A stretch of 64,000 nucleotides of DNA from Sedimentisphaerales bacterium (GTDB taxonomy: Bacteria > Planctomycetota > Phycisphaerae > Sedimentisphaerales > SM23-30), in assembly GCA_963666285.1 (NCBI GenBank), contig OY762711.1; one strand, given 5' to 3'. Position 1 is the first letter of the stretch. Each line of letters starts with the position of its first letter. Made by a program: the position numbers and the translations under genes. The notes under the pieces are model-generated. The model ran no database searches. It saw only the letters and a list, made by a program, of their open reading frames with translations, and was not told the DNA's origin. Shown here piece after piece: positions 1-64,000 of the stretch.

Positions 1-2993
1 ACACCAACTTTCCACGATTGGGCAGTTGGCGTCTTATCCATATTTATAGCCGTTAAATTACGTCCAGTAGGCACAGATTGCGGGTTGCCCAGCGGATCTC
101 CTCCAGAAGATGGGGCAATATAACCACCTGACAAGGCATTAGCTATGCCTGCCAACTCAAATTCGGTACAATCAAGCAATCCTTTTTCATAATCAGTAAC
201 AGACCTCAATGACTCTCGCAAATCACTAACAGCGTCAATATATTCTTTCTCATCAGCCTCTAACCGCTGAAGATGCTGCTTTACTACCCTAACTGCACGT
301 TCGAGATGCCCCTGCCCCAAACGCAGTATGGCTGCCACAGCCTTATTATCTTTGCCATCCTTCTGCTCGATTTCACCATGTAATTCGATATTATTTGCAT
401 AAAAACCCAAAACCTCAATATTCTGTTTTGTTGTTTCTTTATCCCACTTAGTAACAATATCTGCTAAGACTTTATCATTTGCTGTTGCAAATAACACAGT
501 ACTATTAGCAGGATCACAAGCCTTTGCAATTATCAACTGTTGATTCTCATTATTTTCAACACCTGCTGCGATACTATGCCTATTCTCCATATTTTCTTTA
601 ATCGGGCGGCCGGCTCTCATTGAATGCAATTTCTTTTCATGGTCTTTATTCCATGCTTCCAGCCGAAGAATATCTTCCTCTGGAAGAAATTCCTTCCAGC
701 TAACGTTACCAGACAGTATTTCATTTATAATAAGTTTAGCTTTATCCTTATAAACATTGACCTCAGATTCTTCACTATGGGCCGGTTGTGGGTTGCTGCC
801 GTTATTTGATTTTTCTTTAAGCTTATCAAGAACGGATAAGCTGTGAGCTACAGACTCTACTGCCATGAGCATAGCGGTTTCCCTGGCCTGCTCCGGCTCA
901 TACGACCTTCCCAATACATATAGTCCGCGAGTGATCTTTTCCTGGGCCAGTGAATGCAGATACACATGTATCTTTTCCAGCCGTTCGTCTGTCAATTCAC
1001 TTCCAGCAAAATTTTCCAGCTCCAAATCCTTATCCAGTTCAAGCTCGATTATACCCTGCCTGATACTATTGAGATACTCCGCCTTCAATGCCTCATCCCG
1101 GACATGCTCATATCCTTCAACTGCACTTTCCAGCTCTGACAGCGGCCCGTACAACTCAGATTCCATATAAGGCGGAGTAGTATGGGAAACAATAGCTGCA
1201 TAGCTCCTGCGCTTGGCGATTATCGCTTCACCTATATTATTAATCGTATATACATACGGATGCGGCAGTTCACCAACCAGGGCATCCGCCCAGTCCATAT
1301 CTGATAGAACATTTTGCTTCCACGGTGTAAACTCCAGTGAGCCATGCGTACCAAAATGTATCAAGGCATTAGCCTTAAAGCCTTTCCTCGCCCATAAATA
1401 TCCTGCAATATACGGATGTGGCGGGGCTTGTTTTACGCCATGAACAAGTTTGCTATGATCATCACCAATACCGGGCATAAGCTGGGGCAAAATCACAATA
1501 TTCCCAAACCTGACACGCGGCAATGCTATATATGACTGTCCATCAACCATTGACGACAGGTAATTGCCAGGTGCCGGACCATACTCAGCTTCAACCTGCT
1601 GGTACATCTCCGGCATGAGACTTTCCTGAACCCAACTTAGATAATCCCGGGTTCTAATCAATTCCGGCTGGCCATGCTCCAGGTATCTCTCAAACTCTCC
1701 CCTGGCATAAGGTCCTAGTACCGGGCCTTCATTCTGAATCCTATTTTCAAACTCCTTCACCGTTTCAGGTAAAACACCTGTATCATATCCCTGCTCTTTA
1801 AGATACCTTAGGACATTAAGAAGTGATTCTGCAACTTCCATCCCACTTGCCACAAGAGAGTTACGTCCCGGACCTTTAAAATAAAATATCGCAACCCTCT
1901 TTTCATTGTTTGGAATATTTTTTAATTTCAGCCAGTTGTCAACACGACTCACAAAGGTATCCATTCGATTTTCTATTGGCATAGATACCATCAAACCACG
2001 CTCGTCAGGATATTCAGCAGACACGGCAAATGGCTCAATTCCTCCATCCAGCTCCGGCATCACTATACTCTGGCTCAGCATACCGCCGGACATCCCGTTC
2101 TGACTATTCAACCATTGATCATACGGCTCATGTACATCAATCGGGCACAGAAGCGGAATATTCTGCTGTTTGAACCAATCAATGACAACATCGGTATTAC
2201 CCATCATATTCAACCTGCCATGAGGGAAATATACCGCAAGATCAGGTTTAATGTCTTTTATAAAATCCAACCACTTTTGAAAACCGGCAACAGGGTAGAC
2301 ATTTATATTCTTAGCTTCCAGCTTGTGGATAAGAGTATTTATTGTGTCACGCTTTGACGATCTTGGGCCTATAATTGATGTAAGTAAACATACCTTGGGG
2401 CCTCCTGCCTTGAACACTCCCTTTTCTTTATAGTATTTCTCATACTCTTCAACTGATGAATAGAAAGCATCCGTCTCCAAATGAAAAAGGGTATCCATTG
2501 GTATAATTTCAGCACCCTGCACTTCACTGCTAAATGCGGTTTTTCCATCAAACTCTACCCTGCAATAATTAAAAAGCCTGGCAGTGTTCTTTTTACCGCC
2601 ATTTTCCAGGTAGGATTCTACCTGTGCTATCTGCTCAGATGTCAAATTGGTAAACTGATCATCTTTGTTTGTAGATGAATGAATATATACCTTTGCACCA
2701 TCTTTTATACAGAATTTAATATGATCTGCCTGATGCTCATCAAGCCTTAGCCCCATACCAAATATAAGGGTCACTGCATAATCAGATAAATCCGTATCAG
2801 CAATTTCAGTTTTTTCCAGTCGATCTATTTTTATAAAGCTGCTGTCAAGCGAATCAAGCATCTGAGCATATTGAAAATCACGAAAATTGATTACAGCAAT
2901 ATGTGTGGCAGAAAAATACTTATTCCATACATACAGCAAAACCAATAATACTATTATTATGCCGGCAATTAGCTTGCGATTTTTTTTAATCAT
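1..2993 (-). CDS. cobN: CobN/Mg-chelatase H-family protein, HmuS-like (candidate heme de-chelatase); runs off the left edge
   Basis: Not in the ORF track because no stop falls in the window. Translation from the ATG at 2993 gives MIKKNRKLIAGIIIVLLVLLYVW (N-terminal TM anchor), then the CobN/BchH motifs MPELDGGIEP, ALIHFGTHGSLEFTPWKQ and GEAIIAKRRSYAAIVSHTTPP. It sits next to DUF2149 and MotA/TolQ genes, as in Bacteroidota hmu operons. Confidence 0.9.
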   Translation of the reverse strand, partial: MIKKNRKLIAGIIIVLLVLLYVWNKYFSATHIAVINFRDFQYAQMLDSLDSSFIKIDRLEKTEIADTDLSDYAVTLIFGMGLRLDEHQADHIKFCIKDGAKVYIHSSTNKDDQFTNLTSEQIAQVESYLENGGKKNTARLFNYCRVEFDGKTAFSSEVQGAEIIPMDTLFHLETDAFYSSVEEYEKYYKEKGVFKAGGPKVCLLTSIIGPRSSKRDTINTLIHKLEAKNINVYPVAGFQKWLDFIKDIKPDLAVYFPHGRLNMMGNTDVVIDWFKQQNIPLLCPIDVHEPYDQWLNSQNGMSGGMLSQSIVMPELDGGIEPFAVSAEYPDERGLMVSMPIENRMDTFVSRVDNWLKLKNIPNNEKRVAIFYFKGPGRNSLVASGMEVAESLLNVLRYLKEQGYDTGVLPETVKEFENRIQNEGPVLGPYARGEFERYLEHGQPELIRTRDYLSWVQESLMPEMYQQVEAEYGPAPGNYLSSMVDGQSYIALPRVRFGNIVILPQLMPGIGDDHSKLVHGVKQAPPHPYIAGYLWARKGFKANALIHFGTHGSLEFTPWKQNVLSDMDWADALVGELPHPYVYTINNIGEAIIAKRRSYAAIVSHTTPPYMESELYGPLSELESAVEGYEHVRDEALKAEYLNSIRQGIIELELDKDLELENFAGSELTDERLEKIHVYLHSLAQEKITRGLYVLGRSYEPEQARETAMLMAVESVAHSLSVLDKLKEKSNNGSNPQPAHSEESEVNVYKDKAKLIINEILSGNVSWKEFLPEEDILRLEAWNKDHEKKLHSMRAGRPIKENMENRHSIAAGVENNENQQLIIAKACDPANSTVLFATANDKVLADIVTKWDKETTKQNIEVLGFYANNIELHGEIEQKDGKDNKAVAAILRLGQGHLERAVRVVKQHLQRLEADEKEYIDAVSDLRESLRSVTDYEKGLLDCTEFELAGIANALSGGYIAPSSGGDPLGNPQSVPTGRNLTAINMDKTPTAQSWKVG

Positions 2994-2997
2994 TATT

Positions 2998-3342
2998 CTA
3001 CTTACTTTCCTCATGCAAAGTTTCCGGAACATATATTATCTGCCCGTTATCTAATTCATAGGCAATTCCAATACGCCTGCCCTGGCCTTCACCCTGGCCC
3101 TGGGCTGCTTTGTATTGGGTAATTTCATTGCCCTTTTTAACAATTATCTCCATATCGTCTTTACCGGGATTTTTAACCATGGTAACATCTTCCTGGGTAA
3201 ACATCTCTGTCATCTTAAAATTTACCACCATAGCAACCATTAATGCTACCGCAAATACCATGGCAATATCAAAAAGATTTGCCATGCCGGACAACGGATC
3301 ATCATCATGATCATCAAGCACAAAGACATTTTTTCTTTTCAT
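2998..3342 (-). CDS. DUF2149 family protein (HmuV-like)
   Basis: DDDPLSGMANLFDIAMVFAVAL...VKNPGKDDMEII...GRRIGIAYELDNGQIIYVPE. Start placed at MKRKN (3342). Confidence 0.88.
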   Translation of the reverse strand: MKRKNVFVLDDHDDDPLSGMANLFDIAMVFAVALMVAMVVNFKMTEMFTQEDVTMVKNPGKDDMEIIVKKGNEITQYKAAQGQGEGQGRRIGIAYELDNGQIIYVPETLHEESK

Positions 3343-3934
3343 TTCGCTGCTCCTGTGATAATTCAAATAAATATGCCAATATCGCATAATCTCTTTTGCT
3401 CCATTGACTTTTAGTCAATTGAACAATAAAACCGACGCCTCCGATAAATACACCTATAACAGTTGTTGAAAAAGCCACCTGCATATTGGTTGCCATTGAT
3501 GCTATATCACCAGAAGCAAGACCGGCCAATGCCGGCCCCATAGGAATAAGCGTTCCCATCAGACCAAGCATCGGACCGGTCCGCATCAAAGTTTTTGGCA
3601 TCTTCAGTTCATCACCGACAGCAATTTCAAAGTCACTCAACACCTTTGCCCCATGAATGGAATGCCAGTCACATTCAACTAATTTCTTAACATGACCGGA
3701 AAATAAATCCTTGTGCTGGATAACATTACCATAATCCAGTTTTTCTACAGGATTATCGGCTGCTTCAGCCAGCAATCGTCTTACGTGTTTACTCCATCGT
3801 AATCTGACAGCATAATGTCCGTATAAATCGCCAAGCATCAATAACGAATATCCTAAAGCTATCAAAATTAAAACTATGACCGGGATCATCATCCCGGAAG
3901 ATATCCAGTATAATAGAGTTGTCAATATATTCAT
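3314..3934 (-). CDS. MotA/TolQ/ExbB proton-channel family protein (HmuU-like)
   Basis: GPMLGLMGTLIPMGPALAGLASGDI...MQVAFSTTVIG signature; overlaps the DUF2149 gene. Confidence 0.9.
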   Translation of the reverse strand: MNILTTLLYWISSGMMIPVIVLILIALGYSLLMLGDLYGHYAVRLRWSKHVRRLLAEAADNPVEKLDYGNVIQHKDLFSGHVKKLVECDWHSIHGAKVLSDFEIAVGDELKMPKTLMRTGPMLGLMGTLIPMGPALAGLASGDIASMATNMQVAFSTTVIGVFIGGVGFIVQLTKSQWSKRDYAILAYLFELSQEQRNEKKKCLCA

Positions 3935-3940
3935 TTACTT

Positions 3941-4642
3941 TTACTCCTGAGAAGCAGTTTTAACATAACTCGATATAAAAATTCTTATAAAATACGCTGC
4001 TACCAAAATAATAGTCATAGCCGATATGCAAAAAATGAAATCCCGACCCAAGTTGTGATCATATGAATTAGCAATGCTCATCCTTCCACTGACAATCAGC
4101 GGCAAAAACATGGCAATTACGATTTGAACAAAAGCAAGAATCAAAACTATATCCAGCCTGAATTGCCAGCTTAACACAACAAAACGCAGCAGTAGATGAA
4201 ACAATAAAAGAGCAATCAGGGCTCCCGCCAATGACACAAAAGCAAGCAGCCCTAATTGCCAGCCGGATATACAGTTCAACATATATACCAGCCCGATATA
4301 CAAACCTATTATTCCACTGACAGAAGGACACATTACAATAATTTTACTAAAAGTCACCTTCTTATTATTTGAATGATCTGCCAAAAGCCTGGCTGCTAAC
4401 AGTAATATTGAAACAGACTCCGCAATAACAATAATTCCAACATTTACCAGGCTGTCATAATTATTCATAAAGTCAGTTACATCCTGGATATTCATTCTAA
4501 TAGCAGCAGAATACATGCTTCCTACTGCAAGAATTGTAAAAATAACAGCAAGACAGCCATTCAGTGTTTTTTCAAACAGACTAAACTTTATTGCCATATT
4601 TATTGTGCCTGCAAACAGCAGAATAACTAAAAATAACCACAT
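3941..4642 (-). CDS. Polytopic inner-membrane protein (HmuT-like by position)
   Basis: About 7 hydrophobic segments; lies immediately upstream of the hmuU/hmuV-like genes. Confidence 0.65.
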   Translation of the reverse strand: MWLFLVILLFAGTINMAIKFSLFEKTLNGCLAVIFTILAVGSMYSAAIRMNIQDVTDFMNNYDSLVNVGIIVIAESVSILLLAARLLADHSNNKKVTFSKIIVMCPSVSGIIGLYIGLVYMLNCISGWQLGLLAFVSLAGALIALLLFHLLLRFVVLSWQFRLDIVLILAFVQIVIAMFLPLIVSGRMSIANSYDHNLGRDFIFCISAMTIILVAAYFIRIFISSYVKTASQE

Positions 4643-4669
4643 AACTCTGTACCTTGCTCAAATATTTCT

Positions 4670-5611
4670 TTAATTCCTGCCTACTATATGAAGATAATCT
4701 GATATGGAAGAGTCAAAACATCTGTATTTATCATGTGTAATAGTAATATTCCTGCTCATAGCTTTCTCTTTTTTACTCATTACCAGATTACCGCTATCAC
4801 TTAATATAATTATCCTCTCATTAGTACCAGGCATTCTTCTTTGCAGTCTGGCCGGCGTTCCGGCACTATGCATAACATGGCCAGAACCGCAAATGACAAC
4901 AGATACCACATTATCAACTTTATTGTCATTTATCGCAGCTGCCAGCGAATCAGCCATAGTTTCATCCCGGCAAACCTGCGCTGCATACATCCTTTCCAGC
5001 ATTCCCTTATCATCTCTCACGTGAGCCATAACAAACATTAGCTCCTTCAGATACTTTTTATACGGACTCTCAGAAAAGTCTAGATCGTCAGGAAGCTCGG
5101 CCCGTTCTTTTTCACTCAACTTTTCAATGCCAAACCGTGCAACAGACCTAACGATCTCTTTTCCGGCATTCAATCCGATAATCTTACCACCGGAATCATG
5201 CACTGCTTCCACAATATCACGATAATCCAGATAGTTACTCCACATTGAGGGCCAATCCACTTTAGCAGCCAATGTGTCAAAATCTATTTCGCCACGATTG
5301 TATTTATCAATTACCGGTTGAGACCGTCTTTCCAACTGCTCCATACCTAATATGATTTGTTTACCTTTATCTGCCAGACTCATAACTATTTCAAGCTGAA
5401 TCTCATGATGAAGGTCTATTGTATGCTTCTCTCCAAGATATATTACATCCGCAGTTGAAATATCAGTTATCATATCTGTATAAGACACCGGCTCACCACG
5501 ATATACATCAACCCATGTATCACATTTTGAATTGCACAACCCTCTCATATTACACCCCGAAGAAAACATAACCAATAAAGACAATAACTGTATATACAAA
5601 ATTCTTTTCAT
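4670..5611 (-). CDS. ChaN-family (heme-binding, EreA/ChaN fold) lipoprotein
   Basis: Lipobox FSSGC after MKRILY; motifs DVIYLGEKH, LGMEQ, AQVCRDETMA, VICGSGH. Confidence 0.85.
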   Translation of the reverse strand: MKRILYIQLLSLLVMFSSGCNMRGLCNSKCDTWVDVYRGEPVSYTDMITDISTADVIYLGEKHTIDLHHEIQLEIVMSLADKGKQIILGMEQLERRSQPVIDKYNRGEIDFDTLAAKVDWPSMWSNYLDYRDIVEAVHDSGGKIIGLNAGKEIVRSVARFGIEKLSEKERAELPDDLDFSESPYKKYLKELMFVMAHVRDDKGMLERMYAAQVCRDETMADSLAAAINDNKVDNVVSVVICGSGHVMHSAGTPARLQRRMPGTNERIIILSDSGNLVMSKKEKAMSRNITITHDKYRCFDSSISDYLHIVGRN

Positions 5612-5682
5612 TTCCGCTTCTTTCAACTTACGAGTAATATATTTTTGACAATATTCAATAGCAAATACTACCAGCCGACATT

Positions 5683-6495
5683 TCAATAACCAGGCCCCCA
5701 TAAAAGTCTGTTTTCTTCTGAATCGGGTAAAGATAATTCCTCCCAATACATATAATTTTGACTTTTAAGAGTGTCAGGGGCTTCAACTTTTTCCGCATCT
5801 ATTCCTTTAACTCGTTCAACATGACCGTCTACAAACATGATATTCATGCCATTATTATGATAAAAACCACTGGTATAGCGATGATGCCCTTGATAGTCAG
5901 GATTATACTTTTTAAGCTTTTTGTTATACATATCATAAACCTGGCCATAATAGCTTGTCTCCATCATAAGCATACATTCACTGCCAAAACGAATCTGGCT
6001 TATCTTGTACCCGCCTGCCGGGCCAAACTTCAGTTCAGGGCTACTGCCGGACCAGCCACTACCGGATGATGCTACCTTATGATACCCATTCATCGCATAG
6101 CTGGTATATTTTTGACCATGCGGCGACAAACCTAACGGATACGGGTCTTTATCAGACGGGCAAAACCATAATTCCGCGGGTTCTTCAAATGAACCTTCCA
6201 AGTCATTTTTATTTTCACCAATATACGGCAGCAAAGACCATATCCACGGTTCACTGCCTTCATCGTCAGACATCACCAGCCGGGCTGTTGGAATCTGGTC
6301 GTCATTATCAATAGAGTAGGTATTAAAAGCCACCGATATCTGTTTCATACCAGAAGCACACACAATTGCCCTCGCCTGCCCTCTTGCCTTATTTAAAGCA
6401 GGCATTAATATTGACACCAGCAATGCAATAATCGAAATCACTACCAGTAATTCAATCAAGGTAAAGCCGCTCTTTTTTATTTTATCTACCATCAT
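5683..6495 (-). CDS. Prepilin-type N-terminal cleavage/methylation protein with H-X9-DG motif (DUF1559-like)
   Basis: GFTLIELLVVISIIALLVSILMPAL; WFCPSD; HNNGMNIMFVDGHV. Confidence 0.92.
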   Translation of the reverse strand: MMVDKIKKSGFTLIELLVVISIIALLVSILMPALNKARGQARAIVCASGMKQISVAFNTYSIDNDDQIPTARLVMSDDEGSEPWIWSLLPYIGENKNDLEGSFEEPAELWFCPSDKDPYPLGLSPHGQKYTSYAMNGYHKVASSGSGWSGSSPELKFGPAGGYKISQIRFGSECMLMMETSYYGQVYDMYNKKLKKYNPDYQGHHRYTSGFYHNNGMNIMFVDGHVERVKGIDAEKVEAPDTLKSQNYMYWEELSLPDSEENRLLWGPGY

Positions 6496-6530
6496 CTAAA
6501 GCACCTGTTTTCTATGACAACTAATCATTT

Positions 6531-6697
6531 AGGGTACTTCTAGAAATTGCTTTTGTTGCGAAAGTGAGGAGTTTTGTTTGCCGGCAAGAAAGATAAAATC
6601 GTGCATGCATATTGGCCATATTCGCGGTTTTATCTGACGCAGATCAGCAAGCAAAAGATCCATCTTTCGCTAAAAATGAATTTTTAGAGGTGTCCTT
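6531..6697. repeat. About 167-bp palindromic MITE/REP-like element
   Basis: Terminal inverted repeats AGGGTACTTCTAGAAATT / AATTTTTAGAGGTGTCCT match at 14/18 positions, and the mismatches are G-U compatible. Nested inner stems: GCGAAAG/CTTTCGC, TTTTGTTTGC/GCAAGCAAAA, AGATAAAATCGTG/CGCGGTTTTATCT. Confidence 0.75.
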
Positions 6698-8213
6698 TAT
6701 ATATATAATTCGACTTCATTAGCCACATTTGCGACAATCTCGCTATATCAGACTGATCAACATATTCACTTCCATCGCAATCCCCTGCCAAACTATCAGC
6801 ATCCAGTAGCCAGTTATTAGAAATAATCGCAAAATCAATCAAGTTAACATAACCATCCATATCAATATCTTCTGTATAACGCAACGGTCCCTCCGGCAAG
6901 TCAATATCCAATGCCGTAAAAACTGAAACAGAATCAAGCCATGGCTCGTCACCAGAAATAACAAAGCCTGCCTTGACTAGACCCGGATTTTTATCAAAAC
7001 GAAATACTTTAGTCGTTCTATACCAGGTATTCTCATACTGGCCGTTGCCGATCTTATGAACTTCAAAATCAAGTGGAGTAATGTCAACCGCACCGTCAAC
7101 TAAAATATTAACATTTCCGCCATCATACCAGTCACACTGAACAAGAACTGTCAGTTCTCCAGACTCAGAACCGGTCGGGATTGTTGCGGTCAACTCATAT
7201 TCCGAATATGAAAGTGCACTATTATACGACCCCGAACTGTTGGGATCTCTAAACACCCCTCCGTATACTCCATCCACCCATGCAGGCTGATAATCATTTG
7301 GCTCTGACTGATCCGGAAACGGATGCCAGGCCAAAAACGGGTTAATCACATCCACTCCATTAAAATCTAACTCCTCCTGCCAGACTATATTTGGATCACC
7401 ATATTCATTCTCTACTTTGCCATCCGGAAGCATCCCCTGATCACACCGCCCTGCACTGGCACTCATAAGCCATTGCTGATAAGTACATCCTGCCTTGTCC
7501 TCCATGGAAGGAACCCACGCATCACCAAAACCATCTTTTTTCTCTGTTATTATTAATGCAGGCGTTATCGAATGCGGCTTAGGAATTACCCCAAGCTCAT
7601 CTGCCGAACTGGAATAAAAACCCGTATGCTGGTTATCATACGAATTTAAAGCCCCTTCATCCTCTCGACCGGTTATTGCTATACCAAGATTTTCCAGGCC
7701 GTCAGAACCGTCAGATTGCTTATACAAAATCCATTGATTAACCAGCTCGGTTACATCCCAGTAACAAACACCGTCCTGATATACCATAACACTGCCATAG
7801 GAATTAAGTATATGATTTTCTTCAACATAAAATTTCTTAGGTGATACCTTTCCATTTTTTATTTCCATAACATCCAGATCAACATTATGAACAGTTACCT
7901 TTATAGGCCTGGACGCACCACTACCCATACTCCCCGCAGGCCCTGACACCATCTTCAGCCATGCGCTGCCAACAGTATCATCTGGCAATTCGCCGGAATC
8001 AATCCTGATAAACAGCAATGTTTCATAACTTACCGGCCCATCACCAAAATCCAGCTTGGCATATGCATTAGATGTCAATAAATAATCACGCCCGGAAAAC
8101 ACATACTGCGACATTGGTGTATAAAAGTCACAATCAACTTCTATGGCATAAGAAGCCATGCAGCTAACTCCTGCCAGCATTAAAACCAGCATACCTTTTA
8201 ATATATTATCCAT
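6684..8213 (-). CDS. Secreted protein: DNRLRE/CBM96-like N-terminal domain, unknown middle domain, C-terminal dockerin-like repeat
   Basis: Signal peptide; WDVTELVNQW...NLGIAI...FYSS...PALII pattern; tail DIDMDGYVNLIDFAIISNNWL...GDCDGSEYVDQSDIARLSQMWL. Confidence 0.75.
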   Translation of the reverse strand: MDNILKGMLVLMLAGVSCMASYAIEVDCDFYTPMSQYVFSGRDYLLTSNAYAKLDFGDGPVSYETLLFIRIDSGELPDDTVGSAWLKMVSGPAGSMGSGASRPIKVTVHNVDLDVMEIKNGKVSPKKFYVEENHILNSYGSVMVYQDGVCYWDVTELVNQWILYKQSDGSDGLENLGIAITGREDEGALNSYDNQHTGFYSSSADELGVIPKPHSITPALIITEKKDGFGDAWVPSMEDKAGCTYQQWLMSASAGRCDQGMLPDGKVENEYGDPNIVWQEELDFNGVDVINPFLAWHPFPDQSEPNDYQPAWVDGVYGGVFRDPNSSGSYNSALSYSEYELTATIPTGSESGELTVLVQCDWYDGGNVNILVDGAVDITPLDFEVHKIGNGQYENTWYRTTKVFRFDKNPGLVKAGFVISGDEPWLDSVSVFTALDIDLPEGPLRYTEDIDMDGYVNLIDFAIISNNWLLDADSLAGDCDGSEYVDQSDIARLSQMWLMKSNYIYKGHL

Positions 8214-8232
8214 GATACATTTCCTGTATATT

Positions 8233-8265
8233 GCCGCCCCCTGCTATTGTAAAGCAGAGAGCGGC
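8233..8265 (-). other. Intergenic stem-loop after the PEP-CTERM gene (possible mRNA-stabilising hairpin)
   Basis: GCCGCCCCCTGCT...AGCAGAGAGCGGC imperfect inverted repeat with no clear U-tract. Confidence 0.45.
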
Positions 8266-8285
8266 TATAATTTTATTGCCTATGT

Positions 8286-8975
8286 TTATTTACGCCTTCT
8301 CAACGCAGCCAAACCGCCAAGCCCCAGCATCGCCAGTGTAGCAGGCTCTGGTACTGTAACGTCTGAAATATACGGCACAACTCCATCTGCACTGCCAAAA
8401 CTGGCAAACTTCGCTCCGGCACTGGAAAGGATAAGACCATTATTAACTCCACCTGCAGCCCAAAGATTATAAATATCAGTTATTTCAACACTGCACAATC
8501 CTTCGGCGTCAACAATCAATGTCGCTATCGGGGAAAGTGATAATGTCGCATCTTTCACCGCTGCTAAATCTGACTGAGTTGAAACACCTCTGACAAGAGA
8601 TGCCACATCGGAAGGAGCAGCATATACATCTAAGGTGTAGGGAAAACCAGAAGAACCCATTCCACCGGAAACAGGCAGCTGATCCAGAACCAGATAAGCA
8701 GAAGTTGCTGCCTCACTGCCGCTGCTGAATTTCACCCAGGCAAAACCCCACATATCTTCACCGTTCGCACCGCCATCCAATGGCTGAGTCAAAAAATAAT
8801 CCTTTAGATTACTTGTTGAATCAGAAGTATTTGAATACAAACCCATACCACCTCCCATAAAAGTATAGCCGGTTACCTGGCAATCTCCTTCAAGAGCAGC
8901 AGCACTAACACCTGTTACAAAAGACAACATACTTGTCAAAATCGCAGCCAACATCATAAAACATTTCTTCTTCAT
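8286..8975 (-). CDS. PEP-CTERM surface protein, homologous to the N-terminal domain of the next gene
   Basis: Signal peptide; C-terminal VPEPATLAMLGLGGLAALRRRK. Confidence 0.92.
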   Translation of the reverse strand: MKKKCFMMLAAILTSMLSFVTGVSAAALEGDCQVTGYTFMGGGMGLYSNTSDSTSNLKDYFLTQPLDGGANGEDMWGFAWVKFSSGSEAATSAYLVLDQLPVSGGMGSSGFPYTLDVYAAPSDVASLVRGVSTQSDLAAVKDATLSLSPIATLIVDAEGLCSVEITDIYNLWAAGGVNNGLILSSAGAKFASFGSADGVVPYISDVTVPEPATLAMLGLGGLAALRRRK

Positions 8976-9008
8976 TTTTTTCTCCAGAATAAAAAATTAT
9001 CTTCTTTT

Positions 9009-9031
9009 TATGTTTTCACTGTGAAAACATA
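9009..9031. promoter_or_regulatory. Perfect 11-1-11 palindrome, candidate operator
   Basis: TATGTTTTCAC-T-GTGAAAACATA, about 35 bp upstream of the PEP-CTERM start. Confidence 0.45.
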
Positions 9032-9060
9032 GCACATATTCATTCAGCAAAATCGTGCAC

Positions 9061-9116
9061 AAAAAAAAAGGAGCAACAGATACTCGGCATTTAATACCGT
9101 TTTATCCATTGCTCCC
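9061..9116 (-). terminator. Long hairpin plus U-tract inside the operon leader (intrinsic terminator/attenuator)
   Basis: Minus strand reads GGAGCAA-TGGATA-AAA-CGGTATT-AA-ATGCCG-AG-TATC-TG-TTGCTCC followed by T9. Confidence 0.75.
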
Positions 9117-9171
9117 TTGCTGACTTATTTCGTTTGCTTGGTAGCTTGATTTATTTTAACTTATCAACTCA

Positions 9172-9336
9172 TTACTTATTCATTACCAGTTTCTCATTTT
9201 TTGTAATACGCAACCTGTATTGCTCCTCGTGATATCTGATTATTATTTCATTACTATCACCAAACAGTTCTTTAGCGTCATATTCCTTTTTCACTTTGCA
9301 GTTTTTTATATCAGTTTTTTTACTTGAGTTTTCCAT
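9172..9336 (-). CDS. hemP: Hemin uptake protein HemP/HmuP (54 aa, below the ORF-track cutoff)
   Basis: MENSSKKTDIKNCKVKKEYDAKELFGDSNEIIIRYHEEQYRLRITKNEKLVMNK*. It matches the HemP pattern LF...E+.I.H....Y.LR.T+..KL++.K. Confidence 0.85.
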   Translation of the reverse strand: MENSSKKTDIKNCKVKKEYDAKELFGDSNEIIIRYHEEQYRLRITKNEKLVMNK

Positions 9337-9394
9337 TTAGGACTATCCAATTTTTTAAGCTTATTTCAATTTACCTTCTGCTTGAAACTCAATA

Positions 9395-9835
9395 TCAGGC
9401 CACTATATTGTCGTATTCCTGCTTAAATTTCTCAATCAAATCAGTCGATTCAGATTGTATCATTTCTGTAAAGCACACCAACCGGTCAACTAACTCATCT
9501 CCAACATTATGTTCTACACGGCATGCCGCCTTATCTGCAATATCCTGACCAATTCCTAAAATATCTGTAAAAAAATTCTTAAGCACTTGATGTTTATGCG
9601 CTATAGAACTGGCACGCTTCATTCCTTCTTCAGTCAAGGTAATCAACTGGTATGGAGCATAGTTAATATATCCGGCCTTCTGCAGATTCTGTAATGCCCC
9701 GGTTACCGTTCCAGCTTTTACATTGAGACTCTCGGCAATATCTTTTGCCTGAGCAGCTCCTCTTCGGGTTACGGCAAAAAATATCGCCTCAAGGTAATCT
9801 TCCATACTCGCTGATATACTATGTTTTTTCTTCAT
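9395..9835 (-). CDS. DtxR/MntR-family metal-dependent repressor
   Basis: SMEDYLEAI, HTH (AKDIAESLNVKAGTVT), LTEEG...HKH...ACRVEH. Confidence 0.93.
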   Translation of the reverse strand: MKKKHSISASMEDYLEAIFFAVTRRGAAQAKDIAESLNVKAGTVTGALQNLQKAGYINYAPYQLITLTEEGMKRASSIAHKHQVLKNFFTDILGIGQDIADKAACRVEHNVGDELVDRLVCFTEMIQSESTDLIEKFKQEYDNIVA

Positions 9836-9871
9836 TTGTAACTCTTTTTAAGCTAGATTTAACGCCCCATA

Positions 9872-9904
9872 TAAGGCACAGCTAATAATGTAAGGCTAGT
9901 CTAA
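9872..9904. promoter_or_regulatory. Tandem DtxR-type operator candidates upstream of dtxR
   Basis: TAATGTAAGGCTAGTCTAA (9886-9904) matches TWAGGTWAGSCTWACCTWA at 16/19. Related cores are TAAGgcacagCTAA (9872-9885) and TTAGgactatCCAA (9337-9350, abutting the hemP start). Confidence 0.6.
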
Positions 9905-10115
9905 CTTTTTTTCAAGAGAAAAAAACAAAATTTCATAAAAACTCTATTATTTTATCTATACAGAACTAAATCTTTCTCTCCCCCCCCCCCCCATTTCTGA
10001 CGCTCAAATAGCGCACTTCTGATCTGACTTTTTTATAGGGTGTTAATATGGGTAGAGTCACACTACTTTGTATAGTTCTTGTCTAATTGTTAAGACAGGA
10101 GGAGTCCAGTGCCTA

Positions 10116-10336
10116 TAAGTTGTTTAATCCACTACGGTTATGGGAGGTAAAATCGCCATTTTCAACCATACTAGCATGAGGTCACTGTTATAAATCATGC
10201 ATGAGCCCATTTGATACAAAGCTCTGTAATTATAATAGTTACAGAGTTTTTTCTTTTTTAATACCCCCCTGTTTTTTATTGGTTTATGTGTCTCTGTGCG
10301 TATATAGCGTATTTTTGATCTGACTTTTGAGTGGGG
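10116..10336 (+). mobile_element. att-like island junction A (degenerate tRNA 3' half flanked by 25-bp sites; direct repeat of junction B)
   Basis: 10200-10336 is about 135 bp and nearly identical to 31922-32057. It is preceded by GAGGTCACTGTTATAAATCATGCATGAGCCCA. Confidence 0.7.
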
Positions 10337-10580
10337 AATAAATGACGAGTTTCTGTTCTTAATATTTGTCGCGGACTAATATTTGCAACTCCATCTTAAA
10401 ATGTTAATATTTTTGTCTAGACAATGGGGAGGGGTACATATTATAGCTTCTATTTAACACGCATATTAGGCTTATAAATGCGCCAAAAAAGTGGATAAAA
10501 TCATATAATATCTTGACATACCACTTAAGTTTGACGATATTTATAATAATATGTAAATTATATTGATTCAGGGAAATACA

Positions 10581-11888
10581 ATGACAACAGAAATAGCTAT
10601 AATGAACAAATCTGCTGTAGCATTAGCAGCGGATAGTGCCGTAACAATTAGCACACGATCACCTCACCGTAATGGACAAAAGATACTAAATAGTGCTAAT
10701 AAATTATTTTCTCTATCAAAATACGCCCCAATAGGATTAATGATATATGGAAATGCTAGCATGCTTGGTATTCCATGGGAAACTATTGTAAAAATGTACC
10801 GTAAAAAATTGGGGCAAAAACAGTTTAATTATTGCATTGATTACTGCAACGATTTTTTTAGTTTTCTTGACAAGTTTGACGTTTCTGAAGAACTTCAAGA
10901 GCAATATGTTGCCATGGGAGCCTTTGGTTTATTCCAACAAATAAAAGATGAACTAGACAAGTGGGCAGAAACTCAAATATCACAAAACAAACATGTTACT
11001 CCAAATATTGTTAAAGCCAAACTTAAGGATCTGATATCTGAAAAATACAAAGAGTTTCTTGAATATGGAAAACAATCAGTTTTTTCTAGCTCGAAGAGAT
11101 CTGGACTTAGGAAGAAATATAATGCTATAATAAAAGAGATAGCCAAAAAGGTGTTTGAAAAACACCCTCTTACAGAATTGCAACATTCAAACCTTTTGAC
11201 GATTGCGATTAATGCTGCATCTATTGGACCAATGGATCAATCAGGAGTTGTGATAGCTGGATTTGGTACAAAAGAATTATTTCCTAGTTGTTACAGTTTT
11301 GATGTTGCTGCAGTATTTGCTGGCAAAACTGTCAAAAGAGATGGAAGAAAGCAAAATATAACAAATGACAACAGCGCTGTCATCATACCTTTTGCACAAT
11401 CAGACGATGTCAAAACATTCATGGAAGGAATAGGACCAATGCTTGAGTTATTCCTAAAAAATGTTTTTTATAAAATTATGACCCAAACATTACCTGACCG
11501 ACTTCGTAATGATATTGGCGACAAGCTTGAACTAAATGAAAAAGAGAAAAATGAATTCCGAAAAATCACAAGCCAAATGTGCAAAGGAGCTTGTGACGAA
11601 GCTTTTATGGAATTAAGAAAGCAACAACAAAGATACTATATAGACCCTGTTGTACAAGCAACTGGTTTTTTAAATGTATCTGAATTGGTTGCGATGGCAG
11701 AAACCCTCGTAAACCTTGTCTCTTTTAGAAAACAAGTATCGATGGAATCAGAAACCGTAGGTGGCCCTATTGATGTAGCAACTATAACAAAAGGAGACGG
11801 CCTTGTATGGATTAAAAGGAAACATTATTTTCCACCAGAATTAAATCACCACTTTTTTGGAAGATATTTTGAAGAGGTAAAATTATGA
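10581..11888 (+). CDS. Proteasome-beta/HslV-like Ntn-hydrolase-fold protein with a large internal insertion
   Basis: After Met removal: T1...AAD17S...NKLF. C-terminal ETVGGPIDVATITKGDG. Start placed at the ATG at 10581. Confidence 0.7.
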   Translation: MTTEIAIMNKSAVALAADSAVTISTRSPHRNGQKILNSANKLFSLSKYAPIGLMIYGNASMLGIPWETIVKMYRKKLGQKQFNYCIDYCNDFFSFLDKFDVSEELQEQYVAMGAFGLFQQIKDELDKWAETQISQNKHVTPNIVKAKLKDLISEKYKEFLEYGKQSVFSSSKRSGLRKKYNAIIKEIAKKVFEKHPLTELQHSNLLTIAINAASIGPMDQSGVVIAGFGTKELFPSCYSFDVAAVFAGKTVKRDGRKQNITNDNSAVIIPFAQSDDVKTFMEGIGPMLELFLKNVFYKIMTQTLPDRLRNDIGDKLELNEKEKNEFRKITSQMCKGACDEAFMELRKQQQRYYIDPVVQATGFLNVSELVAMAETLVNLVSFRKQVSMESETVGGPIDVATITKGDGLVWIKRKHYFPPELNHHFFGRYFEEVKL

Positions 11889-12064
11889 AGAAAAAAAAGC
11901 AAATAACATTTAAAACTATGGAAGAATTTAACACTTATTACGCTTCTCAAGAACCTAAGGAAAAACAACCTAAAAACAATACTTACTACCAAATTGGTAA
12001 AAACATAGCAAAGATGGCTTGCGAGCAAGCTATAAAAGATATTTCAACTAGTCATCAATATTAA
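11885..12064 (+). CDS. Small (59 aa) hypothetical protein translationally coupled to the Ntn-hydrolase gene
   Basis: ATGA overlap with the upstream stop and a GAGGT RBS; MKKKKQITFKTMEEFNTYY...YQIGKNIAKMACEQAIKDISTSHQY*; followed by a terminator. Confidence 0.6.
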   Translation: MKKKKQITFKTMEEFNTYYASQEPKEKQPKNNTYYQIGKNIAKMACEQAIKDISTSHQY

Positions 12065-12099
12065 CAAATATTGTTTAAAATAATGTTAATATCAACCAT

Positions 12100-12130
12100 A
12101 AAGTTACATCTCTTTGATGTAACTTTTTTT
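12100..12130 (+). terminator. Rho-independent terminator
   Basis: AAAGTTACATC-TCTTT-GATGTAACTTT followed by a T run. Confidence 0.75.
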
Positions 12131-12364
12131 ATCGTCTTTTACAATGCAACCTTAGAAACCTAATCCTGAATACCGAGACCAAGTCTTAATTATAACAATA
12201 TATTCTAAAATATTATCATTTCATCATCCTGTCGAGAGCTATGACCGCCTGTTTTTTATTCTGGTTAAGTATCCTGGATATAGAATTCCATGGTTGTCAC
12301 TATCGAGGAATGACCCATGAGTTCATTACTGCCCCCAAGATCGTGATACTTCCCTGTATGTGTT

Positions 12365-14146
12365 TTACTTATTGAAACCCTTGTGGTTCATAAATTCCCA
12401 AATGCGATCCATCCAGGTATAGCTGCCCGTACCAGGAGCGGCCGTCCTCTGAAAGCAGTGATTGCGTCCGACGAGCGTGTGGAGATCGGACTGAATTCCC
12501 ATCCGACGAAGCTGCTCCCAGCATTTCACTGAATTCATCGCCGCCCAACCATCATTATCACCGTGGATAAACAGGATCGGACACGTCGCGACATCGAACG
12601 AGAACTCAGGGACGAGCCGCGCATCGTCTTCGTTGCCGCCGTTTGCGTTCGGGGATTGCTCGCCGTCTGTGAGCGCATACGCCGGGTAAATCGCGACCGC
12701 CCACTGCACGTTACAGGAAAGCTTGTCAAGGTCGTCGATCGGCCAATAAGAACGGTGTTTCGAGCTGGTCGCACCCATAAGTGTCAGATGTCCACCGGCC
12801 GAGGAGCCCATTATGCCGATGCGGTCGGGGTCAAGCCCCTTGGCTGCTGCCTGGCTGCGGACGATTCGTACGGCTCGCTGCAGATCCTGCCACGCCGTTG
12901 TGTGCTTGGCCAGCCCACCCTGCGGACGCGGCGTGCGGTATTTCATCGTCACAACCGTCATACCCTTTTCGTTCAGGTAACGCCGCGCCGGTGCAACTTC
13001 AAATCCGTCCGGACCATTATCCATATAGCTGCCGCCCGAATAGATAATCTGGATTGCATTGGCCTTGAGTTCCTTCGGCATATGCCACTCGATATATGGC
13101 ACGCACTGATTCGTCTGCATATCCGGCATCTTGCCTTCCGGCCAGACCGCCTCCTTGTAGTATTCGCCGCGTGCATCGTTGTTCGGATAGCGAGCCATCA
13201 GATCGACTTCATTACCAAGACGCCCGTCAAAATTCATCTGACGGACAAACTCGGCGACACGGTCGAGCCAGTGGTCATAGGCGGTGCCGTCCTCGCCCTT
13301 GTCCGGGTTGCCCATGAACCCGTGGGGACGATCCGCAAAGAGATGAATCTCGGCCGGGATTTTCATCCTGCGGAGCTGGCGGTAGATCTGCGTGGAGCCG
13401 TTCGGCGAATATATGTCGATCCCGCCATGGAAGAGCGACATCGGACACGTCTTCTCGTCGAACTTGAACACGTCCGAGAGCTTTACATCGATCGCATCAC
13501 CCTCACGCGTGTTGGGGCCGGTAAGCCCGTCCGTAAGCGCGTAGGCGGTATATATCGGCACAGCCCAGTTTACGTGACACGGAAGCTGATCAAGTTCGTC
13601 GATCGGTCCATACGCCGGTGTAAGTGAACTTGTCGCCAGCAGAACCGTCAGGTGCGAACCGGCAGAGAACCCGAGCACGCCGATCTTTTCCGGGTCGAAT
13701 CCACGTTTCATCGCATCGTTGCGGACTAGCCGAACGGCGCGTTGCCCATCCTCCCACGCACTCTGGTAGATCGGCAGCCCTTGCGGACGCGGCGTACGAT
13801 AGGTAAGACTCACGCAAACGAAACCGAGTTCGGTAAACTTCTTTGCGACCCGGTCAATCCACTCCCCGTCGCAACAACACTGATAAGCGCCGCCAGAAAT
13901 AAACAACATGCATCCGCCGTTTTTCTCCGCAGGCGATTCATACCAGTCGAGATACGGCATCGTATAGTCTGCCGCCTTGAATCCTGGAGCATTCACTTCC
14001 TGGGTGGTAGCTGCTATCTGACCGGTCTGAAAATCCGGAATCTGTCCTTCCGGCCACAACGCGACCCGCTCCCCGGCAAACGCCTGAACGACAACCAGTA
14101 ACAAATAACAAAGAAACGCTGATAGATGTTTTGCTTTTATTTTCAT
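12365..14146 (-). CDS. Secreted tandem (two-domain) alpha/beta-hydrolase, BD-FAE/acetyl-esterase-like
   Basis: Signal peptide; two homologous halves with GFSAG and GSSAG nucleophile motifs, YRTPRP repeated, and HGF/HCF catalytic His. Confidence 0.88.
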   Translation of the reverse strand: MKIKAKHLSAFLCYLLLVVVQAFAGERVALWPEGQIPDFQTGQIAATTQEVNAPGFKAADYTMPYLDWYESPAEKNGGCMLFISGGAYQCCCDGEWIDRVAKKFTELGFVCVSLTYRTPRPQGLPIYQSAWEDGQRAVRLVRNDAMKRGFDPEKIGVLGFSAGSHLTVLLATSSLTPAYGPIDELDQLPCHVNWAVPIYTAYALTDGLTGPNTREGDAIDVKLSDVFKFDEKTCPMSLFHGGIDIYSPNGSTQIYRQLRRMKIPAEIHLFADRPHGFMGNPDKGEDGTAYDHWLDRVAEFVRQMNFDGRLGNEVDLMARYPNNDARGEYYKEAVWPEGKMPDMQTNQCVPYIEWHMPKELKANAIQIIYSGGSYMDNGPDGFEVAPARRYLNEKGMTVVTMKYRTPRPQGGLAKHTTAWQDLQRAVRIVRSQAAAKGLDPDRIGIMGSSAGGHLTLMGATSSKHRSYWPIDDLDKLSCNVQWAVAIYPAYALTDGEQSPNANGGNEDDARLVPEFSFDVATCPILFIHGDNDGWAAMNSVKCWEQLRRMGIQSDLHTLVGRNHCFQRTAAPGTGSYTWMDRIWEFMNHKGFNK

Positions 14147-14199
14147 GATAAAATTATATCGCCAGCAGTTAACACTTCAAGGAAAAAATCAGTTCATGG

Positions 14200-14342
14200 G
14201 GCTAACTGTGGCGACAAGAGATCACTTTGATGCTGACCAGGATGGAGATATATACGAATGGATGCCGTACGACCTGGACGGCAGCGGCAAGGTAGATATT
14301 GCTGACTTTGCGATAATGGCAGAAAACTGGCTAAAAGAGTAA
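14200..14342 (+). pseudogene. 3' remnant of a dockerin-tailed gene
   Basis: DLDGSGKVDIADFAIMAENWLKE* with no credible upstream body. Confidence 0.55.
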
Positions 14343-14680
14343 AGCGGGTTTGCATTTTAAAATGCCGTTTATAATCACAAAATATATCTGTTTAGTCAAC
14401 TGACAAATGCATACTCCCTCATCATCCTGCTCCTTTGTGAGTGGAGATTGAGTTTTTATGAGTCACAATTCCTGCCATTTTACAGTATCGCTTGAAAAGA
14501 TCTAAGGCAGAACCCATTGGCAACAATTTTCAGCATTTGGTCAGGATCGGTACCTGCTTTAACCGGCTTGCCATGCAAAGCCAGGATTATCATCCACCAT
14601 ATATTGGCAGCAAAATGTCCAGAGCAGGCCTGCCTGACATTCGCATCAGATCTAATAATAGCGGCAAACACATTATACTC

Positions 14681-15226
14681 CTATTCTGGAAATTGTATAT
14701 ACTCCACTGGCACACTTTCTGTCAGCCAGACATTATTAGTTGAAATATAGAAGGCAAAGTCATCTTTTTGCATTGTTCCAGCAAGAATTTCTAGCAGAAC
14801 CGGTTTACCGTACCTCTGTCCAACGGCAAGAGCGGTATCTTTATCATGTGACAAATGCACATGGTGACGGTTACCTTTTACTAAGCCTTTGGCACGTATC
14901 AAATCAAGATTTTTCAAAGCCGTACCATGATAAAGAATCTCAGGCGGTTCTGCCGGACTATAACCCAGGTCGACCTTAACAGAATGGCCCTGACTGGCAC
15001 GAATCATAGATTTATCATCATTAAACTCGAACCGCTTTTTATCATTACTGCCGACAATATGACATAGCCTGTCAAACCAAATAGAATAACCGTTTTTGTC
15101 TATTTTAGACAGCAGCTCATCAACCGGTACCCAACCGGCATCATCAAGAACAACACCGGCATCATCCGGCTTATGCCTGAGAATGTAACTCAGATATTTA
15201 CTTATCTGTTTATCATCTTTACTCAT
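14681..15226 (-). CDS. kptA: RNA 2'-phosphotransferase (Tpt1/KptA)
   Basis: SKYLSYILRH, KKRF, IRASQGHS, LYHGT, RHHVHLS, NNVWLT. Confidence 0.95.
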   Translation of the reverse strand: MSKDDKQISKYLSYILRHKPDDAGVVLDDAGWVPVDELLSKIDKNGYSIWFDRLCHIVGSNDKKRFEFNDDKSMIRASQGHSVKVDLGYSPAEPPEILYHGTALKNLDLIRAKGLVKGNRHHVHLSHDKDTALAVGQRYGKPVLLEILAGTMQKDDFAFYISTNNVWLTESVPVEYIQFPE

Positions 15227-15241
15227 TTTTATATCCCATTC

Positions 15242-15760
15242 TTATCCTATAATACTGTAAAGCATACAATACAGTTTGATATCAACAGCACATCCCTGCT
15301 GCTGCTTCTCTTTTAACCAGTCGAATACATCACCAACCGGTACTTCATGAATCCGGATATTCTCCGATTCGTCACCGCCGCCGGGTGATACTTTTGTCAG
15401 GCCGGTTGCCTTGAATACAGTTACAAGTTCATCGCTTAAGCCGGGAGATATTACACCTTCAAACAAGAATGTCATCTTTTGAGCTTCGTAGCCGGTTTCT
15501 TCAAGCAGTTCACGACGGGCGGCCAGTTCATATGCTTCATGCTCCTGGCCGGGAATATCGCCGGCAAGACCGGCAGGAAATTCGATAACATCCTTGCCAA
15601 CAGGAGGACGGTACTGCTGGATCAATACAAGCTTGCCATCATCAGTAACTGGAATTATCCCGACAATGCCGGAAAGATTTTTCCTGGTAACGTATTCCCA
15701 GTTGCCAAGCTTCACAAGATCCATGAAATGGCCTGAATAGACTTTTTCCGGTTTATTCAT
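15242..15760 (-). CDS. NUDIX hydrolase, ADP-ribose pyrophosphatase-like
   Basis: QYRPPV...EFPAGL...ARRELLEETGY...SPGLSDE. Confidence 0.9.
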   Translation of the reverse strand: MNKPEKVYSGHFMDLVKLGNWEYVTRKNLSGIVGIIPVTDDGKLVLIQQYRPPVGKDVIEFPAGLAGDIPGQEHEAYELAARRELLEETGYEAQKMTFLFEGVISPGLSDELVTVFKATGLTKVSPGGGDESENIRIHEVPVGDVFDWLKEKQQQGCAVDIKLYCMLYSIIG

Positions 15761-15784
15761 TTAATGATTCCTTTATATTATCAT

Positions 15785-17017
15785 TTAATTATGTAAATGC
15801 AATTGCGGGCTCTTATCATCAGCGATCCTGATCAGCTTGTCAGGATTTTGATATTGAGCCACGAGATACCGAGTCAAATCAACCTGCATGCCTTCAATTG
15901 CCTTGAGATAGTTGACCTTTTCGTTATTTGTCGCCTGCAGGTGCTTAACTTCTTCGGCATTAGCTGCCTGCAGATACCGCAACTCTAATTCATTACTATT
16001 CTGCTTAGCGGCCAGTTCACATTTCTGCTCGGCTTCCAGCTTTCTCAAGGTCTCTTCATGGGCAAGCTTTTCCAGTTTGAGCTTATGCTGCTGACTTTTC
16101 TGCTCCATTTCCTGTTTTTGAAGATCTCGCTGGGCCTCCCGCTGCAGCTTCAGGTCTGCCAGTTCCTGTGCCTGGGATTCGGTTTCGGCTTCAAGTTTCA
16201 GCCTAGTCCTGGTTTCGATAGCGTTATTATGCATTTCCTGAAGCTTGTCATTTGCCTTGTAGCCGCGATATACCACCTTGTTGATCTTATAACCGATCCG
16301 CTGGGCACGATAGTTAAGATTTTCGAAGGTTTCCAGCTTATTCAGCTGTTCAATATGCTGCTTGAACCCTTCAAAACTCAGGCCACTGACAAAATCAATT
16401 ACATCAGCTGAGACAGCATTAATGAAATCTGCAATTGGATCGTGGGTCTGGTCCAGCATCTTTTCGACTTCAACCAGTTCGAAAAAGATCATCAGCTTAA
16501 CCTCTACCAGGGCATCGTCACTGGTTCGCACCCTGCTGACATCGTAATACATCTGGTCGGGTATGGTACGCAGCCTGGAAAAGTTTAATGCTCGTGGTAT
16601 CTTGCGATACGGATCTTTGGGATCAGCTCCATGCCAGCTGAATTTATGCAGCCATTCATTTTCGCAAGGCACATATACAGCAGGCCCGCTCAACACCCGC
16701 CTTGCAACAGTTTCATCGGTTCTTTTATAAACAACCACGGCTTCATGTGAGTTGATCGCCAGAGCCTGCTTGACGTCTATTTGCTTATGGTGAACCGGAT
16801 CGTACCAGACCGCAGCCGGTCCCGCTATATTTTCACAGTGACCATCCTGATATTCAACTGCCAGATACTGCTCAGAACCGGCACTGAAATGAACCATATC
16901 CTGAATGGTACGATCATAGATAAACATCCGTCTCGGGCCGTCTACAAATTCAACTTTACCTTTTCTATCCCACACAGCAATCCGCTGTCCATCTTTAACT
17001 GTAACAAAACCAAACAT
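15785..17017 (-). CDS. Short major-vault-protein-like protein (3 MVP-type repeats, SPFH/shoulder domain, coiled coil)
   Basis: Three roughly 40-aa repeats, each containing GP; a shoulder-like PDQMYYDVSRVRTSDDALVEVKL...DPIADFINAVSADV...SFEGF; a long E/Q/K-rich helix; no TM segment. Confidence 0.7.
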   Translation of the reverse strand: MFGFVTVKDGQRIAVWDRKGKVEFVDGPRRMFIYDRTIQDMVHFSAGSEQYLAVEYQDGHCENIAGPAAVWYDPVHHKQIDVKQALAINSHEAVVVYKRTDETVARRVLSGPAVYVPCENEWLHKFSWHGADPKDPYRKIPRALNFSRLRTIPDQMYYDVSRVRTSDDALVEVKLMIFFELVEVEKMLDQTHDPIADFINAVSADVIDFVSGLSFEGFKQHIEQLNKLETFENLNYRAQRIGYKINKVVYRGYKANDKLQEMHNNAIETRTRLKLEAETESQAQELADLKLQREAQRDLQKQEMEQKSQQHKLKLEKLAHEETLRKLEAEQKCELAAKQNSNELELRYLQAANAEEVKHLQATNNEKVNYLKAIEGMQVDLTRYLVAQYQNPDKLIRIADDKSPQLHLHN

Positions 17018-17031
17018 AACTTACCTCAATT

Positions 17032-17970
17032 CTATTGTTGATAAATACGTTCATAAAGCTGATTAGCCAGCGTATCAATATAACCAATTCCTTTTGGCCC
17101 ATTTTCACACATATCAATAAGATGTTGCGGGATAGCTTGTATCCCTAAATGAGTTCCGCATATAGCACCTGCCATAGCAGCAACCGTATCAGTATCATCA
17201 CCTAAGGATATTGCACGGCCAATTACATTCCCATAACTGTCCGGCTCAATAGAAAAGCAGGCAATAGCGGTAACAACTGAACGGTGAGCTTCCAAAGAAC
17301 TTCCCAATGATGACAGCAGTGTATTTCCAAGTTCAAGATTTTCGGCAACAGACAAAAGCCAGTGATATTCTTCTTCTGAAACATAAGTTTTCAGGTCATC
17401 ATAAAATGCTTGTCTATTAAAAACAGGTTCACGGACCATATGGGCAATTGCTGCGGCAATAAGAACAGCACCTTCAATACCTAAAGGGTGAACATGAGTT
17501 GGAGCAGCTGACAAATATACTTGTTCTTTAAGTTTTTCTTTATCATTGCTAAACATAAGCCCCAGCGGAGCTACTCGCATGGCAGCTCCATTACCATAAG
17601 AACCACCAGGAAAAAGGGTATTGGTAAGAGTTTGCCAATCGCCGCCAGTAGCCATAGCGTCAAGGATCTTTCTGCAACCTGCACCATAACCTCGATTTTC
17701 TTCGTAGTTACTCACAAAGTTATTGCATAAAGTTTCGGTTACGATCTCACCATGTTCAATCAATGTCTCAGCAACACTTATCATCATTTGAGTATCATCA
17801 GTATAGAACAACTCTTCGACCGGTGGTTTGGCTACAATATCTTTACCAAGCCCGAAAGAGTCATATATTATACCAGATGAAAGCCCCTCAAAAGGAGCTC
17901 CAATGGAATCACCTACCGCAAGGCCAAGAAGACAGCCGCGAAATCTTTCAAGTTTTGTTGGAGTGTTCAT
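17032..17970 (-). CDS. ADP-ribosylglycohydrolase (DraG/ARH family)
   Basis: GLAVGDSIG, YTDDTQM, GNGAAMRVAP, DDTDTVAAMAG. Confidence 0.93.
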   Translation of the reverse strand: MNTPTKLERFRGCLLGLAVGDSIGAPFEGLSSGIIYDSFGLGKDIVAKPPVEELFYTDDTQMMISVAETLIEHGEIVTETLCNNFVSNYEENRGYGAGCRKILDAMATGGDWQTLTNTLFPGGSYGNGAAMRVAPLGLMFSNDKEKLKEQVYLSAAPTHVHPLGIEGAVLIAAAIAHMVREPVFNRQAFYDDLKTYVSEEEYHWLLSVAENLELGNTLLSSLGSSLEAHRSVVTAIACFSIEPDSYGNVIGRAISLGDDTDTVAAMAGAICGTHLGIQAIPQHLIDMCENGPKGIGYIDTLANQLYERIYQQ

Positions 17971-18020
17971 AGTTCTGTCCAATTCGCTATTTATTAATAT
18001 ACAATGACAAAATTCATAGA

Positions 18021-19112
18021 TTAAATATTTATCGCTTTTCTTAAGCTCGTAGGCAACGCTCTTAATGCTATATGTCCAAATACTATAAGTGCCATAAAAA
18101 CATTCCTGGGTATTATGGCAGGCCAGAAGTATTTTACAGGTTTACGGCCTGAGCTCTCATCAGCAAGCTTTTCCGCCGCCTGACATAACACGTTAACAGT
18201 GCGCGGATATTCTAGAATATTAGCTATCCATTCTTTTGGTATGCCATCTTCACCAACGGTTGCCCCGGCAAGAGCTCCGGTAATAGCACCAACAGTATCT
18301 GTATCACCACCAAGATTTAATACAGCGGTAAGTGTTGCTCGATAATCTCCATAATGCCTCAGCCAGGCATAGATTGCAACCGGTACAGTATGGTATATAT
18401 AGCCCGTAACTCTGTCGCGAAGCTCTAACTCTTTTGCAAATCCCGAAACAGTCATGCCGCTATCGAATGAATTCCCCATATTCTCTACAATAGTTTGCCA
18501 TTCCGGATCGTTATCAATACTCCTCAGCAATTCAAATAGTTCTTTACTATTCGGCTTTCTGCTATCATTTGAGATGGCAACTGCCGCTGTGTAACTAATT
18601 GCCAGTGCACCTGTCATGGCACGTGGGTCAGTATGGGTCAGCTCGGTAGAAGCTTTGGTATATTGATATATTATATTTCTATCATTTTTGAAATATGCCC
18701 CTATAACGGCACATCGCATTGCCGGGCCGTTACCAGCAGTATATATACCTGACTTTGACAATGGTAAAAAGAACCATAGTTTCAGGATTGCACGCAACGT
18801 GCCAAGCCCGATACCTGCCGGGATACCCAGCAGCCAGAACCGAAGCTTCCAAGCCAGTGACTTTTTGAAACTCTCAACATTATCAGCATGAGCAATAAGT
18901 GCCTGAAAGACAAATAGTGTATGTTCGGTATCATCGCTAACCATACCTTTTCCAAAGAAGAATCTATGCTTCCACTCCTGCCAGCCAAGCCTGGCAATGA
19001 TCGTGGCACTGAGATTCTCAGCAGGCAGACCAATCGCATCACCAACGGCAGTGCCGAGGATGAGTCCGCGTAGTTTATTATTTGTCATGTTATTGCCCTT
19101 AGCATTTTCCAT
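18021..19112 (-). CDS. ADP-ribosylglycohydrolase (second, divergent subfamily)
   Basis: GTAVGDAIG, SDDTEH, GNGPAMR, GGDTDTVGAITG. Start is at 19112 or 19088. Confidence 0.92.
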   Translation of the reverse strand: MENAKGNNMTNNKLRGLILGTAVGDAIGLPAENLSATIIARLGWQEWKHRFFFGKGMVSDDTEHTLFVFQALIAHADNVESFKKSLAWKLRFWLLGIPAGIGLGTLRAILKLWFFLPLSKSGIYTAGNGPAMRCAVIGAYFKNDRNIIYQYTKASTELTHTDPRAMTGALAISYTAAVAISNDSRKPNSKELFELLRSIDNDPEWQTIVENMGNSFDSGMTVSGFAKELELRDRVTGYIYHTVPVAIYAWLRHYGDYRATLTAVLNLGGDTDTVGAITGALAGATVGEDGIPKEWIANILEYPRTVNVLCQAAEKLADESSGRKPVKYFWPAIIPRNVFMALIVFGHIALRALPTSLRKAINI

Positions 19113-19117
19113 AAATA

Positions 19118-19732
19118 CTACATCCTTTGAGCCTGGCTTATAATAACTCCTGCTTCTTTCATTTCTATTACAGCCTTCTCGCAATCGCCCGGGCTTAATT
19201 CTACACCTCGGCAACCATCTAAGACAACAGTTGTCTGGTAGCCAAGAGAGACAGCATCAAGAGCAGAGAATTTTACACAATAGTCTGTTGCCAGGCCAAC
19301 AATGCAAACTTCATCTACGTCCTGAGCTTTCAGATAATCATCCAAGCCAGTTGATTTCCGGCGGGCATTGTCAAAGAAGCAGCTATAGCTGTCTATATTA
19401 GGGTCGGTACCTTTGTGAATAATTTTGTTAATCTTATCGACATCCAAACCGGCTGCAAATTCTGCTCCACCGGTTTGTTGAACGCAGTGGTCAGGCCATA
19501 GTATCTGCTGCAAGCCGTCAAGTTCTATCAGATCACCTATATTTTTACACTCATGCTGGCTGGCGAATGATTTATGCCCGACTGGATGCCAGTCCTGGCT
19601 GGCAACTACCAGATCATACTTATCCATTAAAGCATTTGCTACCGGAACAACTTTATCACCATCGGTTACTGCTAACGCACCACCGGGGATAAAATCATTT
19701 TGAATATCTATAAGTATCAATACCTTTTTCAT
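19118..19732 (-). CDS. pncA: Nicotinamidase/pyrazinamidase
   Basis: IDIQNDF, QDWHP..H, WPDHC, GLATDYCV. Confidence 0.95.
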   Translation of the reverse strand: MKKVLILIDIQNDFIPGGALAVTDGDKVVPVANALMDKYDLVVASQDWHPVGHKSFASQHECKNIGDLIELDGLQQILWPDHCVQQTGGAEFAAGLDVDKINKIIHKGTDPNIDSYSCFFDNARRKSTGLDDYLKAQDVDEVCIVGLATDYCVKFSALDAVSLGYQTTVVLDGCRGVELSPGDCEKAVIEMKEAGVIISQAQRM

Positions 19733-19748
19733 TTTCGTAACTCTCTTT

Positions 19749-20438
19749 CTATATTTCAAAATTAAAACCCTGTTTAACCAGCTGGTCATATTTCTTTTTA
19801 TCGAAACTGTACAAACGGGCAGCACGATGCGATACATCAGTTTCAATCTCGTCAAGCTCTTTAAGGATGTCCATACTCAGTATCTTTTTCCTGAAATTGC
19901 GTTTATCCAGTTTACGATCCAAAACCTGCTCGTATAAATTCTGCAGCTGACGCAGGGCAAACTTGTGCGGCAGCAATTCAAAGCCGATCGGCTGATAACG
20001 AACTTTGCCGCGTAATCTTTCCAGGGCAGTAGATAATATCCGGTCGTGATCAAAGGCAAGAGCGGGTATGTCTTCCAGGGCAAACCATGCTGCCTTGCTG
20101 GCATCTGTTGCCGCCTGGACCTTATGATCGACAAGATTGACAAGAGCATAATGCGCTACTGTCACAACATGCTCTCTCGGATCGCGATCTGCCTCGCCAA
20201 AGGTATACAGCTGCTCCAAAAAGATATCCTTCACACCTGTTTCCTCCATAAGCTCACGACGAGCGGCATCTTCCGGAGATTCGCCAACATGGACAAAACC
20301 GCCTGGCAAAGCCCAGCTCCCGGCATAAGGTTCTAACGCCCTCTGGATAAGAAGTATTTTCAGTTCATCTTCATCCAGGGCGAATACCACACAGTCAACT
20401 GTCAGTGCCGGTCTTGCATATTCGTATTGAAAGCTCAT
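19749..20438 (-). CDS. nrtR: NrtR, ADP-ribose-responsive Nudix-wHTH repressor
   Basis: Nudix box WALPGG...[19 protein letters not shown], then the w[13 protein letters not shown]...ARLY. Confidence 0.93.
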
Positions 20439-20476
20439 ATACTGTTCCTTTAATCTCTAAATTTACAAATCAAAAC

Positions 20477-20524
20477 TTAGTGTCTCATTTACACTATTAT
20501 GGTGTCAAAATTACACTATGTCAA
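20477..20524 (-). promoter_or_regulatory. Sigma70 promoter overlapped by two tandem NrtR boxes
   Basis: TTGACA (20524-20519)-N17-CATAAT (20501-20496). Boxes ttagtGTctcatttACactat (20477-20497) and atggtGTcaaaattACactat (20499-20519) carry the GT-N7-AC NrtR core. Confidence 0.85.
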
Positions 20525-20589
20525 ATTAAAAAATTATCTCTATCCATAAAATTAAACTTAAACATTTTAACATCAACCACTTAAAGTAA

Positions 20590-22551
20590 TTATTTATTTT
20601 GCATTTCATTCAACTCTCGCCTATAGCCGCCAGAAAGAATGGGGAACCTACACCAGGTTTTAGGGTCCAGATTCTTATCATCCACATGAAATGAAGGTGC
20701 ATACCTTTCTCGTTTCCATTGATTGCGGCACCAGAGAGAAAAGAAACGTTCAACCCAGATTATCAGCTGATCCCGGCTATACTGGTCAAATTGCACAGCA
20801 ATAATGTCTAACACCTCCAATGGAGTCATTTTATCTCGAATTGCGGCACACTCACAGGCATCCAGCAGGCCATAAGGCATAAGATCATCTTCATCTGTTT
20901 GAGATGCATCCTGCGGACGCAATTCAGCTGTCGGAATCTGCTGATTAACACATTTCAATGATTTGACAGGCTCAATACCAAGCGGCCCATCGACCTCCAT
21001 CCATCTTAGCCACTGACGCAAAAATGCCTTGTCGATGCCCGCAATCGGGCTTAACCCGCCACAGGTATCACCATCCATGGTAGCATAACCAACCGCCGCT
21101 TCCGAACGATTGCTGGTTGACAATAACAGAGCATTTTTCAGGTTCGCCAGCATCCACACGCCGGGAGCTCTTACCCTGGCCTGTATGTTTTGCAATGCGA
21201 TATCATCAGTTTCCCAGGTAAGTGACCTGCCAAAGCTTTCTTCTACAATTTTGATATAACCTTTCACAAGATCATTAACATCAAAAACCATAAATTCAGC
21301 TCCAAGGTCTTTGGCAAGAGTCTCCGCTGAATTAAGCGTTGTTTCACTACTGTTTTCCGTTGCCTGATAAACACAGGTTAATAGTACCGATAACAAATTA
21401 TCCATATCTATATTCTTCAACCCAGATTTTGCAATAAAACCATCGACACCAAGCTCTTTAACTGCAAATTGCACCATTAGCGACACAAGCACAGCAACTG
21501 CAGAAGAATCTGCCCCGCCGCTCAGCGAGACGATAAAACCCTGAGACCTGCTTTTTCGCATATAGTCAAACAAACCCAAAGCTATAGCCCTGGAAAATTC
21601 TTCTTCTTTTTTACAATCACTATTTTCCCAATCAGATATATTTATATCTTGCTTCTCTGGCTTTTGAGTTGGGAATTCAAACGAAACATCAACTATATTA
21701 CCCACATTGCTGCAAGCTTCATAGTTACTACCGCTTTTAGCCTGGGCCATCCTGCTTTCATCAATATCCACAACTGCGGCAGTAAGATGATAATTGCCAA
21801 AAACAAATCTCGGCCCTGCTGAAATAAGTGCTCCGTTTGATGCTATCAAAGCACCACCATCATATATCGCGCGCCCGGCTTCATTGCCAACCAGGTTACT
21901 ATAAATATACGAGACGCCAAATGCCCTTGACCCTTCGAGAACAAACCGCTTTCTGACCTCATGTTTGCCAAATGCAAAATGGCTGGCACTTGGATTCATT
22001 ATTATATCTATTCCCTGTGAATATAAATTGCCGCCGGGACGCTTGGCAACCCAGGCATCTTCACATATTTCGAAGCCTAGTTTCACCCCGTTTACATTAA
22101 AGATAATATCGCCGATAGGGTAATCTTTACCATCGTAGCTAACAGTTTCAATATCACCTTCCGGCCATGGTCTGAACCACCTGGGTTCATAATGCAGGCC
22201 TTCACGAGCGAGGAATCGCTTGGCTACAAAACCCCTTATTTCACCATCAACAACAAGACATATTGTATTAAACAGGCTATTGCGATGCAAAACAGGCAGG
22301 CCCAGAGTTACAATGATACCTTTTGTTTCAGGAAGTATCTCTGCTAAAACCTGGCGAGCCATCCTTCTTAAACCGGCTGAATAAAAGGCATCCTCGCAGC
22401 CATAACCACTAATTGCAAGCTCCGGCAAACATAAAACACTAACACCACAATCTCGAGCTTCTTTGATTGCAGCAATAATATTTGCCTTATTATTATCCCA
22501 ATCTAAAGGTGTCTGGTTTATTATAGCAGCACCACATTTTATCAATTTCAT
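20590..22551 (-). CDS. nadE: Glutamine-dependent NAD+ synthetase
   Basis: Nitrilase domain (LPEL, EICEDAW) plus synthetase domain (SLSGGADS, QNIQARVR, PTAELRP, RNQWKR). Confidence 0.95.
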   Translation of the reverse strand: MKLIKCGAAIINQTPLDWDNNKANIIAAIKEARDCGVSVLCLPELAISGYGCEDAFYSAGLRRMARQVLAEILPETKGIIVTLGLPVLHRNSLFNTICLVVDGEIRGFVAKRFLAREGLHYEPRWFRPWPEGDIETVSYDGKDYPIGDIIFNVNGVKLGFEICEDAWVAKRPGGNLYSQGIDIIMNPSASHFAFGKHEVRKRFVLEGSRAFGVSYIYSNLVGNEAGRAIYDGGALIASNGALISAGPRFVFGNYHLTAAVVDIDESRMAQAKSGSNYEACSNVGNIVDVSFEFPTQKPEKQDINISDWENSDCKKEEEFSRAIALGLFDYMRKSRSQGFIVSLSGGADSSAVAVLVSLMVQFAVKELGVDGFIAKSGLKNIDMDNLLSVLLTCVYQATENSSETTLNSAETLAKDLGAEFMVFDVNDLVKGYIKIVEESFGRSLTWETDDIALQNIQARVRAPGVWMLANLKNALLLSTSNRSEAAVGYATMDGDTCGGLSPIAGIDKAFLRQWLRWMEVDGPLGIEPVKSLKCVNQQIPTAELRPQDASQTDEDDLMPYGLLDACECAAIRDKMTPLEVLDIIAVQFDQYSRDQLIIWVERFFSLWCRNQWKRERYAPSFHVDDKNLDPKTWCRFPILSGGYRRELNEMQNK

Positions 22552-22580
22552 AATACACCTGCTAATATACAAACTTATAT

Positions 22581-24047
22581 TTATTCGTTTCTGGCTTTTT
22601 GAATAAGATCTGTCTTAAATGCATGAAGCTGCTTCTCTAAACCCGCCGGATATTCATGAGGGTTAACAAACCTTTTTATACCGGCATGCAGGCAAGTCAA
22701 CTGCTGCAAACATCTTTCACGGGCTTCATTTGCCTCTAAAGGCGTATAAATACATTTACCACTTCGGAAAATCGGCTTGAGCATATCTTCAAACCGTGTA
22801 TTGGCTGGTATGGTTTTATGCCTTGTATGGTCTTTATTATCCACAATTACAGCCGGCACAGATATACCCATCTGCTCATCAAATATCGCATCTGCAATAA
22901 AACCATTTTCATTACAAAAGCGTCTGACCTGCTGGATACCGGGCACACTAACCTTAATAGCCTGTTCAGACAGTTTAACCTTGTATTGCCAATCTTCACC
23001 TGGTTTCCTTATGGCCGCTAATTTATACACCCCGCCCAAAGCAGGTTGGTCGTATGCAGTTGCCAGCTTGGTACCAACACCCCAAACAGCTATTTTTGCC
23101 CCCTGGTCTTTCAGGTCCTTGATAATATTTTCATCCAGGTCATTACTGGCAACAATGGCGGCACATTCAAAACCGGCGGCATCCAGAAGTTTACGAGCTT
23201 CTATACTCAGATATGCCAGGTCACCTGAATCCAGGCGAATACCAACCATTTCATGACCTTGCTCTCGCAGCTGTTTGCCAACATTAATAGCCTTCCTAAC
23301 ACCTTCGATTGTATCATAAGTATCAACCAGGAAAACGCAATTATTCGGCATGGCCTGGCTATACGCTTCAAAAGACTGCTGTTCATCATCAAAAGACATC
23401 ACCCAGCTATGGGCATGTGTGCCTTTAACAGGAATACCAAACAGCTTTCCGGCAAGCACATTTGAGGTTGCAGCACTACCGCCAATATATGCCGCTCTAC
23501 TGGCAGCTAAAGCACCATCTATGCCCTGGGCACGCCTTAAGCCAAACTCCAGAACAGGCTCGCCTTTGGCTGAATGACATATACGTGAAGATTTAGTCGC
23601 GATCAATGTCTGGAAATTTACCATATTCAGAAGCGTGGTTTCAATTAGCTGGCATTGCAATAGAGGGCCTTTAACCCGAATAAGCGGCTGATTTGGAAAC
23701 ACAACCGTACCTTCTTCTACGGCATCAATATCCAGGCAGAACTCCAGATTAGCCAGATACTGCATAAAACCTTCATTAAACAATGGGTTACCATCATTAC
23801 CACAAAGCGTTGCCAGGTAGTCAATGTCATCCTGATCAAAACTCAGGTTTTCGATAAAATCAACCACATATGCCAGGCCTGCGGCAACAGTATAACCACC
23901 GCCAAAAGGATGCTTTCGGAAAAAAAGATTAAATACCGCCTCATCATCTGCCCTGTCGAGCTTCCAATAGCCATATGCCATGGTCAACTGATACAAATCA
24001 GTCAATAAAGATAAAGAACACTTATAAATACTTGTCGGCTTTGCCAT
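22581..24047 (-). CDS. pncB: Nicotinate phosphoribosyltransferase
   Basis: LLTDLYQLTM, EFGLRRAQG, GTHAHSW, LVDTYD, IRLDSGDL, GGVYKL. Confidence 0.95.
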   Translation of the reverse strand: MAKPTSIYKCSLSLLTDLYQLTMAYGYWKLDRADDEAVFNLFFRKHPFGGGYTVAAGLAYVVDFIENLSFDQDDIDYLATLCGNDGNPLFNEGFMQYLANLEFCLDIDAVEEGTVVFPNQPLIRVKGPLLQCQLIETTLLNMVNFQTLIATKSSRICHSAKGEPVLEFGLRRAQGIDGALAASRAAYIGGSAATSNVLAGKLFGIPVKGTHAHSWVMSFDDEQQSFEAYSQAMPNNCVFLVDTYDTIEGVRKAINVGKQLREQGHEMVGIRLDSGDLAYLSIEARKLLDAAGFECAAIVASNDLDENIIKDLKDQGAKIAVWGVGTKLATAYDQPALGGVYKLAAIRKPGEDWQYKVKLSEQAIKVSVPGIQQVRRFCNENGFIADAIFDEQMGISVPAVIVDNKDHTRHKTIPANTRFEDMLKPIFRSGKCIYTPLEANEARERCLQQLTCLHAGIKRFVNPHEYPAGLEKQLHAFKTDLIQKARNE

Positions 24048-24085
24048 TTTCCATCTCCTGAACAAAAATATTTAACGCTTACTTG

Positions 24086-24106
24086 TTAGTGTTAAATATA
24101 CACTAT
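24086..24106. promoter_or_regulatory. NrtR box upstream of pncB
   Basis: ttagtGTtaaatatACactat, the same 21-bp palindrome as at nrtR. Confidence 0.85.
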
Positions 24107-24153
24107 GCTTTATAGCGATGCAAATGCAAAATAAAAAATATTTAGAAAAAAAA

Positions 24154-25302
24154 CTACTGTTTCCTGGTAGTATGCAGATCAGCTTCGGCGGCCCACTGAT
24201 TAATATCCTGCTTGTTGATTGCGGCAGCCATAAGGTCAGGAAACAATTCCGGGGTACAGGCAAATGACGGGATGCCCATCGAGCTGAGTTTAGCAGCAAT
24301 ATTATGGTCGAAACATGGCGAGCCTTCATCACTCAAAGCAAGAAGAGTTATAAATTGCACGCCGGAAGTTACCAATGTAGCAGCTCGTTTTAGAAGTCCA
24401 TCTTCTACTCCACCTTCATACAAATCGCTGATAAGTATAAATATTGTTTCAGATGGATTTGTTATCAATCCCTGACAGTATGCAACTGCCCTGTTTATAT
24501 CAGTACCACCCCCTAATTGAGTCGAGAAAAGCAGTTCAACCGGGTCATCAAGCTGGTCAGAAAGATCGACAACTGATGTATCAAACACAACAAGCTTTGT
24601 CTGTACTGCAGGAAGAGAAGCCATAACTGCGCCAAATATGCCAGAATATACAATTGAAGTTGCCATTGAACCGCTCTGGTCGATACAGAGTATAACCTGA
24701 CGTAATGCAGATTGTTTTCTGCCGTACCCTACTCTTCTAACCGGTATTACCGTTTTATATTCCGGCTGATAGTGCTTGAGATTAAGTTTTATGGTCCGAT
24801 CCCAATCTATTTCTTTATGCTTAGGCCGATTATTTCTGGTCGCCTTATTTAATGCTCCCATAATGGCCTGCCTCATAGGGTTAGTCAGTTTATTCTGCAA
24901 TTCTTCAACTACTTTTCTGACTACCAGGCGAGCCGTTTCTTTTGTCTTTGCCGGAATAATGCCGCGCATCGCAAGCAGATTCGCAACAAGATGAACATCT
25001 GGCTCAACTGCTTCAAGCATTTCAGGCTCGGTTAGCATACGAGACATATCCAGCCTGTCAAAGGCATCACGCTGCATAACCTGAACAACTGATTTTGGGA
25101 AATATTCCCGGATATCGCCAAGCCACCTGGGAACGGATGGACAGGAACTGCCCAGGCCTCCCCTTCTATCTGAATCATACAAAGCATGCAGGGCATTATC
25201 TATCCTGATATCAGATTGCGAAAGTTCATTATTTATGCCGTCAGCCTGATCAGCCCCAAGTATTAAACGCCATCGCCTGAGTTTTTCTTCCCGGTCAATC
25301 AT
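24154..25302 (-). CDS. vWA (CoxE-like) protein, YehP-like
   Basis: RRWRLILG N-terminus; MIDAS DQSGSM, GGTDI, ISDLYEG. Confidence 0.88.
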   Translation of the reverse strand: MIDREEKLRRWRLILGADQADGINNELSQSDIRIDNALHALYDSDRRGGLGSSCPSVPRWLGDIREYFPKSVVQVMQRDAFDRLDMSRMLTEPEMLEAVEPDVHLVANLLAMRGIIPAKTKETARLVVRKVVEELQNKLTNPMRQAIMGALNKATRNNRPKHKEIDWDRTIKLNLKHYQPEYKTVIPVRRVGYGRKQSALRQVILCIDQSGSMATSIVYSGIFGAVMASLPAVQTKLVVFDTSVVDLSDQLDDPVELLFSTQLGGGTDINRAVAYCQGLITNPSETIFILISDLYEGGVEDGLLKRAATLVTSGVQFITLLALSDEGSPCFDHNIAAKLSSMGIPSFACTPELFPDLMAAAINKQDINQWAAEADLHTTRKQ

Positions 25303-27538
25303 CGATCACAATTTCCTCCTGTAGAATTTTACTCAACAGCGGCAACACTTTTTTCGCACGTTCGATATCAAATGCCTGACCTGCTGACTTTTGGGCTGCT
25401 GCTGCAGAAGTGGAACTCTTTGCCTGTTGACCGATCTGTCTTCGCTCGGGCAGTGCAAAAGTTGAAAACGTTCGCTTTAGAAGCGGTAATATCTCGATAA
25501 AATGGTCAGATTTCAGGTCACATACCCACCTGTCAATTAAAGACCACAAGCTGCGGTCATGTATTAAAACCAGGCCGCTCCCCCTGAGAAAACCTTCCAG
25601 CCAGGCCGCCGCATTTACAGAATCGTTTGCAGCAGAAAGGGACAAATTCATTTTTGTTGCAGTTTCATCCGAAGAGATACTACCCCCGTCATAGAGCAGC
25701 CTGCAAGCCCTGCCATTAATTAGATTATGACCATTATTAAGATTAGTGAGTTGTTTTAAAACCAGCTCCCATCCATTAGCCAACTCGTCATCCTGCAAAA
25801 GCGATATAGCTGTGTGAGTTGAGTTGATCAATTCAAAAAAGTGTTCAGCCGCCTCATCATTGATATTACAGCAGGCACCGGGTAAATTTATCATAACACG
25901 AGAGGCAAGACCACGGACAACTTTAACCAGCATACCTTTATCTGTCTGACGAACGTTGCCATATCTCATTACCCGGGCCAGAGGGACAAGAGCTTCCATC
26001 ATCTGCTCGACATCACCACTTACAGCTGTTCGTTCCTGGATAGCAGCAATAAGAGCATTTGCAGCCTCCGGAAGATCTGCCAGTAACGCACTATCAAGAA
26101 GCATGGCGATCTCTTTTATATTTTGCATACTTTCCACGGCATTTATACATTTAGCAGATGCCGCTTTTTCAATGGTATTGCCCCAGCGTGAAGCCTGGAT
26201 AATATTAATAACAAATTCAGGCTTCCATTGAAGTTCCCAGAACTCGTGAAAAGTACCTGCTTTTTTACCATGACTATGAGATAAAGTTCCCCAAGGTATA
26301 TCAAGCAAAAGCAATCTATGCAATAAACGACTTCGCTCTAGATCATTAGGCTTCCTGAGATCAAAATCATATTCCTTACTGTCTTCTTTCACCGGAAGAC
26401 GCAGTTTCTTTTGCAGTTTAGCCAGGTCCTGCTGGATAGGTACAACAGGGGCATCCTGTGGAATCTGGCCCATCCTGCTGCCGACAATCATCTGCTTTCG
26501 AATCAACTTCATCGGAGCTTCTTCACCAAAGCACATTACGGTAAGAGCCGCTTCGTCCATCTCTTCAAGGCCGGGATGAGGATAACCGCGTATGGCAGCG
26601 AGGGTATCAGCCAAACGAACAGCTTCAATAGCATGAGCAGAAGAAACATCCAGCTGGTGCTCTCTCATCAACCTGGCAGCACGAGTCATCCAGCTGGTTA
26701 CAAGATTATTTTCACCTTCCCAAAGCATATGATACCATTCTGGCGAACGAACTCCGGCACCATAACCGGTCAAATATGAAATGCGACTATATGACCATGG
26801 TGCCCAGGCTGATTGAGTTTTTACTTTTGGCAGGCCTTTCAATAATTCATTATCGCTTTTCACTGGCGGCATGTTCAAAAATGCCGGACTATGCCAGGCA
26901 CCGCAAACGATTGCAATATTTTCAAAACCTTCCTTCTGGGCAGCCCTAAGAGTCTTTCTCATATATGCTTCACGTCTCTGCTCTAACATAGTATATCGAT
27001 CGGCACAATCAAGACATTCTCTCAATGTTGACATGCCTTCCAGAACAGCCTGAAAGATTTCAGAATCATTCTGACTGCGTGCCTCAACCATATTCTCCCA
27101 CCATCGTTCGCTATCGACATACCCGGCGGCTGTTGCTAAATAGCTGATAGGGTCAATTCGGATTTCACGCTCACCGTCTTCCTCCTGGACAATTTCAGGA
27201 GTTTCCTGTTCAATCGCCAGGACATGAAACTGCGGTAAATCCATGAATCGAACTGGAATATTATTTCGCAGGCCATACTGAATAGCCTGCCACTCCGGTG
27301 AAAAAACAGTAAAAGGATAAAATGCCGATTTCTGAGGATCATCCGGCGAATAGACGAGAAGCGCAACCGGCGGTTTCATTTCAACATTGCCGGCAAGCCC
27401 AATTTCACCTTGAGCATCTGCCGGACCTTCTACCAGGACAATATCAGGCTTGCACTCTTCCAGCGACTTGACAAGACTTTTTGCTGAACCGGGGCCGTGA
27501 TGACGGATACCGAAAATATGTAAATTGCTATCAGACAA
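25295..27538 (-). CDS. DUF5682 / YehM-like protein
   Basis: FGIRHHGPGS, LVEGP, FSPEWQA, REAYM, VCGAWH. Probable TTG start at 27538 (the ORF extends to 27583). Confidence 0.85.
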   Translation of the reverse strand: MSDSNLHIFGIRHHGPGSAKSLVKSLEECKPDIVLVEGPADAQGEIGLAGNVEMKPPVALLVYSPDDPQKSAFYPFTVFSPEWQAIQYGLRNNIPVRFMDLPQFHVLAIEQETPEIVQEEDGEREIRIDPISYLATAAGYVDSERWWENMVEARSQNDSEIFQAVLEGMSTLRECLDCADRYTMLEQRREAYMRKTLRAAQKEGFENIAIVCGAWHSPAFLNMPPVKSDNELLKGLPKVKTQSAWAPWSYSRISYLTGYGAGVRSPEWYHMLWEGENNLVTSWMTRAARLMREHQLDVSSAHAIEAVRLADTLAAIRGYPHPGLEEMDEAALTVMCFGEEAPMKLIRKQMIVGSRMGQIPQDAPVVPIQQDLAKLQKKLRLPVKEDSKEYDFDLRKPNDLERSRLLHRLLLLDIPWGTLSHSHGKKAGTFHEFWELQWKPEFVINIIQASRWGNTIEKAASAKCINAVESMQNIKEIAMLLDSALLADLPEAANALIAAIQERTAVSGDVEQMMEALVPLARVMRYGNVRQTDKGMLVKVVRGLASRVMINLPGACCNINDEAAEHFFELINSTHTAISLLQDDELANGWELVLKQLTNLNNGHNLINGRACRLLYDGGSISSDETATKMNLSLSAANDSVNAAAWLEGFLRGSGLVLIHDRSLWSLIDRWVCDLKSDHFIEILPLLKRTFSTFALPERRQIGQQAKSSTSAAAAQKSAGQAFDIERAKKVLPLLSKILQEEIVIDD

Positions 27539-27539
27539 A

Positions 27540-28634
27540 TTACAGAATCTCCCTGCATGATCGATATATATCTTTCCAGCCATCCCGTTCTTTGACTACA
27601 GTTTCCAGGTATTCCTGCCAGACAACCGTATCCTGAACCGGGTCTTTTACAACTGCGCCGGTTATGCCGGAAGCTATATCAGCTGCCCGCAGCGTACCAT
27701 CACCAAAATGACAGGCCAGAGATAAGCCGCTAGTCATTACACTAATGGCCTCAGCGGTTGAAAGTGTACTGGTTGGAGATTTCAATTTGGTCTTGCCGTC
27801 CGTGGTCTTCCCTTCACGCAATTCCCTGAAAATTGTAACAACGCGGCGAATCTCTTCCAGGGCAGGTTTTTCCTGCGGCAGCTCGAGAGCTCTACCTATA
27901 GAATCAACTCGTTTTTGCACTATTTCAACTTCTTCATCTGCAGTAGCAGGTACCGGAAGTATTACAGTATTGAAACGACGCTTCAACGCACTTGACAATT
28001 CATTAACGCCTCGATCGCGATTATTGGCAGTTGCGATAACATTAAAACCCTGTACAGCCTGGATTTCCTCGCTGAGCTCTGGCACAGGCAATGTCTTTTC
28101 TGATAAAATTGTAATCAGCGTATCCTGGACATCAGATGGGATACGAGTTAATTCTTCCACTCGCACCATCTTTCCCGTCTGCATGGCATTCATAACCGGG
28201 CTGTGAACAAGAGCTTCGCTTGATGGACCTTTTGCAAGCAGCAAGGCATAATTCCAGCCGTAACGAATAGCTTCCTCGGGAGTTCCGGCTGTCCCCTGCA
28301 CCAGCAAAGTTGAATCGCCGCTGATTGCCGCAGATAAATGTTCGCTTACCCATGTCTTAGCTGTGCCAGGTACGCCAAGCAATAGTAAAGCTCTATCTGT
28401 GGCCAGAGTGGCAATAGCAATCTCCATCAGGCGGCGGTTGCCTATATATTTTGCACTTATCTCAAAACCATTATCTAGTGTACCACCCAGCAAATACGTT
28501 AAAACAGCCGATGGTGACATGTTCCAGTTTGACGGCCGCTGGGCTTTATCCTGTTTTATTAGATTCTCAATTTCTTCTGCAAACTGCTGTTCGGCATGCT
28601 GACGCAATACCTTTTTTGGTTCATTAGATTCCAC
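27540..28634 (-). CDS. MoxR-type AAA+ ATPase, YehL-like
   Basis: Walker A GVPGTAKT, Walker B VRVEELTR, TANNRDRG, SALKRRF. GTG start after GAGGAG. Confidence 0.92.
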   Translation of the reverse strand: MESNEPKKVLRQHAEQQFAEEIENLIKQDKAQRPSNWNMSPSAVLTYLLGGTLDNGFEISAKYIGNRRLMEIAIATLATDRALLLLGVPGTAKTWVSEHLSAAISGDSTLLVQGTAGTPEEAIRYGWNYALLLAKGPSSEALVHSPVMNAMQTGKMVRVEELTRIPSDVQDTLITILSEKTLPVPELSEEIQAVQGFNVIATANNRDRGVNELSSALKRRFNTVILPVPATADEEVEIVQKRVDSIGRALELPQEKPALEEIRRVVTIFRELREGKTTDGKTKLKSPTSTLSTAEAISVMTSGLSLACHFGDGTLRAADIASGITGAVVKDPVQDTVVWQEYLETVVKERDGWKDIYRSCREIL

Positions 28635-30180
28635 TGTGAAGCTCCTCAATATTTTGTTGACGGAATTTTAAAATTGAAATGATGTTATCGATTTGTGTCT
28701 GCACTCTATCATTGAATGAACTTGATTTTGTCGGCCAGCCATTTTCCAGTTGCGGTACAATTGATGGATGTAAATGGGTAGCTAAATACATCATATACCT
28801 TTTATCATAACCAATATGACATTTATGGAATTCCTTTTGGTTGGCTTTTATAACGTCAGACGAAAAATCTCGACTCCAAACATGATCGCAGGCATACAAG
28901 AATTTATCCAGAATAGCAAAATTAAGCGAACCGGAATACTGACTTAGATATCTCTGAGCTGCCTCTTCTTTTTCATAATCCTCAAAAAAAGAAATAAGAT
29001 CTGATATATCCACTGCAAATTTACCGGCCAGACTAAAAATATCATCATTTCGTGCATGACAGTTTAAAATTAAAACCTTAGCCCAGTCTTTGTCTTGCTG
29101 CCGCACAGCTGCTATTGAAAAACCCAAGGCAAAAGATGTTGAAAACTCGGAAGACATACAAGTCATAATAAATGATTCTATATCGCTTTCATACTGGCTC
29201 CAGAAACTCAACGGAGTCATACCGATAATATTTGCCATCGCCACAGCCTTTTGCCCCATCTTGCCGGCTTTTACAGGGTCAGCGCCATCACGAAGCAATT
29301 CCTTATCTTTTATATCCGGTAGCGTTACTTCTATTTCGGCTTTTTTCTTTTTCAGTAAGCCTTTTTGGACTGGCTGGTATTTTATTAGCTCTTTTACTCT
29401 GGCTGACATTCTTTGACACAATTTTGCCCCGGATATCCTCGCCAGTAAATCTGCTGCAGCTGTTCGCACTGGTTTTCTTTTATCATCCAGAGATTGCTCC
29501 AGGAAATCTTCATCATCAAGAGATATACCCGCCTTCATACATTCCAGAAATGCTGCACGGTCATCTGGTGTTTCCTCAGGCCAGGTCTGCTCTAACAGAC
29601 CACGGGCTTTAGCAGGACTTATCACTCGCAGATGTTTCAGCAAAGCAAGTCTTTCTTCCCTGCTGCCGGTTAGCCACTGTTCTTCGCTCAATTCCTTGAT
29701 AACAAAAACATCTTTCCATCTGGCGTTATGCAGAGATAACCATTGTCCTCTTTTTCCGATTACTCTCTGTATAACATATCGTTGCTTTTCCGGCAGCTTC
29801 ATAGCAGATTCAAATATATCAGGAAGATATTCAGGAGGTACAACAATGTCATTTGAACTTGCAATCAAGCACCATTCTGTAAGCATCTCATTGAAATTAT
29901 TATTCAAAATCTCCCGCAGATTGTCCGCGGCATTCTGCGAGCAGATATTTTCTGGCTCACTAAAAATATTTAAACTCACATCTGAACATTTTCCAGCTGT
30001 CGCACCAGATTTATTAATAACTGAAAGAGCTGCAATTTTATTCATAAACTCCAGCCGGACATTATCGTCTGCATATTCACCATTGCGGTCCAACCCTAAA
30101 ACAGAAGTACTGACTAAATTGTTCCACTGCTGAATTGTATTACTACTCAATTTCACTTTATCCGACACCTCGCAAACCAA
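28624..30180 (-). CDS. DUF5691-like helical-repeat protein
   Basis: GKRGQWLSLHNARW, W.EETPDDRAAFL, LDDKRKPVR..AA.LL; typical member of the SWIM-MoxR-vWA cluster. Confidence 0.7.
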   Translation of the reverse strand: MVCEVSDKVKLSSNTIQQWNNLVSTSVLGLDRNGEYADDNVRLEFMNKIAALSVINKSGATAGKCSDVSLNIFSEPENICSQNAADNLREILNNNFNEMLTEWCLIASSNDIVVPPEYLPDIFESAMKLPEKQRYVIQRVIGKRGQWLSLHNARWKDVFVIKELSEEQWLTGSREERLALLKHLRVISPAKARGLLEQTWPEETPDDRAAFLECMKAGISLDDEDFLEQSLDDKRKPVRTAAADLLARISGAKLCQRMSARVKELIKYQPVQKGLLKKKKAEIEVTLPDIKDKELLRDGADPVKAGKMGQKAVAMANIIGMTPLSFWSQYESDIESFIMTCMSSEFSTSFALGFSIAAVRQQDKDWAKVLILNCHARNDDIFSLAGKFAVDISDLISFFEDYEKEEAAQRYLSQYSGSLNFAILDKFLYACDHVWSRDFSSDVIKANQKEFHKCHIGYDKRYMMYLATHLHPSIVPQLENGWPTKSSSFNDRVQTQIDNIISILKFRQQNIEELHSGI

Positions 30181-31531
30181 TAATAGGATTATCTACTGCA
30201 CTGTAATATTTCGAACCATAAAATAAACTTAAAGGAGCAAAATAATTTCCGTCCCACAAACCAAACATACTTATTGAGTCTCCGCCAGAAACAGAGAGTA
30301 TATGCCAGCCTTGCTTAAAGTCCGGTGATATTTTAATGCATTTATTCGCCGAATCGACAAGCTGCCATACATCCTCGTTTCCTGGCAAACTACTTTCAGG
30401 CAATAACCTAACCGGACCCAGCATGGCCGGAACAGATTCAGTCCATGGATTCATCGCTAATTGCCCGGAAAAACTTTCAATTAACATATCAATATTATTA
30501 TCTGACTGTATCGCTTCTACTATAACAGGATTATCTTTACGACTTTTTATCAATGCTCTTAACGGGAAAGAACCCGGGTAAAATACAAGTTCAGCTTCTA
30601 TTTGGGTACCGGTAATTAATGTTTTTTCTAAAACAGCATTTCCTGCGGCAAAATCAAGGATAAGGGCATACCTGTTAGTCTCTTTCCCAAATAGCCATGT
30701 CCGCTGAATTTTAAGATTATCCTGCTGTTCAACCTGTTGAGCCAATACAGCCCAGGTATCGTTTATAGATTCAGCTTCTAAAACCTGTTCCTTTGGAACA
30801 TTCCAGCCAACAAGAGAACGAATATCAGCCTGCAGATCTTCATCGAAAATTTCAATATTCCTATATGCCTTTATCAGCATATACAATTTCCCTATCTCGG
30901 CAGTCAAAGTGTCCTGCCAGCCTGGATCTCCCATGGAAACTTCAGCCATTTTCTTAATACGACCTGATAAACCTGACACCTGGGCATCTACCATACGGGC
31001 AGCCATATCATTCCAATAAGAATATGACTGACTATGAGCCCAGGCCAGACCTTGCCTGAGCATATCACCCAACCAGAGTGATATTTCGTCCAGGCCGGAG
31101 CGGATCTTCTTTTCTCTCTGGGCTATCCGTTTGGCTTGTGCTTCAGGATCCGGCGGCTTACTTGCTTCTTTTGCTTTTTGCTCTTTTATTTCAGTTCGAT
31201 GGTCTCTGCCGTCTAGCCATTCACTTACCCAGCCGGGTGCCGCAGTATCAGCAAATGCCTTCGTCTCATTTGCATACAACAGAAACAATGCCAGTGAATG
31301 CTTACAGGGAAATTTCCTGCTGGGACAACTGCATTTAAAGGCAGGTCCATTAAGATCGATGCGCGTTTGATAAGGTTTTTTCCCGCTGCCCTTGCATTGA
31401 CCCCAGACAGCACGGTCTGAATAACCGAGATCCGACCATTTACTCAAACTGGTAAGACCTTTTGCAGCTTTGACCGAAGCACTATCCGGCGATAACTCAA
31501 GAACCTTATCCGTTGTCCAAAAATTACCCAA
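30158..31531 (-). CDS. SWIM zinc-finger protein, YehQ-like
   Basis: WGQCKGSGKKPY...CSCPSRKFPCKH; ARMVDAQ. Confidence 0.9.
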   Translation of the reverse strand: MGNFWTTDKVLELSPDSASVKAAKGLTSLSKWSDLGYSDRAVWGQCKGSGKKPYQTRIDLNGPAFKCSCPSRKFPCKHSLALFLLYANETKAFADTAAPGWVSEWLDGRDHRTEIKEQKAKEASKPPDPEAQAKRIAQREKKIRSGLDEISLWLGDMLRQGLAWAHSQSYSYWNDMAARMVDAQVSGLSGRIKKMAEVSMGDPGWQDTLTAEIGKLYMLIKAYRNIEIFDEDLQADIRSLVGWNVPKEQVLEAESINDTWAVLAQQVEQQDNLKIQRTWLFGKETNRYALILDFAAGNAVLEKTLITGTQIEAELVFYPGSFPLRALIKSRKDNPVIVEAIQSDNNIDMLIESFSGQLAMNPWTESVPAMLGPVRLLPESSLPGNEDVWQLVDSANKCIKISPDFKQGWHILSVSGGDSISMFGLWDGNYFAPLSLFYGSKYYSAVDNPIIGLRGVG

Positions 31532-31848
31532 ACTATCTCCTTTTTAATTTGGCTTATTTCTGGGATACATAAACCCGTTAAATCCAACAGAAATCATTAT
31601 AGAATTATTCGCCCGCTTATCAATTACAAAATGCTTATTGATACATATATGTAAATCAAATATATAATTCGTGGCATTATATTGTTCTTTAGATAAAAAC
31701 TAATATTACTGATGTAAGAAAACCACAATAAAGTAAACAATCACTGTGTCAGATCTGTGCCAGTTGCCACTGCTGATTAATGTTATCGAGTTGTTAGGGA
31801 AGTTGCATTTCACTTGAAACTAAGTTTTTTGACACCAAAACCAGGCCT

Positions 31849-32057
31849 TTACCCCTTATAAAATAGTAGCTTACAAACAAAAAACGCAACTTCCGAGGAG
31901 GTGACACTGGTTCAAGTCCTGCATAAGCTCATTTGATATAACACTCTGTAATTTTGACAGTTACAGAGCTTTTTCTTTTTATATCCCCCCTGTTTTTTAT
32001 TGGTTTATGTGTCTCTGCACATATATAGCGCACTTTTGATCTGACTTTTGAGTCGGG
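31849..32057 (+). mobile_element. att-like island junction B (best-preserved tRNA T-arm remnant)
   Basis: GAGGTGACACTGGTTCAAGTCCTGCATAAGCTCA (31898-31931) carries a GGTTCAAGTCC T-loop. It is followed by a hairpin plus T-tract and the tail shared with junction A. Confidence 0.72.
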
Positions 32058-32176
32058 AGACAATTGGATGAAAAATGCCCTGGCTGAAAAACGATGAGGA
32101 AAATCCTAACAGACTTGATGAGTATTAATCTTTAAGCAAAACCTCAATTACCCAAACTACAATTTCCTTCATTGTT

Positions 32177-32926
32177 TTATTTCATATACTGTTTTCTTAA
32201 GTTAAATTGCTTATCCAATGGCAAACCCAATAATAACAATGCCTGCTGAACCACCACATCTTCAAGCCTCTCCAGATACGCACTGCTATAGGCTGATTTG
32301 TCAAGCAATTCTAAAATAAATTCCATATTTAAAGCATGGAAAAATATAGGAGTATTCAATATAATCGAAAGCATTAGAGCTTCATCATGAGAGACCCCCG
32401 GCAATATCAATCTAATCACATTTAGTGTTGATTTTATATCATTATCTAAAAATCTCTCCTTCAGATAATCTTGCAACTCACTTTTAGTTTGGAGTAATTG
32501 ATAAACTATTTTGGCATGCCAATCGGGTTTATTTTCATTAAATAACATATGTATTTGCCGATGAATCAATACACGAATAGCTTTTGCTTGCCCTTCAGGA
32601 CTGTCCATTATATCACTATAGGGCTTCAGTGCCTTTTCAGCACTAAATTCAATAAAATCATTTATCGAATCATCAATTACAGCCTTAAATAAATTGGATT
32701 TACTACCAAAATGATAATGAATACTTCCAATATTCACTTTACAAGCATCTGCAATCATTCGGGTTGAAATAGAATGAAAACTATGTTTTCCTGCTAAACA
32801 ACCAGCAGTATCAATTACAATCTGCCTGGTCAACTCCCCACTCTTATAAGTCTTACCTTTATAGATACTTGTTTTTTTTGTTCTCACGATATTAAAAATA
32901 TCCTTAAAATTATAATATTTTATCAA
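32177..32926 (-). CDS. TetR-family regulator (CerR/DUF1956-like C-terminus)
   Basis: STRMIADACKVNIGSIHYHFGSKSNLF HTH. The start could instead be the GTG at 32887. Confidence 0.88.
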   Translation of the reverse strand: MIKYYNFKDIFNIVRTKKTSIYKGKTYKSGELTRQIVIDTAGCLAGKHSFHSISTRMIADACKVNIGSIHYHFGSKSNLFKAVIDDSINDFIEFSAEKALKPYSDIMDSPEGQAKAIRVLIHRQIHMLFNENKPDWHAKIVYQLLQTKSELQDYLKERFLDNDIKSTLNVIRLILPGVSHDEALMLSIILNTPIFFHALNMEFILELLDKSAYSSAYLERLEDVVVQQALLLLGLPLDKQFNLRKQYMK

Positions 32927-32949
32927 AACATCAATTATCTAACACTACA

Positions 32950-32978
32950 AATTTACACGACCAAATAAAATCAGTCAA
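32950..32978 (-). promoter_or_regulatory. Sigma70-like promoter of tetR
   Basis: TTGACT-N17-TAAATT, with the same hexamers and adjacent TCGTG as 40111-40139. Confidence 0.6.
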
Positions 32979-33352
32979 GATTCTTAAGCAAATATTTACC
33001 AATTACTCTATTCAAATAAGAGAGATATATCACATAACTAAATTATTACGAACTTAAATAGCAGCAATATGAGTATATCTGCAATATTTGTAGTTTTGTA
33101 ACATTTTTCAAATATCTAATTATTCAAAATAGCCCAGGCAACCAAGGTGACCATCAAGCTGTATATTTATAGTAGCCTGGGCATAATTGTATTTTGGAAA
33201 AAATGATATTATCATTCAACAAAACAAACTCCTAAATATCCTCTAACCACATCATCTCATTAATACAGCTTATAAATTTCAACTTTCTATTGAAAACCAT
33301 CGCTGTAAACCCAAATTGAGGATATTGTCTTTTTTATAAATTCAACATATAT

Positions 33353-34699
33353 TTACTTCTCACAAATATTTTCCATAATTTCAGTTATCTTTCCGGTTTC
33401 AGCATCCAAAGTTATCCCATCAATCTCACATTGGATTTTAGCAGCATTAACCCTGACAAATACTGCAACCAAATCAGTCTGCACCTCATTTAATCTGGTA
33501 ACTGAAACTGTTCCTGCCAGATAAGCCTTGTTTACACTATCTCTTATTCGAACGGCTAAATTCTGGATTTTGAGCTGGTTTTCTAAAATACGGTATGAAT
33601 TATCAAGATTTGCTATGGCCTGCTGAATACCTGACTGAATTTCTAGAATTTTACCTTTATATTGCTGTTCCAGCATCAATTCATCATGCCTCGCTTGAGC
33701 CACCTGAGATTCCCTCCGCCCCCCAGAAAACAAATTCCAACTCAAGTTAACTCCTAAATAGCCAATATTTTCATCCTGGTCAATAACACCTACATCTTCT
33801 GTCTTGGTATAATCTACTCCGCCAACTACAGACAACTTCGGATAATAATTACCCTTTTGAACCTTAACGCGATGCTTGGCCGCAATAATCTCAGCCTGTA
33901 CCTTCCTCAGGTCTGGTCGATGTTCTAATGCATAACTAAATTCCTGGTTAAAATCATATTCAAACTCCTTAACTGCTGACTTAAACCTTTCCGGCAACAG
34001 TTCAGCTGTCAATTCAGCATCTTTTACTGCCATCAATTCAGCCAAAACAGTACACGCAGTCCGAAAATTCAACTCAGCATTCATATAATCTGTCTCTGCC
34101 TGTAATGCTCGTAGTGAAAAATTTAATACCTCAGACTCCGGAGCCGTTCCGGTCTCATATCTTACCTTGGCTTGCTGTTCCAAATGTAGGTTAAAATGCT
34201 GGTTCTGAGCGGCAACAACCATATTCTCCATAGCAAGTTGTGATTGTAGAAACGCTATTGAACTTGCCTGAGCCAGCAATCTTTTAATGTTAAAAGACAA
34301 TTCTTCTGCCTGTTTAATTTCCTGTTGTGCTATCATAATATTTGCTTCTCGAACAAAGCCATCAAACAAAAGCCAGTTAAATCCTATCCCAACAGTCCAT
34401 TGATTCATATACTCTTTCATACGATAGTCAGGTTCCCAGTCAGGCTGGTCTACAACTCTTTGATATTTTCTACCTGCCGTTAAATCAACAGCTGGGATCC
34501 GTGATGATTGAACCTGCTTCAATATCTGGCCCGCCGAATTAATTCTCTCAACGGCAGCAGCAAAGTCAGGATTGTTAGTCAATGTTATTTCGCAGGCTCG
34601 CTCTAAAGTAAGAGTTCCACTGGAAATATCATCTGAAAGTTCTGCAGCAATTACCGAGTTGCAGAGCAAACTCATTAAAAATATTAAAGTATATCTCAT
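33353..34699 (-). CDS. TolC-family outer-membrane efflux protein
   Basis: Signal peptide; LTLERAC...NNPD, two OEP repeats (W.LFDG, RPDL, YPKL, WNLFSGG). Confidence 0.92.
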   Translation of the reverse strand: MRYTLIFLMSLLCNSVIAAELSDDISSGTLTLERACEITLTNNPDFAAAVERINSAGQILKQVQSSRIPAVDLTAGRKYQRVVDQPDWEPDYRMKEYMNQWTVGIGFNWLLFDGFVREANIMIAQQEIKQAEELSFNIKRLLAQASSIAFLQSQLAMENMVVAAQNQHFNLHLEQQAKVRYETGTAPESEVLNFSLRALQAETDYMNAELNFRTACTVLAELMAVKDAELTAELLPERFKSAVKEFEYDFNQEFSYALEHRPDLRKVQAEIIAAKHRVKVQKGNYYPKLSVVGGVDYTKTEDVGVIDQDENIGYLGVNLSWNLFSGGRRESQVAQARHDELMLEQQYKGKILEIQSGIQQAIANLDNSYRILENQLKIQNLAVRIRDSVNKAYLAGTVSVTRLNEVQTDLVAVFVRVNAAKIQCEIDGITLDAETGKITEIMENICEK

Positions 34700-34755
34700 A
34701 TTATATCCTATTTATATGTGTATCTACTATAAAAATTAGTATTCAAATATATCAC

Positions 34756-37700
34756 CTACTCGTTACAATTCCAATCCAGATATCTTCGTTCAGGCTTTAT
34801 CCTGAACAGCAATGAATATAATACAGGAACAACAAATAAAGTCAAAAATGTCGCTGCAAATAACCCGCTCATTATAGTACCTGCCATCGCCTGATATAAT
34901 GGATCTGATGTTAAAGGCGCCATACCAAGGATAGTGGTTCCTGATGCCATTACTACAGGCCGCATACGACTAACCGAAGAGTCCAAAATAGCCTTATATG
35001 GAGGTTTCCCTTCTTTAAGATCAATTTCAATCTGGTCTATAAGAACAATAGCATTCTTTATCAACATACCTGACAACCCAAGAAAACCTAAAATTGCCAT
35101 AAAACCAAACGCCATCCGCAATACCATCAAGCCGGGGGCAACACCTATTAATGCCAGTGGTACAATTAGCATTATTAAGCCAGAACGTCGTAAAGAATTA
35201 AACAGAATTAGCAAAATAACATACATACCAATAATACATAACGGGAATATCTTTGCAAGCGGCTCCTGACTTTCAATAGAACTTTCATACTCGCCACCCC
35301 ATTCCAGAGAATAGCCTGTAGGCAACTCAATGTCACTTGCCTGGATCATAATGCTTTGAAGAACCTCTGCGACATTATAGCCTGGCTGAGGATTACACAT
35401 AATAGTAATAGTCTTTTCCCTGTTATAACGCTGTATCAAAGGCCACTGCCATGTGTGTGAAATTCCTGTCAAAGTCTGACTAATGGGAATAAAGCTTTGC
35501 TTGACTGGACTCCATACTTGCACATCAGCGATCTGCCCTACACCTTGCCTCTGCTGTTTTCCAGTCCTGAATACTATTGGTAAAAGTTCGTCCGATTCAC
35601 GATAGACTCCTGTTGTAAGCCCGGTATAATTCATCTGCAAAGCATTTGACAAATCGCTTCTGGAAATACCTACAATCCTAGCCTGTTGCTCAGAAAAATC
35701 TGGCTGAATTATACTTGTCGGTGTCCTCCAGTCATTAAAATAATCCTGCGTATGTGGAGTTGATTTCATAATCATTTCCATCTGGCCCGCCAGCATTTCC
35801 AAAACTTTTTGCTCCCCCCCCCTCAACCTGGCCTGGATTTTATATGTGTTTCCGGGACCATTAGGTATTTTACAAACATTTGGAGTAGCATCAGGGAAAT
35901 TCTCAGTCATATATTCGAGTATCTGTTCCTGTAAACCATCAATCCTTTTATAGTCGTCAGTTTTTACAAGTATCTGACCGTAGCTGCTGTTTTTACTTTC
36001 GTAATCATAAGACAAGATAAATCTCAACGAACCTTCACCTATAAATGATGTAACGTCCAGGACACCATCAAGCCCGGCTACATAACGCTCAATTGCCATA
36101 AGATCACTAGCTGTTTTCTCAATATGAGTCCCTTGCCCACTCCAGTAATTCACATAAAAATACGATTTAGTCGAATCTGGAAAAAATGCTTTGGGAACCT
36201 TATTTGCAAATGTAATTTGAGCTAGTACAAGCATTGCTATTACACAAGCTAATGACAACCACCTGAACTTGATTACCGTGTGAAGCATTTTCCTGTAAAC
36301 ATTGAACATTGGCCTGTCATATGGATTAGCCATATGAATATCAGGTATTTTTAAAAACCATACACACAGCAGAGGTGTGACAGTAACAGCTAATATCCAA
36401 CTTAATAATAATGACACTGCCATTACATCAAATAATGATCGACAGAATTCACCCACATTTCCAGGCGAGAAACCAATTGCTGTAAAAGCAAGTATTGCAA
36501 TCATGGTAGCACCAAGCAATGGCCAACGAGTATCACGTACAGTATCCTCCGCGGCATCAATACGACTCTCACCACGCTCTACGCGTATTAGAATTCCCTC
36601 GGCAACCACTATCGCATTATCTACAAGCATTCCTAGAGCCAGAATCAAAGCGCCAAGAGATATCTTTTGTAAAGTAATATCCATCACCTGCATAGCAACA
36701 AATGTCCCTAGTATATTTAGCAGAAGAATAAAACCTATCAATAGTCCGCTCGGTGCTCCCATAAATATCATCAGCAATACAACCACAATAACCACAGCTT
36801 CGGCAAGGTTCCAGACAAACATATTTACCGCCTCGACCACTACGTCACTCTGGCAATATATTAAATTAATCTTGACCCCTTCCGGTAATACCGGTGTTAG
36901 TTCGTCAATTTTGGCTTTTACGGACTCCCCCATTGTTATTACATTTCCACCATCAATTGTTGAAATACCCAACCCAATACATTCTCTGCCATTATATCTC
37001 ATCATATTTGTCGGCGGCTCTATATAACCTCTATACACACTGGCAACATCAGAGACTCTTATCAAACGTTCATCGTTTCCTATCAGCAAATTTTTTATAC
37101 TGTCTTCACTCCGAAAATCTCCACTCGGTAAAATTCTTAAATAGGAATCACCTACTGTCACTTTACCACTTTGAGTTACCGCATTTTGATTGTTAATAGT
37201 TTGCACTATCTGCATTGGTGGAATACCAAGCTCAGCCATCCTTGCTCGGTCATATTCAACATAAATGCATTCTTGACGCAACCCCCAGAAGTTGACTTTC
37301 GCCACATCCTCACATAGCAATAGTTCATTCTTAAGTTCATCTGCTATGTCTTTAAGTTTGGCATAGCCATACCCCGGAGCTGTAATGGCATAATACACAC
37401 CGTATACATCTCCGAAATCATCATTGACAATAGAAGGGCCGGCTCCGGATGGCAAATACATCTGACAATCATTAATCTTACGACGCAGCTCGTCCCAGAT
37501 TTGGGGTAGTTCACTTCCATGTATCTCATCTTTTATGTCAACAAAAACATAAGACATACCATCTTCAGAAGTAGAGTAAACCTTCTTAACCTCGCCGATC
37601 TCCTGAATCGCCTCTTCTATTACATCTGTAACTTCCTCCTCAACTTCTGATGGAGTAGCACCTGCATATGGCGTAACAACCAATGCTGTCTTAATTGTAA

Positions 37701-37818
37701 AGGTAGGATCTTCAAGACGTCCCAGTTTTTCGTAAGAAATTATCCCGCAACCAATAAGAAGTAGCGTAAGTACAACCATCGTAGTACGGTTTTTCAATGC
37801 AAATCTTGCTGGATTCAT
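34756..37818 (-). CDS. RND efflux permease (AcrB/AcrD/AcrF family)
   Basis: GRLEDP.F, LGMLVDNAIVV, GMLIKNAIVL, SRMRPV; 12-TM architecture. Confidence 0.95.
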   Translation of the reverse strand: MNPARFALKNRTTMVVLTLLLIGCGIISYEKLGRLEDPTFTIKTALVVTPYAGATPSEVEEEVTDVIEEAIQEIGEVKKVYSTSEDGMSYVFVDIKDEIHGSELPQIWDELRRKINDCQMYLPSGAGPSIVNDDFGDVYGVYYAITAPGYGYAKLKDIADELKNELLLCEDVAKVNFWGLRQECIYVEYDRARMAELGIPPMQIVQTINNQNAVTQSGKVTVGDSYLRILPSGDFRSEDSIKNLLIGNDERLIRVSDVASVYRGYIEPPTNMMRYNGRECIGLGISTIDGGNVITMGESVKAKIDELTPVLPEGVKINLIYCQSDVVVEAVNMFVWNLAEAVVIVVVLLMIFMGAPSGLLIGFILLLNILGTFVAMQVMDITLQKISLGALILALGMLVDNAIVVAEGILIRVERGESRIDAAEDTVRDTRWPLLGATMIAILAFTAIGFSPGNVGEFCRSLFDVMAVSLLLSWILAVTVTPLLCVWFLKIPDIHMANPYDRPMFNVYRKMLHTVIKFRWLSLACVIAMLVLAQITFANKVPKAFFPDSTKSYFYVNYWSGQGTHIEKTASDLMAIERYVAGLDGVLDVTSFIGEGSLRFILSYDYESKNSSYGQILVKTDDYKRIDGLQEQILEYMTENFPDATPNVCKIPNGPGNTYKIQARLRGGEQKVLEMLAGQMEMIMKSTPHTQDYFNDWRTPTSIIQPDFSEQQARIVGISRSDLSNALQMNYTGLTTGVYRESDELLPIVFRTGKQQRQGVGQIADVQVWSPVKQSFIPISQTLTGISHTWQWPLIQRYNREKTITIMCNPQPGYNVAEVLQSIMIQASDIELPTGYSLEWGGEYESSIESQEPLAKIFPLCIIGMYVILLILFNSLRRSGLIMLIVPLALIGVAPGLMVLRMAFGFMAILGFLGLSGMLIKNAIVLIDQIEIDLKEGKPPYKAILDSSVSRMRPVVMASGTTILGMAPLTSDPLYQAMAGTIMSGLFAATFLTLFVVPVLYSLLFRIKPERRYLDWNCNE

Positions 37819-38122
37819 AGTATTCCTATTTATATATTTCTATGTTAGTTAACTTTCGTAGTTTCTAAGTTGCACAAATCGCCTAACAGGGCCTCCCTGT
37901 TGAATTTAAACAAAACGTGAGACGACCTGCCCTGAGCTAGTCGAAGGATAGTCGAACACTTTAATTTTTAACTTTTCATTTTTCACTTAATTCGCCCTGT
38001 TCCGACCATTGCATATAATGCTGAACAGTCAAAAGTGCGACATATATATGATGCGAAGCATAAACCGCACTGTTATAGGTGGGAAATAAAACGGCCTTAA
38101 GGGTTAAAATTCTTCGAAATGA

Positions 38123-39271
38123 TTATTGCTCAATAATTGCAGCCTGCAGTGAAGTATCCGCATCAATATGTGTGTATCCTTGAACAACAACCATATCACC
38201 ATCATTTACCCCGTCGCTTACAACCAGATCATCCTGCCCGTAATAGCCCGCAAGCTTAATAAAACACTTACAGGCTTTCTGACTAGATTCAGAATAGAGC
38301 CATATAAAAGATTTCTCTCGCTCATTTAACACACAACTTTCAGGAACAGTTATTGATTGCCTCTGAGAATTATTCGGTTCTATAATTACGTTAGTACTCA
38401 TCCCAGGCATAATCTGGATATCAGACAAATTTGGCATGGAAAAAGTCAACCTGTACGTTTTAGTTACAGGATCAGAACCTATTTGCCATTCAACTAGTTC
38501 CGCAGAAAAAATACGATTAGAAAAAGCGGGAAACGTTACTGATCCCTGAAGATCTTGAGATAACTTGTAATCAGCAATTTTATTTTCCGGAACAAACACA
38601 TCAATTTCTAAAATTGAGATATCCTGAACAACCAGAACTGTTGTTCCGGCATTGACAATTTCGTAATTCTCGACGAACTGTTCGGAGACTATACCATCAT
38701 AAGGAGCCCTAAGTTCTGTATCCTGCAATTGATGCCTGGCTATTACCAACTGAGACTCCACTGCTTTCAATCCAGCTTTTGCAGCAGCCAAAGCGTTAAC
38801 TGCATGATCATAATTTTCCTGAGTAGTAACATTCTCATTAAATAATTTACTACTCCGCTTATAATCCTGCTTTGCATTCTCCAACTGAGACTGCACACTT
38901 TCCTTCTGAGCCATAAGAACAGCAATCCTGTCCTGAAAATCACGAGGATCTATCTGAAGCATTAATTGACCTTCTTTAACCATATCGCCAGGCCTAACAT
39001 CAAGCTTTACCAATGGACCGGAAACTCGAAATGCCAGCTTAGTTTCAACACTCGATCTTATTGTGCCAGGATAGGAACATGACTCGGCAATTGCATGAGC
39101 TTTGACTTTTAATACTGTCACAGGCATCGCTGTCGCAAAGTTTGCGGCATTGTTACTAAGTTCTTCACCTGCTTTTGCTGATGACTTATTAGCCGCAACA
39201 AAGACTCCAACACAAACTGATATCGCAACAATATAAATCACTACCTGTTTTACTAGCTGTCGAGTAGGCAT
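38123..39271 (-). CDS. RND periplasmic adaptor (MFP); its original start codon (39981) is separated from it by a group II intron
   Basis: LAFRVSG...V..GD.VK.GQ, LRAPYDG. The unspliced start is the ATG at 39271 behind AAAGGAGG; the spliced form reads MKLVKQVVIY. Confidence 0.9.
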   Translation of the reverse strand: MPTRQLVKQVVIYIVAISVCVGVFVAANKSSAKAGEELSNNAANFATAMPVTVLKVKAHAIAESCSYPGTIRSSVETKLAFRVSGPLVKLDVRPGDMVKEGQLMLQIDPRDFQDRIAVLMAQKESVQSQLENAKQDYKRSSKLFNENVTTQENYDHAVNALAAAKAGLKAVESQLVIARHQLQDTELRAPYDGIVSEQFVENYEIVNAGTTVLVVQDISILEIDVFVPENKIADYKLSQDLQGSVTFPAFSNRIFSAELVEWQIGSDPVTKTYRLTFSMPNLSDIQIMPGMSTNVIIEPNNSQRQSITVPESCVLNEREKSFIWLYSESSQKACKCFIKLAGYYGQDDLVVSDGVNDGDMVVVQGYTHIDADTSLQAAIIEQ

Positions 39272-39977
39272 GTCGCCTCCTTTCATTAATTTAACAAATT
39301 CTGAGTTTCATTATATTTTGTGCAAGGAAACGCATGCCCCTCACTGAACCGGACTTGAAGATTTCCCTCATCCGGCTCTTCATTAATGCTCACTTTGACG
39401 GCTACATAAGGCAAAGTAATGTGCCTTGTAGAAGTCTCCGATAGAAGACGCTGTGGAACGTTCATGGTTTCTTCCAGTTCAGTGCCTGGCCAATATCCTG
39501 TTTCGCCTTTACACATTAATGCTGACCCCTTCGAGTGCCTCAAACTTCGAAACTCAACAGGCATTACCCTGTTTACTCCTCTACTATGAGTCAGTCCGAC
39601 TACCAAAATGCCATACGGCCGCGTCACGGTTTCAGCTCCTTGGCCGCTTCCTTTCGGAGCACTTCGGTTCTCCCAAGTTCCAATGCAGTCAGTTCGTTTG
39701 CCCGCTACGGACTCAGACCCCGGCTCGTCGATAGATGCTCGCCGTATTTCGCATATATCGATATTGGCTTCAGGCATATGAAAACCCTGGCCCGGATGCG
39801 ATAAGGAATAATTTCGGGGCTCAACACCTTCACTTGCGTTGTGGCTGACAAACTCCTTTCCCGGGGCTTCGTACAGTTCGTTACCTCTCTGCACGCCCGG
39901 TGCTGTAATGGGCGGGTGGCTAGCCCTTACCCATGCCGGATTGGCCGGCTTGACTACATTAGCTTCGCTTGGCGCTC
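39259..39977 (-). mobile_element. ORF-less group II intron (719 nt) inserted after nt 4 of the MFP gene
   Basis: Domain V GAGCCGGATGAGGGAAATCTTCAAGTCCGGTTC; domain VI GAGGGGCATG...CATGCCT(A)CTC-GAC with a bulged A 7 nt from the end; 5' end GAGCG. EBS1 UCAUAU (39776-39781) complements the exon end AUAUGA, and splicing restores the reading frame. Confidence 0.88.
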
Positions 39978-40110
39978 TCATATTTTATTTCCTTAAATAT
40001 TTTCTTTTCCAAAAACAACCACAGTATTTCAAAATAGCATAGCCCAAAGCCATCATTGATATTACTAATACAAACAAACTACACTATCATTCAAATGAAA
40101 TGCTTTATTC

Positions 40111-40139
40111 AATTTACACGATCGACCAATATTAGTCAA
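40111..40139 (-). promoter_or_regulatory. Sigma70-like promoter of the efflux operon
   Basis: TTGACT-N17-TAAATT, matching the tetR promoter. Confidence 0.6.
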
Positions 40140-40737
40140 GTGATTAAATTTCAAAATCTCCCAACTGCATCTATTTCAATTCATTAAATTTACTAGACGA
40201 ACATTATTGGGTTCTAATAACCTAAATTGAATTTGCGACTCTCATGTAAAGGTTATCGGAACATCATTGAATAGCGTTCTTATCTAAAATGGTAGTTTAC
40301 TCTTATATACTACTTCCACTTCTTTCAAGCTTTCTGTTTATCCAAATGGCACCTCCATTTCCCAAAAAAAATGCCATATCATACTGCTAATACTAGACTT
40401 AAATAAAGCATCCGTCAACGTATGAATATGACCAACTCCTGCGTTGCCCTCTAGCAATTGGAATCTTTACGACGACATAATTCTCGGATTATCTCACCTG
40501 TCATCTTACGGTATTTTTAATCCTTCCCTTCTTTCGATATTTTGCTACTATTATCATATGATACTTGCATTTCCATTTGACACAGGATTGGCTTTGCCGG
40601 TCTTTTATTTTGGTTCTCCTTTACCTCTTTCAGAGTCTTTCGGAGAGCCATTGGTTTATGTTTTATCAATTAATAACCCTGGCTAGAAACAACTTCAATA
40701 CCAGGTCTATCCATTTTTTTCTAAAAAGGAATAATTC

Positions 40738-42702
40738 ATGGTTCGCACAACACAATTAATTATAGCTTTATTAATATTATCATGGCAAAACACAAGCTTT
40801 GGCCAGAGGGCCATTGTCCAAATCAATGAGGAAGAATTTCAGGACAGGGTTTATGCCTGCTGGCTAGGTAAAAATATTGGAGGCACTCTAGGCATGCCCT
40901 TCGAAGGCCAACGCGAGATGCATGATATAAGCTACTACACCAATTTGAAACCGGGAGAACCTGCCGCTAATGACGATTTAGACCTTCAATTGCTTTGGCT
41001 CAAAGCACTTGAGGAGAATAATGGAAAAGTAGATGCCCGCACTCTGGGGCAATACTGGCTGAAATACATTCCGGTCAACTGGAACGAATACGGTGTCTGT
41101 AAGGAAAATATGAAACAGGGAATTCTACCACCAGTTTCGGGGGCTTTCAATAACGAACAATGGAAACACAGCAATGGCGCTTGGATACGAACAGAAATCT
41201 GGGCGTGTATAGCACCCGGCTGTCCGGGTCTGGCAGCAAGTATGGCCCGCGAAGATGCCTGTGTTGACCATGGCCAGGCTGAAGGGACCATGGCAGCAAT
41301 ATTTATTGCAGCAATCGAGAGTGCCGCTTTTATCGAGCACGATAGAGATAAATTGATAGCAATTGGCCTGGAGATGATCCCTCAGGATTGCCAGGTAAGC
41401 CTCGCTGTTAAAGCGGCACAGAAAGCATATCGCGAAGGCAAAGACTGGAAAACCGCTCGAGCCGAGACAAACAAAGCCAGTGAACAAACTGGATGGTTTC
41501 AGGCACCTCGAAACGTTGGTTATGTAGTTTTAGGCTGGCTATATGGCGAAGGTGATTTTGGCAAAAGTATAAGCCTGGCAGTTAATTGTGGTGATGATAC
41601 CGACTGTACCGGAGCTACACTTGGTTCAATCCTGGGTATAATAAACGGAAGCAAAGGCATTCCGGCACAATGGAAAGACCCTATTGGACTTGAGATAAAA
41701 ACATGCGCAATCAGCGGTTTCAATGCACCTGCAAATATAAATAATTTGACAGACCGAACTGTTGCTATGGCACGTAAAGTGATGGCATATCATAAAATGC
41801 CGGTCGAGCTGACAAAGCATAAATCGAATTTTAGCCGCGCTAACGAACTGAAACTAAACGATACATCAACCGCCCGGAAACTCTGGCACCTCTCTCCCTG
41901 GCAGGTAATATGGAACGAACCGGAAATTCAGACTACAATTGATTTTCAGCAGGAACCATATATCTTAACCGGCAGGCAGCGTCAGATATCTATCAGTCTT
42001 AAATCAAGGACCAAATCAGCTCAAACAATAAAAGCTGCATTAGAAGGACTGCCGTCAGACTGGCAAGTCAGCGATTTGCCGGACTCTCCTCTTGTTCTTG
42101 AAACCGAAAACAGTGTTCAGCAATTCAATATTAACTTTCTAACAACACTACATGAGTCCGGCCCGGCCCAGATGACACTATTGCTGAACCTTGGCACAAA
42201 AATTATTCGCATCCCACTGACTCTAATCTTAAAAGAAGTGGTAGGCCCCGACGATCTGGCATTATCTGCAAATGGTGCTGTCGCAATATCAGATGGAGAA
42301 CTCGACAGGGAACCTGGCTGCACACCGGAAGCTATCGACGGGATTATCGCGAGCAGCTGGGATTTCAGTAATCGCTGGCATTCATCAATAAATACCCCTC
42401 ACCCCCACTGGCTGGAAATCAGGCTGCCGCAGCGACAGACCATAGGGAGAATGATAATTCGTTTTGCTGACCCGCAAGGCTACCCTACTGACTTCGAAGT
42501 GTATGCCCAATTAATCGATGGCCAAAAGAAAATAATTGCAAAAGTATCGGACAACAAAAATACCAGGAAATATCTCTGTGACTTTGAACCAGTTAAAACT
42601 GATACCGTTAGAATTATTATTAATAATTCAGCTAATCCGGCTTACCCATATGCCGCACAGATCAGTGAATTTGAAATATATCCACCGAAACAACAACATT
42701 AA
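40738..42702 (+). CDS. Secreted ADP-ribosylglycohydrolase-family protein with a C-terminal discoidin/CBM32-like domain
   Basis: Signal peptide; GKNIGGTLG, NDDLD, GAWIRTEIW, GDDTDCTGAT; AIDG...RWHS...PHWLEI...ISEFEIY. Confidence 0.85.
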   Translation: MVRTTQLIIALLILSWQNTSFGQRAIVQINEEEFQDRVYACWLGKNIGGTLGMPFEGQREMHDISYYTNLKPGEPAANDDLDLQLLWLKALEENNGKVDARTLGQYWLKYIPVNWNEYGVCKENMKQGILPPVSGAFNNEQWKHSNGAWIRTEIWACIAPGCPGLAASMAREDACVDHGQAEGTMAAIFIAAIESAAFIEHDRDKLIAIGLEMIPQDCQVSLAVKAAQKAYREGKDWKTARAETNKASEQTGWFQAPRNVGYVVLGWLYGEGDFGKSISLAVNCGDDTDCTGATLGSILGIINGSKGIPAQWKDPIGLEIKTCAISGFNAPANINNLTDRTVAMARKVMAYHKMPVELTKHKSNFSRANELKLNDTSTARKLWHLSPWQVIWNEPEIQTTIDFQQEPYILTGRQRQISISLKSRTKSAQTIKAALEGLPSDWQVSDLPDSPLVLETENSVQQFNINFLTTLHESGPAQMTLLLNLGTKIIRIPLTLILKEVVGPDDLALSANGAVAISDGELDREPGCTPEAIDGIIASSWDFSNRWHSSINTPHPHWLEIRLPQRQTIGRMIIRFADPQGYPTDFEVYAQLIDGQKKIIAKVSDNKNTRKYLCDFEPVKTDTVRIIINNSANPAYPYAAQISEFEIYPPKQQH

Positions 42703-42917
42703 ATAGAGAAAATGGATGCTGAGATTGCCGGCCACTTACATATTTCGCCAAAGGCAAATAAATGACTTTCAGACACTTCCACATCTCCAGTATTTTACAA
42801 ATATAACAACACTGTTTTAAAAGCATGAAAAGGTATATCCCCCAGGGGCAAATTCAATATCCATCCTGACATCTAATACTATACAAAACACGATGCCCGC
42901 CTGCGGGAATTTCTCTT

Positions 42918-44081
42918 TTATCCCTTACCTGTTGTTGATATACCTTTTAGTTTGCTTATTAATTGATCGGAATTAAGCGAGGCTTTTTTGGCGACATCAT
43001 GAGATATCATATCCTTTTGAACAAGTTCAACCAGCGAATCGTTATAGTTTCTCATCCCTGCCGATTTCTGCTTTTCTATAGCATCTGCAAGTATAGAACT
43101 TGATTCACCTTCCTCGATATATTGTCGAACTGCTGCATTATTGATCAAAACTTCCGTTGCCGGTACCCGCCCGCAAACCTTACCGTCGGTACCAATCATT
43201 GGAACCAGCATCTGGTTCATAATAGCAATTAGATTATTTGCCAGGTTTGCTCTCACACCTGGCTTTTCATCTTCTGGAAAATAATTCAGAATTCGATCAA
43301 AAGTTGACGGAGCTGTTCCCGTATGCAAAGTTGTTAGGACTAGATGACCGGTTTCAGCCGCTCTTATAGCACTGTCAATTGTCTCTTTATCACGCATTTC
43401 TCCGACCAGAATAACATCCGGGTCTTCTCGAACTGCCGCCTTCAGTGCATAGTCAAAAGTATCGAAATCTTCACCCAGCTCTCTTTGATTGATTATACAT
43501 AGCGTCCCCAGGAATTGATATTCAATTGGATCTTCAATAGTTACAATATGCTTTCTTTCGTTATTATTAATATAATTGATCATTGCTGCCAGAGTAGTGG
43601 ATTTCCCGCTTCCTGTCTCTCCGCCAACTACAATTATACCCTTGGAGTTCTCCGTTATTGTTTCTTCATAAATATCTGGCAGATTAAGTTGCTTAAAATC
43701 GGGTATATCAGGCCGTATTTTCCTGATTGCAATACTCATCAGGCCGCGCGACTTGTATAATTGAGTTCGATATCTGATAGTAGCGTTTCCTTTGGGTACT
43801 TCAAATGCATAGTCAACACTGCCATGTTTATGATATAACTCCATTAACCTGTTTGATCTTTTCTCATATTCCGGCGTACCTTTTTTACCAAAGGTGGTTT
43901 CAGCCATATGAAATACGGTTCCTTCATCCAATTTACCGGCATCTAAATTATGTATCCCATCAGCCACCCTTATCGATACCGGACAATTAGATTTCAGATG
44001 AAGGTCAGAAGCATTAAACCTTTCGACAATACTTAGATAAACAAGTAAATTTGCCTTATCAACTTCTTTGTTCTCTACCAT
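42918..44081 (-). CDS. pilT: PilT/PilU-family type IV pilus retraction ATPase
   Basis: ASDLHL, GETGSGKSTT, TIEDPIE, REDPDVILVGEMRD, AETGHLVLTTLHT. Confidence 0.9.
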   Translation of the reverse strand: MVENKEVDKANLLVYLSIVERFNASDLHLKSNCPVSIRVADGIHNLDAGKLDEGTVFHMAETTFGKKGTPEYEKRSNRLMELYHKHGSVDYAFEVPKGNATIRYRTQLYKSRGLMSIAIRKIRPDIPDFKQLNLPDIYEETITENSKGIIVVGGETGSGKSTTLAAMINYINNNERKHIVTIEDPIEYQFLGTLCIINQRELGEDFDTFDYALKAAVREDPDVILVGEMRDKETIDSAIRAAETGHLVLTTLHTGTAPSTFDRILNYFPEDEKPGVRANLANNLIAIMNQMLVPMIGTDGKVCGRVPATEVLINNAAVRQYIEEGESSSILADAIEKQKSAGMRNYNDSLVELVQKDMISHDVAKKASLNSDQLISKLKGISTTGKG

Positions 44082-44570
44082 ATTTTATACCCCACAAAAT
44101 TAATTCATTTTTAGTAAACTTATAATACAACTTCTGGAAACTTATCTTAAGCGATAAGCTTATCCAAAATAACAAATGTCATTAATAACATGTACCGATT
44201 TCAATATTTGATATAGAAAGCTTATGAGATTGAGCAATTAAAGCCTGACTGGGCCGACTGTTTCAGCATCGACAAAGAAAGGATATATACTAACACACGC
44301 GATTGTAATTACCACACTCTTCATGCCAGACTCCGTAATCGCACTTAAATTACATATAAAAGACTAATAAGAACCATTTTATTGCTGGGACCAGTGAATT
44401 TCAAATTAATTTGTAATAAACTTACGCCGGCATGCCGACAGCCTGAGCCATATATTAGATATTTAGAATTTAACCACTGGCATTAGAGAAGGAACCGCCT
44501 TTGGCAAGACATACGCTATTAGCTGACTCAACAAACACCTGAAACCCGCCTTCGCCACCTAACCTGCGCA

Positions 44571-44687
44571 TAATACCTTACGTAACAACAACTTAACACA
44601 ATAAGAATGTCCGCCCCCAACCAAAGAGCTGCAAGTTCAAGCCCGCATACAACAATTCAGCATAACCATCTGCAATTACAATAGTTA
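44571..44687 (+). mobile_element. att-like junction C (more degenerate)
   Basis: 25-bp site (44571-44595), then GAGCTGCAAGTTCAAGCCCGCATA, then the 25-bp site TAACCATCTGCAATTACAATAGTTA (44663-44687), which resembles those of junctions A and B. Confidence 0.55.
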
Positions 44688-44846
44688 AACAAACCTCCAC
44701 CTCCTCCTGCTTTTCAATACGACACACTTATAATCAGGCTGGAAACCACAAAGTTTTAAATAATCAGACCTGTCGCTAAAGAACAAAAGTAATGGTTCCG
44801 ACATAATATATATAAGCAGCAAAAATAATCACCAATAAGGAAATAT

Positions 44847-45173
44847 ATGAAAAAGTGCCCATTTTGTGCCGAAGATATCCAGGATGAAGCCATCAAATGC
44901 CGTCATTGTGGGGAATTTCTTGATAAAACACACAAATCAGATGCAAATAACAAGTGGTACTTTTCCACATCTGCAATCGTTATAGGCCTGGCTACTTTAG
45001 GACCGCTGGCACTGCCCCTGGTATGGTTCAACCCCAAATACAATGCCGCCGCTAAAATCATTGTCACTATCGCTATTTTTGCCCTTACCTATTTCCTCTG
45101 TTATTTAATGGGAAAGGCGTATCAAAACTTAGTGCAGGAACTTAACAATCTTGGACTGAATCAGCTGCAATAA
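44847..45173 (+). CDS. Zinc-ribbon membrane protein
   Basis: CPFC...CRHC plus two TM segments; AAGGA RBS. Confidence 0.85.
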   Translation: MKKCPFCAEDIQDEAIKCRHCGEFLDKTHKSDANNKWYFSTSAIVIGLATLGPLALPLVWFNPKYNAAAKIIVTIAIFALTYFLCYLMGKAYQNLVQELNNLGLNQLQ

Positions 45174-45389
45174 CCCGTCACCAATCTACTATTACAATTT
45201 TACCCTGACACATAATTTCAAAAATGATATAATGATAATTGTATCGGAAAACCGCAATTTTGAATATCTATTAACTGTGGTTAATTTATATATACACATA
45301 CACTGAAATTCAAGTTAGTATTTTGTTACAAAAAAACTAAAGGATGACCTCATAACAGAGGTTGCCAAAATAGATCGGATCGAATTAAT

Positions 45390-46514
45390 ATGAAAAAAGC
45401 ATTATACGCCTTCTCTGGTGACCCCATAACATACGGTCACATAGATATAATAAAAAGAGCTTCAAAAGCATTCGATCATGTTACTGTCGGCATAGGAGTC
45501 AACCCCCAAAAGAATTACCTGTTTTCACTGGATGAACGAACCCAACTGGCAGAAATCTCTTTAAGAGGAATACCAAATACAAAGGTTATACCCTTTTCTG
45601 GAATGCTTGTCGATTATGCCTACGAAAACAGTATCGAAGTAATCGTAAAAGGGGTCAGAAACTCGGAAGACTTCAGCTATGAAAACGTGCTCCACCAGGT
45701 CGGCGAAAGTCAAAAGCTTGGCATCGACACCCATATATTATTTGCCAGGCCGCACCTTGTACACGTCAGCTCCAGTGCCGTTAAAGAAATACAAAGAAAC
45801 CAGGGTGACATTCACGATTATGTACCCCTGTGCGTAAAACAGAAACTTGAAGAAAAAATCAGTAATCAATATATAATCGGTATCACCGGCGAAATGGGGG
45901 CAGGCAAATCATACATCAGCCAAAAGCTATGTGAATCTAAATGCGACATACCTGTCCACAATATTGAACTTGACCATATTGGCCACCAGATTCTGGAAGA
46001 GCTTTCCGACCCGGCATATAAAAATATCAGGAAAGAAATTGCCGATAATTTTGGCCGCGAGCTCTTAAGACCGGATAGCTTCATAGATCGTAAAACTCTG
46101 GGCAATATTGTTTTTAACGATGTCGAAAAGCTTCAAAAACTGAATAACCTGCTCTACACGCCAATTAATATAAGGCTTAGAAAAGCAATACAAGGCATGT
46201 CCGGCATAATACTCATAAATGCCGCATTATTAGCAGAAACAGATATGCTCCACATATGCAATAACAATATTATTTTACTAAACGTATCCAAAAATGCACA
46301 ATGCGAAAGACTCAAATTTAGAAACCTGAACCAAAACCAGATTGATACGAGAATTTCCTGCCAGTATCACTACGATCAAAAAATATCTAAAATTGAGAAA
46401 ATAATAAATCGGGACAACTATGGCAAGCTGTGGACTATTGACAGCAATGAAGAATTTTCTGACCAAAAAGCAGACACACTACTTGAAGAAATAAAAAAAT
46501 ATTTTTCGATATGA
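45390..46514 (+). CDS. coaD: Fused pantetheine-phosphate adenylyltransferase / dephospho-CoA kinase (CoaD-CoaE)
   Basis: N-terminal DPITYGHIDII, VKGVRN, VSSSAVKE; C-terminal IIGITGEMGAGKS, IDRKTLGNIVF. Confidence 0.88.
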   Translation: MKKALYAFSGDPITYGHIDIIKRASKAFDHVTVGIGVNPQKNYLFSLDERTQLAEISLRGIPNTKVIPFSGMLVDYAYENSIEVIVKGVRNSEDFSYENVLHQVGESQKLGIDTHILFARPHLVHVSSSAVKEIQRNQGDIHDYVPLCVKQKLEEKISNQYIIGITGEMGAGKSYISQKLCESKCDIPVHNIELDHIGHQILEELSDPAYKNIRKEIADNFGRELLRPDSFIDRKTLGNIVFNDVEKLQKLNNLLYTPINIRLRKAIQGMSGIILINAALLAETDMLHICNNNIILLNVSKNAQCERLKFRNLNQNQIDTRISCQYHYDQKISKIEKIINRDNYGKLWTIDSNEEFSDQKADTLLEEIKKYFSI

Positions 46515-47131
46515 TGGAAACTAAGTATATACAATTATGCAGCAGGTTAAATCTGGCAGGTAATATAAAAAACGAATATAGCTTACTTGTAAAACAATAT
46601 TCTGAGCCTGGCAGATTTTATCATAATATCAATCACATTAAAATGTGCCTGGATGAATTTGAAAATGTTTCTCATTTATCTGACCACCCGGACATTATAG
46701 AATTTGCCATTTGGTATCATGACATTATCTACGATGTGTCCGGCTCCGACAACGAAGAGCAAAGTGCCCGGGTTGCAATAGATATTTTTCAAAATAATAG
46801 TATCAAACCGGCCATGATCAACAGCCTGCGTGAACTCATTCTTGCCACAAAACATAATGCCGCTCCTGATTCTATCGACCAGAAAATCATCATCGATATT
46901 GACCTTTCAATCTTAGGTCAGGATAAACATATATTTAATGAATATGATCGGGCTATCAGAAAAGAATACTCCCATGTACCGGTAGAAGTTTACAACGATG
47001 CAAGATGTAAAATACTAAAAACCTTTCTCGATAGAACTACTATCTATTCCCTGCCGTATTTCATTGACAAATACGAGATACAGGCCAGAAACAATCTTAA
47101 AAACGCCATTATCTCCCTGACCGAATCATAA
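46511..47131 (+). CDS. HD-superfamily metal-dependent phosphohydrolase (COG4339-like)
   Basis: YSEPGRFYH...HI, AIWYHDIIYD, NEEQSA, ATKH, IDIDLSILG, IRKEY; overlaps the coaDE stop. Confidence 0.85.
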   Translation: MMETKYIQLCSRLNLAGNIKNEYSLLVKQYSEPGRFYHNINHIKMCLDEFENVSHLSDHPDIIEFAIWYHDIIYDVSGSDNEEQSARVAIDIFQNNSIKPAMINSLRELILATKHNAAPDSIDQKIIIDIDLSILGQDKHIFNEYDRAIRKEYSHVPVEVYNDARCKILKTFLDRTTIYSLPYFIDKYEIQARNNLKNAIISLTES

Positions 47132-47325
47132 CCTTTCAAAAAAATGTGAAGTATATGAATGGCAGTACTATAATGATGAAAGTGTAACTGGCTCTGATAT
47201 TGATTTCTTCTACCCTGTTGAAGATTTATTTTTTGGGGTTATAAAGGAATATGGACATAGTAGATATTTCAATAAAAACAAAAATTGGTTTCCAGAGAAA
47301 ACTAAAAGGGGTCCGTCCCTTTTAA

Positions 47326-47871
47326 TTATCTTTTCTCATCTGCTGCCATATCTCGAACACCCTGGGTGTCCATACCGGCCCTTACCAGTACCCGGGATGT
47401 TCTCGGCAAGGTATAGCTGATCTTATTATCTGACCGGGCAAGGGCGACATTCTGCGGGGTGACACGAGTGCCGCCGGAAGTAATTATCGGGTCATAAACG
47501 GCGGTATTGTCCTGGTTCTTCGCCTCAATTGTAAAAAAGTATGCCTCGTCACCCGCAATAGTGCCGCTATTGTCTTTACCATCCCAGCGGGCAGAATGTA
47601 CGCCTGCCGGGCGGCTGGTCCAGTCCTGCAAGAGCTTTATCTGTTCCTGCTGCGGGCCGTAGATGATGATACGCGTCTGGGCATCGTCGCTGAGTGTGTA
47701 TTTGATGCTGGCATATTGACCTGCCGAAGAAATGTTCAGCTCTGTCGGGAATGCCATAACCTGGTCGATTTTGAGGGTTTCGGCTGACAACTGCTGCGGC
47801 ATAAGCAATAATGCCAAAAGGGCAATCCCGGAAAACCAGCATTTTGTATTTATCTTTTCAATCTCTATCAT
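47326..47871 (-). CDS. Secreted FlgD-like Ig-domain protein, probably C-terminally truncated
   Basis: Signal peptide; AGVHSARWDGKDNSG....DEAYFFTIEA. A second repeat (ISYTLPRTSRVLVRAG) breaks off abruptly. Confidence 0.7.
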   Translation of the reverse strand: MIEIEKINTKCWFSGIALLALLLMPQQLSAETLKIDQVMAFPTELNISSAGQYASIKYTLSDDAQTRIIIYGPQQEQIKLLQDWTSRPAGVHSARWDGKDNSGTIAGDEAYFFTIEAKNQDNTAVYDPIITSGGTRVTPQNVALARSDNKISYTLPRTSRVLVRAGMDTQGVRDMAADEKR

Positions 47872-47932
47872 AATATTTCCTTGTTAATATACAATTATGT
47901 ACATCTTTTAGACCCTTTAATTCTCCATATAT

Positions 47933-48175
47933 TCAAGTAAAATGTACGCGTTGAATTAGAAGCAATACCGAAATCAGTGTAAATACAAACAAAAACATTT
48001 CAATAACACTTCCTCTTCCAAATATTTTCATAAGCCATATGTATATTAGCACAGAAAATATACTAATACATATATCCCATTTTATACTATTTACGCTTAA
48101 GAGACCATGTATAAGCAAAATCATACTCAATACTATTTCAAGCATATAATCTTTTAATATATTTAGTGTTTTCAA
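47933..48175 (-). CDS. Small membrane protein, candidate immunity protein copy 2
   Basis: 80 aa, about 3 TM segments; 57/80 identical to the adjacent gene; TTG start after GAAGG. Confidence 0.7.
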   Translation of the reverse strand: MKTLNILKDYMLEIVLSMILLIHGLLSVNSIKWDICISIFSVLIYIWLMKIFGRGSVIEMFLFVFTLISVLLLIQRVHFT

Positions 48176-48218
48176 GGGTAACCTTCATTCTTGTATTTAC
48201 TATAATTATTTAGCATGC

Positions 48219-48461
48219 TTAAGAGAAGAAAATGCGTTGTATCAGAAGCAATAATGAAACCATTGAAAATGCAGCCATAAACATTTCAATAGCACTTCCT
48301 CGTCCAAATATTTTCATAAGCCATATGTATAATAGTACAGAAACTAAACTAATACATATATCATATTTTATGCTATTCACGCTTAAGAGACCAGGTATTA
48401 GCAAAATAACACTCAACACTATTTCAAGCCTATAATTTTTTAATAAATCAATTATTTTCAA
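48219..48461 (-). CDS. Small membrane protein, candidate immunity protein copy 1
   Basis: 80 aa, directly downstream of the Rhs C-terminal domain; AAGGA RBS. Confidence 0.7.
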   Translation of the reverse strand: MKIIDLLKNYRLEIVLSVILLIPGLLSVNSIKYDICISLVSVLLYIWLMKIFGRGSAIEMFMAAFSMVSLLLLIQRIFFS

Positions 48462-48539
48462 TAGTAACTTTCCTTTCTTATTATAGGTACTATTATCACT
48501 CTATTTTCACCAATACGGCTAATTGTGACTTTCTTATTC

Positions 48540-49954
48540 CTAATTACCGGACATCTCATCCTCAGTTTGCCAATTATCATATAAAACATAAGAAGTACCA
48601 GCAGCAATTGTTGGTACGCTCCACCCGATTCCATCAAGTAAATAATCATGAGCATGTCCCTTAAATAATTCTTTTTGGGTCATTTGTCTTAAGCCACCTG
48701 TGGTAGCATCGTATAATTGACCATAATAAAATTCACCTGTCTGAATATTATATGCTCCTGGACCGGGGGTTCGCAAAATACCAGTTTTATTTTGAACGTA
48801 GGATAAAGGGCTTCTAATTTTGGGCTTAATCAAACCTGATGGGTTAACTTCTACAGTGTGCGTTGTTCTACTTGGTTTTACAAAAGTTTTAGAAACTCGA
48901 CCAAATGTAGTTTCAGGTAATTGGGTCTTTTCAAGTGCCCAACCAGAATACCTACCATTAAGAAAACCACTTGATTCAATTCCAGCTTTTCCAGCCTCAT
49001 CAGTTAAATGAATAGCAGAATTAGTATAACGAACAAAATCATCAGAAAATTGTGCTGCACCATACTTCATAGCCTGTTTTGCTGCTAACTGAGGAAATAC
49101 TTTTACACTTGTCATTCCTAGAAGCTCGGCAACTTGAGCTTCACCACCTGTTGCTAAGAATAATGTTAGTTGAAGAGTATAATCCAATGCTCGAACTGTG
49201 GTTGCCTTAAGACTTTCTTTATACCACTTTAATTTTTTGACATCTTCAAAAAATTCTCTATATTGCTTTGCTGTTAAACCATGAGAATCTATAAATATAG
49301 TATCTTTTCTTTTGTCATATATTGCTCGATCAAGTGAATCAGCTATCTCACGACCATTTTGGCTATACGTCTGAATGGCCATTGAACCAGATTCCATATA
49401 CATATGAAGAACCAATGCACCTTCTTTAAAAGATAATAAATCACCCAAGCATTTAATTCGTTTATCATCAGGAACATAAGGTTTGTTTTTCCAATGTTCT
49501 ACAAAGTCCTTGCTCATCTCCAACCCCAGCGGATCGGTACCATTCACGCCCATGTAGGCGTTGTAGAGGTTTAGTCCGTCGGCGAATTTGCCCGTGCGGC
49601 TTCGCACCCTGCCGGGTCTTCGCTGAGCCATCGACCGTGGAGCGGGTCGTACTCGCGGAAGTGGGTGTGGTAGAGGCCGGTGAACTGGTCGCGATACATG
49701 CCGCACCATCCGAACGGGATGAATTGCGAGCGGCCGAGGTTGACAGCGGGAGCATCGAGACGCATTTTTGGTACATCTACTGTGCCGGTAGAGTCGTAAG
49801 CTTTGCATAGTCCAGTTGAATTGTAAAAGAGCTTTTCGATGACATTCCCGGCAGTGTCAGCCACACCGACTATTGTGCCGCGATCATCGCGAATCGGGAC
49901 ATAACCAAATTTCTGGCCCGGGCAGTCCGGATCATCATACCGTTCAATACACAT
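48540..49954 (-). pseudogene. Orphan, frameshifted Rhs core fragment plus C-terminal toxin domain
   Basis: Core FGWCGMYRDQFTGLYHTHFREYDPLHGRWLSEDPAG is in one frame; FADGLNLYNAYMGVNGTDPLGL plus a 326-aa AT-rich C-terminal domain is in another. Confidence 0.82.
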
Positions 49955-50399
49955 AGTGTATGATTTGGTCCGATCGCTCGTGAGGTAAGCAATGATAAAG
50001 TAATTATTTATACCACGCTCTAACGGGCAATCTCAATTGTTTAGGGTATGTCAATGCCAGATCAGTCAGTCCCTGACCATAATATTAACGACTAAGCAGA
50101 AGATTGTCAATGAGACTATATTTTCTGAGTCTCCGATCTATCTACATACGAGATAAGTATTAAAATGCAGACAAAATCTATGGACAAACTATCACACCCT
50201 AGGCATTTATCCAAGTCTTCGGCTCCGCCGACAACACACCTCTGGCAACACCGAGCGAAATGAAATCCACCTCAGGCGGAGCTCTCCACATACCGGCACC
50301 AGGCAGCCGTCCCCGTTAAAAATCTTGAGCTCATCGATAACCCTGAGCATAAAACAACCGTCGCACTACCTCCGAGACCTGCCCGTTCAACTTCGCTTA

Positions 50400-51300
50400 T
50401 TGTATTCACTTATACATCAACACATAAAAACAGCTTCGCCGCTAGGCGATTCCTTCACATCATTGGACTTGTCCAATGATGTGCCAGAGTGCGCAGCACG
50501 TATTTATCTTTCTCCTGTTCTCCTGTCAACTATCCAGCGACCTCCGTCGCTCGGCACGAATTTCCTCTTCTCTGACCGCTGGCCGCTGTTGGCTCGCTGC
50601 TGTTTAGCTGTTAAACTCTCACTTCTCGCTTCTTTCTTCTAACTCTTCTCATCCTTCAGGTGCCGCAATTTTGATTAAACTTTACCTACGCGACAGCTTT
50701 AAAATATGTTGTGAGCCGTTAGGCGAACACCTCAATTCTTCACTCTTAGTTCTTCGTTCTTCACTCAATTATCTGGTCTGCCCAACACCCAAAAATAACA
50801 ACTTACGATAATGTCCGCAAAATTCCCTCCCCGCCGCACTACCTCCGCAACTCACCATGCACTCTTCCTTATATCCCCCCACTCTTCTATTCCATTCCGT
50901 TTTTTAACCCATCTTTCACCCCAATACTCTCACTTATAAATCAATTAGCCTCAGCATAGCCGCTTCCTTCCCTACTAAATATCCAACACCTAACACCTTC
51001 TTTCCCCCTGGGAACGCTGAGCACAAGCTCGGCACATTCGGCACCACCATTTTAAATATGCCGTCCGCGAAGCGGACACCTTAACTTTTCATTATTCATT
51101 ATTCATTTTTCATTTAGCGTAGCTCGCCGCTGATAGCTCGCTGCTGATTGCCTGTTCTACTGTTCACCTTTCAACTATCCAGCGACCTCCGTCGCTAGGC
51201 GTTAGCCGTTTAAAATAAGCTGTCCGCGAAGCGGACTCCTCAACTCTTACCTCTTACCTCTTACTTTTTACCTGTCTTCCCGCTTCCGCTTCGTCCCCGT
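50400..51300. repeat. Cluster of REP-like hairpins with pyrimidine-rich heptamer tails
   Basis: Exact 26-mer TCAACTATCCAGCGACCTCCGTCGCT at 50526 and 51171; GTCCGCGAAGCGGAC at 51063 and 51222; (TTCATTA)n and (CTCTTAC)n runs. Confidence 0.7.
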
Positions 51301-51828
51301 CTGTATACCGCCGCCCCCATTCAACGTCCCGCCGTATATTGCCCGCGGCCCGCAATTCACCGCCGTTCAAATCCGTTTCCCTTTTCACCGCCGTCCACCC
51401 GCCGCGCAGTCTCCGTTCCAAACCGCACACCTCCCGTTACCCATCAATTAGCCGCGAGCGGTAGCGAGCAACATTCCCTGACATCTGAAACCAGATCCCT
51501 GGCCCCTGATTTTCTCGAAAAAATCACCGCGTTTTTACAACCACCAAATCACGAAAATCTAAAATCTTCAAATATTTTATCCCGCTTACTCCCAACACCT
51601 TACAAACTTCCAAACCAACTACCCCGCCAAAAAAATCAGCGCACTTTCGACATACCATCCAATAGTAGAGAGCCGACAAAAAATGAGTACCAGCAAAAAT
51701 CAGCTCTCGATAAAACATAACAACGACGATAACTTTGTCTTAAATATAAACAACGCTCATTAAAAACTGAATATTTGAATACAGAATCGACAAATTACAT
51801 CGTAATTAACTCATTAGAAATATCAATA

Positions 51829-52596
51829 TCAGACAGGTCGAAATAGCATCCCCGTCGTCCGTCCCAGCCGGGCCGCCAGGCTGCGGGCAACTACTTCCAT
51901 TACCTTCAACCCAAGCTGCGGATCTTTTCGCTTCAAAGCGTTAAAGCCGGCCTTACTCAATTGGATCAGGAACGTATTATTTACCGCTGCTACCGTCGCA
52001 GAATGCTCCTGGTTACAGACCAGTGAGCTCTCGCCGAAGATCTGTCCAGCAGAAATAACCGCAAGATGCTTATCCGGCTCTGGCACAGACCCTTTATAGA
52101 TATTTACCAGGCCCGACTGAACGATGAACAGACCGTGCAGATCAACATCATTCTCACCTGCCCGATAAAGAACCTCGTCACGCGGCAAATATCGTAATGT
52201 GATTATATGCAGCAGATTCTGGCAATCTTCGTAAGAAAAACCGGCAAAAAGAGGAAATTCAGACAAAAACTCCAGCAGCCAGGCAGCACCTTCCTCGACA
52301 TATGCCAAAATCACCTGACGCTGATGATCGCTCAGATCAACAAACCCCAAACCGAAATACCATATATCTGACGGCTGGTCATACCGCCGCCATACAACCT
52401 TGACCGTTGCATTGATAATTTCGCTGCGCGGACCCAGCTGGACAGCTACCTTGAGCAGCTCACCTTCGGCCAGCTCAGTAGTCGCATGCACACACAAACC
52501 CTTTTCACTCAGGTTTACCGGCTTTATATCCTGAACTGCGTCTTTGCCGTCTCGGAGAAGTTCTATACCAAAATCTGTGATTATTCTTGGCGTCAT
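51829..52596 (-). CDS. PilZ-like plus cyclic-nucleotide-binding domain protein
   Basis: NLSEKGL...VVW...GLGF (PilZ barrel); LFIVQSG.V...GQIFGESSL...HSATVAA (cNMP domain). Confidence 0.85.
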   Translation of the reverse strand: MTPRIITDFGIELLRDGKDAVQDIKPVNLSEKGLCVHATTELAEGELLKVAVQLGPRSEIINATVKVVWRRYDQPSDIWYFGLGFVDLSDHQRQVILAYVEEGAAWLLEFLSEFPLFAGFSYEDCQNLLHIITLRYLPRDEVLYRAGENDVDLHGLFIVQSGLVNIYKGSVPEPDKHLAVISAGQIFGESSLVCNQEHSATVAAVNNTFLIQLSKAGFNALKRKDPQLGLKVMEVVARSLAARLGRTTGMLFRPV

Positions 52597-52776
52597 AACC
52601 CTATATTAATATCAAGCCTGCCATCATGCAAGCCAAATTCCACCGGAGATTTTAGCTGATAAAACCACTAAAAAATACCAATTATTACTCTACAAAGCAA
52701 AATATACCTGTTTTCTGCCAACATTTCAGCAGCAGAATATTCAGGCCGCAATGGAAATCCATCTATTTACCTGCAT

Positions 52777-55700
52777 CTAATATAGATCATTACTAATTTG
52801 CCTGTTTTTCTGCTGAGACAAAGTCAGCATTACAACAATAACAATTATACAAAGCAGCATGAATATAAAAATGAACAATGTCGGAATCCAGATTATGCCG
52901 GGAACTGCCGACTGAGATTCCATAATAGATGCGGGTATGAGTTCTTCAGGACCATTAAACAGCGTTCGGGTTAATTGCAGGTCAAACCTTTTTCCTGTCG
53001 AAGACACTCCCGCCAGATCGATGACAACATCATACAAACCGACTTTGTCAGGAGCAGCAAAACTTGCCTCACCTATCATCCGCCCGCCATTATCAGAAGT
53101 TAAACTGGACATAGACCTCTGGTATATCTTCCCCCTGACACCCGGATAGCTTAGAACCGCTTTATCTACCCTGGCACCGGCATTCAGAGTCAGACTTGCC
53201 GTAACCTGCTGGCCTGGCATATATCGAAATTCGTCCAGGTCAAGAATGGCTCTGATACCGTTAACTACCGATGACTTTATTGTATAAAACTCTCCTTCCT
53301 GAGGAACATCATCAGCAAATATTTCTATTTTCCATTTTCCTGATATTGGGTTTAACAGTCTGAAATAACTCATCGCTCTCGCTGCATCATCAAAAAAGCT
53401 GACATCTGCAGAAGATTCCTGAGGAATCAAATTCCCAAATGGATCAATCAGACGAAGAGTAAGATGTGACCCCTGCCAGTTAGCCCCCACTGTAAGTGCA
53501 TCTGAATCAGATGGAACTATAAAATCAAAACTCTGGGTAGCAAATGGCAAAATCCATGAATCTTTTGCCAGCAATAGGCTTTCTCCTGCAATCCCCAACT
53601 GAATTCGACTAAAGATACTTGAGATACTATCTGTTCCGGCCCTGAAAAATTCTCCACCGGTATTTTTTGCGATATCCTGCAATAGCTGACTGTCTGCATC
53701 AGCACCGTAGGCCACAGTATGAACAGGAATGGAAGAATCGCGGAACTTACTGGTATAGGCTGTTAAGTCTGGAAGTTCGTCTTTACCATCGGTAAGCAGT
53801 AAAATAGCTTTCCTGGATGATGTTTCGTCCTGGAGCTGTTGGAAAGCAGTATTCAAACCTGTCTTGATTTCTGTCCCACCATTAGCAATCATAGAATCCA
53901 TGATTCCACTAATTTGCGTCAGAGATATTTGAGATGTTTTTGTTAATGGTAGCAGATTCTTACTATTGTCAGAAAAGACTGTTACACCTACCTGATCATC
54001 GAGCCTGTTAACATATAAAGCCATAAATTCGTCAATTGCTTTTTTCACCTGGGTCAGCTTATTATAATCTTTCATACTCCCGGAATTATCTACCACCAGG
54101 CAAATTGATGTGCCTTTACTTCTGAAGGCAAAGATTTTTGCTAACCAATTAATATATTTATTATTTTCTTTATGAGACGAGTCCATTGCTGAATAGATCT
54201 TATCAATGCCATGTGCGTGAAGTGGTGTATTGATCAATGAACGATCCGGAACGATAATCAATTTACCAAACGTCTGGGTAGCACCTATCGCACATACAGC
54301 ATCTCCTAATTTATTCAAAAAGTTTGCGTGAGGCATAAATAATTGAGCTTCCTGTACCAGGTTTCCATTATTATCTACACACTGGTTCAACTTATCCAGA
54401 GGATCACCCTGGTAAACATAACTACGGATATTATCTGAATCGTATGGCAGCTGGCGAGTATTAATCCAATCGATTATCCCTTTTCCGGGAGCCGCAGGAT
54501 TGAAAGTAACAGTTTCCAAACCAGTAGCAAGCCCAGCTGCTATAGCAAGTCCGCCGCCCAGGGAATGGCCGGTTATTATAACCTGGTCACCCAAAGCATC
54601 CTTAACTAATAGAGCATCATCAACAGCATTCTTATATTGCTCAGAAGTAAAGCCTAAATAATTCTGTACATTATTAGACCAGTCTCTAATATCAGAAATC
54701 TCAGTTCCTCTGAAAACGAGTACGGTTTTCCCATTAAGATTATCATTTCTATAGATTACAGCGTAATATCCGCAAGAAGATAATTCATAACTATCAATTA
54801 TTCTCCAGTCAGACGGCAAAACACTATTTCCATAAGCAGCCTTTGATAAAAGAGCCAGCTGTGAATCCTGTTCAATTACTGCTTTATCAAGATCATTTAT
54901 TGAAACTTGAGAGTCATAGCCTTGTCCTGAATTTGTATGCTGATTAACTATATCGGCAACATCATCAATAATTGTCTTTAGATCATTATCCTGTGCGACA
55001 TCTGCGATCGTAGAAGCAATATCATAGAATGTGCCGGCTTTCTCCATATATGGACTGCCATAGTATAAAACTTTACCTAAATTTATCGCAGCATCTTTGG
55101 CTGCTCCGGCTAGATGGGAAGAATGACCCCATAGCTGACGTGCGTTATGGGTCATAGTGCCTGAAGCACTCCAGCCTGTTGCAGCACTATAGGCAGAAGT
55201 AGTGGTGAGTCCGCCTGCCAAATGTAGAAATTTACCACCTATATTACCATATGCATCAACTTTATCGTGGTCAATTATACCTATATCATCAGCCAGCATT
55301 GCATAACCGGTTGCTGCCGGACGATAGACATATTTTTCCAGTGGAGATTCGACATCACCATCAAAAGGATTATATCCGTTTTCAGGATGCTTTATGTCGT
55401 GAACAATATTGGCACCAACAGTGTAAAAAGCATCTGCCAAATGAGCCGCTGCGAGAGCAGCAAGGACAATCGGATTGGTGCTTTGTTCGCCAATAATTGA
55501 AGAATTGAGCATTGCCATTTGGCCTTCTACCCATACAGCATCTGACCATGCCGGCTTTTTAGCATTGCCTGCAACATGCATAAATGAATATCTTTTCATC
55601 TCTTCTGACAACTGGAAGTTTCCTTCCATATCGAGCAAAGGAGAGCTGGTATAAGCATCAACTGAAATTATATTGTTAACATATCTAAAGGAAGACTGTC

Positions 55701-56598
55701 TGCTATTGCCTGCTATACCATTCAAACTAAAACCTGCATAATAGACAACGGTTTTGGCATTATCCATAACAAAAAAACCATCAAAACTTCCTTTAATTGG
55801 CACTCCAACTGATGTCTGGATAGGAAAATCAGAACTATGATATTTTCCCAAAATATAGTTTTTATTAGCAACCTGAAGCGGAATCAGTTCAAAGTCAACA
55901 TTTACTTTTTGAGTTACCCCTGCGACGGAATGCAGCGAAATTTGCTGACGCCAATTGGCCGGTATGTTTTTTGCGACTGCCAGAGGCAAAATAGAGTTGA
56001 CATAATCAGACATATAAGGCAGCTGCTCTGAACTGAGCGACTCATTGCTTATCGCCCGGTTAAAACGCAGGCTGTTTATGCCATTAGAAAACGATATTGC
56101 AACAGGGTCCTCCACACCTTCATTAAGATTATATGCAACTGGATAATATTCATACATTATCTGGCCGGGAAGAGGATATTTCTTAACATCAATAATCGAA
56201 AAGATTTGACGTGAATAATTCTCGTAACCAGTACAGGAAAAACCCTGCCAATTTAACATAACAAATGAATTCGGGCTAACTTCTGACGTAGAAGAAGTTT
56301 GCGTTTGCTGATTGTTATTGGCTTGAGACTGAGACTGGGAAGGGAGAGAAGGTTTAGTTACCGATGTGGCTGGTGGTTTCGATATAGTCTGAGAAGAACT
56401 GGTTGATTTAGCTGCAGGTATTACAGGTTGTTTTGACACTGTCTGAACATTAGTATTACTGCCATTTGAACCCGTATCAAGCTGAGAGAAAGCCACAATT
56501 ATCATTACAACAACAAACAAAACCACTAAAATAATGAAAAAAGAAAGAATAAATATCAATGGAGTTTGTTTTCCATTAGATTCTGTAGATGACTGCAT
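52777..56598 (-). CDS. Large doubly membrane-anchored protein with lipase (class 3/DUF2974-like) and vWA domains
   Basis: N-terminal TM plus S/T/Q linker; VFRGTE...TGHSLGGGLA...TFN...D...HGI lipase motifs; vWA DNSGSM, GGTEI, LLTDG; C-terminal TM. Confidence 0.85.
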   Translation of the reverse strand: MQSSTESNGKQTPLIFILSFFIILVVLFVVVMIIVAFSQLDTGSNGSNTNVQTVSKQPVIPAAKSTSSSQTISKPPATSVTKPSLPSQSQSQANNNQQTQTSSTSEVSPNSFVMLNWQGFSCTGYENYSRQIFSIIDVKKYPLPGQIMYEYYPVAYNLNEGVEDPVAISFSNGINSLRFNRAISNESLSSEQLPYMSDYVNSILPLAVAKNIPANWRQQISLHSVAGVTQKVNVDFELIPLQVANKNYILGKYHSSDFPIQTSVGVPIKGSFDGFFVMDNAKTVVYYAGFSLNGIAGNSRQSSFRYVNNIISVDAYTSSPLLDMEGNFQLSEEMKRYSFMHVAGNAKKPAWSDAVWVEGQMAMLNSSIIGEQSTNPIVLAALAAAHLADAFYTVGANIVHDIKHPENGYNPFDGDVESPLEKYVYRPAATGYAMLADDIGIIDHDKVDAYGNIGGKFLHLAGGLTTTSAYSAATGWSASGTMTHNARQLWGHSSHLAGAAKDAAINLGKVLYYGSPYMEKAGTFYDIASTIADVAQDNDLKTIIDDVADIVNQHTNSGQGYDSQVSINDLDKAVIEQDSQLALLSKAAYGNSVLPSDWRIIDSYELSSCGYYAVIYRNDNLNGKTVLVFRGTEISDIRDWSNNVQNYLGFTSEQYKNAVDDALLVKDALGDQVIITGHSLGGGLAIAAGLATGLETVTFNPAAPGKGIIDWINTRQLPYDSDNIRSYVYQGDPLDKLNQCVDNNGNLVQEAQLFMPHANFLNKLGDAVCAIGATQTFGKLIIVPDRSLINTPLHAHGIDKIYSAMDSSHKENNKYINWLAKIFAFRSKGTSICLVVDNSGSMKDYNKLTQVKKAIDEFMALYVNRLDDQVGVTVFSDNSKNLLPLTKTSQISLTQISGIMDSMIANGGTEIKTGLNTAFQQLQDETSSRKAILLLTDGKDELPDLTAYTSKFRDSSIPVHTVAYGADADSQLLQDIAKNTGGEFFRAGTDSISSIFSRIQLGIAGESLLLAKDSWILPFATQSFDFIVPSDSDALTVGANWQGSHLTLRLIDPFGNLIPQESSADVSFFDDAARAMSYFRLLNPISGKWKIEIFADDVPQEGEFYTIKSSVVNGIRAILDLDEFRYMPGQQVTASLTLNAGARVDKAVLSYPGVRGKIYQRSMSSLTSDNGGRMIGEASFAAPDKVGLYDVVIDLAGVSSTGKRFDLQLTRTLFNGPEELIPASIMESQSAVPGIIWIPTLFIFIFMLLCIIVIVVMLTLSQQKNRQISNDLY

Positions 56599-56678
56599 AC
56601 CATACTCCCCATGAATTTGAATAATTTCACCTTTCCCAATACAAAAGCAGAATAGCAGATAAATACGAATATCAGATT

Positions 56679-56716
56679 AAAAAAAAACAGGAGTTTTTAT
56701 ACAACTCCTGTTTTTT
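56679..56716 (-). terminator. Rho-independent (bidirectional-looking) terminator
   Basis: AAAAAAACAGGAGTT-TTTATAC-AACTCCTGTTTTTT. Confidence 0.8.
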
Positions 56717-56726
56717 AACAAATCAA

Positions 56727-57512
56727 CTAAAAAGAAAAATGAAGCTGAGCATACCAGGCTTTAAAGCTGTCACGAACACTGCCAGCTTCCATATACTGAC
56801 CCTTATATGCACCAATTATAGAAACATCATCATTAATGCTATAAGAAATACCTATACTGCCATTGGTACCAATACCAATTGAATTTTCACTTTCTAACTC
56901 ATAACCACCAGAGGTTGCTGCATCCTGGCTTGCATATAATGCCATAACCTGGGCATTCCAGAACCAGCTCCATTTATCACTGTCAAAAAGAGCATCCCCA
57001 GAACCGGCACCCAGGAATATGCCACCATAATTAGTTTGCTGATCGAACATATCAAAGCCAGTAACTTCATAATCTCTATCAACATAAGTATATTTGATAC
57101 CGACTGTACCATATATATCTTCAAGACCAAAGAAATCAGGATATGACAGACCGGCTTCGATGTCATAACGTTCCATCTCAGCATCAATCTTCACACTTTC
57201 AGCTTCACCTTCCAGATCAATATCAGGAGCATATGTGAAATTTGCAAACCAGCCATTACCATCATAATCACTTTGATTGTAAAGCAAAGAATACGCTCCC
57301 CCCTGGGCATCCCAATCACCAGACAAAAAGCCTTGTTCTGTCCTGTAATCAAACATTTCCATATAACCGAAACTCAAAGTGCGAACAACTCCATTATCGG
57401 TTGAAGTATAAGTTTGATTTGCAACAGAGACATCTTCATCAGCAGCTACTGCAAAAGCAGCAAAACTGACTAAAACAACAGTCAGACATTTAATTAATTT
57501 CATACATTTCAT
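56727..57512 (-). CDS. Outer-membrane beta-barrel protein
   Basis: Signal peptide, amphipathic aromatic-rich strands, C-terminal YAQLHFSF. Confidence 0.75.
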   Translation of the reverse strand: MKCMKLIKCLTVVLVSFAAFAVAADEDVSVANQTYTSTDNGVVRTLSFGYMEMFDYRTEQGFLSGDWDAQGGAYSLLYNQSDYDGNGWFANFTYAPDIDLEGEAESVKIDAEMERYDIEAGLSYPDFFGLEDIYGTVGIKYTYVDRDYEVTGFDMFDQQTNYGGIFLGAGSGDALFDSDKWSWFWNAQVMALYASQDAATSGGYELESENSIGIGTNGSIGISYSINDDVSIIGAYKGQYMEAGSVRDSFKAWYAQLHFSF

Positions 57513-57617
57513 AGATCATCATTCCTTTCAATTATTTAGAATTAAATTATAATATAGACAATTTGCACTCATTAATATATTTAAAACATCGCACCTCGCT
57601 TTCCATTTAATATCAAA

Positions 57618-60600
57618 CTAAATAGGCGGCCTGGGCCGTTTTCTTTTTTTGACTTCAAAAATAACATACTCTGTTTCACTATCATCACTTTTGGTGTTTT
57701 CATTAACAGCAACTACCCAGAAATAACATTTATCCCATTTAGCCTCTACAGGATTATCTTTTGAAATGTCAATAGAAGTACCTGATGTCAGCTCATAATA
57801 AAAGCTGCCTTTATTTTGATTTTTCTCCTGGTAATAGTAAATGCGATATCTGGTCGCACCCAAAACCGGTTTCCATCTTAAGGTATAGTTACCCTTACCT
57901 TTACTAATAAGTTCAATATCTGGTTTGGATAGTTGATTGCATTCACTTGCCTTGAAAGAGCCTAATGTTAATTCGCTAAATTCACTCTCAACACTTTCCT
58001 TTTCATTGACAGCCTTAACCCAATAATAATATTTTTCATTAGTTTTAATATCAGAATCATCATAGGAAAGTGCTGATAGCCCTCCGGTAAGCTCTTTTTT
58101 CGTGCCGGTGCTGCTACCGGACTTGTATAACATATATTTGTCCGCACGATCAGAAGCATCCCAGGAAATCTTAAGATAACCTTTGTCGCTTTGCTCAACT
58201 TTTAGATTTACCGGAGGGTCAAGCTTGAACTCCCATTTAACATCAATCTCAGCCTGACGAGAAAAAAGATCATTTTTAGCGAAAACCTGATAAGTATATT
58301 TGCCGCTGGAAGCCAGTGTATCTTCAATAGAGCATGTACCGGCAGCTGTTTTAATGCCAGTCAACTCAGTCCAGGAGTTTTCTCCTGTTTTTTTCCTTTT
58401 CACACTATATTCAGCATTAGAAACAGAATTCCATTTTAATTGAATAGAATCATCATTTACTTCATGACTCAGGGTAATATCTTTCAATAAATAACCAGGG
58501 AACAATTCTTTCAAATCAACCAATTTTGATATCGTTAGCTCACCAAAGTCATTTTTCACTGAAAACAGATAGTAATAATTATAATCCCCCGCCTCAGCCC
58601 TGGATACTATCTTTTTATCCTCATAAGAACTGGTGCTAATTCCTTCCCATAATCTTTTTTCCGGTTCATTTTTGTTATTTGCATATGAAATAACAAAATT
58701 ACCTTTCAAAGTATCCGGCCATTTGATTCTAATAGCTGGTTCACTATTAATAGTAAATCCTGTAAGGATAATATCATTTTCAGTTATCTTAGGTATATAT
58801 TTATCATACAACTTCTTTTTCAAATCAGAAGAACGGTCATTGTTGGTGTTGTATTCTAAAGACAAATCACATAATTGAATTGCTTGTTTAATATCACTAT
58901 CAGAATTACTTTTAGATAAATTATCTGCTTCTGAATATAAAGCGTCAGATTTTTCTTTAGTCCATGACTCCCAGGCCTTGGGCAACTCTTTTGACAATTC
59001 CATGTATTTTTGGGCAGCAGCAGAATAATTCTCTAAACTTTCGTAATCTTCTGCTTTTTTAATAAGTTCTTTAAGTACGCCAGGCGGAAATTCATTATCC
59101 AGGTATAAAGAATTTGCAGAATATAAAGAATTCTGCATGTTAAACAAATTTTTAGCGTTTTTATAAGATTTCCATATTTCCCATTTAGCAGAAACAACTT
59201 CCTGCAGTTTAGTATAGCCGGTTATTGCCAGAGAATAATCCTGGTCATTTTCAGCTTTTTGAGAATCGGCAAGAGCCTGCTGAATCTCATCCTGTTTTAA
59301 GAAAGTATTTATATCAAGCCCTTCAGAACTGAGACTATCTACATATTCTTCGTATTCATTTATAATTTTTTCTAATTGACTCTTAAGTTTTGCAGTTCTA
59401 TCATCAGAATCTCCTCTTACATCATCTGGCAGACTTCTTATTTCTGCTTGAAAAGTCACAAAGGTGTTAACAAATACTGCATAATCTTTATCTTTTATTA
59501 ACCCGTTTAACTGCTCTTTGCGTTCTTTGAAGCTTTTTTCATATGGTTGAATTATTTCTTTTGGACAACTTTTTCCTTGTTTGGCAATTTCTTCGTCAGC
59601 CAGTTTTATAAGATCATCCTTTTCAACTGCAAAATGTTTTTCAATATCAATTTTCAAACTACTGACTTTGCTAACATATTGCTGTTTATCATCTTCAAAC
59701 AGGTCGTCGATACGTTTTTTAACTGACTCAAGGTTTGTATATAAGTTTTTCAATTCATAAAGCGAACACTGATCCAGATTGTTGTTTTTTACTAAATCAT
59801 CAATTTCATCAGCGGTTTCTTTTGCTTTTGCCAGCCGTCCTGTAAGCTTTTCCATTTGCCATTGATCTATTAATGTTTTATCAATTAACAATTTGAGTTC
59901 AGATAGTTTTGTAACAGCTGTGTTATACTGCTTTAGCTTTCTTACTACATCCTCTGACGATTTGTCTGAATTAACAGATTTGCTAATATCCCACAAATTA
60001 TTTGCCTGGATTGCTCCAGAAACAGCCTGCCCGTTAGCAGAATAAACATTATTCCCATTCCAGATACTTTGCCACTGCTTCAGCTTATTTCCCAGCAGTT
60101 TTTCATCATATCTTTTATCATTTCTACTATTTAACACATTCAAGACATATAAAATAGTTTCAATATCGTTCCATTTAATTTTATCATTAATCTGCATGGA
60201 ATATCTATTAGCAGGAGATTTCTGAACACACTGGCGAAGTAATACATTTTCGACATAAGACAATGTCTTATTATAGCTATTTCTAAACATATCAACAGAA
60301 CCTTTGCGATCTAATTCTGCCAATACAGTGTTATTATCAAAAGCCAAACAATCATTACAAACCCTAACTGCATTATAAAGATATTTTGACGAACTCCAGC
60401 TGTTTGAGTCAGGATATTTTAGCGGCTCTGACGAATCTAATTTTCTTAAATCGGCAAATTCCCTTATAGCATCATCAATCATATCTGAAGGGATAGAAGG
60501 TTCATATGGTTTATTACTCAAAAATAATATACCAGCAATTACCGCCAGCATAAATATAGTCAGCAGCATGCCGGCCATAATAAAAACTGCGGCCGGAGTA

Positions 60601-61616
60601 CGTTTGGTCGGGACTAACTGCATGCTGGGAAGCTTACTACGCTGGTCTTCCAATACCTGCTTGAGATCTTCATCTTCAAAAAGTGTTGACCTCAGGCCAA
60701 GAGTATGCTTAGCTGAATGCTGTACTATACTTTGCGACTGCAGTGATTCTGCAACTTCGGAGGCACTATTGAAGCGGTTATCCGGGTTCTTCTCCAGCAG
60801 TCTCAGGATAATATTGTTGAGCCAGTCGGGCAGATCAGGCCGTTTTTCTTTGGGCGGCACCGGCTTTTGCTGAATGTGACTAGCCAAAACCGAAACAGGA
60901 TTGCCCTGAAGGTCCGGGAACGGAACATCACCAGTGGCCATCTCATACATAACTATTCCAAGACTGTACAGGTCAGACCTTGGGTCTAATGATGATTTTG
61001 AGGATGCGTGTTCGGGTGACATATATTCAGCCGAGCCAACAAGCTGAAATTGCTGGGTCAGTTTTCGGTTGGTCTGTATATATGCAATACCGAAATCCAT
61101 CAATACCGGTACAGAATAGTCACTTCTCAGCAACATGACATTACTGGGTTTCAGATCACGATGGACAATTCGTTCGCTATGTGTATGTGCATGCTGTAAG
61201 GCATTACACAATGGTATTGTTAAATTGACAATATCAGATACATCTATATATCGATTTGTATCCCGATGATTTTTGACAATCTGATCCAATGAAGTGCCAT
61301 CAAGCCACTCCAAAACCATATAATACCAGGTACACCCCTGACTGTCTTTCTTTTCGCCGGAATTATAGAAGCGAACAATACCATGATGATTTAGCTTGCT
61401 TAAAACTTCTGCTTCCCTGACAAATCTCTCAACATTAACAGGGTCGGAACAAAAGTGCGGTTTTAATACTTTAACAGCAACTATTCTGTCATTTGCATGG
61501 TCATAGGCCTTAAAAACATATGCCATGCCGCCTTCGAGACGATCATGCAGATCAAAGCCGTCAAGATAAAAGCCATCATTATTGTTTGAGCCAAAATCTG
61601 TCATCTTAGATGCCAA
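57618..61616 (-). CDS. Hanks-type Ser/Thr kinase with TM, long helical region and FN3-like repeats
   Basis: GGMAYV, VAVKVL, HRDLKPSN, DFG, YMSPE; TM; PPVNLKV...YYYWVKAVN. Confidence 0.92.
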   Translation of the reverse strand: MASKMTDFGSNNNDGFYLDGFDLHDRLEGGMAYVFKAYDHANDRIVAVKVLKPHFCSDPVNVERFVREAEVLSKLNHHGIVRFYNSGEKKDSQGCTWYYMVLEWLDGTSLDQIVKNHRDTNRYIDVSDIVNLTIPLCNALQHAHTHSERIVHRDLKPSNVMLLRSDYSVPVLMDFGIAYIQTNRKLTQQFQLVGSAEYMSPEHASSKSSLDPRSDLYSLGIVMYEMATGDVPFPDLQGNPVSVLASHIQQKPVPPKEKRPDLPDWLNNIILRLLEKNPDNRFNSASEVAESLQSQSIVQHSAKHTLGLRSTLFEDEDLKQVLEDQRSKLPSMQLVPTKRTPAAVFIMAGMLLTIFMLAVIAGILFLSNKPYEPSIPSDMIDDAIREFADLRKLDSSEPLKYPDSNSWSSSKYLYNAVRVCNDCLAFDNNTVLAELDRKGSVDMFRNSYNKTLSYVENVLLRQCVQKSPANRYSMQINDKIKWNDIETILYVLNVLNSRNDKRYDEKLLGNKLKQWQSIWNGNNVYSANGQAVSGAIQANNLWDISKSVNSDKSSEDVVRKLKQYNTAVTKLSELKLLIDKTLIDQWQMEKLTGRLAKAKETADEIDDLVKNNNLDQCSLYELKNLYTNLESVKKRIDDLFEDDKQQYVSKVSSLKIDIEKHFAVEKDDLIKLADEEIAKQGKSCPKEIIQPYEKSFKERKEQLNGLIKDKDYAVFVNTFVTFQAEIRSLPDDVRGDSDDRTAKLKSQLEKIINEYEEYVDSLSSEGLDINTFLKQDEIQQALADSQKAENDQDYSLAITGYTKLQEVVSAKWEIWKSYKNAKNLFNMQNSLYSANSLYLDNEFPPGVLKELIKKAEDYESLENYSAAAQKYMELSKELPKAWESWTKEKSDALYSEADNLSKSNSDSDIKQAIQLCDLSLEYNTNNDRSSDLKKKLYDKYIPKITENDIILTGFTINSEPAIRIKWPDTLKGNFVISYANNKNEPEKRLWEGISTSSYEDKKIVSRAEAGDYNYYYLFSVKNDFGELTISKLVDLKELFPGYLLKDITLSHEVNDDSIQLKWNSVSNAEYSVKRKKTGENSWTELTGIKTAAGTCSIEDTLASSGKYTYQVFAKNDLFSRQAEIDVKWEFKLDPPVNLKVEQSDKGYLKISWDASDRADKYMLYKSGSSTGTKKELTGGLSALSYDDSDIKTNEKYYYWVKAVNEKESVESEFSELTLGSFKASECNQLSKPDIELISKGKGNYTLRWKPVLGATRYRIYYYQEKNQNKGSFYYELTSGTSIDISKDNPVEAKWDKCYFWVVAVNENTKSDDSETEYVIFEVKKRKRPRPPI

Positions 61617-61648
61617 AATTCCCTTTCATGTATATATTTGCAGTCAGT

Positions 61649-63202
61649 TCAAAATCCATAATTTGAATGCCTAAATTCTACCTGAGTCTGTCCCATTTGT
61701 ATCCGGTCACCTACCTGCAGCATAACCGGCTGACTGGCCAGGTTTCCGTTTATCAGCGTACCATTTCTGCTGCAATTATGCAGGAAATAATGTCCATCCT
61801 GATACAGTATATTAGCATGGACCCTGGAAGCTCCTACATCCTGTTCAGGTAGTTTAAGATCAACATTTTCTCCACGGCCGCAAGTAATACTATAATCATA
61901 CAGAAATAGTTTTGTATCTACTGCATTGCCTGAAATAACCTGAAGCATGGCATTGGCCTGATCCACAGGTACATCAGAAACGAAAGAATACATCATATCA
62001 AAATCGCGAGGAAGTGCCTGCTGCCTGCCATTGAAAACGCCAACAAGGAAGAAAATCAAACCCAAAACGCCGCAAATAGCACCAAAAGCAGTAAAAAACA
62101 TATTAAACACACATCCGGCACCACCAATAACCAAACCTAAAATAAGCAGTACAATTCCAACGATAATAAAGCCTTTACCGGAAGAACCTGCTCCCTGCAA
62201 GCCGAAATCAGCACCCGGATACAAAAAGCTATCATCATATCCAAAATTGGCCATATTCGACTCGCCGGCCAATACAGCACCAGCCATATCCAAAGCTTCA
62301 CTGGGCTTGACCTGTTCAATAGGTTTGAGTTCTATAACTTCCTGCAAACCAAGCAAACTAACATCAGATATCTGTCGAATGGCTTCAGCAAGCTCAGCAA
62401 CACTGGCATATCGACTGTTAGGACTTTTTGCCAGACATTTCATGACAATAGCGGAGACAGAAGAATCCAGCCCACGGCATTTCTGCTGTATAGGGACAAC
62501 ATCCTGCTTTATTACCGCGGCAAGCACTGCCATCGGATTTTCACCGGAAAAAGGAGGAACACCAGAGAGACATTCATACATTACAGCACCAAGGCTATAG
62601 ATATCTGAACGCTGATCAATCTGATTCACATAAGTATGATTCATACGTTCCGGAGCCATATATTCCGGCCGACCGAGGATTAACTTACCTGTCATGTTGC
62701 TACGTTCACTAGGGGCGGCAATGCCAAAATCAGCGAGTTTGACTTGCGAAACTATACCCTGATTCATACCGACAAAGATATTATTGGGCTTAATATCACG
62801 ATGAGCCCTTATCCTTGCAGCTTCATAGGCATACTGCAGGGCAACACAAGTATGAAATATTATTTTAGAAACATTGTCCCAGCTAACAGGGTACTGCCGG
62901 CAATATTTCTTTTCCTCTAAAATATCATCCAAAGTCGGATAATTAATCCATTCCATCATCATATATGATCTGCTCGGATCAGATCCAACCTGGCCATCCA
63001 TAGTATATACAATTGCAGGATGTCGACCGATAGCCATGCCTATACGCAATTCTCTATCAAAACGAGATAAAGAACATTCGGGGCGCGGAATTTTTACAGC
63101 CACTGTTCCATATTCGGCAACATTGCCTTTATAAACAGAAGCCATACCTCCACCCTGCATGTATTCAAGGTCACCAAGTTTTTCCAGCCCAGGGAGAATC
63201 AT
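61649..63202 (-). CDS. Ser/Thr kinase with 2 TM segments and a C-terminal FHA domain
   Basis: GGGMASVY, HRDIKPNN, DFG, YMAPE; FHA CGR...SRVHA...SRNGTLING. Confidence 0.92.
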   Translation of the reverse strand: MILPGLEKLGDLEYMQGGGMASVYKGNVAEYGTVAVKIPRPECSLSRFDRELRIGMAIGRHPAIVYTMDGQVGSDPSRSYMMMEWINYPTLDDILEEKKYCRQYPVSWDNVSKIIFHTCVALQYAYEAARIRAHRDIKPNNIFVGMNQGIVSQVKLADFGIAAPSERSNMTGKLILGRPEYMAPERMNHTYVNQIDQRSDIYSLGAVMYECLSGVPPFSGENPMAVLAAVIKQDVVPIQQKCRGLDSSVSAIVMKCLAKSPNSRYASVAELAEAIRQISDVSLLGLQEVIELKPIEQVKPSEALDMAGAVLAGESNMANFGYDDSFLYPGADFGLQGAGSSGKGFIIVGIVLLILGLVIGGAGCVFNMFFTAFGAICGVLGLIFFLVGVFNGRQQALPRDFDMMYSFVSDVPVDQANAMLQVISGNAVDTKLFLYDYSITCGRGENVDLKLPEQDVGASRVHANILYQDGHYFLHNCSRNGTLINGNLASQPVMLQVGDRIQMGQTQVEFRHSNYGF

Positions 63203-63206
63203 AATA

Positions 63207-64000
63207 TTATCTTATGCCGTACCCTTCAGTTTGAGCAGTATCATTCATACCGGGATCTACCTCAGGGAGATTTTGTCCTGATACAGATGCCGATTTTCTT
63301 CCACGGAGCTGAATTCCGGCAATAAGTAATCCAGCAATAATAATCAAGGCTAAAAATGCCGGGACACTAATAGACAAAATTCTTTCCCAGAAAGATTTTG
63401 CAGTGAATATAGCAGTCTGGAAACTGGTGCTAACTTGAGTTTCACCTATTTCAGGCTCATTGATAACTATAGCGAAATTATGTGTCAGGCCGTCACCCGG
63501 ACACAAATCGGCAGGAACGGTAACTACCAGTCCCAGATGCGGGGCTGTCAATGTTTCAAACTGAGGCCTGTAGTCGGTTTTATTATAATCAGGCTGCCAT
63601 ATCGCACCGCCGGTATTGCTACTGATCAGATCAGCATGAGATTCGTTATAGTTTTTACCTTCGGGAGTGAAGATGATCACCTTGATATTTTTTTCAATGG
63701 CCTTGTTCTTGACAGCTTCAAATGTAACACTGCTGGCATCATCCTCAAGAGTACTGAAAACAATCAATACTTTTCTCTGGACCAGTTTCTGGTCGTCGGT
63801 AATATCAGGATAACTGTCAATTAAAGAATTCATGGCATCGTATATTCTGACAGAAGTAATATCATTTAACGACATCACATCTTTGCGGCAGGTCTTGACA
63901 CCACTATCGATATCATTTTTTACCTGCTGGACATCATCACCAACAGTGCGCCAGTTCACAAATGGAGTAGGACTGCTTTCATAGTTGGCTGATGACAGAT
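63207..64000 (-). CDS. vWA-like membrane-anchored protein (starts beyond the right edge)
   Basis: Frame is open to the window end; RIYDAM...RKVLIVFS...IKVIIF...TGG vWA-like pattern; C-terminal TM. Confidence 0.6.
   Translation of the reverse strand, partial: LSSANYESSPTPFVNWRTVGDDVQQVKNDIDSGVKTCRKDVMSLNDITSVRIYDAMNSLIDSYPDITDDQKLVQRKVLIVFSTLEDDASSVTFEAVKNKAIEKNIKVIIFTPEGKNYNESHADLISSNTGGAIWQPDYNKTDYRPQFETLTAPHLGLVVTVPADLCPGDGLTHNFAIVINEPEIGETQVSTSFQTAIFTAKSFWERILSISVPAFLALIIIAGLLIAGIQLRGRKSASVSGQNLPEVDPGMNDTAQTEGYGIR

Follow-up and report, generated by a model that had tools for sequence, protein, structure and literature searches.

A ten-gene operon in the window (the whole stretch of DNA analysed here, 64,000 nucleotides) probably takes iron from environmental heme, with a HmuS-clade enzyme and HmuTUV placed behind a module of HemP, two surface proteins, a histidine-rich pilin-like protein and ChaN, which is predicted to replace HmuY and HmuR in heme capture. 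The use of heme by the operon, as predicted from sequence comparisons, is well supported. Uptake and de-chelation of heme had been proposed in a sequence-only reading of the window, and the proposal was supported by the HmuS clade of the chelatase, the lack of a riboswitch, a feoB-type operator and the occurrence of front-module orthologues beside unrelated heme-handling enzymes. The pilin and the two surface proteins stand in the usual place of the receptor and the same front end is found elsewhere, which points to a predicted and undescribed form of heme capture. No published description of a pilin-fronted heme system was found among the titles and abstract openings searched.

Operon structure

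Open reading frame calls and profile searches gave ten genes, all on the minus strand and in the order first read from the sequence, from dtxR to a cobN-like gene (Table 1). The chelatase reading frame runs past the left edge of the window and is complete in the genome sequence. The next five long open reading frames beyond it are all on the opposite strand, and hmuS was therefore taken as the end of the run, which is complete. Neither a TonB receptor nor HmuY was found within the operon or on either side of it, in the window and in the genome sequence past the left edge; their absence from the visible genes, reported earlier with that edge unseen, is borne out. The gene downstream of hmuS is convergent, and the receptor just downstream that, according to the earlier reading, would have refuted the pilin route is not there. 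The hmuT, hmuU and hmuV genes all adjoin hmuS. Because prepilin-like genes account for about 1% of the open reading frames of this genome (53-61 of 5098), and the order hemP-PEP-dockerin-pilin-chaN recurs in five other genomes of the order, the arrangement is not attributed to chance.

Table 1. Features of the operon and its upstream region (window coordinates).
Feature	Position	Strand	Details
Sigma70-like promoter	-35 9915-9910, -10 9892-9887	-	match 9/12
DtxR/IdeR-type operator	9891-9909	-	19 bp, palindromic; in the spacer of the sigma70-like promoter (9887..9915)
DtxR/MntR-family metal-dependent repressor	9395..9835	-	146 aa; PF01325 and PF02742
HemP	9172..9336	-	54 aa; PF10636, 45.4 bits (cut-off 25)
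PEP-CTERM surface protein	8286..8975	-	PF07589; one CBM96/DNRLRE-like domain
Dockerin-tailed exported protein	6684..8213	-	509 aa; PF00404, weak NF033679
Prepilin-like DUF1559/H-X9-DG protein	5683..6495	-	PF07963, PF07596, TIGR02532 and TIGR04294 above cut-off
ChaN-family protein	4670..5746	-	PF04187, 189 bits
HmuT-like inner-membrane protein	3941..4642	-	about 8 hydrophobic segments (hydropathy); hmuT-slot homologues
HmuU, MotA/TolQ/ExbB family	3314..3934	-	PF01618
HmuV, DUF2149	2998..3387	-	PF09919, 119 bits
HmuS-clade class I chelatase homologue	1..3032, on to window -1440 (G000:C1:4894560)	-	1490 aa

Regulation

The operator upstream of the first gene ranked second among 6.15 million positions in a scan with a leave-one-out matrix. 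Similar boxes were found upstream of a dtxR-feoA/feoB operon, of a third dtxR gene and of locus L004; at 13.5 bits the shuffled sequences gave 51 hits, and the matrix revealed no wider regulon above that background. Sigma70-like promoter matches of the quality seen here were no commoner than in shuffles. The regulator scored 81 bits with the MntR model and 35 bits with the DtxR model, both far under cut-off, so 'dtxR' is used as a family label only; the earlier assignment stands at the level of the DtxR/MntR family, and by score the protein is closer to MntR than to DtxR. Control by a riboswitch was rejected, as no Rfam match was obtained at any of the eight loci searched, the window region included (L016 was left out for its size). 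The operon is likely to be repressed by iron.

The chelatase

The best match of the chelatase in the PDB was HmuS (9d26; 1217 bits), followed at a distance by ChlH (366 bits) and CobN (344 bits). In phylogenetic trees (L050, a split gene, was omitted) the chelatase and the Bacteroidales HmuS proteins formed one clade, with CobN and BchH outside it (SH-aLRT 100; FastTree 1.0). The protein shares the PF02514 superfamily and the HFG(T/A)HG motif with CobN and BchH/ChlH, but identity to these enzymes is 24-26%, no NCBIfam cut-off was reached (at best 643 bits against 1248 for the CobN model) and no cob or bch genes are found nearby. The possibility of a true cobaltochelatase or Mg-chelatase was rejected on these grounds, and the gene first read as cobN-like is placed with HmuS, apart from the cobaltochelatases.

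Of the 16 residues given as conserved in PMC12583661, 13 are retained, the two heme ligands and the two catalytic histidines among them. Equivalent positions (chelatase = HmuS) are M93=M79, H271=H254, H563=H538, H1233=H1209 and E1236=E1212, and the motifs HFG(T/A)HG and LSLDHxxEFMGG lie at 559 and 1229. At the head/neck heme site of HmuS (Met79-Gly80, His254-Gly-Arg, Gln299) the counterparts M93, G94, H271-G-R and the Gln are retained. Four of the seven cleft residues (F502, H506, S1014, S1067, Q1198, S1199 and W1202) are kept; F502, S1014 and Q1198 are changed. The domain IV insert is present (165 aa, against 170 aa in HmuS) but contains 2 Met residues against 22 and is not Met-rich. Identity to L098, the 1463-aa protein with the residue numbering of PMC12583661, is about 42% (46% over the trimmed alignment), lower than the minimum of 50% to HmuS of B. 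thetaiotaomicron that defines the working set of that study. Membrane anchors are present at both the N- and the C-terminus. The protein is thus a HmuS-clade homologue, predicted to strip iron from heme. Membership of the clade does not by itself fix heme as the substrate, since some members (L012, L014 and L016) adjoin CbiK and a Btu-type ABC transporter.

Surface proteins, ChaN and the HmuT-like protein

The dockerin-tailed protein consists of a CBM96/DNRLRE-like N-domain, a second beta domain and a dockerin-like tail, and the domain of the PEP-CTERM protein is homologous to its N-domain (hhalign 96.9%). In an alignment of 13 sequences M34, M96 and H109 of the N-domain and H297 of the second beta domain were invariant; in the PEP-CTERM protein M40 and M106 are both kept in eight of nine aligned homologues. 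The Atlas label for the dockerin-tailed protein (CBM96, 0.83) was taken as a lead only. A structural model made from the alignment had a pLDDT of 56 (29.5 from the single sequence), with both Met loops below 50, and the sole coherent Foldseek match to this model was an alginate CBM (7vbo). The surface domain is CBM96-like and unlike HmuY. Loci L004 and L049 carry other kinds of surface protein.

The ChaN-family protein matched the structure 2g5g (E 8e-12) and, from a signal and a Cys visible in its sequence, is likely a lipoprotein with a start at ATG 5611. The 8-TM protein gave no Pfam match and is homologous to hmuT-slot genes of Bacteroidales and of other loci. In ChaN, the position aligned with the tyrosine that we take to be the heme ligand of the C. 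jejuni protein is an alanine.

The pilin-like protein

An N-methyl cleavage motif, a DUF1559 segment and a C-terminal H-X9-DG are all present. Residues C46, C112, H126, H204, R206 and H213 were invariant in an alignment of 26 branch members, in which no CxxCH was visible. The His motif was found in 25 of the 26 but in none of 42 paralogues from the same genome, and in 19 of the 21 top library representatives against one of the next 129. A DUF1559-type profile matched 361,327 cluster representatives at E<=0.001, and we know of no job for this very large family. Pilins linked to HmuS in Planctomycetia lie on a branch of their own, so that HmuS and a pilin came together more than once (L216 and L223 were lost from the pilin tree at trimming). 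The genome encodes matches to secretins (7) and PilB/PilT-type ATPases (13) as well as to prepilin peptidase. A PEP or dockerin neighbour was found for 16 of 45 of its pilin-like genes.

In the same genome a cobalamin riboswitch is followed by two PEP genes, a dockerin-tailed gene and a DUF1559 gene; btuB is missing from this set. The pilin of this locus grouped with those of L012 and L096 (SH-aLRT 93). A 'tetrapyrrole clade' uniting it with the heme branch was obtained with FastTree (0.911), was absent in IQ-TREE and was dropped.

Distribution of the front module

Among 301 genomes the pilin had 27 non-self matches at E<=1e-30, and heme-handling genes were neighbours of 21. Nine matches were associated with hemP and/or a heme back end (six HutW-like radical SAM-ECF, one CbiX-like chelatase, two hemP only) and 12 adjoined ccsA and/or resB, one of these beside a multiheme cytochrome; six had neither kind. 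The HutW-like enzyme scored 305 bits with TIGR04107 (cut-off 400). The closest orthologues (360-420 bits) are all accompanied by hemP, chaN and genes for heme degradation or a chelatase-like protein, with dtxR, feoB or flavodoxin close by, and several ccsBA loci also adjoin feoB. One front end with swappable heme back ends is deduced from these 21 contexts. HmuS was found in none of 60 relatives and, among 400 further genomes from the class, in three. The hemP, PEP, dockerin, pilin and chaN genes are a single block across the order, to which hmuTUVS is attached; the mosaic nature proposed earlier for the operon was right, but the join lies elsewhere, between this block and hmuTUVS.

TonB receptors

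In a census of 36 loci of the phylum a co-oriented DUF1559 gene was present at five, a co-oriented TonB receptor gene at 18 (11 from one family, so that these are kin and not independent), a divergent gene of either type at two and neither at seven, while four had no chelatase. Among the chelatase loci examined, none combined a pilin with a TonB receptor. Locus L010, a sister HmuS-clade locus, has a receptor above the heme-receptor cut-off (TIGR01785, 433 bits). The genome under study carries one exbB-exbD-tonB set and seven TonB receptors, all unlinked to the operon, with 41-115 bits on TIGR01785; a genuine HmuR also fell under the cut-off of 317 (176 bits), so these scores cannot rule out a heme receptor. 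At the ccsBA locus L211 a weak, truncated receptor fragment diverges at the contig edge.

Proposed mechanism and alternatives

Under iron shortage the DtxR-family repressor would leave its box, and the operon and feoB would be expressed. Heme may then be bound at the surface by the PEP-CTERM and dockerin-tailed proteins, whose conserved paired Met and His residues are candidate ligands. After pilin-type processing, the DUF1559 protein could become part of a type IV or type II fibre, take up heme in its His cluster and carry it through a secretin to the periplasm. This pilus-driven import, for which machinery genes are present, is the weakest step and somewhat less likely than not. By family resemblance ChaN would carry heme through the periplasm. 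Membrane-anchored HmuS would take Fe(II) and leave protoporphyrin IX, by homology with likely help from the HmuUV motor and HmuT. The iron may be imported by FeoB, as the shared operator suggests.

A rather unlikely alternative is heme entry by way of a porin or of a TonB-dependent receptor unlinked to the operon. The pilin-like and surface proteins would then only bind, concentrate or buffer heme, as hemophores do, on the cell surface or within the periplasm. The seven receptors with their exbB-exbD-tonB set, which HMM scores do not exclude, the retention of at least one receptor in each of the five module-bearing relatives tested and the lack of a secretin or ATPase gene in the operon are in keeping with such a route. 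However, the contexts of the seven receptors showed neither a DtxR box above threshold nor an iron or heme neighbour. Three of five other pilin-type genomes retain at least one receptor, but G353 (one contig, 100% complete, with a HmuS-clade gene and DUF1559 and no PF00593 match) and G338 gave none; the single match in G042 and G050 is a receptor of about 1030 aa, a size seen in four of the five relatives and in G000. The separation of pilin and receptor at chelatase loci is a further argument against it.

It is improbable that another metal or tetrapyrrole (Mn, Co, a corrinoid or siroheme) is handled, with the chelatase inserting or swapping a metal and no iron harvested. The MntR-like score of the regulator, the domain IV insert of the chelatase (not Met-rich), the placement of the B12-riboswitch pilin and those HmuS-clade loci that carry CbiK together with URO-D and an ABC transporter, or else COG0523-like GTPases, would fit; HemP and ChaN, the absence of a riboswitch, the retained heme-site residues and the orthologous front modules upstream of HutW-like and CcsBA genes speak against it. 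The ccsA/resB genes beside 12 of the 27 orthologues and the multiheme cytochrome could instead reflect display or maturation of heme proteins (a heme-bearing fibre or cytochrome c assembly), with resident heme in the His cluster and a secondary link to iron operons. This is quite improbable given the neighbours of the closest orthologues, the lack of a visible CxxCH and the feoB genes at several ccsBA loci. A role of the surface proteins as anchors that bind carbohydrate, with the pilin as a bystander and heme left to hmuTUVS and chaN alone, would agree with the CBM96-like fold and the 16 PEP/dockerin neighbours, but is highly improbable in view of the conservation of the block with hemP across families, the branch-specific His and Met residues and the predominance of heme-linked contexts.

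Relation to known systems

With Bacteroidota hmuYRSTUV (HmuS, PDB 9D26; PMC12583661) the operon shares a HmuS-clade enzyme with two anchors, heme-site and catalytic residues and HmuT/U/V-like genes. It differs in the lack of HmuY and HmuR, the order TUVS, the low Met content of the insert, the moderate identity and the dtxR, hemP, two surface-protein, pilin-like and chaN genes that come first. The string 'Planctomyc' is absent from the main text of PMC12583661. As in the anaerobic HutW/ChuW/HmuW operons (Fusobacterium hmuTRUVWF; PMC10404700), a flavodoxin and a HutW-like radical SAM enzyme follow the front module in relatives; in contrast, the HutW-like enzyme is not found in the window, and in the relatives it is fused to an ECF S-component, with ECF T/AA and no linked TonB receptor.

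The operon shares HemP and ChaN with heme-uptake loci of Proteobacteria (hemP) and Campylobacter (chaN). In those loci HemP or ChaN accompanies a TonB receptor; in the present operon that context is taken by a pilin-like gene and a box of the DtxR family. For planctomycetes a pilus 'fishing rod' has been hypothesized for the uptake of polysaccharides, with no genes named as so cited (Boedeker 2017, cited in PMC12078418 and PMC12673574). Both proposals have pilin-like proteins drawing a substrate into the periplasm, but the present one links a single, defined branch of DUF1559 proteins with heme.

Tentatively, DUF1559 pilin-like proteins may act as tips, each specific for a substrate, in an import route that uses a retractile pilus or pseudopilus and replaces TonB receptors in planctomycetes; the His-rich branch would be the heme tip, fed by bis-Met surface hemophores of CBM96 fold and fitting any back end (HmuS, HutW-ECF, CbiX-like or CcsBA), and the HmuUV motor would serve the de-chelatase and not an outer-membrane receptor. 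The proposed role of HmuU and HmuV in energizing a receptor is questioned, since it is HmuS, and not the front end for uptake, that they accompany. Anaerobic heme de-chelation of the HmuS type would be extended beyond Bacteroidota. The hypothesis of heme as substrate is stronger than could be seen from the window alone: a small, sharply bounded DUF1559 branch gains a named candidate ligand, named candidate residues and four contexts that link it independently to heme, so that the idea of pilus-based uptake in planctomycetes can be tested with a substrate that is easy to follow by spectroscopy.

Operon layout and regulation

All ten genes of the co-oriented run described in the sequence-only reading were confirmed on the minus strand, and its claim that HmuY and a TonB-dependent receptor are missing was borne out in the operon once the downstream ORFs were read. 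The chelatase gene at the left edge was complete (1490 aa, ending at window position -1440) and followed by ORFs on the opposite strand; therefore, the operon lacks both. No riboswitch was found in the operon locus, and no secretin or ATPase gene within the operon; secretin and ATPase genes were numerous elsewhere in the genome (G000). The region left of the operon end may be an integration site.

The operator ranked 2 of 6.15 million positions with a matrix from three other dtxR-proximal sites, and a similar box was found upstream of a dtxR-feoA/feoB operon; promoter-like sites by themselves occurred at chance level. Judged by its sequence, the repressor could be a sensor of either Fe or Mn.

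Coordinates of the features discussed (L, locus)
Feature	Location	Strand	Content
Window	G000:C1:4896001-4960000
Left of operon end	G000:C1:4881061-4894303		integrase-like, primase-like, restriction/defence-like ORFs (labels from sequence reading); GC 0.38 (hmuS, 0.43)
Operator	window 9891-9909		19-bp near-palindrome in spacer of promoter-like site
Putative NAD run	window 15785-22572	minus	presumably NAD salvage and ADP-ribose handling; taken to be NrtR-like Nudix regulator, nicotinamidase, two ADP-ribosylglycohydrolases, RNA 2'-phosphotransferase, Gln-dependent NAD synthetase
L233	G000:C1:5171613-5176683		cobalamin riboswitch, then PEP-CTERM, PEP-CTERM, dockerin-tailed, DUF1559
L234	G000:C1:5844030-5845205		second cobalamin riboswitch, upstream of lone PEP-CTERM protein
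Third cobalamin riboswitch	G000 C1:4033170		followed by what we take to be nrdD/nrdG and metE
Large chelatase	L072:652-10377		3242 aa, chelatase C-terminal, ~2000 unassigned residues
HutW-ECF block	L200:631-5798		HutW-like radical SAM fused to Trep_Strep ECF S-component
Further triplets	L203:16-7005; L207:2436-4836; L201:14633-17072		PEP-CTERM, DUF1559, dockerin

Identity of the chelatase

The closest solved structure was HmuS 9d26 (1217 bits, against 366 for ChlH and 344 for CobN). In phylogenies the protein grouped with Bacteroidales HmuS (FastTree 1.0, 68 sequences; SH-aLRT 100, 31 sequences); CobN, BchH and the remaining CobN-like clades branched separately. Residues were mapped on an alignment of 69 chelatases, with the protein of a locus of hmuYRSTUV order (L098; 1463 aa, 42% identical to the window chelatase) as reference and the numbering of PMC12583661. 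Thirteen of the 16 residues conserved according to that paper were retained (M79, G80, H254-G-R, Q299, H506, H538, S1067, S1199, W1202, H1209 and E1212) and F502, S1014 and Q1198 were changed (HmuS numbering). The domain IV insert equals that of HmuS in length but holds 2 Met against 22. The protein is HmuS-like but departs from two of the family features set out in that paper, and was therefore named HmuS-clade.

HmuS was found in 0 of 60 relatives and in 3 of 400 other genomes of the class, one of the three being of a distant type. Some HmuS-clade loci look corrinoid-linked. In G000, the genes of the B12-riboswitch locus L233 are arranged like the module of the heme locus, with no btuB among them. 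Heme is very probably the substrate of the operon, and HmuS-type de-chelation by it is a well-favored prediction.

The gene content and tree position of L004, L008 and L009 were at odds with the names Ignavibacteria and Kuenenia, possibly through mis-binning or transfer. Long unassigned ORFs lie beside the chelatase in L062 and L063.

The hmuTUV genes travel with HmuS and are missing at HutW- and CcsBA-type loci, so that the HmuUV motor would more likely serve the de-chelatase than a receptor, a role other than that drawn in Fig. 1B of PMC12583661. Further observations may be read the same way: hmuUV was missing from front modules without HmuS, receptor loci L010, L058, L073, L074 and L078 often had separate exbB/tonB besides hmuUV, and DUF2149 also matched Methanosarcina.

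The front module and its pilin

A profile of the dockerin-tailed protein, run against 301 genomes, recovered full-length orthologues from 5 genomes besides G000; a further 4 had relatives of its second domain. The five loci (L200-L204) keep the order hemP, PEP-CTERM, dockerin-tailed, pilin, chaN, with dtxR, feoB or flavodoxin genes nearby, and 4 of the 5 genomes gave no chelatase match in a search of 60 relatives. By this comparison of loci, the front module is predicted to be older than its join to hmuTUVS. Behind chaN, four loci carry a HutW-like radical SAM-ECF S-component fusion, ECF T/AA, flavodoxin and PNPOx-like genes (in two, the contig ends or later genes are lacking), and one a CbiX-like protein. 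The best model for the HutW-like enzyme was TIGR04107 (305 bits, below the cut-off of 400). Anaerobic heme degradation in Fusobacterium uses HmuW and a flavodoxin, according to PMC10404700.

Blocks like that of L200, with ECF T, double ATPase, flavodoxin and PNPOx-like partners, were seen in L201, L202, L203, L207 and L208 (family scan, L200 only); they are candidates for a heme-importing ECF transporter fused to a degrading enzyme. The further triplets lie in the same islands beside Fur/DtxR and feoB, which suggests parallel modules for other metals.

When 301 genomes were searched with the pilin (8 candidates scored per genome), at least 28 proteins from 25 genomes, window pilin included, matched at E<=1e-30. 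Among the 27 listed non-self contexts, 9 carried hemP, a heme back end or both (6 HutW-ECF, 1 CbiX-like, 2 hemP only), 12 adjoined ccsA and/or resB, and 6 were of neither type, 5 of these having a surface protein type found in heme loci. None of the 27 held an intact co-oriented receptor; L211 had a weak, divergent receptor fragment. Twenty-six of these pilins form one clade (FastTree 0.996; SH-aLRT 85.7, rising to 96.5 when the hmuS-linked pilins of L004 and L049 are included), which keeps H126, H204, R206 and H213. The H-H/Y-R...H motif was present in 25 of 26 branch members against 0 of 42 paralogues from G000, and in 19 of the top 21 library representatives against 1 of the next 129 (361,327 library matches to the pilin family overall).

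A block of resB-ccsA, a ~285-aa dockerin-tailed protein and a heme-branch pilin recurs in L210-L226, three times beside feoB; it possibly uses external heme for cytochrome c assembly.

The PEP-CTERM domain is homologous to the N-domain of the dockerin-tailed protein (hhalign 96.9%), and two Met at matching places are kept in 8 of 9 sequences of the former and in all 13 of the latter. The fold looks CBM96/DNRLRE-like rather than HmuY-like (low confidence). Met/His ligation of heme is known in other hemophores, and by analogy these proteins may ligate heme likewise. A role of the front module in heme capture appears fairly likely.

Pilin or receptor

DUF2149 matches were found in 46 of 401 genomes of the phylum. 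In 36 of the 50 listed places, DUF1559 was co-oriented in 5 and a receptor in 18 (11 of one family, with another chelatase type); a divergent pilin and a divergent receptor occurred once each, 7 had neither and 4 no chelatase. None of the 36 had both. Outside Bacteroidales, the HmuS clade (membership by tree, or by an identity of 44% or more) comprised 26 loci, counting that of the window. A pilin accompanies the chelatase in 13 of them (3 near-identical) and a receptor in 7; the other 6 have neither or are truncated. The pilin-linked ones represent at least 5 lineages, interleaved in the tree with receptor-linked ones. The same alternation was seen in a second chelatase clade without the LSLDH motif (L092, L051, L064 versus L065, L054, L059, L060).

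Uptake through a receptor encoded elsewhere was weighed against a pilin route. Of five other genomes of the pilin type, G353 (complete) and G338 gave no match to PF00593, and G163, G600 and G441 did. Each of the five module-bearing relatives has one or two receptors. G000 carries seven, with no iron context or operator in the contexts read, and HMM scores are insufficient to discount them for heme. Passage across the outer membrane driven by a pilus or pseudopilus is put forward tentatively, at less than even chance.

G000 has hemB, hemC, 48 CxxCH proteins and one ccsBA pair, and no match to PF00762 ferrochelatase; direct use of the imported heme is thus also possible. The PEP-CTERM protein of L234 is presumably DUF4465-like (no hit in the family scan).

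Significance

The back end is of an established type in a phylum setting that is new; for the front end, no description was found in the literature. For polysaccharides, uptake by means of pili has already been hypothesized in planctomycetes (PMC12078418, PMC12673574). The new elements at this locus are a pilin whose orthologues go with four different heme back ends, a His motif characteristic of its branch, surface domains with two conserved Met each, and a DtxR-type operator in common with the feo operon. If true, the pilus route would be a categorically new system.
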